Part shown: positions 1 to 64,000 of the stretch, in pieces
How positions within the stretch are numbered: the first letter of the stretch is position 1
Layout of the letters: each line of letters starts with the position of its first letter
Source: Tubulanus polymorphus
Lineage: Eukaryota > Animalia > Nemertea
DNA: 64,000 nucleotides
Direction: 5' to 3'
NCBI RefSeq assembly: GCF_964204645.1
Contig: NC_134028.1
Coordinates: 10,292,001 to 10,356,000, forward strand
Translations under genes and position numbers: made by a program
The notes under the pieces: model-generated
Seen by the model: the letters and a program-made list of their open reading frames with translations, nothing else
Told to the model about the DNA's origin: nothing
Databases searched by the model: none

Positions 1-444
1 CATTACTTATTTTATAAAACTTAGAAAAATTAATATTATTATTCAATTCTTTAAAATATTTTGAACCTGGTAAAGGACATTCTAATTCATCTAATATTAA
101 TTTTATCTGAAAATAAGTATGAAATCTAAACAGTGATAACATCAATGGTAAACTTGGTTTGTTTATATGATCATTCCAACTTATTCCACATCCTGTTGTC
201 GCGCAATACACAGCAAAATTAAATTGGTTCCGCCAAAACTTCATATTAGATTTTAATAACCATTGTTTTGCCTCATTTGAATTTTTAAAATTAATTGTAT
301 ACACATGAAATATATTTTCCATCTTTACATGAAAATTATTACTTTCAGTAACATAAATATATATATTTATTATATAACTATTGCTGGAATATTATATTTA
401 ATTGATTTATTATATTGGAAAGCTTTTGGAAAACTATCTACCAT
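1..444 (-). pseudogene. Conserved Polinton protein (NQLNFAVYCATTGCG family), N-terminal part
   Basis: Nucleotide similarity to 31529-32836 and 54870-56284; start codon in TAAATG context at 444. Confidence 0.75.
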
Positions 445-460
445 TTATATGATAAAAAAA

Positions 461-894
461 TTAATAATTTATTAATTCTTTTAATAATTTATCTTGTTCT
501 TCAACTGTTATATGACCATTTAAACTTATTATATAATCTAGTGTATTTTTCATTTATTAATTTCTTTTATATTAGTTTTAATTTTTTCTTTATTACTTTT
601 TATATTTAATTTTGAACTTATACCAGTTAAAACACTTGATGATAATCCTAATACACCAATTGATATAGCTAAAGGTGTTAATGGACTGAATATTGCTAGA
701 AATGTTATTACAGAACTAATTGTAACCGAACCACTTATTATCAAATAATATATAATTTTAGATTTTAAATATTTTTTCTTTTTAACTTTTAAATCATTTT
801 CAAATTCTAATATTTGTTTTTCTGAATATTTTTTTAATTTAGTTTTATTTATATCATGAGGAATAATATCAATATTATCAACTTTATCATCCAT
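461..894 (-). pseudogene. Two-TM membrane protein (frameshifted)
   Basis: Near-identical to intact 32853-33287; two hydrophobic segments. Confidence 0.75.
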
Positions 895-910
895 TAATTG
901 AGAAAAAAAA

Positions 911-1336
911 TTACTTATTAGTAAATTTATATGCTACAAATATAACAATAACTGTTCCACCTAAAATCCATATTATTTCATATTTCTGTTGTTCTTTACT
1001 CGGGGTAAAATAATCTGATAATTTAGGTTTGTATAGATGTAATTTTTCTTTATTGGTTACCGCGTTATATAAACTCATTGCATCATCAACTGATTGAAAA
1101 TCTCTATGTGAAATCTTCTGATCATATAATTCCTTGTGAATATTATCCATATAGTTTTGCCTCTTTTCTCTATATTCTTCTGCAGCTTTATTGTATTTCT
1201 CTAATGCTAAGTTATGCCTTTTTTGTTCTATTAATGATCCATTTTTATCAATATGCTTAAATAAATAACCACCACCAGTAAATGCTAAAGCGTTAACAAT
1301 TGCCGATCCTATAATAGTTATAACTGCAAAAGCCAT
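911..1336 (-). CDS. Conserved small virion/membrane-type protein (IVNALAFTGGGYLF...KRHNLA), function unknown
   Basis: Intact 141-aa ORF with homologues at 33304-33720 and 56760-57182; hydrophobic N- and C-termini. Confidence 0.75.
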   Translation of the reverse strand: MAFAVITIIGSAIVNALAFTGGGYLFKHIDKNGSLIEQKRHNLALEKYNKAAEEYREKRQNYMDNIHKELYDQKISHRDFQSVDDAMSLYNAVTNKEKLHLYKPKLSDYFTPSKEQQKYEIIWILGGTVIVIFVAYKFTNK

Positions 1337-1360
1337 TTATTTAGTAGAATAATTATGCAT

Positions 1361-1810
1361 TTATATAGGAGGAATATATTTTAGTTTTTCCAAATAGCAA
1401 TAGTTAAATTAGATAAAGAAACTGCTAATGTTAATTTTAAGATATCATTTATATTAAATCTATCAACATTAACACTTCCCATTTTAAATACTTTTTTTAA
1501 TACCATTGAATAACCAACAGTTCCAACTGATAGTAATGCTCCATTATATATCTTCAAAATATTTAGTTATCTTATTTATGATTAATTCAACATTTATTTC
1601 ATTACTAGTTTCATTTGTATATATTTCAATTATTATTTTTTTAATATCATCGATGATAAAATCTTCATCTAATTCATAAAATCGTAAAGATTCTCTAATT
1701 AAATTAGTAATCTTTTCTACATTTAAAGTTTCTTTATCTATTGTTGTTTCGTACTCAAATGTTGTTTTATTAGAAAATGCAATATTTTTAATATTTGTAA
1801 TTACATCATT
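1361..1810 (-). pseudogene. Deleted remnants of the 73-aa hydrophobic gene and the MNITVGP gene
   Basis: Matches 57207-57770. The N-terminal part of the MNITVGP gene continues at 6175-6249, beyond the HINE insertion. Confidence 0.65.
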
Positions 1811-2412
1811 AGGGTTTTCTGTTTCTTCACAGAAAACCCTATTGAAATTAGCGTGATTATTATTTTATTATTATTTTTTTCCCTTTTCCACGTAGTTTTT
1901 GTTAAAAGTGTAAAGGCTTCCTTACCTTACCGCTGTCGCCGATACAATCCGTATGATGTCCTTCAGCTCACTTCAATCTCCAGATACTGCATGGGAATTT
2001 TGATAAATCCACGTTATAAAGGCACTGTCGAGCCGTAAACATCGGAAATTTGGCTCCGTTCAATTAGTAGCCACGTTGTGTTTTCTTACCGATATTTCTC
2101 TCCTCTTTTCGAGGAAGAGCTATCGAATAATTCCCTCTCTTCTCCACAATCAATTTCAAAGTCAATTTTATGAATTTATTGCTCAGCGGGTCCGAGTCCA
2201 AGAGTTTACGAGTCCGGCGTTCGCGTGTCTGACAGGTTTACGGGCATTTGTTTGTTACCTCTTTAATATTTCTGATTTCTTGTTATTCCGGTTACTTTAT
2301 TTAAGTATATTGCAGATCAGTTCATGTAACCAAAAGCGTCAATAAACACACTTTGAATTGATCGAGTTTAAATCAAGGTCGTTGAGTCGAGGAAGGCAAC
2401 TAGAATTACGTT

Positions 2413-3391
2413 GGCATCAGACCACAATTAGGTTAGTAGCTCGAAGATGCGTAGGGCCGGACCCCAAAAATAGTACCTAGAGTGAAGAAGAGGTCCCCTA
2501 TAAATGTTGCCATAATTTCTGCAAATGGGATAGGTAACGAATTTCGGTAATATGTATTAAATCCATTGATCCTGAGAGACAGCTTGATGATGAAATAAGG
2601 GATTCCCTGGACTTTTTTTGCTTGGAGTAAGGGTACCAAACACGGTGGGGGATTCCCTTAGATATTTGGCTCGGATGTACTGGCATACCTGTACTGGGAT
2701 ACCCCTCCTTTCTAAAGGTTTGATTATTTCAAAAGTTAGGTTGGGTATGTGGGGCGAAAACCACTTCAATGCGTAGCTAAGATGCTGGCCTATGAGCCAT
2801 AAGCAGGATTTCCCCTGAATTTACGCGCTTATATATGAACTAAACTCTCGAATTTCTTGTTTTTACTATAGGATATAGAAGATTTTGGAATAGTGGTCTG
2901 AGCTCCGTTGGCATCAGACCACAATTAGGTTAGTAGCTCGAAGATGCGTAGGGCCGGACCCCAAAAATAGTACCTAGAGTGAAGAAGAGGTCCCCCATTA
3001 ATGTTGCCATAATTTCTGCAAATGGGATAGGTAACGAATTTCGGTTATATGTATGAAATCCATTGATCCTGAGAGACAGATCGATGATGAAATAAGGGAT
3101 TCCCTGGACTTTTTTGCTTGGAGTAAGGGTACCAAACACGGTGGGGGATTCCCTTAGATATTTGGCTCGGATGTACTGGCATACCTGTACTGGGATACCC
3201 CTCCTTTCTAAAGGTTTGATTATTTCAAAAGTTAGGTTGGGTACGTGGGGCGAAAACCACTTCAATGCGTAGCTAAGATGCTGGCCTATGAGCCATAAGC
3301 AGGATTTCCCCTGAATTTACGCGCTTATATATGAACTAAACTCTCGAATTTCTATAGGATATAGAAGATTTTGGAATAGTGGTCTGAGCTC
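2413..3391. mobile_element. Tandem dimer of a ~490-bp non-autonomous element with 4-bp TSD
   Basis: Units 2413-2905 and 2910-3391, each GGCATCAGACC...GGTCTGAGCTC. CGTT lies at the left, middle and right junctions. Confidence 0.75.
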
Positions 3392-3626
3392 CGTTCGTCT
3401 TCGTCTCAGAGAGAGAAAACAAACGATTATCGATAGCCTACAACGGTACACACAGTTGACAAACAGTGTTAGGCCTGTGCCGGTTGGTGCGTACTGGGAC
3501 TAAATATACTGGTTGGTCAGTTGGTTCGGTTGTGAAGTGTGGAAGCTAAGATTATAAGAAAGCCTACCGGTATTTATTTGTTTATAGGCCTATTATATAG
3601 AAGCCAATACCATTTTAAGTACGAAA

Positions 3627-3949
3627 TTGTAACGCGTACGTGACTGTACGGTGATATCCACAGGTTAACCGTACGTGAGTTCCCTAAAAACGCTGTACGT
3701 GAGTTCCTATAATCTGCAAACGCGCATGCGTAAAAGAATAGAGTTTGGGTTAGGTGAGGCTAGGCTATTTGTAAATCAAATTTCATCCACCCACCAGTTA
3801 CGTTCTGTGGCACAGTGGGTAAATCACTGGACTACTACTGGATTTTTTTTTCGTTTGGTTTCGAATCCCAATATTGCAAGTCTGAGCGTCAACGTACTCA
3901 CATATGGCTAACCTGTAGAAATCACCGTACAGTCACGTACAGGTAACAA
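3627..3949. mobile_element. MITE with ~50-bp imperfect TIRs
   Basis: GTACGTGACTGTACGGTGAT... at left and ...ATCACCGTACAGTCACGTAC at right. Confidence 0.7.
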
Positions 3950-5000
3950 CAGCGTTTTAAGTATTAAGTGAGTACGACAAGCCTACCATGCCTATGTACT
4001 ACAAACACAACTTTTTCCCTCTCGTCGGCCCTACAGTGATGTTACTATAACTGGTGCCATTATAATATGGATAGGATTTGGTCAGGACTAGCCTAAAGTC
4101 TAATTCAGTCTATGTACTAATTCACTCGATAGGCCTATTTTTAAAACAATACAGCGAAATATTCACACGCAGAAAGGCTAATTGATTTGAGCCATGTGAT
4201 TAAGTTTGGCCAGGCCTTCTCTGACCTGCTGACATTAATAGTCAAACCAAAACGTTCATGTGGTCACGGCTTGTATTACCAGAAATCATTGTAGACCTGT
4301 ACATTTTGCTGTTCGTAGGTTTGGTATACCGATTTCTCCATTCTTGACTGATAAGTGTACGGTACAGCTGTACGCATTATATGATTGTTCAAATGGGAAT
4401 AGGGCCTATTGATTAGGCTTATTATTTCCTGCTTTAGAGTACTGAAATAAACCTAATGTTCATTCAAATATCCGACATCGGTGAAAGTTTGATTAATACT
4501 GTATACATGTACTGTAGGTTTTCATGTTGTATGAATATTTTGCAGTTCAAATGGGTATGATGCTGATTCCAATGTCAAATGCATGAAGTTAGATGGTCAA
4601 GGACAGTCAACACCATATATCTCTCTTCGACCGATGTTGTACCATAGAAGATCTGATTCTTTCAACTCAAGGAAAGTGATTCAACACGATCGACATAACA
4701 CTGGAATAGGTTTGCAGTAACTAACCGTTCATTTCATTTAGTCCTATGTACTTTTTAGCCAATTTGGATTTGATTGTAATTGAAACTCTGGAACTGTTAA
4801 CAAAAGACAAGTAAGACAAGTTGAAAAAACACAAGTTATGCTTGATTCTCATGTTCAAATTTAATTCAAATTTATTTTATTACATCATATTTACAAAGCA
4901 TATCATTGGTTCATACAGTAATAAAAATTAGGGCAGAACAAATATTATTACAGAAACTCCAAAAAGGCAATGAATTTCTATGACTAAATGAACATTATTT

Positions 5001-5562
5001 TTAGCCCACTTGGGACTTTAGTCCCAGCGGGCTATTGCGTTCACTTTTCGTCTGTCGTCCATCCGTCCGTAGACGGAAATCAGTTATTTTAGGAAGTTTT
5101 GAAGACGCTTCAACGTAATGTCTTGATATTTGGGTTTCACATGTATCTACCCTAGACACATCTTCAGCTCAAAAACTGGCCCTGTCAGAATCAAGATGGC
5201 CGACTGGCAGCCATTGTTGTTCGCCAAAATCAACACTTTTTACACATTTTTGAACTTTTTGAGGGAAATTTTGAAGATGCTTTGATCAATTACCTTGATC
5301 TTTCGGATATATGTGAATGCCCCCTGGGCCCATCAGCATAACAAAAATTGGGATACGGACTCAAGATGGCCGTCCTATGACCTTTTTTAGTGCCCAAAAA
5401 TGTCAATTTTGGCCCGAATTCTGAGTTTGCCATTTCTCATTGCAATTTGTGATGGGTATTCTTTGAAAAGGGATGTTTTATACCTTTGATACCTGAATTG
5501 TTAGATTGTTGAGCATTTGGAACCACTTCCCAAGTGGGCATGGTGTCCCTGGACCCCTAGTT
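5001..5562 (+). mobile_element. HINE/DINE-1-like non-autonomous Helentron
   Basis: 5' AGCCCACTTGGGA...TCCCAGCGGGCT inverted repeat, GTCC/GTCT microsatellite, 3' CCCAAGTGGGC, short hairpin and CTAGTT; T-run insertion site. Confidence 0.75.
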
Positions 5563-6265
5563 CTAATAACTCAGATCAAGAGTGACTCTCCCTTTTATTA
5601 GGAACTAGTGATTACACGCAACTAGTGGAATAGGTTTGATTTACACACATTTTGCAGGTATCAATTGTTTATCACTGTAGAATTTGTAATCCATAAAAGC
5701 CAAAATCAACATCAGCCGGAAACCCAGACCAAATCAATTCATAATTTATTGATTGAATCTACATTACAATATATGTATTTATTCAAATATTTCAATAAAA
5801 ACATTAACTTCTTAAATCTATTCTATATCATAATACGTTCTTATCTGTGAATTCACTCAATCTATCGGCTCAGCAGGTGCTTAAGATGAGTTCTTAATAG
5901 GACAGATCCATTTTTAAGGATGGTGATAATACAGTATTATGATGTTTGAATGTCAAAACAAGTGCCTGGTCAAATATATTAATATTTGTGATTGTACGTC
6001 CACGTATGTTCGGTTTCAAAGCTGAATCATATTTGACGTTTACACAGTGGTTGCATATTAGGTTCGAATCTGTCAATGTATTTAATTCTATGTATCGATA
6101 TTTTAATAATACAATTCCCATCATTCTGAATGGCTTTACAGAAAACCCGTCATCCCTGCTTTGCAGCTATATTTAATGTTAAATTTCATTTCTTTCTCAC
6201 GTTTAAAATCAAATCCAAAACATATACTCGGTCCAACAGTTATATTCATTTATAAAATGAAAAAA

Positions 6266-6995
6266 TTACTCTTTACATCTTATAACTAATTCATAAATAA
6301 CGGGAAAGTTATTTAAATCAATTAAATAACCATTATGATTTCTTATTTCTAATTTGAAATTATTGAAATGTGGAATACAAGGTTTAAAATCACATTCAGT
6401 TAAATTATAATTTATTTGCGTTCCAAATTGTTTAACATCTACAAATGTTTTTGTAGGATGAATTAAATTGCAATCAATATAAAAATGTGTAAAAGGTATT
6501 AAATTTGATCTACCGTATGTGTTTCCGAAAATAATTTTATCTGGAGGAATTCCTAACAGTTTAGCAAAAGGTTTTTTTACCATGGAAGCATGTTTTCTTA
6601 TCATCAATAAAACATTATCAATACTTTCATCATCAATCTTTACTTTAATTTTATTAGAGCTCTCACTTTTTATGAATTTAATATTAAATTTAGAATCACT
6701 ACCTAATATAATCCGAGCTTTTCTATTAATTTCTTGCGCTAATGTTTCTAAATTATATAATCCTGGTGTAAGCATAAGATGATTCCATTTACGAGTAATT
6801 TTATCAAAAATAAAAAAGGTTCTATGTTCATCAGTTTCATCTGATACATTATAAAAAGAATTTCATAAACTTATATTTACTAATTTTAAATCAACACAAT
6901 TCTTAAATTCTCTATTGTATTAGTAAATTATGTGATTTATAATTTGTAAGTTTTCTAGAATCAACAAATATTCTGTATTCTTTTAATTCTACCAT
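6266..6995 (-). pseudogene. Minor capsid (penton-like) protein
   Basis: Frameshifted homologue of 34330-35091; PGxY, LLG, YIxCNLI and IDLNxxPV pattern. Confidence 0.7.
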
Positions 6996-7064
6996 TTATT
7001 TATAACATAAAAAAATTACCGCTGATCACTAAAAATTAATTCTAATAAAATTTTTCCTAAATAA

Positions 7065-8116
7065 ATGGACGAGAAGATACCATGCGAAATTTGTGGTGAA
7101 CTTCTAAGAAAAAGTAATATGGCTCGAAATATGAAAAAACATGATGAAAATGATAAACCCCCTAAAATAAACTGCCCAAAATGTAATAAATTATTCTCAA
7201 GAAATTATGTTAAAAACATTCAGAGAAGTGTAAAATTAATGGCGCAACGGCTAATGTTGATAGTAACGAAAGTAATAGTAATTCTGTTGAAGTTGAACCT
7301 GAAATTATTTGGAAAAGACCATTCTTATTCTATGACAAGGATAATATAAAAGATCATTTCTGCGAGCCTTGTCGAATAAAATATAGCCCTGAAAATATAG
7401 AACCTTGGGAGAATCATCAATTTCGTAAAATACATATAGATAAAATTTCTAATAAATTTGAAGCAGAATTCAATGAAAGAAAAAATAAAATATTAGAAAA
7501 AATGAAATATGAGAAAACGTTACCAGATAATAAAGAAACAGTTGAAAAGTTAGAAAAACAATATAATGAATTAACAAGAAAAACATATTATTGTAAATAT
7601 TGTAAATTGATTATTACAACAAGTAATTCAAATCTACATAATAGAACAATAAAACATAAAGAAAACGTAAGAAAATACAAAGAGCTTAATGAAAATCTAT
7701 TACCAATAAATTATAAACAAAAATGCCCACAATGTAGTTATGCGACCTTAAGACAAGAAGGTACTGTGTTATTTTGTAATGAATGTGGATGGCAAAGGAA
7801 TTTATGGGGTGAAGAAAAAACTAGAGATTTTCTCATAGAACCAAAATTAAATTATATAGATGAAATTTTTATAATATTTTCTATAGAAGATCATACACCA
7901 GAATATATGCAATGGCTTGAAAAAATGAAAATAATAGAAAATAAAAATGGTGAAATAACTAAAAAAGATATTATAAAAACAATTATTCCGTCAACATTTA
8001 ACACAAAACAAAAGAAAATGTATTTATATTTATTATTTAACGATTATTATGAAAAACCTAAATTAACAGGAGAAGATATGGAAAATATTAAAAAAAAACA
8101 TTCAAACAAATATTAA
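7065..8116 (+). pseudogene. Multi-zinc-finger accessory protein (probably one frameshifted gene)
   Basis: CEIC, CPKC, CEPC and CKYC..H..H fingers plus a CPQC-x13-CNECG ribbon across ORFs 7065-7349 and 7502-8116; TAAATG start. Confidence 0.55.
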
Positions 8117-8390
8117 TGTATCATTTGGAAAATAGAATGACAGATTCAATTAATTATGAATTCTTTTTAAATAAGATTGTAAATTATTTAAACATCGATA
8201 TTATAATTCCATTTGATGAATAAACAAACAAAAAGAAACAAAGAGAGCGAGATGAAATGTAGCACAATATAACACGTTATTTAAATGAGAAAAATGAAAT
8301 GGAAGAATCTAAACAAATTATACAAGAACAATTAAATGAAAAAGAAGAAACCAATAGTGATTTCGAGTTTGATGATATTGATTTTATAAT

Positions 8391-11300
8391 TTAATAACCA
8401 TAAGGTAATGTTTTTATACCATCATCTAAAATATGCCTTTTATCATCAAATGGATTCAAACTAGTTTTTTCAACTTCATCAATGTACATCTCGTGATCTT
8501 CTGATCTTAAACAATTCATTTTGTGTTTCATTACAATAATGTTATATAAACACTTTATATAATCTTGAAATTCTATATGTTTATCAACCACATGTTTTGT
8601 TATACCTTTTAACTTTTTAGCTCCATGATCTTTTGTTCTATAACTATACATTTTACTTCTTATCCCAACAAATTCAATCATTTCATCACCCCCTAATTCA
8701 TCTTTAAATTTACCAGGAATCTTTTTATTATCATTGCTAAATAGTTCATGATCTTTGGGATAATTGCTAAAATCAAAATGATGTTTTAATGTTTTTAAGT
8801 CTTTTGTTATGTCATTTGTCTTGATTTTTAGTATGTAGGCGTCCGTGATTTTTGGCTATTAATGGAAATCCACAGATGAATGTGCCATCTTCAGTTGATA
8901 AATTGCATGAATATAGAATTCATCATTATATTTAATTGCAAAATCTTTAGGGTTATTCACGAGTATTCTATAAACTGCTCACGATTTCATATGATCCACG
9001 ATTCTAAATGTTTTATGTGAATAAACTTCTTCACAGAATTTCTTAATTCCTTCTAATAATTTCAAGTCTTGATTGCATAAATACCAACAATATTGAGTGC
9101 GATTAACATATTTATACACACCTGCTGAACCATCGCCCATGAAAAATCCTTTGATAAAATATTCTTTTTCTTCTAATGTTTCAGGTTCTATATTATAAAT
9201 ATTATCAATAATTTCGTCGAATGACATATGATTCATTCTTTGGAAAAATCTTTTATGTAATGATTCATCTCCAATTTTTATATCAGTTGGTTTTATTTCA
9301 TCGCCATTTCGTTTAATTAAACTATGATCTTCTGTAACATCTACAAACCCTAATTTAGTTCTAACTCTATAGATTTTCTTATTTGTTTTATGCCTAATAA
9401 TATTCTTTAATTTTTTCCATCCATTTCTTGTCCAAACTACCATTAAACCATTTATTTGTATTAATTCTTTTTCACCATATGAAATATAAAGTTCATTTTG
9501 TTTTGGAATTATTTCTGAAATTCTTCTTATCACTATTTTATCATTACATTTTAATAATATTGGGGTGTCAGCTGTTACAGAATCAAAATATAATATTTCA
9601 ATATGCTTTTTCCCAAAAAGTGGTTGTAAAAAATTATAATAAAAACCATACATTAATAATTTTGATACTTCTAAAACAGTTGAACCAATGAATATAGGTT
9701 TATTAAATTTCATTGACGTTCTTTTTAATTTAACTGCTGTTAAATAATCTTCAAATCTTTTATTTCCTAAATGTCTAGGACTTGATTGAAAATGTCTTAA
9801 TCTTTCAGAATTATTTACTAATTCAATATCATTTCTATTTCTAATATTTTCACATTTTTTACCATAAAAACTATGATTCATTAATTTAAAGAAATCTTTT
9901 TCAAAATCTGTTTTTGATATGGTTCTCTGTTGAGTATTAACATCTATATATTTTTCTAACCACTTCGATTGATTAAATTCAATATATCTATGTACTTTCT
10001 TTAATTTCATTCCTTGTTTTAGATAAAATTTTAACATTCTATAATGAACAATATAATTGTATTTATTATTTTGAGTAAGTATTAATTTTTCTGTAAAAAC
10101 ATGATCTTTCGGTTTTATTTTCTTCTGGTATTCACTTAAATAACTATCATCTACAGTTAAATGTTCTCGGCAATAAGGTAAGTTTCTTGTTTTAAACTTT
10201 ATATTTTCAGGATATTCTAAATCAACTGCAAAGAAATAACCAATTGGTGCTTCATCTTTTAAACTCGCAATTGCGCTTTCCCAATCAGTTTTATCACCAT
10301 TTTCAACTTCTGTTAATATAAAATGTTTAAATGGTTGAGGTTGCATCATTGCCCAGCCATATAAATTATTGGCGTCAATATATAATAATTTATATTCATC
10401 ATTTGCTTTAAAATATCTATCTCCCATATCACCACTAATTCCACCTCTAATTGATTTTTCAAATAATAAAACCATTTCTGGTTCTTTTAATAAATTTAAT
10501 TCTACATTTGTGTATTTTAAACCACACTGCCAGGTTAAACCAGGACTTGAATAACAATAACAAGGGTCAACATTAAAATGGTTTAGATTAACTTCTCTAA
10601 ACTTTTCAAATATATCTGCCAATATCATAACATCTGATTTTAAATATAAATCAACTAATTCACCATGATTTTTCATATTAAAATGGTTCCAAATATTTAA
10701 TGTTCTATTAAACACTTCATCTTTCACATACTCCTCTTTTAATTGATCATAAAATTGATCTTTTAATAATTCTGTTACATTAAAATCATTGTGTGTTTTA
10801 TAAAATGAATAAGGAATTGCGCCTTTATATCTCAATAATTTAAAATCTTGTTCATTTGGATAATAATATGGAGTTATTATAAAATCATTATCAACTAAAC
10901 TTTTTGATAAATTATCTAATGAACTTGCCAGAAATCTATAAGAATCTAAAAATCTAATGTAACCAAATTGAAATGAAATATAATTTTCGGATGTTTAAGC
11001 TAATAGTTTAAAATCATATTTTCTTACATTTACGTCATGCATTATATTCTTTTATTTCTTGATTAATTGTACCCAATTTCCCTGATAATTGTTTTATAAA
11101 TAGATGGGTATCATAGCCTGATAAATTATGAAATAATATTGGAACGAAATTTACTTTTTTAGCTTGTAAATTAAAATCTTCATGAGCAGCTCCACGATAT
11201 TTTGAATTTAAATGATCATGATCTCTAACTTTTTTATCAAATGCATAAAAACGTTTTTCACAATAACAACAATGAGTTGCATAATTAAAATCAATTTCAT

Positions 11301-13145
11301 CTTCTTTTGTCATAACTATTCTTTTATTTTTGTTTAATAATTCTGCAAAATCACTTTCTAATTCAATTATTTTGTAAAAAAATCATTAACTACATTTTCA
11401 CCTCTAAAAGAAATATATTGACTCTCATATAATTCAGATAATTTGATTTTATGTAAATTCCATAAGCAGCAGCTCTTTGATGAACTTTTTTAATTGTATT
11501 TATAATTGGTGGGTCTTGAATTATATCTTCATTTAGTTCATTTCCTTTATCCATTGATTTTAATAATTGCTTTTTGTTATATATTTCTTTTCTATCTTGA
11601 TCAGTTAATTCTTTATTCAACGATTCAAAATCCCCATAAATTACAAATGGAACAATATTTTTAATTTATGATTCGTAAATTTCAAATTATAATCTTTTTC
11701 TGTTGGCATTATTAATTTACAAAAATCTTTTTTATCACATAATTCTTTATGTTTTTTATAATGTATTCTCAGTCATAAATTTAGATAAACATTTTCTACA
11801 TAGATAAATTTTATGATGATGATCACTTTCTGTTCTAAAGAATAAATCAATTTGTTTTAACCACATATAATGTTCATTTTCATCTTTTTTGTAATATGAC
11901 AAATCCATAGCATTTTCATCATCATAATATTCTGTTAAATATAAAGCTTCCAATGTATAATCTTTAATATTTTCACCTTTTGTCTTTGGTAATTGCATTA
12001 ATTCGAATACATTTATTTTTAAATTATTAACTTTTTCTATTTTAGGAATCATTTTTATAGTTACTGGATATTGATCAATTTTATATAATGTTTCATATTT
12101 CCGGTTATCTGTTATTCTACAAACATTTTCCTGTGTTGGATGTAAGCAACTAATAATTGACCATATAGAAAACATTTATTATCTTCATTTTGAATATTTA
12201 TTACTGCTTTTGTTGTAAATGGTAATTTAATATAAGACGATGCTTTAATATCCTCCTTTTCTGTTGTAAAGTTTGAATCATTTTTAAACATTTTATTACT
12301 TTTTGATGTTTTATTTCTTTTTTGTATTATAAACATTTAAATCTAAAAATATAATTTCATTCAATGTTAAACCAGACCCCTCAAAATATCTTTCTTCAAT
12401 GTGAACCATGCAGAACCCTCAAAATATCTTTCTTCTTTAAATTCATTAAATATTTTTCTTACTTCTCTTTTATTTGTGTTTTTGAAATTATTTCTTCAGA
12501 GAGTGTTTGAATATTATAATCCATTTTATCTTCTGACTTTAAAAAACTTACTTTCCCAGAGATACTAATTTTTGGATATTCAACATCTGTTATCAATTCT
12601 AGTATTTTTTCTATCATTTCATTAAATTTACTATAATCTATTGTTGTACCTTTAAAAAATCTAAATATAACAGCTGCAGGAACAATTTTACTACGTAATG
12701 TTTCTAATATTTCAATTGTATCTTTTATTTCAAGTGAATCAATATAATTTCTAACATTTTCCATGTAAGGTTTATTTGAAATGGATTTAGTTTTTTAAGT
12801 TGGTTTTTTTACTTGTTGAGGTTTATCATCGAAATAATCTTTTCCTAAAACATTATTACTCAAATTTTGAAGGTGTTTTTGTGATTCGAGATGTCTATTA
12901 TAATTCCTTTTTACTATAAATTCATTACAAACTTCACATTTTATTTCATTCACATTCATATTTTCTAATCGTTCTTTTCTTTCATTGGAATTTTCTGGAG
13001 TTTCAAAATCTATCACATTTTTTATATGATTTGCAGATTTTTCATGTCGTGATTTTTGGGATTTATCGATGTATTTTTTACAATATTGGCAATAATATTG
13101 ATTTTTATTGACATTATTGTTTTCTGTATGTTGTTCATTCTCCAT
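8391..13145 (-). pseudogene. polB: Protein-primed DNA polymerase B with intein (fragmented)
   Basis: Motifs YGDFES, FHNLSGYD, YIDANNLYGWAM, KLMNHSFYGK, YFD/TD, KKLKGI and PFDDKR; N-terminal Zn fingers and OTU-like region; many frameshifts. Confidence 0.95.
8848..9581 (-). mobile_element. Intein (Pol-c site) with partial LAGLIDADG homing endonuclease, decayed
   Basis: Inserted between YFD and TD. Block A SVTADTPI, block B VDVTEDHSL, LAGLIDADG FIKGFFMGDGSA, blocks F/G LSTEDGTFICGFPLIAKN followed by Thr. Absent from the pPolBs of B and C. Confidence 0.93.
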
Positions 13146-13230
13146 TTATAAGGAAAAAAAATTACTTGTGGTGATGAGTGTTGTCTCGACCTCTCGACCC
13201 CTTATCTGAAAGCCCACTTTTCCAATTACT

Positions 13231-13305
13231 GTCATGCATAGTTTTAGTCTCGCAAAGTGCATAGGTCTTCGGTCTTCGTTTTAGTAGTGCATAGTTTTAG
13301 TATCA
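13231..13305 (-). repeat. Copia 3' LTR remnant, cut by Polinton A
   Basis: Starts TGATAC immediately after the polypurine tract (13306-13320). Confidence 0.6.
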
Positions 13306-13472
13306 CCCCACCCCCCTTAAACTTATGTCGGTAACGTTACAGCGTATATAATGTAATGAAATCTGAGTTACAAAATGTTATTCTAAGATGTATATAATAA
13401 ACCATAAACTACTGCTATGAATGAGCAGTATGACCAATAGTAATCATAATATTCAAATTCAAATACAGTTAT

Positions 13473-14881
13473 CTATACGACAGACATTGCATCGAGAAAT
13501 TTTATCAATTTGGTTCTATTAACAGGCTTCGTAAAAAGATCAGCTAAATTTTCCTCTGAAGGAACGTATTTCAAGATGACCCCACCACTACGCACTTCGT
13601 CTCTGACAAAGTGAAAACGAATATCGATGTGTTTGGATCGTTGGTGATGTCCTGGGTTATTGGCCAATGCCAACGCACCTTGATTATCTCCATACAATAA
13701 GACTGACCTATTTTGACGAGTGTTTACAAACGATAAATTCCCGAGTAACTGACTCAGAAACTACGATTCCTGTACCGAGCCAGCGAGTGCCATAGACTCG
13801 GCCTCACACGTAGATCGGGCAACTGTTTGTTGTTTCCTGCTTTTCCAGGATACTGGCGCACTATTATCAACTAGACTGAAACAATAACCGGTTATACTGC
13901 GTCGATCAGGAGAAGCTCCCCAGTCGGCGTCGCAGAAACCAACTAGACTTATATCATCTTCTGATTTCGAATACCAACCCTTTATGTCTGGTTCCCTTCA
14001 AATAACGAAGAACATGTTTCGCTTTAATCAAACAACCGACAGTTGGGTTTGACATGTTCTGCGATAGTTTCGTTACTGGGAAGCTCAGATCCGGCCTCGT
14101 GCTAGTCGTGGTATAGATTAGGCTTCCAACAATCTCGCGATATTCTTTGATGTCATTACCCGTTAATAAAGGGTCTTCATCTTCTGTGATCTTGTAACCA
14201 CCTAATTCACAGGGGATGGACCTTGGCTTTGAGTTTTCCATCTGAAACCTTTTAAGAATCTTGTCAATATAGAGAGTTTGGTTCATCGAAAATGAATGTT
14301 GCTTGTGGGAAAACTCAATGCCTAGGAACCACGACAGGACTCCCAAGTCCTTCATTTTAAACCTATTGCTAAGGCTGGCTTTAATTTCCTCTAAAGCAAC
14401 CTGGCTATCAGCAGCCACAATTTTTTTTCCTCCACAACGGTTTTTGAATCAATAGTGTATCTGGTATAGACACAACTGTCTACTAACGACCTTTAAAAAC
14501 CAAGAATTCATATAATGTAGTGTTCCAATTGTGCTCACTCTGCTTCAGTCCGTACAAAGACTTTTCTAACTTATACACCAATCGTTCACCATTTTTGCCT
14601 TTGACCGTAAATCCCTCAGGTTGTTCCATGAACAACTCCTTGTCTATAGGGGCATTTAAGTAGGCCGACTTTACGTCCATTTGGTGGACTAATAGATTAT
14701 GTTGAACAGCCAGTTGTGCCAGCACTCTAACTGACGTTAAGCGGGCAGTGGGTGAAAAAGTTTCACCAAAGTCCACACCGGGTATCTGCGAATAGCCCTT
14801 GGCAACATACCGCACTTTGAACTGTTTGTGACCTTCTGCATCACTTTTTAGCGCGTAGACCCATCGACCCCCCACTATTTG
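13473..14881 (-). pseudogene. pol: Copia reverse transcriptase and RNase H
   Basis: QMDVKSAYLN, KSLYGLKQ, MKDLG, YREIVGSL, DNQGA, KHIDIRFHF and ADLFTK. Confidence 0.93.
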
Positions 14882-17536
14882 CGGTTCCTGAACTTCGCTG
14901 AAAAAGCTGAAACACTGAAACGCTGAATCGCTGAAATAAAAACGCTGAAATTTCAGGGAATTTCCGAAAAACGCCGAAATTTCAGGGAATTCCCGAAAAA
15001 CGCTGAAATCGTGCTAGGTACCGACAATACACGTTTTGAAATAATTTCCGGGCCGGTATTCGCTGCCGAGTCCTGAACCGTCTTTTAGTCTCCACCTTCG
15101 GTTACAGAGACATGCATGGGCAGTATGTGTGGAGTATACTTCTAGAGGGCCACTTGTTGAACAAATTAATTCGCTTGAAATCCGGATTTTTAATGCATAC
15201 AGGCAGCATGATGAGGAAAACCCATTCACAAACCGTGCAAGCCAACTTAAACACTATGCTCAATATTCCAAGAATATGGGTTACTTCTATCGTTCATGTA
15301 TAAAACAGGATTATAAGCAACTTTTCTTTTGTCAACACGTTGATGGGCGACGGACTATGGTATTCTCTGAAGGAGGTAAATTAAATTTGACAGCTAATTA
15401 TATAAATGATGCAGCTTTTGGACAAAAGGGATCTAACTAAATTTCTTTTTAATTCACCGTGGAATGGAATGGATTGACGCCAATGACATGCAGTAGGCCC
15501 CTACTTATAGGTCATACTAATTAGCGTCAACCAATTAATCTAAATCGGGCAAACCATTCAACAACTGTAATTTATTTGCTGTGTTGTGATAATAATAGGT
15601 TGTTTTTTTTTAAATGACATACCAACTGTTAGAAAAATGTACCGATTCTTATTTTTAGACTACTACGGTATCTATAAAAGGAGGAGTCATAGATAAAGTT
15701 GATTTGCTCAGCTGGACACACTTCTTGTCAAGTACATCATCTCAAGTATTGGGTGTTTTGTAAGTTTGATTTCAGTATTTATTTACTAAGTGCTGTTCCC
15801 TCGGACCTCAGTGCTTTCAAACTAGGCCCACCCCATAGGCTATATCTCCAGAGTGTGTTAGCCACTATTCTTTTATTTCCTACTTTAAATGCACTTTTTT
15901 TCTATTTTTAGTCTCGGGCTAAGAATGTGCAAATTTGAGATACTGAGAAATCAGATGGCACTAGTTAACTTGAACTGCGAAATTTGCAGCAGGATAGCTG
16001 AACGACACAATTTTTAAAAACAAAATGGCTATTCGAATGCTATTTCAGTAATAACTTGATTCAACCAGAGAGAAATAAGTCAATTGGGGATGTACAGTAC
16101 ACCCACTTTACTTCCCCGTTTTCCTGGTACCAAATTTTTTATCTTAAGCTAAGCAATATTCTAAGGTATGCTAGTGAATTTCATTAGAATATAAAGCAAT
16201 GGAACCAGAATTCAAGCCCGAGTTAAGCGAACTATTGATTCTGATATAATGTAAGAACTGATTTCTTTTGTGTATTCTTATAATGTGTTAAGTATTATTT
16301 TAAGCTGTTAAATAATATAATTAGACAAACGTCAAATTATTGGATCTTTCTTGTTGACTCGTTTAATTTTGTGAGTTTAGAGTTCCAGTCAATCCACAAT
16401 GTGCAGTGCCTAGCCTTCATCTAGTACTAAAGCCAAGCCTGTGTATGGGAAAACGTTGTTCGACTCTCATAAGCCAGACAAATAAAAACTTGCAATACAT
16501 TGCAGATAGTAGTCTCCAGCAAGTAGACAGAGAAAGTAAACCAGGTTTTACCCCGTACCCTACCCGGCATCTTCACCTGTCAAGGGATTCGAACCCACTA
16601 CACTAAAGCTGTTCTCCGAACCGCTTGACCTCGAGTCGTTACTAGCCGACCAGAATCAGGTCGGGCCAATCACAGCGCTTGTTACAAACGACATTTGGCA
16701 TCTATGGAATTTCCCGGTAAATGGACCAATCAGCGAACACGTAGCGAAAACGGAAGTATTGTCGCGTGTTGATATATGACGTCATTCGCTAAAACGCCGG
16801 TAATGAAATCGCGCGTCGTGGGGGCAGGTGGAAGCGAGTTTGGGAGCGATACTGGTCTCCTGGCAAGCGAGGATGCCTACCCGGGAACGAAAGACACTCC
16901 AAGGCTCCTTCCTTGAAGAGATTGTAGAAATATGGCACCCAATCGTAGTAATGCTAAGTACAGTATACTATGACGGTTGAACCTTTATTCACACCAAAAT
17001 AGAATCAAAGTAGTCATAAGTTCCATGATAGCACTTAATTTGGGTTATCAGGTTCAGCCTTACTAGCTGTACTTTCATTCAGCTACTACTTTTGTATGAG
17101 ACTTGGCAATGATAAGTTGGAAGAAATCACCAAATATAAGAAAAAATATTGAGAATTAATATTACTGTAATTAAGAATTTATTCAAATGAAGTGATAATT
17201 TCATTGTTAGATCGTACCGGTATATGCGCATAAAACAAAAAACACATCTAACAATCCACGCAATCCGCAATCGATCAAGTCGAACATGACGACGACCTCA
17301 AGGCATGTCTCTGTAACCGAAGGTAGAGTCTAAAAGACGGTTCAGGACTCGGCAGCGGACACCGGCCCGGAAAGAATTTCAAAACGTGTATTGTCGGTAC
17401 CTAGCACGATTTCAGCGTTTTTCGGGAATTCCCTGAAATTTCGGCGTTTTTCGGAAATTCCCTGAAATTGCAGCGTTTTTATTTCAGCGTTTCAGCTTTT
17501 CAGTGTTTCAGCTCTTTCAGCGAAGTTCAGGAACCG
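14882..17536. mobile_element. Non-autonomous MULE/Foldback-like DNA transposon
   Basis: ~230-bp TIRs (CGGTTCCTGAA...) with GCTGAAA subrepeats; 9-bp TSD CACTATTTG at 14873-14881 and 17537-17545. Confidence 0.88.
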
Positions 17537-19260
17537 CACTATTTGCCGACCATGTGGTGCCGGCGTTAACGTAAACGTTTTGTTTTCTTCCAGTGCCAGA
17601 AATTCATTTTCCATGGCTTTCTGCCACGCTGGAGCATTTTCAGAAGACATAGCTTCATCGTAAGAATAAGGAACATCAATTTGGGACATCGCGTAAATGA
17701 AATCAATAGTACTACATATATTCACATAATCATTATGATCGTTTTCTGTGACGAAATCTTCAAGATAGCTTGGTCTTGAACTCATCCTCTTGGGATATCT
17801 ACGATTCTGGATTTCGATATTTTCATTGCTGGATGATTTTTCAGCGTTAACTGGGGTGTTACCTATGTTTGGTGTGTTAGGTACACTCTCGATCTGACCG
17901 TTTGAGTTTTGATCCCCTTTCTCATTCTCTATGGGTATATCTTCTATATAATCGGTTGGCATAATATCTACTCTATCGTCAAACTTTACACACCTTACTT
18001 TTTTGACATTTCCGTCACTAGGGTAATAAACTAAAAACGCCGGACTCGATCGGTCATACCCGATAAATATACCCTGATCACATCTTGCATCAAGTTTGCT
18101 TTTATCCTGCAGGTACGCATAGCATGTACAACCAAAAATGTGCATATGGCTAAGGTTACGTTTTCGACCTGTAAGCACCTCGTAGGTTGTTTTATTCAAT
18201 CGTTTATTCAAACAACGATTTCGGATATAACACGATGCTAGGACTGTGTAAGACCACAATTGCTTGGGTAAACGAGATTCCAACAATAAGCAGCGTGCCA
18301 TTTCAAATAACGACCGCCACGCCCTTTCTGCTGTTCCATTCTGGTGAGGCGAATGTGGCGAGGATTTTTCATGCCTGATTTTGTTTTCAATAAGGAACGA
18401 TTCAAAATCTTTTGAAATAAATTCACCACCATTGTCTGAACGAACACTTTTCACCACGCCAAGCTAACCATATGGTGATATATCAGCCAGAAAGGTCTTA
18501 AAGGCCTGTAACGCCTCACTCTTTTGTTTAATGAAGTATACTGACAATATGTTTGAGTAATCGTCAACACAGACAAGTGCATATCTAGACCCGTCTCTAG
18601 CTGGAGGGTGAATGGGACCCGCTAAGTCACAATGGACCATCTGAAATGGGACCTTAGCTCGTTCGTCTGGTTCCCTACTTCTATTTTGGGTCATTTTACC
18701 TAAAATACAATCTTTACACGTTATATCTTTCCCAGAACCTGAGAATTTCATACCCGTTACAGCTATTTGCAATTTGAGTATATCCTGAACATTGCAGTGA
18801 CCCAAAATTCTATGCCACACAAGTAAACTGTGTTCATTCTGATCAGAGGAAATAGTATTACAAGCGTACATATAGTACAATCGACCACGTTTCGTAAAAT
18901 TAAATACAGTACCATTAGAAGCTGAAAGGCTACCAGAATTAGATTTAAACTGTTCATGTGCACCATTGGCCTCAATGGCCGCCTGAACTGAGAAGATGTT
19001 TTGCTTAAATGTAGGAATATATAAAACATTTTTTAAGACAACATTACATGTTCTACCCATTGAGTCGGTAAGCTGCACCCTTGCGTCTCCTCTACATTTT
19101 TCATTTGCGATCCATCTGCAAGCTCAATGAAATGATCCTCAGCGTTGAAACTTTTATCAAACGACACAAATTTTGATTCGTCATTTATTATGTGGCTCGT
19201 TGCCCCACAATCCACCAACAAACTGTTAACGTTGAGTATGGAGCTGGCAGAATCAACGGT
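17537..19260 (-). pseudogene. pol: Copia protease, GAG-pre-integrase and integrase
   Basis: LVDCGATSHI, WHRILGH..C..C, VHCDLAGP, VRSDNGGEF, QNGTAER and SKLDAR. Confidence 0.92.
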
Positions 19261-19301
19261 TATTCTGAAGTAGAAGTTGTCCCCGTCATTAACGGTGTCG
19301 G

Positions 19302-19913
19302 TTACACTTTATCGCGAGTTTTACGGCAGTATTTAGTGTCATGCGTTCTACATTTACAATTTTCACACCAACGCGAATTTTCCCTACGCGAATTTTCTCT
19401 ACAGTTCGCCACGATGTGTCCTGGTTTATTGCATCGGAAACACACCAACGATTGGCTATCCCCAGGTCTTACGCGACCGCGGGATGAACGATGCGCTGAG
19501 TTAACTAACAAAACACGATCTTCTTCAAAATTGTCCGATTGGGACTTATTGGTCTCTTCGTAATTACGCAATGCGACTTTGAAGTCGGTAAAAGACACGG
19601 TCTGTTCTCTTTGATTGATGGCGGTACAGAACGCTTTGAATTCGACGGGCAAGCCTTTAATTATCATCGCCACCAGCAAGCTATCGCTGATATTCTCCTC
19701 GGCCGATTTAAGAAATGCCGCAGCAGTTTCTTCCCGTGAAATGTAATCGGTTAAATTTTCATCGATACTTTTCTTCAGCGAGGTTAGCTCGTGATACAAA
19801 CTAATTATCTTCGGCTTACCTTTAGACAGATAGTGATGTCTCAGTATTGTTAGTCTTTTTGCCCCATCGTCCTTTGCCTCTCTAATGATCAAAGTCAAAG
19901 AACGGTCGTCAAG
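19302..19913 (-). pseudogene. gag: Copia gag, C-terminal part with zinc knuckle
   Basis: CFRCNKPGHIVANC knuckle; the N-terminal part lies at 22179-22369. Confidence 0.88.
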
Positions 19914-22178
19914 CGGTTCCTGAAATTCGCTGAAAAAGCTGAAATACTGAAACGCTGAAATGCCGGAAAGAAAACGCTGAAATTTCAGGGAATTTCCGAA
20001 AAAAGCTGAAATTTCAGGGAATTCACGAAAAACGCTGAAATCGTGCTAGGAACCGACAATACACGTTTTCAATTTTTTTTCCGGGCCGGGACCGCTTCCG
20101 AGTCCTGAACCTTTGCTTTAGTCTCTACCTAATTTTTGGTTATAGAGACATGCATAAACAGTATGTATGGAGAATCAAAACCCCACCACAACCACCAAGC
20201 AAACTTTAAACACTATGCTGAATATTCCAAGAATGTGGTTTACTTCTACAAGACGAAAAAATCTCATTTGAGCATTTCAATGTATATAAAATATGTATGT
20301 ATATAAAATACATGTATGATTATGATGTTAGAACCACTTTTCTTTTGTCAACACGTCAAACATGACTATGGGCGACTGTGGTATTCTCTGTTGGAGACTT
20401 GAGGTAAGTTAAATTTGATAGCTAGTTATAATGATGATGCGGCTTTTGGACAAAAGAGATTTTACTTAATTTCTTTTTAATTCATTGTGCGCATGGAATG
20501 GATTTAACAATTGCGAATAATTTATTTGCTGTGGTGAGAAAATCATCAGGTTTTTTAAAGAAATGACATAGCATCTGTTAGAAAAATGTAACAATTCCTA
20601 TTTTTAGACTATCTATAAAAGGAGGAATCATGGACCAAGTTGATTTGCTAAGATGGACATACAGATACCGAGAAAAGACTTCTTGTAGCAGCAGTGATTA
20701 TATTTCATTCATAAGTCAACAGCTGATGTACAGTAGTACCTCGCTTTACTTGGTTTTCCTGGGACCAAATTTGTAGCCTTAAAAGCTAAGCGATATTCCG
20801 AGGTAACGAAGGGGATTTCAATAGAATACGAAGCAATGGAACCAGAATTCAAGCCCAAGCTAAGCGAATCTGTGGCTTTAACGCTTGATTCGGATAAATT
20901 CAGAACTGATTTCTTTTGTGTATAATGTATAATCTATATCTCTTAAGCTGTTAATTAATATAGTTAGATAAACGTTCAATTATTGGATCTTTCTTGTTGA
21001 CTCGTTTCATTTTGAGGGTTTAGAGTTCCAGTGCCTAGCCTTCATCTACACAAAAAAATAAAGCCAAGCCTGTGTATGTGAAAATGTTGTTCGACTCTCA
21101 TAGGCCAGACCAATCGAGGTATGAATGCAGATGGTAGTCTCCAGCAACTTGAGAATGTAAACCAAGTTTTGACCTCTACCCGGGGACGACCCTTTAAGGC
21201 CTCTTTGTAGAAAATGTAGAAATATGAAACCAAATCTAAGCTATGCAAAGTACAATGACAATTGAACCTTTATTTACGAATTTCAATGACACCGAAAATA
21301 AAATCGAAATAATCAAATCTCGATGCTAGCACTTATTATGGGTTGTCAGGTTCAGCCTAACTGTACTTTCATTCAACTACTTCTTGTATGAAACGTGGAA
21401 ATGAGAAGTTGCAAGGAATAACCAAACAATAATAAAAACAATTGAGAATTAGAATTACTGTAGTTAAGAATTTATTCAAATGAAGTGAAAACTTCATTGT
21501 TAGCTCATACGGGTACATACATGTACATAAAACAATAACAACAATTTATATCATGATGCACAGACAAATGAAAGTAAAATATTATTTATTTATTTTCCAT
21601 TTTGGGGAAGCATGATGGTAGTTTTTGGAACTGATGCAGTTTTGATGAACTAATTTTTGGCTCGTAAGTATCATGCTATACAGTGTGTCCTGAACAATTA
21701 TTGTTCCTCCTGATTCAACTGAAGATTCCGACTCATGTCAAGGAAATGAGGTCCTCCATCAATCGAACAAAAGTTGAGCTCAGACCTCTCTCTCATTTGC
21801 CGAAATTATAGCAACATTTATGGGGGACCTCTTCTTCACTCTAGCTACTATGGTCCGGCCATACGCATCTTCAAGCTACTAACCTATTAATTGTGGTCTG
21901 ATGCCAGTTGAAAATGAAATGTTGAAGGGAGCCGAAGACAATGACCTTGTAGGCGTATCTCTATAACCCGAAAAATTCGGTAAAGACTAAAGCACGGTTT
22001 AGGACCCGGCAGCAGACACCGGGCCAGGAAAAACGTGTATCGTCGGTTCCTCGCACGATTTCAGCGTTTTTCGGGAATTCCCTGAAATTTCAGCGTTTTT
22101 CTGGAATTCCCTGCAAATCTCAGTGTTTTATTTTCAGCGTTTCAGTGTTTCAGCTTTTTCAGCGAATTTCAGGAACCG
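19914..22178. mobile_element. Second MULE/Foldback-like element, same family
   Basis: Same CGGTTCCTGAA TIRs and diverged shared interior; 9-bp TSD GTCGTCAAG at 19905-19913 and 22179-22187. Confidence 0.88.
21776..21905 (-). mobile_element. 130-bp deletion derivative of the 2413-3391 family
   Basis: Same two termini in reverse orientation; 4-bp TSD AGTT at 21772-21775 and 21906-21909. Confidence 0.7.
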
Positions 22179-22369
22179 GTCGTCAAGGCATATGCCTCGG
22201 CTTTCTTGCTCGCTAGCTCATCGCCTTGTAGGGCGGAAGTTCCGGTTATAACCTCGTGCAATTTTTGTATCTTCATGTAGCCCATGAATTTAACTTCCCA
22301 AAGTTCGTATTTTCTGTCATCGCCATTGAACATCGGAGCGCGCGTCCTGGGCCCATAACCTGTTGCCAT
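22179..22369 (-). pseudogene. gag: Copia gag N-terminus
   Basis: MATGYGP...FNGDDRKYELWEVKFMGYM; the ATG lies in the LTR end and the ORF reads through the PBS. Confidence 0.8.
22347..22360 (-). promoter_or_regulatory. Copia primer-binding site (internal tRNA-iMet type)
   Basis: GGTTATGGGCCCAG directly after the LTR-terminal CA. Confidence 0.85.
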
Positions 22370-22597
22370 CTTTAGGTCACGGTCTCGGGATGATGACGGA
22401 TTACTCAAATATACGAGAGGAACAAAGACACCAACACAATAACGACTGTGTCCATTGAGAGAGAGAACAAAGAGAGTTTTTATTTTACCAATATAGCGTT
22501 AGGTGGCAGCACTTCTCATAGTACCATCTTTACATATACAGTGTTGCACAAAACAATACATGGACAATAATACAGAAACATGAGTTTATATCATAAC

Positions 22598-23003
22598 AGA
22601 TAAAACCCACAATAAAAAGAAAACACTATCTTGTAGCTTAACGTTTCAACTCAATTCTATGAGCCATTTTCAAAAACTGATTTATTGTACAGTTAGAACA
22701 ATACAAAATATAGCAACAAGGTAACTAAGTGATCCCTATAGCTGTTAGTATATAGTGACTAAGGAGTTTATTTTGGGGGAGAAACCTAAATTGGAATTTA
22801 CTGTGAAGTCAGAGTTTTTTTTAGAATAATAGCTGACTCAAGGATTCGACATTTATATAAATCAGAACAAGGTTATATCAACTGGCTAGAGGAGAAGTCA
22901 AAAATATGGCCAGTTTCAAATGTGTGTGAAAAAATAGCACTTTGTGGTTTGGCATTTACGACGTCTTTTTGGTGTTCTTTTTTACGTATATTCAATGATC
23001 GTC
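22598..23003 (-). mobile_element. Penelope-like element copy 1: 3' pLTR and GIY-YIG C-terminus
   Basis: Reverse complement of ~61316-61720; continues at 41419 after Polinton B. Confidence 0.9.
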
Positions 23004-23433
23004 AGTAATAGGGATAATAGGGGTTCATACCAAAGGTCGAAAGGTCGAGCTCATAAAAAATGAAAAAATAAATTCTCGCACACTCGAATTTATTTTTTCA
23101 TTTTTTATGAGCTCGACCTTTCAACCTTTGATATGAACCCCTATTATCCATATTACTCTTAAAATATTCATATATATGAACATAATTTACATGAATTTCA
23201 TATAAGTAATTGGAAATTGTGGGTTTCAAGCCAGAGGTCGGAGGTCGAGCTATTATAGATACATAGATAGATATATTTTAAACATATTTCAATATTTATA
23301 TTTGTATGAGTTAGATTTTTAAACATTAAAAGTGTCAGTAAAGCGTGATTGAAATAATTCATATTCATATATATGAATAACATATAAATGAATAACTTCT
23401 AAAATCAATTTAGTAAAAAAATTTGATATTAAA
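23004..23433 (+). repeat. Left TIR of B, beginning with a 154-bp palindrome
   Basis: Reverse complement of 40672-41418 apart from the microsatellite; arms 23004-23075 and 23086-23157. Confidence 0.92.
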
Positions 23434-24102
23434 ATGGAACCAGAACAACCACAAACTATCAATATTACAAATAACACTGGTGTCATAAATATATATTATA
23501 AGAAGTGTTCTAAATGTGAATTAGATAAATTAGCTATAACAGAATTTAATAAGCGTAAGATTAGCAAAAATGGTTTTCAATATTGCTGTAAAACTTGTAT
23601 TAAACTATATACCAAGCAATATCGACAAGATAATAGAGAAGCTTATAATGATTACATAACAAAATATATGAGAGAAAGATATCAAACAGATCTAAATTTT
23701 AAAATGAAACAATGTTTGAGAACTAGATTATCAAAATTATTCAGTAAAGAAACGCATTCAGAAACACTATCTAATTTGTTGGGTTATACAGATGAATTTT
23801 TCAAATCATGGATAATATATCAGTTTAATGATGAAATGAATATTAATAATTATGGGGATTATTTTCATATTGATCATGTGTTGCCTATTTCTAAATTTAA
23901 CATGAATGATGAATATGATAAAAAGTTAATTTGGAATTAGAAGAATTTAAGACCTCTTGAAAAGAAGGAAAATATGATTAAACATGATAAACTAGATTTA
24001 CAGTTATATTTAGAACAGTTAACAAAGGCAAAGAAATTCATTGAATTATGGAACAATGATTCGAATAATGAAAAATATATTGAATCTTTATTGAGTGGTT
24101 AA
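23434..24102 (+). pseudogene. HNH-type endonuclease with N-terminal Zn ribbon (one in-frame stop)
   Basis: CSKC..CKTC; FHIDHVLP...N*KNLRPL..EN..K. The TAG at 23938 is TGG in the C copy. Confidence 0.75.
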
Positions 24103-24370
24103 AGAATGATAGAATTCAAATAAAGAATATTAAAAAAACAATAACTTCAACTAGCCACTATTTCTATTTTAATTTTTTTTTTAAATCTATTATTTCTTTT
24201 CAAAAAGGGAATACTTTATATAACAAATAAAAAATACTAAAAAAACAATAACTAATACTAAAATCTTTAACTTTAACTAACCTAGTCAATTTAGTATCAA
24301 TAATTTAACTAACTAGCATCATTTTATAATACTTATAATATTTTTTTTCACCTTTTTTTCTCTAATATAA

Positions 24371-24952
24371 ATGTCAAAGAAATCTAGTAAGAATAGTATT
24401 AATATTGAAAAAACATTAGATGATTTAGGCATTAGTGATAATAAGGATATTCCAACCAAAATTGAAAATAATATTGATTGTAATATATGTATTGATTTTG
24501 AATACTATTTATATTGTGAACACCATCTAGAATTATTAATTGCTGGTGGAAAATCTAAAGAGTTTTTAAATAGAATTGTTACTTTTCAAGAATTAGATGC
24601 CATGAAACCAGATAAAGTAATAAAACATTTCAAAATATATGAAGAAGCTAGATTAGCCCGAATAAATGATTATATTTCAGATGGTATTGTCAAATGTTAT
24701 TCAAAATTATGTAACCGGTTAATACCAATTGATGATGAAAATAAATTATATGGTGATTTAAAAAATGACTACTTAGTTATGACAGAATTACAAAAATGGG
24801 TTGGATACGCTTCATTTCAATTAGGTGGAATAATGACATTAATTTCTACTGGAGTTATAACATTTTCTAACATTAAACCTATAGTATGTAAAGATAAAAG
24901 TAATTCAGATAATATTGAATCAGAACAAAAATTAACTAAAATAAATGAGTGA
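24371..24952 (+). CDS. Conserved hypothetical Polinton protein
   Basis: Intact 193-aa ORF; homologue at 48586-49155. Confidence 0.75.
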   Translation: MSKKSSKNSINIEKTLDDLGISDNKDIPTKIENNIDCNICIDFEYYLYCEHHLELLIAGGKSKEFLNRIVTFQELDAMKPDKVIKHFKIYEEARLARINDYISDGIVKCYSKLCNRLIPIDDENKLYGDLKNDYLVMTELQKWVGYASFQLGGIMTLISTGVITFSNIKPIVCKDKSNSDNIESEQKLTKINE

Positions 24953-25280
24953 TAGCGTTAAGAAGAAGCCTAGATCCGAGAAACAAATTAAATGGGCAAG
25001 AGAATTAGGTAAAAGATCTGCAGAATTAAAAACAGCTAAGAAAAAGAAATTAATCCATCTAAGAAATCCATCTAATTCATCTAATAGTGGAAGAAATAAT
25101 AAATTATATATTACAATTGGATTAGTAACAGTTATTATATTTTCTGGTGTAATATATAAATATAAGTATAAATCTGATTATAACAACAATGATTCCAATG
25201 ATAATAAACCTATTATACCAGAAAATAAGTCAAATCATAAAGTCATTGAAACTAAATCTAAATTATTATTAAGTGATTAA
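24945..25280 (+). CDS. Small basic protein with single TM
   Basis: Lys/Arg-rich N-terminus, TM LYITIGLVTVIIFSGVIY; homologue at ~49148-49498. Confidence 0.7.
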   Translation: MSDSVKKKPRSEKQIKWARELGKRSAELKTAKKKKLIHLRNPSNSSNSGRNNKLYITIGLVTVIIFSGVIYKYKYKSDYNNNDSNDNKPIIPENKSNHKVIETKSKLLLSD

Positions 25281-25286
25281 AATAAA

Positions 25287-26381
25287 ATGAAAAAAGAACA
25301 ATATTTAAGAGAGTTATATTACAACCCAGAAAGTGAAGTATCATATTCTAGTGTTTCAGAATTATGGGATAAAATTAAATCTGATAAATAAAATGGTGAT
25401 ATAAAATATAGTGAACTAAGATTATGGTTACAAAATCAACCAACATATCATATCCATAAGAAAATGGATAAAACTTATTTAACGAGAAAAGTTATGGTTT
25501 CATATATCGATCAACAATGGCAAGCAGATTTAATTGATATGAAGAACTTGGAAGAATACAACAAAGGATATTTCTGGATATTAAATGTTATAGACATATT
25601 CAGTAGATACGCATGGTCAATTCCAATCAAAAATAAAACTGGTATAGAAGTGACAAATGCTTTCAAATCAATATTTAAAGAAGCTATTCCAGGTAAGATA
25701 CAATTTGATGAAGGTAAGGAATTTTATAACAAACATTTTAAAAAACTATTATCTGATAACGATGTATATTATTTTTCAACACATTCAGATAAAAAAAGCA
25801 TCTATTATAGAAAGGTTTTAATAAAACATTGAAAACTAGAATGTGGAAATATTTTACTGATAATGAAACATATAAATATATCGATATATTAGATGATTTA
25901 GTGAAAGGTTATAATAATTCTAAACATAGTTCTATAAATATGAAACCTATACAAGCTAGAAAAGAAGATAATTCAGAAATAGTTTGGAATAACTTATATG
26001 GTGCGTTTGTTACACATGATTTCGGAGAACCTAAATTTAAAATAGGACAACATGTAAGAATATCTAAATATAGAAAAACATTTTATAAAGGTTATACTCC
26101 AAACTTTACTGAAGAAATATTCAAGATTAAAAAGATAATACTAAATAAACCTTTTTGTTTATAAATCAGAAGATTTAAAAGATGATGAAATATTAGGTTA
26201 TTTCTATGAACAAGAATTATCGCTTGTACCAAATCCAGATGATTTAGAATACAAAATAGAAAAAGTATTGAAAACAAAAACTCTTAAAGGAAAAAAGTAT
26301 TCTTTGGTGAAATATAAAGGATATGATGATAAATTTAATGAATGGATTTTATCTAGTAAAATTAAAAGAATAAATGAATAA
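25287..26381 (+). pseudogene. int: Retroviral-like (rve) integrase with C-terminal chromodomain, frameshifted
   Basis: WQADLIDM, IDIFSRYAW, IQFDEGKEF, YNNSKHSSI; tail YKIEKVL..LVKYKGY..NEWI. Confidence 0.92.
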
Positions 26382-26972
26382 AGATTTATTTATATTTGAA
26401 CCGCATGATATGTTAGTTACTGGAGTAACCAACTGTGGTAAAACGAATTTCATATTAGACTTGTTAGAAACTATTTATAAGAATCATTTGGGTTATATAA
26501 TATTATTCTGTCCTACTTATGAAATGAATAAAACATATAATAGAGATATATTTAAGATAAAACAGTTTATTATATTAGATCCTAAAACAGTAAAAGAAAA
26601 TTTAGATAATTGTATTAAAATAGCAATTGATATCTATAAAGGATCAAATACATTATTCATTATATAGATGATTGTGCAAATTTACATGATTCAAAAGTTA
26701 GAGAAAGTGAGTTATGTTTGGGATATTTTGGGATAACAACATGGGTTTTAAATCAAAAATATATTCCAATTGTTAAAGATTTTGGGGAGAATATAAGATT
26801 TTTAGTCTTATTTTATAACAAAGATAGAAAATCTATGCAACAATCATTAGAAGAAAATCAAATTATACCTACTGAATTACATGATGAATATATGAATAAA
26901 TTAAAGAATAATAAAAGTTCAAAATTATTACTGAGGCTTCAATTTCCATATGAATATAAATTTATAAAATAA
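26374..26972 (+). pseudogene. A32/FtsK-like DNA packaging ATPase
   Basis: Walker A GVTNCGKT and Walker B FII(D)D; homologue at 50526-51139 retains GRHFG. Confidence 0.88.
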
Positions 26973-26989
26973 AATTTGAAATATTATAG

Positions 26990-27385
26990 AAACTATTTAT
27001 ACATCTATGTACTAGACGTACGAGTAAGAAAGTAAGATTCTTACCAAGAAAGTAAGAATTCTTGGATTCTTACTCTAGTACATAGATATATAAATTAGTT
27101 TTATAATAATTATTCTAATAATTATTCTAATACATTTATAAAAATGAATAAATTATATGTTTTCACTTAATAAAAAAAAAATAGATTATATTATAACTAT
27201 TTCTATACTTAGATTAATAATTTACATTTTTAATTTATAAAATAAATATGTGTATATCTATGTACGAGACGTACGAGTAAGAAAGTAAGATTCTTACCTA
27301 GATTCTTAAATTCTTATATTCTTACCAAGATTCTTACTTTCTTACTCGTACGTCTAGTACATAGATATATAAATAGTTTTATAAT
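26990..27385. terminator. Two related palindromes at the convergence of the two gene arms (putative terminators)
   Basis: TATATCTATGTACGAGACGTACGAGTAAGAAAGTAAGA...TCTTACTTTCTTACTCGTACGTCTAGTACATAGATATA at ~27253-27369, with a related copy at ~26990-27103. The function is inferred. Confidence 0.45.
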
Positions 27386-27388
27386 AAT

Positions 27389-28509
27389 TATTCTAATTTT
27401 GTTTCTAATACATTTATAAAATCATCTTTGTTTATATCTAATTCACTATAAGTCTTTGGTAGATTTATTAATTTTAGTCGAGCCATCTTAAAATGATAAT
27501 TAGTATGTATATTAGCTTTTTCTCTTAATTTTTCAAAGTATTCATTAAAATCATCATAATTAAAATTAAAACGATTTCTAAAATTTTTTATTAGATAACT
27601 TTAATCTATTTTTCTCAAATATAATAATTTATATATTTGGTCAGGATTATCTTCTGCATAAGCTAATAATTTATCAAATAACAACGTATAGTATATATAC
27701 TATTGGTTAGTTTTAGGATTAAAATATTTGATATATTTCTCTGGGTTATTTAACAATGGTATCATACTCACCATTTTATAAACATTAATGTAATTTTGAT
27801 TGATAATGAGTATTTTCATCAACAGGTTCAATTTTCTTATTACAATATTGACGCATTTTTCTTTCTATTTCTTCTAATTTCTTTTCATATTCTTCTAACT
27901 CCCTTTCATTTTCTATATGCGCTTGAGATTTTTTATTTTTTATTTATTATAGAAAAATTACTTTTAGAAATATCTAAATCACAAATGTTACAATGTTTTT
28001 TAGAATCATCAATTGTTTCATTATCATTAGTTTCAATTGTATTAACATTATTTATTAAATTATCTATTATATTACTATTAGATATATTATTATCATTATT
28101 ATTCTTTTCTTTTTCTACATGTTTCTTTGATTTCTTATGTGATGCCCAATTTTATATATATATTTATAAGAGATATATATTTCTTGCATACATCACAATA
28201 TTTTTCATTTATCTTTTTGGTTTAGATATCAGGTTCAATCTTATCATCATTCGATGTAGAAGGTATAACATTATCTTCTATTTTTGTTTCAATATTATTA
28301 TCTATTTTAGATTCAATATTATCTTCTATTTTTGTTTCAATATTATCTTCTATTTTTGTTTCAATATTATTATCAATTTTACTTATTCTATATTTGAATT
28401 GATTAAAATATTCTCCAAAATAATTACTGTATTCATCATAAGGTATTATATAATATATATCTGGTATCATTTCATTTGGATTTTGTATTTCATATATTCC
28501 TCCTTCCAT
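27389..28509 (-). pseudogene. Variable accessory ORFs (one with IETKIEDN repeats, one with a C2H2-like remnant)
   Basis: ORF 28222-28509 has a TAAATG start and a 24-bp tandem repeat. Broken frames lie downstream; their boundaries are approximate. Confidence 0.45.
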
Positions 28510-28541
28510 TTATTATAGATTTTTTTATTAAACTTAAAATT

Positions 28542-29781
28542 CTAATACATAACACTATTTAATTGAGAATTTACAATATTTAATTGCGCGTCAGATATAA
28601 TATAAATGTGCATTTTGAAATTTAAGCTTCCTTTTTTCTTTGTCATGAATAATTGTATCCCATCTTTAGTGTTCTGTAGTTTTTTTCCCAGAACCATGTA
28701 ATGAATTATCTTCAGTTGTTCTGAAATCTAACCATAATGCATATTTATTGCCGGTGTAATAATCAATTTGATTAAAATTACAAGTATCAGATGATTTTAC
28801 TTTTTCATTCATAAAATGTTTTCTAATTTCTGGCCATTGATCTATCATTCTCATTCCTTGGCAAAATATCTTATTTGCTATTCCTTCGATAGTAATTTCT
28901 ACTTTTGTTATTTCAGGATTATAACAATTATCGACCTGTATTGCGACATCAGAATATGTTGCAATGGTAAAAAATATTAATATGCCTTTAATAGATCTTC
29001 TTGGGAAGTTAATATTCTCATTAATTATTTCATCATGTGCATTAATAGTTACAGTTTTAAATTTATCAATATAATCATATAATAATGAAAATCCTTGATT
29101 GTATTGAGTTTGAATTGAGTTAGCAATATTTTCATCAGTTACTGTATCATATTCTAAACATATATTCGATAATTCATAACCCATATCTTTAACAACGCTA
29201 GATAATACAATTTCATTTACAGGAGCAAATGTTATTTCGAATATAACATCTTCTTGAATTGCGTATTTATATAAAGGCTTATTATTATTTATCAATTCAA
29301 AGTCTAATGGAATTTTATATTTGCTTCCATAAATCTTTTTAATCAAATTATCTGCGGTACGAGTTACTATTGCGTCATTAGCTCCTGATCTTAATTTTTT
29401 TTGGTTTTCTGATTGGATGCCTTGAAATATCATATTATTTCTATTTTCTTTAGTTAACCATAAATCTTTGTAATGCGTAAATAAATTATAATCATCTAAT
29501 GAGAAAACTGTTTCTGGACCAATCTTTATAGTTAATTTTTTAATCAAATATCTCCCAACATTATCAACAACATAATTATTATTATTACCAGTTACTTTTA
29601 TATCAGCTGATAAATAAATAATATTTGGAACATTTTGTGTTAATCGAGGAATTCTAACATATAAAATATCATCGGGATTAATATTTGAAGGATTATGAGT
29701 AATTATATGATGAGATCTTTCTGCTTCAATAGCATAAGATATTCTAGAATTCTTAGAAGGACTTATATAACTCCCACTCAT
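28542..29781 (-). pseudogene. Major capsid protein (double jelly-roll type, predicted); frameshift near C-terminus
   Basis: ~410 codons, beta-rich; NPSNINP..L.V.IP.L, VDNVGR.LI, LEYDTV, ALWLDFRT...LHGSG; conserved in C; position typical of a Polinton MCP. Confidence 0.78.
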
Positions 29782-29801
29782 TTATTTAACAAAAAAATTA
29801 A

Positions 29802-31512
29802 TCATTTATTTTTAATCATATTCACTAATCCAAAAATAATAGCACTTACAACTGTAATTAAAAATAAAATAATATGTTCAGCAGCAAAGTTTAGAATATT
29901 CCCAGCAGATTTCAATATAATACAAACAATTGATGCAATAACTCCGGGTAATGCTGCAGCAGATTTTTTAGATAGTTCCCATAGATATTTTGCTAATTTC
30001 TTTAAACCATCCTTAACTTTATCTTGTATAGAATTATTATCATTCGGGGGTTCATCCGGTTTATTGGGAGTAGGAGTAGAATTTAATGAATTTGATATTG
30101 CTAAACCAATTTTTGTGAATACCATAGTTACAGCTGTTAGAATTGAAAGAATTGTGATTCCTCCTAATTTAAATAATAATTTTATTCTGTCTTTCAATGA
30201 TATTTTAGAATCTGGTTTTATTATTAAATCTTTAAAAATAACTTTTAATTTTTTAATATGATTAAGATCATATAATTTTAATAATATATATCTTTCTTTT
30301 TCCTGAAATTCTTTGTTATATTTTAAATCATCTATTTCTTTTTCTAAAGCTAACTTTCTGCATTCATAATCAACTTCATCAATTACATGAAGATCTCTAT
30401 TTAATTCTAATTTTTTTAATTCTTCATTTGCATTAGTTATTTCTTTTTCTAACATGGTTATTTTAGAAAATCTCATCTTAATATTAGCAATTTCACCAGC
30501 TGATTCTTGCATACCTTTAATTTCTCTACGTGCTTGTTCAGGAAATGCCTATAATTCATCATCAGTTAAATCAAATAATCCTTTTTCTAGTAAAGATTGC
30601 ATTCGATTTATTCCAGTTTCAGCAGCAGATGTATCTGACATACTATTCATCAGTTCTTCTGTATCACTTAATCTATCAATTTGATCTTCTAATACTAATG
30701 GTAATTGACTTGAATCATTATCAATTTGTTGATTATCTCTTCTCGGTGTTTCTGGTGTTGAAGATCTTAATCTATCTAATCGATCTCCATACTCTTCCAT
30801 TTCTGAATCAACATCAGTAGGATTTTGATTTGGATTTTTAAATGGTGAATATTTGTTTATATCAATTTTAGGAATTGGTTCTTTTTCATTTATTCTATCG
30901 AGTGCATTCCATATAATTCTGAAAAATTCTCTACCGCCATTTGAACCTTCAATTGTAGATCTTGCTCGCATTCCAGGTTCAAAAATATTTTCTTGACCCA
31001 TTCTGGATAATTGTATTGATTCAGTTTTACCATTTCATTCAAGATTATAATACCATGCATAATTTTTAAATTCTAAATTATTCATGAAATGTGGATCATC
31101 TTTTTCAATTTGTTCTACAACACCTTCTGTATCAATTTTATCTATTACAACTTTTGGTAATAATTCGTTAACAATTGTATCTGTTACTCTAGTTTTCATT
31201 AAATATAAATCTTCTTACAATTCAGGGTTTTCTGTTCTTTCTAATCTATCAATTAAATCTTTTCTAAATGTTACGGGTTTAATAACTTTCCTTTCGGGGG
31301 CTGTCATATATTCTTCAAATTTTTTGCGTGTTTCAGTATCATCTTTGAATTCATCATAATCATATAGGCCCACTAGAATCATTTTCACCTAAATTAGTAT
31401 TATATGATGATTCATCATCATTATCAATATTATTTTCATTAAATTCAGGTTGTGGTTCATCACTTATACCAGGGGCGTTACCAAAAGTATCCATTGGAAT
31501 ATCTTCTTCCAT
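29802..31512 (-). pseudogene. Large protein with variable acidic N-terminus, coiled coil and C-terminal TM region
   Basis: ORFs 29802-30512 and 30549-31001 plus upstream frames. The C-terminus (GITILSILTA, ALPGVIASIV) is conserved in C; the N-terminal half is not obviously alignable. Confidence 0.65.
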
Positions 31513-31528
31513 TTATATAATAAAAAAA

Positions 31529-32836
31529 TTAAAATTTAAAATACAATATTCCTCCGATTACAATTCCTATACAAGTTATAGCTAATTTAGCATTTTCATG
31601 GGATTTATTATCATTATCGGTTTTTAATTATTTCATGTTGAATAATATCAGTTTTACCATTTTATGTAGTATTATAATCTTTTATTTTGGAATCATTATT
31701 TAATTTAATATTCTTAGTTTTAGTTTCCGTTAATTGAATATGTTTTTTATTTTTTTCACCTTCCATTAATTTTGGAGCAGTAATAACCTTTTTATTTATA
31801 TCATTCAATCCAAATGAATTATTTATTGTTGCAGTCTTAATTAGATTATTATAACCAATTATGTTTCCCATCTTTAATACTAAATCATTAGAAATAATTA
31901 ATAGATTAGGGCCTATACAATAATTTAATCTTATATGTGATTTATCTAAATAATTTTGATATCTTACTATATTTTCTGGAATCGATCTATTTTTATCATT
32001 ATGAATTGAATCTTCAAATAATACTTTGAATTGTTTCTGTGTATCAAATGAAGTGTTATCATTTCCAACTATTGGTGATCTTGTTTCAACTTGCGCACCT
32101 AAAATACATATCAAATAAGTTCTAATTGATTGATTTATTCTTTGTATACCAGCTTTAGTAAAACCTTCACTATTTTCTAAAATGAAATTAATCCATCCAT
32201 TATTATTATCAATTCTATAATTATGATAAGCTCCAATTCTATGCATATAATCAATTCTTTTTATTTCATACTCTTCACCAATACTTTGCAATTTACCATG
32301 CGCTCTAAAATCGGAATTAATATTTATATTAAATTCATTACATATTTTATAAAACTTAGATGAATTAATATTATTATCCAATTCTTTAAAATATTTAGAT
32401 CCGGGTAAAGGACATTCTAATTCATTTAATATTATTCTGATTTGAAAATATGTGTGAAATCTAAATATTGTGTGAATTAATTGTAAATCAGAATAATTCA
32501 AATTTTTATCTAAGTTATTTAAAGGATCATTCCAACTTATACCACAACCAGTTGTTGCACAATAAACAGCAAAATTTAATTGATTCTGCCAATATTTCAT
32601 ATTAGATTTTACTTTATATATATGATATTCATCTCGAGTAAAAGTAACTTCATATGTATTAAATATATTTTCCATTTTAGAAATAAAAAACTGTGATTCA
32701 GTAACATAAATTTCTTAATTAGTTAATGAATTTAAAACTAAATTTTTATATGTAATATTCTTTTAAAATCTATTGCAGGAATATTATATTTAATTGATTT
32801 ATTATATTGGAAACCTTTTGGAAAACTATCTACCAT
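31529..32836 (-). pseudogene. Conserved Polinton protein (NQLNFAVYCATTGCG family) with C-terminal TM
   Basis: 337-aa core ORF 31662-32675; three copies in the window. Confidence 0.75.
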
Positions 32837-32852
32837 TTATATAATAAAAAAA

Positions 32853-33287
32853 TTAATAATTAACTAATTCTTTTAATAATTTATCTTGTTCTTCAACTGT
32901 TATATGACCATTTAAACTTATTATATAATCTAATGTGTTTTTTAATTTATTAATTTCTTTTATATTAATTTTAATTTTTTCTTTATTACTTTTTATATTT
33001 AGTTTTGAACTTATACCAGTTAAAACACTTGAACTTAATCCTAACACGCCAATTGATATAGCTAAAGGTGTCAATGGACTGAATATTGCTAGAAATGTTA
33101 TTACAGAACTAATTGTAACTGAACCACTGATAATAAAATAATATATAATTTTACTTTTTAAATATTTTTTTTTTTTAATCTTTAAGTCACTTTCAAATTC
33201 TAATATTTGTTTTTCTAAATATGTTTTTAATTTAGTTTTAATTATATCATGAGGAATGATATCAATAATATCAACTTTATCATCCAT
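32853..33287 (-). CDS. Two-TM membrane protein
   Basis: Intact 144-aa ORF; three copies in the window. Confidence 0.75.
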   Translation of the reverse strand: MDDKVDIIDIIPHDIIKTKLKTYLEKQILEFESDLKIKKKKYLKSKIIYYFIISGSVTISSVITFLAIFSPLTPLAISIGVLGLSSSVLTGISSKLNIKSNKEKIKINIKEINKLKNTLDYIISLNGHITVEEQDKLLKELVNY

Positions 33288-33303
33288 TTATTTAGAAAAG
33301 AAA

Positions 33304-33970
33304 TTACTAATTAGTAAATTTATATGCTACAAATATAACAATAACTGTTCCACCTAAAATCCATATTATTTCATATTTCTGTTGTTCTTTACTTCGGGTA
33401 TAATGATCTGATAATTTAGGTTTGTATAGATGAAATTTTTCTTTATTGGTTACTGCGTTATATAAACTCATTGCATCATCAACTGATTGAAAATCTCTAT
33501 GTGAAATCTTCTGATCATATAATTCCTTGTTAATTTAATCCATATAGTTTTGTCTTTTTTCTCTATATTCTTCTGCTGCTTTATTGTATTTCTCTAATGC
33601 TAAGTTATGTCTTTTTTGTTCTGATAATGATCCATTTTTATCAATATGTTTAAATAAATATCCACCACCAGTAAATGCTAAAGCGTTAACAATTGCCGAT
33701 CCTATAATAGTTATAATTGCAGATTTATTTAACAAAAAAAATACGCATTTATATAGGAGGAATATATTTTTGTTTTTCCAAATAATCGATAGTTAATTTA
33801 GATAAAGTAACTGCTAACGTTAATTTTTAAATATCATTTATATCAAATCTATCAACATTAACACTTCCCATTTTAAAACCTTTTTTTAATACCATTGAAT
33901 AACCAACAGTTGCCACTGATAATAATGCTCCATTATATAATCCAGTTATTATCCACTTCTGATCCGCCAT
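33304..33970 (-). pseudogene. Homologues of the 141-aa and 73-aa hydrophobic genes
   Basis: Match 911-1336 and 57207-57428; start loss and frameshifts. Confidence 0.7.
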
Positions 33971-34312
33971 TTATTTAGAAAAAAAATTACTATCTTTAAA
34001 ATATTTAGTTATTTTATTTATGTTTATTTCAACATTTATTTCATTACTACTTTTATGATTATCATATATTTTGGATAATATGTTTTTAATATCATCAATA
34101 ATTCCATCTTCATTTAATTCATAATATTCTAAAGGTGTTTTAATTAAATCAATTACTTTTTCTATATTATAATTTTCTTTATTAATCATTGATGCATTGT
34201 TAAATGATTTACTTTTTATATCAGTAATTACATCATTAAGTTTAATTCTCATTTCTTTACCATGTTTAAAATCAAACCCAAAATATATGCTCGGACCAAC
34301 AGTTATATTCAT
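33971..34312 (-). CDS. Hypothetical protein (MNITVGP family)
   Basis: Intact 113-aa ORF; homologues in A and C. Confidence 0.7.
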   Translation of the reverse strand: MNITVGPSIYFGFDFKHGKEMRIKLNDVITDIKSKSFNNASMINKENYNIEKVIDLIKTPLEYYELNEDGIIDDIKNILSKIYDNHKSSNEINVEININKITKYFKDSNFFSK

Positions 34313-34329
34313 TTATATAGTGAAAAAAA

Positions 34330-35091
34330 TTACTCTTTACATCTTATAACTAATTCATATATCACAGGAAAGATATTCAAATCAATTGAATATCCATTAT
34401 GATTTCTAATTTCTAATCTAAAATTATTAAATTGAGGAATGCATGGTTTGAAATCACATTCTGTTAAATTATAATTTATTTTTGTTCCAAATTCTTTAAC
34501 ATTCTTCAATGGTAAAATGTTTAGTAAACCAGAATTACAAGTTATATCTTTAGTTGCTTCGAATGTTTTTGTAGGATCGATTAAATTGCAATAAATATAA
34601 AAATGTGTGTAAGGTATTAAGTTTGGTGTAGTAGCATCAATATTTGTAAAAGATCTATCTGGAGGAATTCCTAACAGTTTAGCTATAGGTTTTTTTACCA
34701 TAAATTTATGTTTTTCACTATTAGACAACCTTATCTTTATTCTATCAGAACTATCACTTTTTAAAAATCTAATACTAAACCCGGGATTACTACCTAACTT
34801 GTGCCAGGCTTTTCTATTAATTTCTTGTGCCAATGTATCTAAATTATATAACCCTGGTTTTAAATATATATAGGACCATTCATTGTTACCTTTATCAAAA
34901 ATTAAAAAGGCTCTATGTTCAATAGTTTTATTCGATACCTTGTAAAAAGAATTACATAAACTTATATTAACTAATTTCAAATCTACACAATTCTTAAATT
35001 CTCTATCTAATTGTACTAGTAAATTATGTGATTTATAATTAGTAAGTCTTCTAGAATCAACAAATATTCTGTATTCCTTTAATTCTACCAT
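34330..35091 (-). CDS. Minor capsid (penton-like) protein
   Basis: Intact 253 aa; single-jelly-roll-like motif pattern typical of Polinton pentons. Confidence 0.75.
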   Translation of the reverse strand: MVELKEYRIFVDSRRLTNYKSHNLLVQLDREFKNCVDLKLVNISLCNSFYKVSNKTIEHRAFLIFDKGNNEWSYIYLKPGLYNLDTLAQEINRKAWHKLGSNPGFSIRFLKSDSSDRIKIRLSNSEKHKFMVKKPIAKLLGIPPDRSFTNIDATTPNLIPYTHFYIYCNLIDPTKTFEATKDITCNSGLLNILPLKNVKEFGTKINYNLTECDFKPCIPQFNNFRLEIRNHNGYSIDLNIFPVIYELVIRCKE

Positions 35092-35108
35092 TTATTTTAC
35101 ATATTTTC

Positions 35109-35462
35109 TTATTCGAAATCTATTTCATGGTGCCCTTTTTCATTCTTACCTTTGTATATGAAATAGAAATCTCCAGAACATAATTCTTCTAAATCTTCAC
35201 TTGATAATCTATGAAATATATCTGGTAAATATGTTCTGAATTTATATTTATTTCCTTTTAATCCTTCATATTCTAAGTGGATATCTAATTTACTACCATA
35301 TTTGTTAGTAACTGTATCAATATTTGTAATTAGATATTTCCTATGGATTGTTAATTCTTTTAACTTCTTAAACTTATAATCTACTGATTTGACATTTGAA
35401 GTATCTTTTATTCTATCTAGAAATGATTTGTTGTTCTCATTGTGTGCTTGTTTACTCTCCAT
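35109..35462 (-). CDS. Small conserved protein, possibly OB-fold/ssDNA-binding
   Basis: FKKLKEL..Y.I...TNKYG..L...YLP pattern; next to pPolB; two further copies in C. The fold is inference. Confidence 0.55.
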   Translation of the reverse strand: MESKQAHNENNKSFLDRIKDTSNVKSVDYKFKKLKELTIHRKYLITNIDTVTNKYGSKLDIHLEYEGLKGNKYKFRTYLPDIFHRLSSEDLEELCSGDFYFIYKGKNEKGHHEIDFE

Positions 35463-35491
35463 TTATAATTCATATTTTTATTAAAATTTGA

Positions 35492-38400
35492 TTAACACGT
35501 TATAATCCTGTTCATTATTTCCTTCTCTTTTGTTTCGTCTCTTTTAAATCTTTAGTATTCATCTAAATTACAACCATAAGCAACTGTATGAATTCCATCA
35601 TCTAAACTATATCTTTTATCATCGAATGGGTTTAGACTTATCTTCTCTATCTCTTCAATAAACATTTCATGATCTTCAGATCTTAAACATCTCATCTTAT
35701 GTTTTCTAACTTCTTCTTTGAATATACAATTGATGTAATCTTTGAAATGAATATTCTTTTCTACGACACTTTTGGTAATTCCTTTTAACTTTTTAGCTTC
35801 ATGTTCTTTAGTTTTATATGAATACATTTTAGATCTAATACCAATGAATTCAATCATTTCATCACCTCCTAATTCATCCTTAAACTTCCCGGGAACTTTT
35901 TTATTATCATTGTTAAATAATTCATGATTTTTAGGATTACTAAAATTAAAATGATGTTTTAATGTTTTTAAATCATCAGTTATGTTATTAGTTTTTATCT
36001 TTAATATGTAAGAATCAGAATTTCTTCACCTCCTAAGTCATCTTTGAATTTACCAGGCACCTTTTTATTATCATTGCTAAACAGTTCATTATCTTTAGGA
36101 TAATTACTGAAATTGAAATGATGTTTTAATGTTTTTTAATCATCTGTTATGTTATTAGTTTTTATCTTTAATATGTAACTGTCAGTATCAAAATATAAGA
36201 TTTCTATATGTTTTTCTCCAAAATAAGGTTGTAATACGTTATAGTAAAATTTATACATTAATAACTTTGATAATTCTAAAACTGAAGCACCAACGTAAAT
36301 TGGTTTATTAAATTTCATTGAAGTTCTTCTCATTTTAACAGCGGCTAAACTTTCATCAAATATTTTGTTACCCATAAATTTAGGATATGTTTGTAAATGT
36401 CAATTCTTTTACCATTACTAACTAACTCAATATCATTTCTATTTCTAATATTTTCACAAGTCTTACCATAGAATGCATTATTCATTAACTTGAAGAAATC
36501 TTTTTCGAAATCAGTTTTAGCTTTAGTTCTCTGTTTGGTGTTAAAATCTATATATTTTTCTAACCATTTAGATTGACTAAATGAAATATATCTATGTACT
36601 TTTTTTAGGATCATTCCTTGTTTTAGATAAAACTTTAACATTCTATAATGTACTACATAATTATATTTATCTTCTTGAGTTACCATTAACTTTTCTGTAT
36701 GAATATGATTTTCGGGTTTAATTCTTTTTTGATAATTTGATAATTCTTCATGTGTTACAGTTTTATGTTCTGGACTGTAAGCTAGATTTCTAGATTTGAA
36801 TTTAATATGTTCAGGATATTCCAAGTCTACAACAAAGAAGTAACCAGTATCTGAATCATCTGCAATATCTAGAATTCTTTTCTTCCAATCAAATTTATCA
36901 TTATTTTCATGTTGTAAAACTTCACTTATTTCAAATACTCTATAAGGTTGTGGTTCCATCATTGCCCATCCATAAAGATTATTTACAACTATATATAATA
37001 ATTTATATCGAGGATTATCATTTACATTGAAATATCTATCGCCTAATACACCTGAAACTCCTCCTCTTATAGATTTTTCAAATAATAATAATTGATCTAT
37101 ATTTGTTAACAAATCCATTTGTATATCTGTAAATTTTAATCCACAATCCCAAGTTAATCCTGGTGATGAATAACAATGGCAAGGATCAATATTAAAATAT
37201 TTTAGATTTACATCTCTAAACCTTTCAAATATATCCGATAATAATAATACACCAGATTTTAAATATAAATCTACTAATTGTCCATGATTTGTTATTTTAA
37301 AATGATTCCAAATATTTAATGTTCTATTATAGAATTCATCTTTAACATATTCATTTTTTAATTCATCATAAAACTGTTCTTTTAATAATTCAGTTATATT
37401 GAAATCATTATGTGATTTATAAAATGAATATGGAATTGTGCCTTTATATCTCATTAATTGAAAATCATCATTATTTGGATAGTGTTGCTTTAATATTCTT
37501 AATTCATCATCAACTAATGATTCTGATAAATTATCTAATGAACTACCTAAAAATCTATATGAATCTATAAATCTTAGACACCCAAATTGGAATGATATAT
37601 AATTCTCAGATGATTTAGCTAACATTTTAAATTTATATGTTGGTATTTTATCTTTTGATTTATATGCTCTTTGCTCTTTCTATTTATGACATAGCTTTCA
37701 ATTATGAAATATTACTGGAACATCAAAGTTAATTTTCTTAGCTTGTAAGTTACAATTCTCATGCGCTGCGCCTCTAAACTTTCCATTCAAATGATCATGG
37801 TCTCTTACTTTTTTATCTTTTAGATTAAATGTCTTTTCACAATAATAACATTTATCAGCAAACTCAAATTCTTCTTTATCTTCTGTCATTATAATTTCTT
37901 TATTTGTATCTAATACTTTACTAAATTCGATTTCATACTCAATTAATAGGTCACAAAAATGATTGATAACATTTTCATTTCTATAATTATAATATTCACT
38001 TTTAATTAGTTCTGGATAATCAGATTTTATATATAACCCGAAAGCTGCAGCTGATTGATGAATCTTTTTAATAGTATTTGTTATTAGAGGATCTGAATAA
38101 TCAATTATATCATTTTCATTAGAATTTAATTTCTTTCTTTTATAGTATAGTTCTTTTCAATCTTGATCAGTTAATTCTTTATTTAATGATTCAAAATCTC
38201 CATATATTACAAATGGTATTTTATTCTTGTAATCATATTTTTTTAATTCTAATATTTTATCCTTTTCATTTGGTAAAACTATCTTACAATAATCATGATT
38301 ATCACATAATTGTTTAAGATTTAATAATGCACTTTCATTACTGAATTTAGTTATACATTTTCTACATAGATATATTTGATTTTGGTTATTTTCTGATTTA

Positions 38401-39641
38401 AAGTATGAATCGATTTGTTTAATCCACATATAATGATTCTCATAATATAATATATCTATAACATCATTTGAATCATAATCTTTTGATAGGTATAGAGGTT
38501 CTAATGTATAATGTTTTATATTGTTACCTTTTGTTTATGGTAATTTGAGTAAATCAAACACATTTATTTTTATATTATTATCTCTTTCTATTTTTGGGAT
38601 ATTTTTAAATTTAACTGGGTAATTATCTATCTTATAATCATTTTCAAATGGTTTATAATGTTTTAATCTAAACTATGTGTAATATCTTTTGTTGGATGTA
38701 AGCAACTTATAATTGTCCATAGAAAATATTTATCATCAAAATTTTGTACATTTATTACAGCATTAGTTTTAAATGGTAATTTGATATAACTTGATCCGTT
38801 TATACTATCATCTTTATAATATGATGAATTATTTTCATCAATTGGTTTCGATTTAGTTTACTTATTATATTTTGTGTTATAAACATGTGAAGTCATAAAT
38901 ATTATTTCATCGAATATTAAACCTGATCCTTCAAAATATTTCTCTGCTATTTTAGTTTTTACTTCATTATAACATTTATCTAATTTATCATCTATATGTT
39001 GTTTAGATATAATATGTTGTGAATGAGAATTTATATTATATATTGGTTTATCTTCAGATTTTATAAACTTTACTTTAGAAGATAATTTTAGGGTATTCAA
39101 CATCTGTAATTATTTTTATAATATTTTTCATATTTTCTGAATGTTTTTTATTTTCTTCTAATGTTTTTCCTTTATGAATTTTAAACTCAATAGCTGCTGG
39201 ACCAATATCACTTTTAAATGCTTCGGTTATCTCTATATCTTTTTTATCATCTAATGAATAAATATAATTTCTTACATCTTCCATGTATGGTCTTTTATTG
39301 TTTAATTTATTTCTTATTCTTTTAATTGTCTTATGTTTCTTATCATTGTCATTATCAAAATAATCCTCACCTAAAATATCATTATTCATATTTCTAATAT
39401 GACTTTTAGATTTTAAATGTTCATTATAATATCTTTTATCACTGAATGATTGATTACATGTATCACATTTGTATGTTTCTTTTTCATTCTTTAATTCATC
39501 TAATTTAGTTTCTAATATATCATCTTCATATTCTAATTTCAATTTATTCTCTAAATGTGTTTTAATTTTATTGTGTCTTGATTTTTGGGATTTATCTATA
39601 TTGATTCTACATGTTGATCAGTAGTACTTATTTGCTTCCAT
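35492..39641 (-). pseudogene. polB: Protein-primed DNA polymerase B (intein-less, fragmented, internal junction at ~36019)
   Basis: YGDFES, RDHDHLNG..RGAAH..CN, NNLYGWAM, KLMNNAFYGK, YFDTDS and PFDDKR. Confidence 0.95.
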
Positions 39642-40099
39642 TTTAATACTAATTTTTTTATTTTTTTATTGATTTTAGATGTTCAATGATTTAAATATGA
39701 ATTATTTCAATCACACTTTACTAACACTTTTAATGTTTAAAAATCTAACTCATACAAATATAAATATTGAAATATGTTTAAAATATATCTATATATCTAT
39801 TCTATAAGAGCTCGTACTCTCGTACTCTGATCTGAAAGCCTACTTTTCTAATTACTTATATATGTTATTCATTTATGTTTTATTCATGTATATGAATATT
39901 TTAAGAGTAATAGGGATAATAGGCTTTCATATCAAAGGTTGAGAGGTTGAGAAATTTTCCAAATGTTAAAATAATAATAATTTCTACTTGAATTAGGAGT
40001 GTACGCGACTAATTCAAGTAGAAATTATTGTTAGTTTCACATTTGGAAAATTTCTCGACCTTTCGACCTTTGGTATGAAAGCCTATTATCCCTATTACT
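39642..40099 (-). repeat. Orphan right TIR of a different subfamily with 194-bp terminal palindrome
   Basis: Ends CCCTATTACT at 40099; palindrome 39906-40099 with a different inner stem; followed by ~145 bp of non-viral DNA. Confidence 0.88.
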
Positions 40100-40244
40100 G
40101 ATACATATATAATTGGGTTTTGGAACAGTGTTAAAAGAGCACATACTGTCCATACATATTTGATTTATTGATCCACTTAAACTTTGTTTTCACAACATCC
40201 TCAACATACATTTGATCTTGTACAGGTAAAAAAGGTGGGATATG

Positions 40245-40671
40245 TAAATGCTTCAGTTATCTCTATTTCTTTTTTATTATCTAATGAATTAATATAATTT
40301 CTTACATCTTCCATGTATGGTCTTTTATTGTTTAATTTATTTTTTATTCTTTTAATTGTCTTCTGTTTCTTATCATTATCTTTATCAAAATAATCCTCAC
40401 CTAAAATATCATTATTCTTATTTCTAATATGACTTTTAGATTTTAAATGTTCTTTATAATATCTTTTATCACTGAATGATTGATTACACGTATCACATTT
40501 GTATGTTTCTTTTTCATTCTTTAATTCATCTAATTTAGTTTCTAATATATCATCTTTATATTTTAACTTTAATTTATTCTCTAAATGTGTTTTAGTTTTA
40601 TTGTGTCTTGCTTTTTGAGATTTATCTATATTGATTTTACATGTTGAACAGTAGTACTTATTTGTTTCCAT
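40245..40671 (-). pseudogene. polB: Second pPolB N-terminal fragment (Zn fingers)
   Basis: Near-duplicate of 39215-39641, truncated at 40245. Confidence 0.85.
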
Positions 40672-41418
40672 TTTAATACTAAATTTTTAATAAAATTGAT
40701 TTTAGAAGTTATTCATTTATATGTTATTCATATATATGAATATGAATTATTTCAATCACACTTTACTGACACTTTTAATGTTTAAAAATCTAACTCATAC
40801 AAATATAAATATTGAAATATGTTTAAAATATATCTATCTATCTATCTATCTATCAATCAAATCTATCTAGTCTATCTAGTCTATCTAGTCTATCTAGTCT
40901 ATCTAGTCTATCTAGTCTATCTAGTCTATCTAGTCTATCTAGTCTATCTAGTCTATCTAGTCTATCTAGTCTATCTAGTCTATCTAATCTATCTTATCTA
41001 TCTTATCTATCTAATCTATCTAATCTATCTAATCTATCTAATCTATCTAATCTATCTAATCTATCTAATCTATCTAATCTATCTTATCTATCTTATCTAT
41101 CTTATCTATCTTATCTATCTATCTATCTAATCTATCTATCTATCTATCTAATCTATCTATCTATAATAGCTCGACCTCCGACCTCTGGCTTGAAACCCAC
41201 AATTTCCTATTACTTATATGAAATTCATGTAAATTATGTTCATATATATGAATATTTTAAGAGTAATAGGGACAATAGGGGTTCATATCAAAGCTTGAAA
41301 GGTCGAGCACATAAAAAATGAAAAAATAAATTCGAGAGTGCGAGAATTTATTTTTTTTTTTATTTTTATGAGCTCGACCTTTCGACCTTTGGTATGAACC
41401 CCTATTATCCCTATTACT
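40672..41418 (-). repeat. Right TIR of B
   Basis: Inverted copy of 23004-23433; palindrome 41262-41418. Confidence 0.92.
40831..41164. repeat. TCTA-derived micro/minisatellite (TCTATCTAG / TCTATCTAA / TCTATCTTA)n
   Basis: Directly visible; absent from the left TIR. Confidence 0.95.
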
Positions 41419-41928
41419 ATCGTCCTATTTCACCTACATAGAATTTATCACATTTACCACAAGGTATTTTATAAACTCCGCAGTCAATAGTATTATCTTT
41501 AGGTTTATTGGAACTTAAGTTGTTGATAAGCTTATTATTATATTTGAAAACTACTCCAATATCACACGCGCCTAAAGGTTTTTTAAACCGACTAAAGGAA
41601 GGAATATATGGGACATGCCATATATTTGTTTGAAAAATGTTTCATCAAATTGGAAGAAAGAACTTCCGACACATAAGTCAATCAATTCAAAAATACAATT
41701 AACTGGCATATCTACACCAGAAAATCCATAGTGGGTCCAATAGGCACATTAGTAAATAAAGATATCGCATCAAACGAAATGAATTTACAGCCCTGAGGAT
41801 TATAATCTTTAAGTCTGTCCATAAGATCAGCACTATGTTTAAGATGTGATTCAGAAAACGTACCCAGTAATGGTGAAAATAGTTTAGCAAGGTATTTGGA
41901 TAGTTCATATGACGGCGAGTTCCGTGTA
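41419..41928 (-). mobile_element. Penelope-like copy 1, continuation (GIY-YIG N-terminus and deleted RT)
   Basis: Reverse complement of parts of 60278-61321 with internal deletions. Confidence 0.88.
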
Positions 41929-42381
41929 AGTAATAGGGATAATAGGGGTTCATACCAAAGGTCGAACAGTCGAGTCAGTAAAAAATTAAAATAAATCCTC
42001 GCAAGCTCGAATTTATTCTAATTTTTTACTCACTCGCCCCTTCAACCTTTTATATGAACCCCTATTATCCCTATTACTCTTAAAATATTCATGTTTTAAA
42101 AGTGAGAGTAAAATGTTAACAGAATAATCTAGAAAATAAGATCAAATATAGATTTCGAATGATAAAATATAATTTTCAACATAAAAAGGAACGAGGATTA
42201 ACGAGTAAAATAATTCATATTTAAAACATTAAATATTCATATTTATATTTATATGCGTTAGATTCTTATTTTTAAACATAAAAAGTGTGAGTAATTAACG
42301 AGAATAATTCATATTTAAAACAGCGAATATTTATATTTGAATAACTTCTAAAATCAATTTTAATAAAAAATTTATATTACA
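41929..42381 (+). repeat. Left TIR of C with 150-bp terminal palindrome (third variant)
   Basis: Palindrome 41929-42078; inverted match at 58595-59010. Confidence 0.88.
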
Positions 42382-42738
42382 ATGGAGAGTAGTAAACAAG
42401 TACACAGTGAGAACAACAAATCATTTCTAGATAGAATAAAAGATATCACAAATGCTAAATCTGTAGATTATAAATTTAAGAAGTTAAATGAACTAACAAT
42501 TCATAAGAAATATCTAATTACAAATATTGATACAGTTACTAACAAATACAGAGATAAATTAGTTATTCACTTAGAATATGAAGGATTAAAAGGAAATAAA
42601 TATTAATTTAAGAACATATTTACCAGATAGATTTCATAGATTATCCAGTGAAGATTTAGAAGAATTATGTTCAGGTGATTTCTATTTCATATATAAAGGT
42701 AAGAATGAAAAAGGGCACCATGAAATAGATTTCGAATA
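42382..42738 (+). pseudogene. Small conserved (putative OB-fold) protein
   Basis: Homologue of 35109-35462 with a frameshift near 42604. Confidence 0.65.
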
Positions 42739-42779
42739 AAATATGTAAAATCAATTTTAATAAAAAATTGGATATTAAA

Positions 42780-45700
42780 ATGGAAGCAAATAAGTACTAC
42801 TGTTTAACATGTAAAATTGATATAGATAAATCTCAAAAAGCAAGACACAAAAAAACTAAAACACATTTAGTGAACAAATTGAAATTAGAATATAAAGTTG
42901 ATATATTAGAAACTAAATTAGAAGAATTAAAGAATGAAAAAGAAACATACAAATGTGACACATGTAATCAATCATTCAGTAACAAAAGATATTACAAAGA
43001 ACATTTAAAATCTAAAAGTCATATTAGAAATATCAATAATGATATTTCAGGTGAAGAATATTTTGATAAATATAATGATAAGAAACAGAAGACAATTAAA
43101 AGACTAAAAAATAAAATAAACAATTAAAGACGATACATGGAAGATGTAAGAAATTAGATTTATGCATTAGATAATAAAAAAGAAATAGAAATTACTGAAG
43201 CATTCAAAAGTGATATTGGACCAGCTGCAATTGAGTTTAAATTTCATAAAGGCAAAACATTAGAAGAAAATAAAAAACATTTAGAAAATATGAAAAATAT
43301 TATAAAAATAATTACAGACGTAGAATATCCTAAAATGAGTATATCTTCTAATGTTAAATTTATAGAATCTGAAGATAAACCAATATATAATATAAATTCT
43401 CATTCACAACATATTATATCTAAACAACATATAGATGATAGATTAAATAAATGTTATAATGAAATAAAAAGTAAAATAGAAGAGAAATATTTTGAAGGAT
43501 CTGGTTTAATATTTGATGAAATAATATTTATGACTTAACATGTTTATAACACAAAATATAATAAGTTAACTAAATCAAAACCAATTGATGAAAATAATTT
43601 ATCATATTATAAAGATGATAATATAAATGGATCAAGTTATATTAAATTACCATTTTAAACTAATGCTGTAATAAATGTACACAATTCTGATGATAAATGT
43701 TTTCTATGGTCAATGATAAGTTGCTTACATCCAACAGAAGATATTATCCTGTTAGAATTAAAAATATCCCAAAAATAGAAAGAGATAATAATATAAAGAT
43801 AAATGTGTTTGATTTAGTCAAATTGCAAAAAACAAAAGGTAATAAAATTGAACGTTTTACATTAGAACCTTTATACATATCAAAAGATTATGATTCAAAT
43901 GATGTTATAGATATATTATATTATGTAAATCATTATATGTGGATTAAACAAATAGATTTATTTTTTAGAACAGATAATAATCACAATAAAATATATCTAT
44001 GTAGAAAATGTATAACTAAATTCAGTAATGAAAGGGCATTATTAAATCATAAACAATTATGTGAAAATCATGATTATTGTAAAATATTTTACCAAATGAA
44101 AAGGATAAAATATTAGAATTCAAAAAAATATAATTACAAGAATAAAGTACCATTTGTTATATATGGAGATTTTGAAACATTAAATAAAGAATTAACTGAT
44201 CAAGATAGAAAAGAAATATATCATAAATGAAAGAAATTAAATTCTGGTGAAAATGATATAATTGATTATTCAGATCCTCTACTAACAAATACTATTAAAA
44301 AGATCCATCAATCAGCTGCAGCTTTTGGATTATATATATAATCTGATTATCCAGAACTAATTGAAAGTGAATATTATCATTACAGAAATGAAAATGTTAT
44401 CAATCATTTTTGTGACTTGTTAATTGACTATGAAATCAAATTTAGTAAACTATTAGATACAAATAAAGAAATAATTATGACAGAAGAAGATAAAGAAGAA
44501 TTTGAGTTTGCAGATAAATGTTATTATTGTGAAAAGATATTTAATTATAAAAAAGTAAGAGACCATGATCATTTGAATGGAAAGTTTAGAGGCGCAGCGC
44601 ATGAGAATTGTAACTTACAAGCTAAGAGAATTAACTTTGTTCCAGTTATATTTCATAATTTATCAGGGTATGATGCACATTTATTCATCAAGCAACTGTG
44701 CGATGAAAAAGAAGAAATCAATAATGAAATAGAAAGAGTAAATTCATATATATCAAAAGATGTTGCTAAAATACCAACTGATAAATTTAAAATGTTAGCT
44801 AAAACATCTGAGAATTATATATCTTTCCAATTTGGATGCCGAAGATTTATAGATTCATATAGATTTTTAGGTAGTTCATTAGATAATTTATCAAAATCAT
44901 TAGTTGATGATGAATTGAAAATATCAAAGCAACACTATCCAAATAATGATGATTTTCAATTAATGAGATATAAAGGTGCAATTCCATATTCATTTTATAA
45001 ATCACATAATGATTTTAACATAACTGAATTATTAAAAGAACAATTCTATGACGAATTAAAAAATGAATATGTTAAAGATGAAGTCTATAATAGAACATTG
45101 AATATTTGGAATCATTTCAAAATAGAAAATCATGGACAATTAGTAGATTTATATTTAAAATCAGATGTATTATTATTAACTGATATATTTGAAAGGTTAA
45201 GAGATGTAAATCTAAAATATTTCAATATTGATCCTTGCCACTGTTATTCATCACTAGGATTAACTTGGGATTGTGGATTAAAATTTACAGATATAAAAAT
45301 GGATTTGTTAACAAATATGGATCAATTATCATTATTTGAAAAAAATCTATAAGAGCAGGAGTTTCGGGTGTATTAGGTGATAGATATTTCAATGTAAATG
45401 ATAACCCTGGATATAAGTTATTATATATCGATGCAAATAATCTATATGGTTGGGCAATGATGGAACCTCAACCTTATGGAGTATTTGAAATAACTGAAGT
45501 TTTACAACATGAAAATAATGATAAATTTGATTGGAAGAAAAGAATTCTAGGTATTGCAGATGATTCAGAGACTGGATACTTTTTCGTTGTAGACTTGGAA
45601 TATCCTGAAGATAAAAAAGAAGAATTATCAAGTTACCAAAAAAGAATTAAACTTGAAAATCATATTCATACGGAAAAGTTAATGGTAACTCAAGAAGATA

Positions 45701-46718
45701 AATATAATTATGTAGTACATTATAGAATTTTAAAATTCTATTTGAATCAAGGAATGGTTCTAAAAAAAGTACATAGATATATTTCATTCAGTCAATCTAA
45801 ATTGTTAGAAAAATATATAGATTTTAACACCAAACAGAGAACTAAAGCTAAAACTGATTTCGAAAAAGATTTCTTCAAGTTAATGAATAATGCATTCTAT
45901 GGTAAGACTTGTGAAAATATTAGAAATAGAAATGATATTGAGTTAGTCAGTAATGGTAAGAGAATTAGGCATTTACAAACATATCCTAAAATATATTTAT
46001 TGGTAACAAAATATTTGATAACAATTTAGCTGCAGTTAAAATGAGGAGAACTTCTATGAAATTTAATAAACCAATTTATGTTGGTGCTTCAGTTTTAGAA
46101 ATATCAAAATTATTAATGTATGAATTTTACTAAAACGTATTACAACCTCATTTTGGAGAAAAGCATATTGAAATCTTATATTTTGATACTGACAGTTACA
46201 TATTAAAGATAAATACTAATAACATAACAGATGATTAAAAAACATTAAAACATCATTTCAATTTCAGTAATTATCCTAAAGATAATGAACTGTTTAGCAA
46301 TGATAATAAAAAGGTGCCTGGTAAATTCAAAGATGACTTAGGAGGTGAAGAAATGATAGAGTTCATTGGAATTCGATCTAAAATGTATAGTTATAGAACT
46401 AAGGAACATGAAGCCAAAAAGTTAAAAGGAATTACCAAAAGCGTAGTAGAAAAGAATATTCATTTCAAAGATTACATCAATTGCATATTGAATGAAGAAG
46501 TTAGAAAACGTAAGATGAAATGTTTAAGATCTGAAGATCACGAGATGTTTATTGAAGAGATAGAGAAGGTTAGTTTAAATATTTTCGATGATAAAAGATA
46601 TGTTTTAGATGATGGAATTCATACAGTTGCTTATGGTTGCAATTTAGAAGAATATCTAAAATTTAAAAGAGAAGAAACAAAAGAGAATGAGATTATGAAC
46701 AGGAATCTAGCGTGTTAA
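42780..46718 (+). pseudogene. polB: Protein-primed DNA polymerase B (intein-less, fragmented)
   Basis: All PolB motifs, including an uninterrupted YFDTDS at ~46178-46196. Confidence 0.95.
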
Positions 46719-46747
46719 TTCAATTTAAATTAAAATATGTATCATAA

Positions 46748-47475
46748 ATGGAGTCAGAACAATCACAAACTATCAATATTACAAATAGTGTTGTTAATAT
46801 TTATCATAAGAAATGTTGTATATGTGAATTGAATAAATCATTAGCAGAATTTAATAAAGATAAAAAGAATAAATATGGTAAGCAAAGTTATTGTAAAAGT
46901 TATAATAAACTATAAAGTAAACAATATCGAGCAAATAATCCAGAAAAATGTAAAGAAAAAGATAAACAATGGAGAGAAAATCATCCAGATTATATGACAG
47001 AATACGTGAGACAATGGCGAACAGATAATCGAGAATATCATAATAAACATAAAAAAAATTATCAAAAAGAAAGATGTCAAACAGATTTTAATTTTAAATT
47101 GAAACAATGTTTAAGTTCAAGATTATCACATTTATTCAGTAAAGAAACACATTCAGAAACACTATCTAATTCGTTGGGTTGTACAGATAAATTTCTCAAA
47201 TCATGGATTATATATCAGTTCAATGAAAAAATGAATATGAATAATCATGGAGATTATTTTCATATTGATCATGTGTTGCCGATTTCTAAATTTAACATGA
47301 ATGATGAACACAATCAGAAATTAATCTGGAATTGGAAAAAATTAAGACCTCTTGAAAAGAAGGAAAATATTAGGAAAGGAAATAAACTAGATATGAAATT
47401 ATATTTGGATCAGCTGTGTAAAGCAAAGAAATTTGTTGAATTATGGAATAGTGATCCAAATAATGGAAAAAACGA
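46748..47475 (+). pseudogene. HNH-type endonuclease
   Basis: FHIDHVLP...WNWKKLRPL..EN..K; homologue of 23434-24102. Confidence 0.75.
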
Positions 47476-48333
47476 TCGATCAAACAGGTGCCAGCCATTT
47501 AATGTGTTATGTTTATATGTGGATAGCTAGCAGTTAGATATATAAGCACGCAGTACATACACACAGGATACACACAGGATTCTCGTGATTAAAAGGAATA
47601 TTTCAGTGTTTTTAAGGTAAGTTTTAGCAAAACCACCCGACCTAAATCGCAGAGTTTTTAGGGGATTAGCATCCCGTTATTGAGAGGCGCCACGAGATAC
47701 TTATCCCCAAGCATTTCTAATTTAACCCCTGTGACCCACGCCTCACCAATTCTCCTTCAATGGTTGACAGGAAACACATTTTATTTAAGGCGCCTAATGC
47801 ATTTCCTATCAACCCCTTACCCCCGAAGAGAGGATCGAAAGTCGAAACTGAAGGAGAACCACGGAGGGTGGACAAAGGTGCATTTTCGAAATGCCCCTGT
47901 AAGCCAGGCCCGGCAGCACTCCAGTGGTGGAATGAATTGCATTATATACTAAGCTAAAACACTGAAATAAATATAAACGGTGTTTACGTTATTTGAAATT
48001 ATAAATTATTCCGAATGAAAAGAATATAGGAATGAAAACTGATGAATGAATTATGGATTTTTAACTTAATTATGATCTAATCTTTAATCAAATTAGTAAT
48101 CAATTACCCATGTTAATTGAATATTGAATTCAAATTTTCATTTTAGTATCACACTCAGTGCTGCCGTCTTTCAACGTAATAATTAACGTCTGTAATACAA
48201 CATTCAAGTAAAACAATAGCTTAACTAACTCTAATTATTAACTAGATTTGATATCAAGGATCCGAAATGACTTATCTGGACAGTTATTTTAACTGCTCCT
48301 AATAGATAGACAATAGTAGTGAGATATCGAATC
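47476..48333. other. Non-viral insertion in C, containing a ~380-bp TIR-bounded GC-richer element (~47599-47978)
   Basis: No counterpart in B between HNH and the next gene; TATTTCAGTGTTTT...AAAACACTGAAATA inverted ends. Confidence 0.55.
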
Positions 48334-48585
48334 CTAATTCAAATAAAATATATTAAAAATTACATATCTTCAACTAGCCATTATTTCTGTTTTAATTTTT
48401 TTCAAAATCTATTATTTCTTTTCAAAGGGGGAATACTTTATATCACAAATAAAAAAAAACTAAAAAAACAATAACTAATACTAGAATTCTTTAACTTAAC
48501 TAAGCTAGTATTAACCTAAAGAGTTATTAGCATCATTTGAAGAATAAGTATAATATTTTTTTTTTCGCTTTTTTCTCTAATATAA

Positions 48586-49498
48586 ATGTCACAGAAATCT
48601 TATAAGAATAGTATTGATATTGAAAAAACCTTAGATGATTTGGGCATTAGTGATAATAAGGATATTCCAACCAAAATTGAAAATAATATTGATTATAATA
48701 TTGATTATGAATACTATTTAACAAGTAAGCATCATCATGAGTTATTAATTGCTGGTGGAAAATCTAAGGAATTCTTAAATAGAATTATAACTTTTCAAGA
48801 ACTAGATGCCATGAAACCAGATAAAGTAATCAAACATTTCAAAATATATGAAGAAGCTAGATTAGCTAAAATAAATGATTCTATAAGTGATGGTATTATA
48901 AAATGTCACTCTAAATTATGTAACCGAGTAATACCAATTGATGATGAAAATAAACTATATAGTGATTTAAAAAATGACTACTTAGTTATGACAGAACTAC
49001 AAAAATGGGTTGGATACGCATCATTCCAATTAGGCGGAATAATGACATTAATTTCTACTGGAGTTATAACATTTTCTAACATTAAACCTATAGTATGTAA
49101 AGATAATAAAGCAGAAGATATTGAATCAGAACAAAAATTAACTAAAATAAATTAGTGATGATATAAAGAAGAAACCTAGATCCGAAAAACAAATTAAATG
49201 GGCTAGGGAGTTGGGTAAAAGATCTTCAGAATTAAAAAGAGCTAAGAAAAAGAAATTAACTGATATAAATGAATCACAGAAATTATCTGTTATTGATTCG
49301 AATGATAATCCATCTGATTCTTCTAATGCTGGAAGTAATAATAAATTATATATTACAATTGGATTAGTAACAGTTATTATATTCTCCGGTGTAATATATA
49401 AATATAAGTATAAATCTGATGATAAACCTATTATACCAGAAAATAAGTCAAATGATAAAGTCATTGAAACTAAATCAAGATTATTATTAATGGATTAA
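48586..49498 (+). CDS. Conserved hypothetical protein (48586-49155) followed by the small basic TM protein (start codon mutated)
   Basis: Homologues of 24371-25280. Confidence 0.7.
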
Positions 49499-49504
49499 AA
49501 TAAG

Positions 49505-50533
49505 ATGAAAAAGGAACAATATTTAAGAGATTTATATCATAACCCAGAGAGTGAAGTATCATATTCTAGTGTTTCAGAATTATGGGATAAAATTAAATCT
49601 GATAATGAAAATATAAAATATAGTGAATTAAGATTAAGGTTACAAAATCAACCAACATATCAAATCCATAAGAAAATGGATAAAAACTATTTAACAAGAA
49701 AAGTAATGGTTTCATATATCGATCAACAATGGCAAGCAGATTTGATTGACATGAAGAACTTAGAGGAATACAATAAAGGATATTTCTGGATACTGAATAA
49801 TATAGATATATTCAGCAGATACGCATGGTCAATTCCAATCGAAAATAAAACTGGTATAGAAGTTACCAATGCTTTTAAATCAATATTTAAAGAAGCTATT
49901 CCAGGTAAGATACAATTTGATGAAGGTAAGGAATTTTATAATAAACATTTTAAAAAACTATTATCTGATAACGATGTAGAATATTTTTCAACGCACTCGA
50001 AATATTTTACTGCTAATGAAACATATAAATATATCGATGTGTTAGATGATTTAGTGAAAGGTTATAATAATTCTAAACATAGTTCTATAAATATGAAACC
50101 TATAAAAGCTAGAAAAGAAGATAATTCAGAAATAGTTTGGAATAATTTATATGGAGCGTTTGTTACACATGATTTTGGTGAACCTAAATTTAAGATAGGA
50201 CAACATGTAAGAATACCTAAATATCGAAAAACATTTTATAAAGGTTATACTCCAAATTTTACTGAAGAAATATTTAAAATTAAAAAGATAATATTAACTA
50301 AACCATTTGTATATAAATTAGAAGATTTAAAAAATGAAGAAATATTAGGTTGTTTCTATGAACAAGAATTATCACTTGTACCAAACCCGGATGAAATAGA
50401 ATACAAAATAGAAAAAGTATTGAAAACAAAAACGTTGCGTGGTAAGAAATATTCTTTGGTGAAATATAAAGGGTATGATGATAAATCTAATGAATGGATT
50501 TTATCTAGTAAAATTAAAAGAATAAATGAATAA
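49505..50533 (+). pseudogene. int: rve integrase-chromodomain; open frame but catalytic Glu helix deleted
   Basis: 342 aa. FSTHS joins KYFT directly, lacking the ...IIERFNKTLKTRMW segment present in B. Confidence 0.9.
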
Positions 50534-51139
50534 AGATTTATTTATATTTGAACCGCATAATATGTTGCTTACTGGAGTAACCAACTGTGGTAAAACACAT
50601 TTTATATTATATTTATTAGAAACTATTTATAAGAATCATTTTGATAATATAATATTATTCTGCCCTACTTATGAAATGAATAAAACATATAATAGAGATG
50701 TAGTTAAGATTTAAGAAAGTTTATTATATTAAATCCTAAAACAGTGAAAGAAAATTTAGATAATTGTATTAAAATAGCAATCGATATTTATAAAGGATCA
50801 AATACATTATTCATTGTGGATGATTGTGCTAATTTACATGATTCAAAAGTTAGAGAAAGTGAATTATGCTATTTAGCTTTCTCTGGGAGACATTTTGGGA
50901 TAACAACATGGGTTTTAAATAAAAAATATAATTCAATTGTGAAAGATTTTAGAGAAAACATTAGATTTTTAGTTTTATTCTACAATAAAGATAGAAAATC
51001 AATCCAACAATCATTGGAAGAAAATCAAATTATACCTACTGAATTACATGATGAATATATGAATAAATTAAAGAATAATAAAGGTTCCAAATTACTTCTG
51101 AGGCTTCAATTTCCTCATGAATATGAATTTATAAAATAA
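50526..51139 (+). pseudogene. A32/FtsK-like packaging ATPase (one frameshift)
   Basis: GVTNCGKT, FIVDDC and SGRHFGIT. Confidence 0.9.
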
Positions 51140-51415
51140 GGCATTTAAAGCATTTATGTATTAGATACGTTTTAGATACGTATTAGATACATAAATGCTT
51201 AAAACCCACTTTTTGAAATATGTATTATTTATTTTAATTTTTCAACTAATATATTTTATTTTTTCAACTAAGTTTGAAAATAATAAAGGTTATTTAGATT
51301 AATACATATTAGATACATAAATACTTAAATACGTATCAGATACGTATAAGGTACCTAAATGCTTAAAACCCCCTTTTTTATTAACTATTATTTTATACCA
51401 TTCTCAACTAATATA

Positions 51416-52098
51416 TTATGTGAATGTGAGATAATTAACATCATTTTCATCATCATCCTCTAATTCATCATCAGACTCTAACAATCTATTAAACCTTTCT
51501 ACCGGATCATCATAAGTTTCTTCATTATAATCCTTCTTCAACCTATCTACTGCATCATCAATAGTTACTACTTCATGTTTTGTCCAATCTGTATCTATAT
51601 AATCTTCATTATCTGTATCTATATCCTCTTTCTTAGTGTTTGACCTAAATATTTTTTTCACAATGTTTGATCCTAATATTTTATTAGCGTCAGTTAAATC
51701 TAATTTATCATTACTAGGTTCCTTAGATTAAAATCCACCTAATGATACTTTTTTATTTGTAATAAACTTTGTTACATGTCTAAATGGGTTTTCTATAAAT
51801 TCTCTTAAACCAACACGTTTTATAGCATTAGTAATATGTACAACTGTGTTCGTATGGTTATTCCAATTTGATGGGCTGTTACATTATCAGATGTAGAAGG
51901 TAAAACATTATTATCAATTTCATTACTTAAATTATCAACAACTTCACTTTTATTATTATCTATTAGTTTAGTTTTATAATTTTTGAAAATAGGATCAAAT
52001 ATCAAAGCTATATTACAAGGTATTACATAATATAAGCCATCATTATTTTCATGTTTATCAATGTATGGAATATGTTTATATACTTTACCTGCCTCCAT
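51416..52098 (-). pseudogene. Variable accessory gene with acidic C-terminus
   Basis: ORFs 51820-52098 and 51416-51661. The N-terminus resembles 28222-28509 (ME.G..Y...YY.IP, V.PSTS). Confidence 0.5.
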
Positions 52099-52131
52099 TT
52101 ATTATATAACTTTTTTATTAAAACTAATATC

Positions 52132-53381
52132 TTAATACATAACACTATTGAATTGAGAATTAACAATATTTAATTGCGCGTCAAATATAATATAAATGTG
52201 CATTTTGAAATTTAAACTTCCTTTTTTCTTTTGTCATGAATAATTGTATCCCATCTTTTGTATTTTGTAATTTTTTCCCAGAACCATGTAATGAATTATC
52301 CTCTGTTGTTTTAAAATCTAACCATAGTGCATATTTATTACCGGTTAGTAAACAATTTGATTAATATTAGCATCTTCAGATGATTTTATTTTTTCATTCA
52401 TAAAATGTTTTCTAATTTCTGGCCACTGATCTATCATTCTCATTCCTTGACAGAATATTTCATTTGCTATGCCTTCGATAGTTATTTCTACTTTTGTTAT
52501 TTCAGGATTATAATAATTATCAACATTTATTGCACCATTAGAATATGTAGCAATTGTAAAAAATATTAATATACCTTTAATAGATCTTCTTGGGAAGTTG
52601 ATATTCTCGTTAATTATTTCATCATGTGCATTAATAGTTACAGTTTTAAATTTATCAATATAATCATATAATAATGAAAATCCTTGATTGTATTGAGTTT
52701 GAATTATAATTGAAATATTTTCATCAGTTACTGTGTCATATTCTATACATATATTGGATAATTTATAACCCATATCTTTAACAACGCTAGATAATACAAT
52801 TTCATTAACTGGAGCAAATGTTATCTCGAATATAATATCTTCTTGAATTGCATATTTATATAAAGGTGCATTATTATTTACTAACTCAAAATCTAATGGA
52901 ATTTTATATTTGCTTCCATAAATCTTTTTTATCACATTATCTGCAGTACGAGTTACTATTGCGTCATTAGCTCCTGATGTTAATTTATTATGGTTTTCTG
53001 ATGGGATGCCTTGAAATATCATATTATTTCTATTTTCTTTTCTTAACCATAAATCTTTATAATGTATAAATAAGTTATAATCATCTAATGAGAAAACTGT
53101 TTCTGGTCCAATATTTATAGTTATTTTTTTTAAATCAAATATCCTCCAACATTATCAACAACATAATTGTTGTCATGGTCAGTTACTTTTATATCAGCTG
53201 ATAAATAAATGCTAATTGGAACATAAAATTTATTTTGATTTAATCTCGGGATTCTAACATATAAAGTTTCATCGGGATTGATATTAGGAGGATTATGAGT
53301 AATTATATGATGAGATCTTTCTGCTTTAATAGCATTAGATATTCTAGAATTCTTAGAAGGACTTATATAACTCCCACTAAT
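52132..53381 (-). pseudogene. Major capsid protein
   Basis: Homologue of 28542-29781; start codon ATG mutated to ATT; frameshifts. Confidence 0.78.
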
Positions 53382-53397
53382 TTATTAAACAAAAAAA

Positions 53398-54854
53398 TTA
53401 AATATTTATTTTTGATCATATTCACTAACCCAAAAATAATAGCACTTACATCTGTAATTAAAAATAAAATAATGTGTTCAGCAGCAAAGTTAATAATATT
53501 TCCAGCAGATTTTAAAACAAAACTAACAATTGATGCTATACCTCCGGGTAAAGCTGCAGCAGATTTTTTAAATAGTTCCCATAGATATTTTGCTAATTTC
53601 TTTAATCCATCTTTCACTTTATCTTGTATAGAATTATTATTTCGTGGTTTATTCGGTTTATTGGGAGTAGGAGTAGATTTTAATGAATTTGAAATAGCTA
53701 AACCTATTGTTGTGAATACCATAGTTACAGCTGTTAGAATTGAACGAATTGTTATACCTTCTTACTTAAATAATAATTTTATTCTATCTTTTAATGATAT
53801 TTCAGAATTTGGTTTTATCAACAAATTTTTAAAAATAGCTTTTAATCTATTAATATTATAATCATGTGATTTTTTTAATAATTTAATTTGTTCTTTTGAA
53901 ATTCTATGTTATATTCTAAATCATCTTTTTCATTTTCTAAATATGCATTACTTTTTTTAAATTCAATTTCTTCAATAACTTTATTATCTCTATCTAATTT
54001 TAATTGTTCTATTTCTTTTATTTTATCAGTTCTATCTTTTTCTAAAGTTCTAATTTTAAAATCTCTTATACTTTTATCATGCGCAATTTTATCAGATGCA
54101 AGTCTTATACTAATAATTTATCTAATTGCTTTATCAGAAAATATATCTAATTCTTCTAATTCTTGATCTGTTGCATCAAGTAATCCATTTGGTAAAAGTT
54201 TTTCAGTTTGAACTCCTCTTGAATTAGGTTTACTTGTTTTGGAAGTTATATTCTGTTCAGAAGTTGTTTCTGGTTCTTAATTATTATTGATTAATTGATA
54301 AAATTTTTTTTAATTTTTTTCTTAAATACTGTTTCATTTATATTTATTTCTGCGTCAGTAACATTTTCTATTTCATTACTATTTTTTCTTCTTTTAATTC
54401 TAGATGGGTCTAACTTAAGCAAAGTTGACTCTGCTAATATTTTATCTTGATTTTTATAAATGATATTAATATAATAATCATCTTTCAAATGATAATAATA
54501 TTCACCATCTAAAGATTTTAATTCTTGTACTAAAAGTCTAGCACCTTTATTATTTATATTATATCCAGATCTTTCAAATATAGGTTGGAAATTATATATT
54601 AATTCATTATTTTCTAAATTTAGTTTTACTAAATCTGGATTTACATTTTCAGGATTTATTCTTGATTTAGTTTTTTTATCAAACTCGCCTGTTGAAGGGG
54701 CTTTAGAACCACTATTTGTTAAATTAGAATTATATGCTGTTTCATTATCATTATCAAGATTAGTTTCATCATCATTATAATCATCATCAATATATCCTTC
54801 ATTATCATTTCCCATTTCTCCCATTTCATAAGCTTCTCCACCTTCTACATCCAT
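53398..54854 (-). pseudogene. Large acidic/coiled-coil/TM protein
   Basis: C-terminus matches 29802-30250; N-terminus divergent. Confidence 0.65.
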
Positions 54855-54869
54855 TTATATCGTATAAAA

Positions 54870-56284
54870 ATTAAAATCTAAAATATAATATTCCTCCTAT
54901 TACAATTCCCATACAAGTTATGGCTAATTTAGTATTTTCATGGGATTTATCATCATTATTAGTTTTAATTATATCATGTTGAATAATATCAGTTTATATA
55001 TTTTCTGATGTATTGTAATCTTTTATTTTAGAATCATTATTTTATTTGATATTCTTAGTTTTAGTTTCTGTTGATTGAATATGTTTTTCATTTTTTTCAC
55101 CTTCCATTAATTTTGGAGCAGTAATAATCTTTTTATTTATATCATTTAATCCAAATGAATTATTTATTGTTGCAGTCGTAATTAAATTATTTTAACCAAT
55201 TATATTTCCCATCTTTAATATTAAATCATCAGAAATAATTAATAAATTAGGTCCAATACAATAATTTAATCTTACATGAGATTCATCTAAATAATTTTGG
55301 TACCTGACTTTATTTTCTGGAACCGATCTATTTTTATCATTATGAATTGAATCTTCAAATAAGACTTTGAATTGTTTTTTTTTGTATCAAATGATGTATT
55401 TAAATTTCCAACTATTGGGGATCTTGTTTCAACTTGAGCACCTAGAATACATATCAAATAAGTTCTAATTGATTGATTTATTCTTTGTATACCAGCTTTA
55501 GTAAAACCTTCACTATTTTTTAAAATGAAATTAATCCAACCATCATTATTTTGTTGTTGTTTGATATAAATATAATATTTTTTGCATTTCATTCCATTTA
55601 AACGTTTTTGAGTTAATATTTTTTATTGTTTTTCTATATTCTATAGTATAAGGGACAGCAAAACCTCCGATTGGAAATGTTGAATTATTCATTGCATCCA
55701 TAGCTTTCTCTACTTCAGATAAATCCCCCCTGTAATTGTTCCCATGTTTGATCTAAAATCAGAATTATTTATATTTATATTAAATTCATTACATATCTTA
55801 TGATTGATGAATTGATAATTTGATGAATTAATACTATTATCTAATTCTTTAAAATATCTAGATCCTGGTAAAGGACACTCTAATTCATTTAATATTAATC
55901 TTATTTGAAAGTTTGTATGAAATCTAAAGAGTGATAATATTAATGGTAAATTTGGTTCATTTAAATGATTATTCCAACTTATACCACACCCTGTTGGTGC
56001 ACAATAAACTGCAAAATTTATTGGTTTTGCCAGAATTGCATATTTGATTTTAACATCCATAATTTTGCTTTACTTAATTCTTTTTCAACATTAATTTCAT
56101 AAACATTGAATATATTTTCCAACTTTACATTAAAATTATTACTTTCAGTAACATAAATATCTAAATTAATTAATGAATTTAAAACTTCATTTCCATATGA
56201 AATATCTTTATTGAAATCTATTGCTGGAATATTATATTTAATTGATTTATTATATTGAAAAGCTTTTGGAAAACTATCTACCAT
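54870..56284 (-). pseudogene. NQLNFAVYCA family protein
   Basis: Fragments homologous to 31529-32836. Confidence 0.72.
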
Positions 56285-56300
56285 TTATATAATAAAAAAA

Positions 56301-57770
56301 TTAATAATTAACTAATTCTTTTAATAATTTGTCTTGTTCTTCAACTGTTATATTACCATTTAAACTTATTATATAATATAATGTATTTTTTAATTTACTA
56401 ATTTCTTTTATATTAGATTTTATTTTTTCTTTATTACTTTTTATATTTAATTTTGAACTTATTCCGGTTAAGACACTTGAACCTAAACCTAAAGCTCCAA
56501 TTGAGATAGCTAAAGGTGTTAATGGTGAGAATAATGCTAGAAATGTTATTTCAGAACTAATTGTAACTGAAACACTAATAATAAAATAGTATATAATTTT
56601 ACTTTTTAAATTTCTTTTTTCTTTTTAACTTTTAAATCATTTTCAAATTCTAATATTTGTTTTTCCAAATATAATTTTAATTTAGTTTTATTTATATCAT
56701 CAGGAATAATATCAATATTATCAACTTTATCATCCATTTATTTAGCAAAAAATTATATATAATTAATTAGTAAATTTATAAGCTTCAAATATAACAATAA
56801 CTGTTCCACCTTAAATCCAAATTATTTCATATTTCTGTTGTTCTTTACTTGGTGTATAATAATCTGATAATTTAGGTTTATATAGATGTAATTTTTCTTC
56901 ATTTGATACTGCATTATATAAACTCATAGCTTCATCAACTGATTGAAAATCTCTATGTGAAATCTTCTGATTATATAATTCTTTGTTAATATAATCTATA
57001 TTTTGTCTTTTTTCTCTACATTCTTCTCCTGCTTTATTATATTTCTCGAATGCTAAATTATGTCTTTTTTGTTCTGATAATGATCCATTTTTATCAATAT
57101 GCTTAAATAAATATCCACCACCTGTAAATGCTAAAGCGTTAACAATTGCTGTTCCTATAATAATTATAACTGCAGATGCCATTTATTTAGTAAAAAAATT
57201 ATGCATTTATATAGGAGGAATATATTTTTGTTTTTCTAAATAATCAATTCTTAAATTAGATAAAGTTACTGCTAACGTTAATTTTAAGATATCATTTATA
57301 TCAAATCTATCAACATTAATACTACCCATTTTAAATACTTTTTTTAATACCATTGTATAACCAACAGTTCCCACTGATAATAATGCTCCATTATATAAAC
57401 CAGTTATTATCCACTTATCATCACTCATTTATTAATCAAAAAAATCACCTTCAAAATATTAAGTTAACTTAGTTATAATTATTTCAACATTTATAATATT
57501 ATTAGTTTAATTTTTATATATTTCAGTTAATTTGTTTTTAATATCATCAATAATGAAATCTTCATCTAATTCATAAAATCTTAAAGACTCAGTAATCTTT
57601 TCTGCATTATAAGTTTCTTTATTTATTGTTGTTTCATACTCAAATGTTGTTTCATTAAAAAATGCAATATTTTTAATATGAATTATTACGTCATTAATGT
57701 TAAATTTCATTTCTTTCTCACGTTTAAAATCAAACCCAAAACATATAGTCGGTCCAACAGTTATATTCAT
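56301..57770 (-). pseudogene. Cluster of four small conserved genes (two-TM, 141-aa family, intact 73-aa 57207-57428, MNITVGP family)
   Basis: Same order as in A and B. Confidence 0.72.
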
Positions 57771-57785
57771 TTATATATCAAAAAA

Positions 57786-58330
57786 TTACTCTTTACATCT
57801 TATAACTAATGCATATATCACATGAAAGTTATTTAAACCAATTAAATATCCATTAGGATTTCTTATTTCTAATTTGAAATTATTAAATTGTGAAATACAA
57901 GGCTTGAAATCACACTCAGCTAAATTATAGTTAATTTGAGTTCCAAATTGTTTAACATTTTTAATGGCAGAATATTTAATATACTAGAATTACAAATTGT
58001 ATCTTTAGTTGCTTCAAATGTTTTTGTAGGATCAATTAAATTACAATAAACATAAAAATGTGTGTAAGGCATTAGGCATATAATCCTGGTTTTAAAAATA
58101 GATGATTAAATTTATTCTTACTCCTAATAAAGATTGTAAAAATTAAATGTTCTATCTAAAAAGTTTTATCTGATATATTATAAAAAGAATTACATAAACT
58201 TACATTTACTAATTTCAAATCAACACAATTTTTAAATTCTCTATCTTAATTTTACTAGTAAATTATGTGATTTATAATTTGTAAGTCTTCTAGAATCAAC
58301 AAATATTCTATATTCTTTTAATTCTACCAT
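57786..58330 (-). pseudogene. Minor capsid (penton-like) protein with internal deletion
   Basis: Both ends match 34330-35091. Confidence 0.7.
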
Positions 58331-58344
58331 TTATTTTACATATT

Positions 58345-59010
58345 TTATTCGAAATCTATTTCATGGTGCCCTTTTTCATTCTTACCCTTATATATGAGAT
58401 AGAAATCACCAGAACATAATTCTTCTAAATCCTCACTTGATAATCTATGAAATCTATCTGGTAAATATATTCTGAATTTATATGTATTTCCTTTTAATTC
58501 TCAATATTACTACTAATATTATTATTTGTAATATCTTTTATTCTGTATAGAAATGATTTGTTGTTCTCACTGTGTACTTGTTTACTACACTCAATTTTAA
58601 TATCAAATTTTTTATTAAAATTGATTTTAGAAGTAATTTAAGTATAAATATTCGCTGTTTTAAATATGAATTATTTCACTCGTTAATTACTCACACTTTT
58701 TATGTTTAAAAATAAGAATCTAACGCATATAAATATAAATATTTAATGTTTTAAATATGAATTATTTTACTCGTTAATACTCGTTACTTTTTATGTTAAA
58801 GATTATATTTTATCATTCGAAATCTATATTTGATCATATTTTCTAGATTATTCTGTTAACATTTTACTCTCACTTTTAAAACATGAATATTTTAAGAGTA
58901 ATAGGGATAATAGGGGTTCATATCAAAGGTTGAAGTGGCGAGTGAGTAAAATATTAAAATAAATTCGAGCTTGCGAGGATTTATTTTAATTTTTTACTCA
59001 CTCGACCGTT
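58345..59010 (-). repeat. Right inverted repeat of C, including a deleted copy of the small OB-like gene
   Basis: Reverse complement of ~41965-42738. The outer hairpin arm breaks at ~59010 with short local duplications (59011-59035). Confidence 0.85.
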
Positions 59011-59059
59011 TTTACTCACTTTACTCACTCGACCGAATTTAGAAAGTTAAAAATAAACT

Positions 59060-61760
59060 AAAATAAACTCCTTAGTCACTATTTACTAACAGCTATAGGG
59101 ATCACTTAGTTACCTTATTGCTATATTTTGTATTGTTCTAACTGTACAATAAATCTGTTTTTGAAAATGGCTCATAGAATTGAGTTGAAACCTTAAGCTA
59201 CAAGATAGTTTTTTCTTTTTATTGTGGGTTTTATCTACTATTGATATTGGACAGCCACTTGTCTATGGAAACCAACATGACACCCACGAACTTTGGACTT
59301 TTTCTACAATTTTTCTTCGTATTATATCCTGGACTTCTCACACATCTAAAGACAGAGTAAATTTCTTGAAGAACTGTCTGCAAGAAAAGGTAATACCAAG
59401 ATCGTTGAATTGGATAAGAAGAAGCTGTCCTGATGATCCTTTTCCAGAAGCAGCTACCACTCAACTAAAGCTATCCATTAAACAAGCCAAAGATGAATGT
59501 GATTACTATTTCTACAAGTTACGTATGGCTCGGAGAGATCTTAAAGGTAGAATACACGATGTTTTCATCTGGACATCACTCATGGGTGTACTATGTACAT
59601 GGGTATCACATGGGACTCAGTTCAAAAATTTCAAAGAAACAAAAAGATATCACATTATGAAGATCTACTCGCGCACCTCATCAAGAAAAAGCTATTGGAC
59701 CAAATTTAGCAACTCGGAAAATGTGATTAACTTATCCTCCACTAAATTGACAGAACATCAAATGCAAGTTTTAGGATATGGATTGAACTTCTCCATGCCT
59801 CACACGAAAAAAGATTTCTTTGACTTTATTTCTACTATGGACTATCTACCTGATAAAAGCATTGAACGGAACTTCATCTTTATGAACATTGGTGATATAT
59901 TCAACCATCTTTCTAATGATATTAATAATTATCTTCCCAGACGGCTTATAATAGCTATTAGTGAATTACAGAAATTAACTAATATTCGTATTTCTAAAGC
60001 TGATAAAGGCGGAAAAATAGTCATACAAGACGTTGTTACATATAAACAGAAAATGGAAACTTTACTCAGTGATTCCTCTATCTATAAAAAGACTTGATAA
60101 AAATCCTTTAAACCATTTTCAATCTACCTACAATCGCCAGCTTAATAACATCAGAGATCGATATCCCGATGTTAAAGACAAACTTTCTTAATTCATTTCG
60201 AAATTACCATCACTCCCTTATATTTATGGTTTACCTAAGATTCATATAGAAGGGACCCCTCTGAGACCCATTGTTTCTACACGGAACTCGCCGTCATATA
60301 AACTATCCAAATACCTTGCTAAACTATTATCACCATTACTCGGTACGTTTTCTGAATCACATCTTAAACATAGTGCTGATCTAATGGACAGACTTAAAGA
60401 TTATAATCCTCAGGGCTGTGAATTATTTCGTTTGATGCGAAATTACCTGATATTTCTAGCAGTTTTGATATGCCAGTTAATTGTATTTTTGAATTGATTG
60501 ACTTATGTGTCGGAAGTTCTTTCTTCCAATTTGATGAAACATTTTTCAAACAAATATATGGCATGAGTATGGGAAACCCACTTTCACCTATTTTATCCTG
60601 CCTTTTCCTTGAACATGTTGAATCGGAACTGCTCCCACTCTATAATGATATTTTACCACATTTTTGGTTTCGATATGTCGATGACATATTATGCCTTGTT
60701 AACGACAATTTTAACATCGATTCCTTCTTATATTATCTCAACTCCTTATATCCCAGTTTGAAATTCACATTTGAATTAGAAGTTGATGGAAAAATCCCTT
60801 TTCTTGATGTTCTAATCCACAATTGCCAAAACATGTTAAGATTTTCCGTCTATCGGAAGCCATCTCATGCTGAATCATATCTTCATTTCTTCTCATTTAC
60901 TGAATTAAATATCAAACTTGGAGTCGCTTCAAATCTGTTGATAGCCTATAAAACATGTAGTGATGAATTCTTGCACGATGAAATTAAACATATATTTGAA
61001 CCTTTGTCTAAATTAGCTTACCCTACACATTTTTTGAATCGTGCCCATAAGAAAGCTAGATTTAGATTTTTCGGTATTTCCAGAAATAATGAGGCTTCCT
61101 GTTCCCACAAGTTTGAAAAATGCTTAGTTGTCCCATATATTCCTTCCCTTAGTCGGTTTAAAAAACCTTTGAGTGTGATATTGGAGTAGTTTTCAAATAT
61201 AGTAATAAACTTATCAACAACTTAAGTTCCTATAAACCTAAAGATAATACTATTGACTGCCGAGTTTATGAAATACCTTGTGGTAAATGTGATAAATTCT
61301 ATATAGGTGAAACAGGACGATCATTGAATATACGTACAAAAGAAAACCAAAAAGACGTCGTAAATGCCAAACCACAGAGTGCTATTTTTTCACACACATT
61401 TGAAACTGGCCATATTTTTGACTTCTCCTCTAGCCAGTTGATATACCCTTGTTCTGATTTATATAAACGTCGAATCCTTGAGTCAGCTATTATTCTAAAA
61501 AAACTCTGACTTCACAGTCAATTCCAATTTAGGTTTCTCCCCCCAAAATAAACTCCTTAGTCACTATATACTAACAGCTATAGGGATCACTTAGTTACCT
61601 TGTTGCTATTTTTTGTATTGTTCTAACTGTACAATAAATCAGTTTTTGAAAATGGCTCATAGAATTGAGTTGAAACGTTAAGCTACAAGATAGTTTTTTC
61701 CTTTTATTGTGGGTTTTATCTACTATTGATATTGGACAGCCACTTGTCTATGGAAACCAA
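59060..61760 (+). mobile_element. Penelope-like retroelement copy 2 (RT + GIY-YIG), near full length, decayed
   Basis: ~216-bp direct pLTRs (59060-59275, 61545-61760); KADKGG, YGLPKIH..PLRPIV, GMSMGNPLSP, RYVDD, FLDV, VYRKP; VYEIPC..C..YIGETGR..R..E...H...R..LES. Confidence 0.93.
61641..61684 (+). ncRNA. Minimal hammerhead-ribozyme-like motif (non-canonical core) in Penelope pLTR
   Basis: AGTT-t-TTGAAAA-tGGCTCA(tagaat)TGAGTT-GAAACGTT-a-AGCT; further copies at ~59156-59199 and on the minus strand at ~22635-22678. Confidence 0.55.
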
Positions 61761-61824
61761 TAACTGCTGATGTTTAAAATATTAACATTTTGTTTTTAGA
61801 GCGAAAACGGAGACGCTTAACGTC

Positions 61825-64000
61825 AGTATTAGGAAAATGGCGCTTTCAGATCAGAGGTCGAGAGGTCGAGACACCACTCATCACCACAAGTAATTTTTTT
61901 TTCCTAATAAATGGGAGAGAGTGAACAACACATTGAACAAATTGATGTTAATGAAAATAAATATTATTGTACATATTGTAAAAAGTACATTTATAAATAT
62001 CAAAAATCGCGTCATGAAAAATCTACAAATCATATAAAAAATGTAATAGATTTTATAACCCCCGAAAATTCCAATGAACGAAAAGAACGAATAGAAAATA
62101 TGAATGTGGATAAAATAAAATGTGAAGTTTGTAATGAATTTATAGTAAAAAGGAATTATAATAGACATCTCGAATCACAAAAACACTATCAAAATTTAAA
62201 TAAAAATGTTTTAGGATCAGAATATTTTGATGATAAACCTCAACAAGTAAAAAAATCAACTTCAAAAACTAAATCCATTTCAAATAAACCTTACATGGAA
62301 AATGTTAGAAATTATATCGATTCACTAGAAATAAAAGATACAATTGAAATTTCAGAAACATTATATAGTAAAATTGGTCCTGCAGCTATTATATTTAGAT
62401 TTTTTAAAGGTACAACAATAGAAGATTATAATAAATTTATTGAATTCATGGAAAAAATACTAGATTTGGTAACAGATGTTGAATATCCAAAAATTAGTAT
62501 TTCTAAAAAGTAAGTTTTTTAAAGTCAGAAGATAAAATGGATTATGATATTCAAACACTCTCTGAAGAAATAATTTCAAAAACGCAAATAAAAGAGAAGT
62601 TAGAAAAAATATTTAATGAATTTAAACGACATATTGAAAAAAGATATTTTGAGGGTTCTGGTTTAACATTGAATGAAATTATATTTTTAGATTTAAATGT
62701 TTATAATACAAAAATGATTAAAACATCAAAAAGTAAAACAATGTTTAAAAATGATTCAAACTTTATAACAGAAAAGGATATTAAAGCATCAAGTTATATC
62801 AAATTACCATTTACAACAAAAGCAGTACTAAATATTCAAAATGAAGATAATAAATGTTTTCTATGGTCAATTATTAGTCGCTTACACCCAACTCAGGAAA
62901 ATGTTTATAGAACAACAAATTACCAGAAATATGAAAAAAAACATAAAATTGATCAATATCCAGTAACTATAAAAATGATTCCTAAAATAGAAAAAGATAA
63001 TGATTTAAAAATAAATGTATTCGAATTAATACAATTACCAAAGACAAAAGGTGAAAATATTAAAGATTATACATTAGAAGCTTTATATTTAACAGAATGT
63101 TATGATGATGAAAATGTTATAGATTTGTTATATTACAAAAAAGATGAAAATGAACATTATATGTGGTTAAAACAAATTGATTTATTCTTTAGAACAGAAA
63201 GTGATTTCAACAGTCATCATAAGATTTATCTATGTAGAAAATGTTTATCTAAATTTAGAACTGAGAATACATTATTAAAACATAAAGAATTATGTGATAA
63301 TAAAGATTTTTGCAAATTAATAATGCCAACAGAAAAAGATTATAAATTGAAATTTACTAATCATAAATTTAAAAATATTGTTCCATTTGTAATTTATGGG
63401 GATTTTGAATCGTTAAATAACGAATTAACTAATCAAGATAGAAAAGAAATATATAATAAAAAGCAAATTTTAAAATCAATGGATAAAGGAAATGAATTAA
63501 ATGAAGATATAATTCAAGATCCACCAATTATAAACACAATTAAAAAAGTTCATCAAAGAGCTGCTGCTTATGGAATTTACATAAAATCAAATTATCCTGA
63601 ATTATATCAAAGTCAATATATTCCTTTTAGAGGTGAAGATGTAGTTAATAAACAAAATAATTGAATTAGAAAGTGATTTTGCAAAATTATTAAACAAAAA
63701 TAAAAGAATAGTTATGACAAAAGAAGATGAAATTGATTTTAATTACTCAACTCATTGTTGTTACTGTGAAAAACGTTTTCATTCATTTGATAAAAAAGTT
63801 AGAGATCATGATCATTTAAATTCAAAATATCGTGGAGCTGCTCATGAAGATTGTAATTTACAAACTAAGAAAGTTAATTTCGTACCAATATTATTTCATA
63901 ATTTATCGGGTTATGATACCCATCTATTTATAAAACAGTTATCAGGAAAATTGGGCACAATTAATTAAGAAATAGAAGAATATAATGCTATGAATGGCGC
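61825..64000. mobile_element. Polinton-like element D (left end), same subfamily as A
   Basis: Begins AGTATTAGGAAAATGG; 61825-61910 is the reverse complement of the end of A; pPolB is highly similar to that of A. Confidence 0.88.
61911..64000 (+). pseudogene. polB: pPolB N-terminal half (Zn fingers, terminal-protein/OTU-like region, exonuclease, EndoVII-like insert)
   Basis: SSYIKLP..NIQNEDNKCFLWSI, HYMWLK, YGDFES, RDHDHL..RGAAH..CN and FHNLSGYD. Confidence 0.92.

Follow-up and report, generated by a model that had tools for sequence, protein, structure and literature searches.

The Pol-c allele (site III) and the Mimivirus PolB intein have both been described, and the Mimivirus intein is called a canonical asparagine type in the accessible sections of that paper (PMC549080). 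As far as the available parts of the article and its supplement extend, viral DNA-polymerase inteins are recorded from giant-virus families and unclassified viruses only, and the eukaryote-wide survey of 2018 counts zero inteins in Metazoa (PMC5784728); another paper, likewise available in part, states that metazoan genomes are without inteins (PMC8529194). Viral-like DNA polymerases with inteins have been reported from Klebsormidium, Tetrabaena and a labyrinthulid, where they lie on nuclear scaffolds, in a paper whose text and two supplements make no mention of Polintons, protein-primed polymerases or Metazoa (PMC10710043). For Polintons, the available portions of two papers describe HNH and VSR nuclease domains inside the protein-primed PolB (pPolB) (bioRxiv 2023.08.22.554363; PMC11071308), one of them speculating that pPolB nuclease insertions “result from intein invasions” (PMC11071308). 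The word “intein” is absent from the sections at hand of the nematode and adintovirus Polinton papers (bioRxiv 2023.08.22.554363; PMC8502044), and searches of the open-access literature listed no case of a Polinton pPolB interrupted by a Hint-domain intein.

The window considered here, by which we mean the whole analysed stretch of 64,000 nucleotides, holds a nest of mobile elements, namely AT-rich Polintons, Copia elements and one of Penelope-like type. The pPolB of one Polinton, element A, is interrupted on the minus strand by a 734-bp insert exactly at YFD/TD (the slash marks the insertion point; Table 1). Its frame reads ...HIEILYFD/SVTADTP..., with the first insert base at 9581, and runs through DVTEDHSL and FIKGFFMGDG before a TGA closes it. 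Nucleotide similarity of element A to elements B and C ends at 8837 and picks up again at 9578; frame and nucleotide comparison agree on the split catalytic motif that the original prediction, made from the letters alone, had proposed, and the uninterrupted YFDTDS attributed to B and C can be read directly in both elements.

Table 1. Coordinates of the intein insert, its exteins and the intein-free comparison sites in the window.
Feature	Position	Strand	Basis or remark
Decayed Pol-c-type intein insert, motif C of element A pPolB	8848..9581	-	Frame reading, nucleotide comparison with B/C, alignment to relatives
N-terminal part, open over 200 aa, with Ser1 in block A (SVTADTP), TEDH in block B, the linker and the first endonuclease half	8982..9581	-	TIGR01445, P0001 and PI-PkoII matches
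First LAGLIDADG motif FIKGFFMGDG, catalytic Asp present	9129..9158	-	Frame reading, alignment
Premature stop TGA	8979..8981	-	Frame reading; run X6 reads mostly differ
Internal deletion break with frame change, ~110 codons gone	8901..8904	-	Alignment to P0001 intein; loose read ends
C-terminal Hint remnant, blocks F/G, ...GFPLIAKN	8848..8904	-	Out of frame with both neighbours
C-extein, starting with Thr+1 (TDAYILK)	8394..8846	-	78% to intein-less P0387
N-extein, likely Beta-type pPolB of element A	9582..13145	-	PF03175 E 3e-13; several frameshifts upstream of 10994
Empty site YFD/TDS, element B	36178..36195	-	Y at 36195
Empty site YFD/TDS, element C	46179..46196	+	Y at 46179
Element B	23004-41418		AGT termini, 6-bp target duplication ATCGTC on both sides

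The C-terminal junction had been predicted to lie hidden beyond the TGA, a deletion and a frame break at the junction, and alignment to the intact 354-aa intein of P0001 placed all three lesions. Residues 1 to ~226 of that intein align with 9581 to ~8901 in a single frame, and its last ~19-22 residues align with 8904-8848 in a different frame. In the same alignment the second LAGLIDADG motif falls within the ~110 codons missing from the window, confirming its predicted loss by deletion, and the terminal Asn is cut off from the C-extein by a frame break at ~8847. The penultimate residue is Lys, not His; relatives end in HN, KN or SN, and the position is therefore variable in the family. Frame changes in the N-extein, seen by comparison with P0387, add several further frameshifts, so that the copy is dead whatever the state of its intein. 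With its stop, ~110-codon deletion, junction frame break and frameshifted extein, the window copy lacks an in-frame precursor with both exteins and is dead. A separate EndoVII/HNH-like domain is also present in this pPolB.

Profile and database searches support the identification of the insert as a LAGLIDADG intein at the Pol-c site. The expected Pol-c-type intein with a Hint match was recovered, in that TIGR01445 (intein_Nterm) scored 32.4 bits on the open 200-aa part (cut-off 24.5; E 1.4e-7) and the closest database relative is the P0001 intein, which is 64% identical (E 2.8e-76); PI-PkoII was also matched by the open part (E 5.9e-7). The profile check that had been proposed gave a divided answer, since TIGR01445 passed its cut-off on the broken copy but Pfam Intein_splicing (E 0.0027) and LAGLIDADG_3 (E 0.031) did not. 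Among the intact relatives, TIGR01445 is slightly under its cut-off for P0001 and P0006 and gives no match for P0164, Intein_splicing is under its cut-off for most carriers, and PF14528 is over its cut-off in all five full-length carriers scanned. Ser1 and the block-B TxxH (SVTADTP, TEDH) occur in the window and in every aligned relative; the terminal Asn and Thr+1 can also be read in the window, though not in frame, and they are in frame in each Polinton carrier that has both ends. The homologues listed carry PolB or topoisomerase II families, and the closest matches outside Polintons are inteins of RNA-primed viral PolBs, not Hedgehog or other Hint domains. A Hedgehog or bacterial intein-like Hint domain was ruled out, because the insert interrupts a polymerase and holds a LAGLIDADG motif.

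Element A runs off the window, with a single end (13229) inside it. Its pPolB scores 49.9 bits against PF03175 (cut-off 25.8) and likely belongs to the “Beta” class in the available part of PMC8502044, an assignment drawn from this weak score and not from comparison with reference sequences. Element C contains an rve plus chromo integrase and a Pox_A32 packaging ATPase, neither of which is visible in the part of element A inside the window; the region 28666-29781 resembles the double jelly-roll capsid PF16903 below the cut-off (E 0.0065), and no adenain-like protease was matched by a motif search of all six frames or by Pfam in the ORFs scanned. The polymerase gene of A is ~70-77% identical in nucleotides to those of B and C and the termini differ, while A and element D have a common terminus unlike that of B and C and are 90.6% identical over 2.2 kb. 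On these comparisons A and B/C are assigned to different Polinton subfamilies, and the original reading of A against B and C as intein-plus and intein-minus alleles at one locus had to be abandoned.

Intact relatives of the window intein were found in Polinton polymerases. The window intein part retrieved 221 proteins among 903 candidates, Polinton-type pPolB pieces making up 10 of the best 12, and the intact intein of P0001 (1693 aa) retrieved 1302 among 2604. Of the 120 matches listed for the latter, five are full-length intein-bearing pPolBs (P0001, P0006, P0154, P0164 and P0165), each with an in-frame precursor that includes both exteins, and the others belong to PF00136 or topoisomerase II. 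A polymerase-wide query found an intein start in 5 of the 120 pPolBs listed, and carriers are therefore a minority. The complete Polinton inteins measure 337-354 aa, combine Hint and LAGLIDADG, occupy the same site in several Polinton lineages and end in the signature G-F-P-L-[IL]-[IV]-[HKS]-N/TDS; both LAGLIDADG motifs with their catalytic Asp are present in all ten full-length examples aligned, compared with the first motif only in the window copy. The fold predicted for P0004, a natural relative and not the window copy, reached a pLDDT of 93 with a 96-row alignment (31 from the single sequence), and the model matches PI-TliVMA (best in PDB, E 1.3e-16), PI-PkoII, PI-PfuI and PI-SceI, as well as giant-virus PolB inteins, with phycodnavirus, pandoravirus and megavirus PolBs as the best viral folds. 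A scan for loci with flanking DNA found none of Polinton-intein type: the loci matched by the window intein reach 28-59% identity in their best segment, and the one looked at in detail is of giant-virus type, the inteins of P0001, P0154 and P0004 gave no match, and the extein gave relatives at 35-39%.

Raw genomic reads of one organism (run X6, of which 12% was read, at 85% likeness) show what the window alone does not. Depth is ~150-260x over the intein vs ~270-545x in its flanks. At position 8980 within the stop, 146 of 163 reads carry another letter; the junction frame break is absent from 67 of 88; and loose ends accumulate at the deletion point 8902/8903 in 142 and 80 reads. At several sites the window's letter is found in only 1-7 reads, and 64 reads skip the insert altogether. 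Most intein-bearing copies in this genome are thus free of the window's lesions and coexist with empty sites, as read site by site from short reads; the copies would number at least about ten if the genome exceeds 100 Mb.

Trees were built from 175 inteins of 320-400 aa, reduced to 67 by removal of near-duplicates, together with the open part of the window intein. All 11 Polinton rows form one clade in the FastTree tree (support 100), with giant-virus-type and T4-like phage PolB inteins as its sister (support 97). An IQ-TREE analysis of 42 rows recovers the Polinton clade (100/98) and joins it at 81/92 with one long branch; the FastTree sister, the G-F-P-L group, is not recovered there, but that grouping is not rejected (AU p 0.43). 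A block G that is one residue short (G-[FST]-P-L) unites Polinton inteins with those of T4-like phages and of one giant-virus subgroup. Identity with giant-virus PolB inteins is 37-48%, and the best viral contig match, L001, has an NCLDV capsid gene alongside an intein-bearing PolB; the label “NCLDV” was otherwise given by exclusion, having been checked for L001 by its capsid gene and elsewhere via fold matches only. The T4-like phage label of P0019, P0023 and P0257 follows phrog_262 (E 1e-77 to 1e-163, compared with 1e-32 to 1e-53 in four controls), and named phages yielded one weak match at 27%. The Polinton inteins form one old clade, related to the inteins that giant viruses and T4-like phages carry in RNA-primed PolBs. 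In this sampling, which has no archaeal outgroup, direction rests on distribution: because RNA-primed PolBs house 164 of the 175 inteins and the Polinton ones make up a single sub-branch, transfer into Polintons is inferred, likely from an RNA-primed viral PolB, with a giant virus or a T4-like phage as candidate donor. The predicted NCLDV origin holds in so far as the relatives are inteins of RNA-primed viral PolBs, but T4-like phage PolBs house inteins of that subfamily too, and the sister group is unstable. Between the empty Polinton site and the 18-mer of Mimivirus, 8 of 18 nucleotides are mismatched, which makes one-step homing from a Mimivirus-like virus unlikely, and the first jump into Polintons was probably rare or stepwise.

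How the intein has been maintained since can be judged from the exteins. The separate intein and extein trees called for by the original prediction agree for the Beta-type carriers, which fall into the same three groups in both, but the P0006 extein is barely alignable. In Beta-type carriers, the more alike the exteins, the more alike the inteins (58/64, 67/66, 54/58 and 80/77%, and 40-48/41-52% for distant pairs), and this tracking, with the shared groups, indicates that the intein is old in the Beta lineage. P0006, labelled POL1 in the trees as against POL2 for the window class with its weak PF03175 score, has a PF03175 score of 111 bits and a pPolB that is likely of the “Alpha” class (PMC8502044). 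Its extein is alignable over 29-126 aa only, at 21-44%; its intein, by contrast, reaches 42-51% identity and branches next to the window/P0001 pair (96/83), which implies transfer between polymerase classes. The exteins of P0138, with the intein, and P0141, without it, are identical at 571 of 573 and 169 of 169 residues. In the P0154 cluster (136 members, 15 of them listed, on contigs of 57 kb to 1 Mb), ten of 1191 extein columns separate seven carriers from five non-carriers, and all ten fall in the interval from -7 to +44 relative to the insertion point, a footprint such as a homing conversion tract would leave and which may stem from a single event.

A homing endonuclease that stands idle is expected to decay, leaving a mini-intein. 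Across 15 pairs from six lineages, identity is 49.5% in the endonuclease part vs 51.8 and 51.6% in the splicing parts, and 26.3% in the linker. In the extein tree of 109 rows, from which 29 proteins with no recognised site were left out, the intein occurs in 17, and at least 11-13 presence changes are needed; the figure of 13 compares with a mean of 16.2 after shuffling, and 6 of 500 shuffles were as low. Altered empty motifs (DCDS, DTDA, DTDG) make up 27 of 40 in the carrier-richest clade and 1 of 10, 0 of 24 and 0 of 31 elsewhere, the last group being weakly supported; nine proteins were dropped from this count, and many of its rows may stem from one or two genomes. The pattern is suggestive of escape from cutting.

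These observations can be read in other ways. A real intein might be a passenger only, acquired once and handed down vertically with the polymerase; copies without it would stem from repeated exact deletion, or from recombination with empty copies, and its endonuclease would no longer home. The congruent trees of the Beta-type carriers fit such descent with loss, the number of presence changes is only little under the shuffled mean and cannot tell gain from loss, and the footprint in the P0154 cluster may be one recombination event passed on to many copies. However, the endonuclease is conserved like the splicing domain, with both Asp in ten of ten, and the near-identical plus/minus pairs, the site-centred footprint and the Alpha-type P0006 need transfer; we regard inheritance without homing as rather improbable. 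In its narrow form, the original prediction of homing in a co-infected cell would amount to a recent one-off capture by element A from a co-infecting giant virus, followed by decay. Such a capture could draw on the resemblance to giant-virus PolB inteins and on L001, but the other Polinton inteins are closer (64%, in a clade supported at 100/98), divergence within that clade matches that of the polymerases, the GC content of the intein is near that of the extein (0.27 vs 0.24), and the reads contain many copies, most of the carriers being without the window's breaks. That scenario was not sustained, and we think it very improbable. Least credible of all is an assembly chimera or contamination fusing a giant-virus gene to a Polinton, which is effectively ruled out by contigs of two samples that bridge the N-terminal extein-intein junction (X1, 9448-9852; X4, 9379-9644 and 9535-9725), by raw reads covering the whole stretch, and by intact full-length fusions in JGI, ENA, Logan and NCBI proteins.

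A different question is whether the host is an animal, since the same intein system might reside in a protist, fungus or alga with Polintons, where it would extend the inteins known from viral endogenous elements of algae and labyrinthulids. There is no host gene within the window, tRNA and Rfam scans gave no match, Beta-class PolBs are recorded from datasets of fungi and unicellular organisms as well (PMC8502044, in the part available), and the Atlas neighbours of the Copia gag are plant clusters, a lead only. Against this stands the Penelope-like element at 59060-61760, in which an RT is followed by a C-terminal GIY-YIG part (VYEIPCGKCDKFYIGETG) with two Cys between GIY and YIG. Pfam gave a weak RT match and no GIY-YIG match for it, and PDB searches with its ORFs gave no match. 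According to the accessible portion of PMC8557442, Penelope elements with a C-terminal GIY-YIG and this Cys pair are restricted to animals, bar one conifer transfer. In addition, the Atlas neighbours of one carrier pPolB come most often from Arthropoda and Mollusca (scores below 0.9, again a lead only), and an intein-less pPolB match, P0452, is sponge-named. Mainly from the Penelope-type element, the host is likely an invertebrate animal, and a non-animal host is, in our estimate, unlikely, though less so than the readings rejected above.

Taken together, we consider it quite probable that the window holds a decayed Pol-c intein of Hint plus double-LAGLIDADG type from a Polinton-specific clade, which likely entered protein-primed polymerases a single time in the distant past, out of an RNA-primed viral PolB, and was likely kept since then by homing among Polinton copies. 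An unbroken intein of this clade would excise itself from the pPolB precursor and so bring back the catalytic YxDTD motif, presumably by established class 1 chemistry, in which an N-O shift at Ser1 is followed by attack of Thr+1 and cyclisation of Asn. In a related element that shares its nucleus or cell, the endonuclease would cut the empty YxD/TDS site, and repair off the carrier, between chromosomal copies or co-replicating elements as in established homing, would copy the intein and a short flank into the cut element, as the -7 to +44 footprint suggests; P0006 would reflect one transfer into the other pPolB class. Intein-free copies persist alongside carriers, some with altered sites. More tentative is the wider picture of animal genomes with active homing inteins, which would have cycled for long in invertebrate-germline Polintons, crossed between Alpha and Beta classes and pushed empty copies to altered motifs; we would put its chances somewhat short of even.

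If true, an intein in a virus-like element of an animal germline would be an exception to the metazoan absence and would show a route by which it came about, with protein splicing and a homing endonuclease at work in animal cells. With this intein the Pol-c allele reaches beyond RNA-primed polymerases to protein-primed ones, and it marks the exchange of genes, both of Polintons with giant viruses or phages and between the two Polinton polymerase classes. Since two elements must share a cell for homing to take place, conversion tracts and plus/minus pairs would directly read out co-replication and recombination of Polintons, and would bear on whether Polintons are active viruses.

Compared with known systems, the locus holds a member of a Polinton-specific branch of Pol-c inteins, which homing has likely maintained, and likely lies in an animal genome. 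With the inteins of Mimivirus and other Nucleocytoviricota PolBs, Polinton inteins share the YxD/TDS site, Ser1, the block-B Thr-His pair, the terminal Asn and Thr+1, a length of ~340-360 aa and two LAGLIDADG motifs. However, those viral inteins reside in RNA-primed PolBs (PF00136), whereas the Polinton host protein is a protein-primed PolB (PF03175) on an integrating element of 15-20 kb; unlike them, Polinton inteins form their own clade, have the G-F-P-L block G and exist in many chromosomal copies with and without the intein. The T4-like phage PolB inteins (P0019, P0023, P0257) belong to the same subfamily and have the G-[FST]-P-L block G, but interrupt another class of polymerase, in likely bacterial hosts. 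The HNH and VSR insertions likewise place a nuclease domain within a Polinton pPolB, but no Hint domain is described for them in the available parts of those papers, whereas the window intein joins Hint and LAGLIDADG at catalytic motif C. The inteins in the accessible material of PMC10710043 resemble the Polinton ones in that an endogenous viral polymerase brought them into the nuclear genome of a eukaryote; their hosts are algae and a labyrinthulid, while the Polinton inteins show evidence of continued spread among repeats.

The gene order is common to elements B (23004-41418) and C (41929-59010), two of the four Polintons. In B, the gene for the protein-primed family-B DNA polymerase (pPolB) lies at the right end on the minus strand; in C, it lies at the left end on the plus strand. 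This arrangement suggests that B and C are isomers rearranged via their terminal repeats. The B and C termini start with a near-perfect palindrome of ~150-190 nt (AGTAATAGGG...CCCTATTACT), which could fold into a large hairpin. The terminus of A and D differs from that of B and C and has no match to it.

Free-standing ORFs of B and C carry IDHVLP, which we take to be an HNH-like motif; a Pfam scan of these ORFs returned nothing above noise. A motif scan of the whole window found no adenain-like protease motif in any of the four elements; A-D may be protease-less Polintons, or the scan may have missed the motif. It is chiefly the Penelope-like element that points to an animal as the host.

Features of the Polintons and their surroundings (window coordinates)
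Feature	Position	Remark
Nest of Copia LTR retrotransposons	13230-22200	beyond right end of A
Repeat related to Penelope-like element	22588-23003	just ahead of B
Palindromic termini of B/C	23004-23157, 39906-40099, 41262-41418, 41929-42078, 58897-59010	
Free-standing ORF, HNH-like motif	23392-23940 (B), 46916-47530 (C)	adjoins terminus or polymerase
Penelope-like element (RT, C-terminal GIY-YIG)	59060-61760	between C and D

Among pPolBs without an intein, many have DCDS, DTDA or DTDG in place of DTDS at the catalytic motif, and these variants are concentrated in the pPolB clade richest in intein carriers (P0418-P0506). Polinton-type pPolBs were also found on contigs binned as bacterial MAGs (L055-L058, P0392), which are likely eukaryotic or viral contamination of the bins.

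Inteins of the same family also occur in viral topoisomerase II (P0008, P0060, P0062, P0065, P0067), where they follow ...DQD or DAD; the family thereby has a second D|S site. T4-like phage-type PolBs (P0019, P0023, P0027, P0257) carry the intein subfamily of the Polintons and some giant viruses, which links bacterial and eukaryotic viruses.
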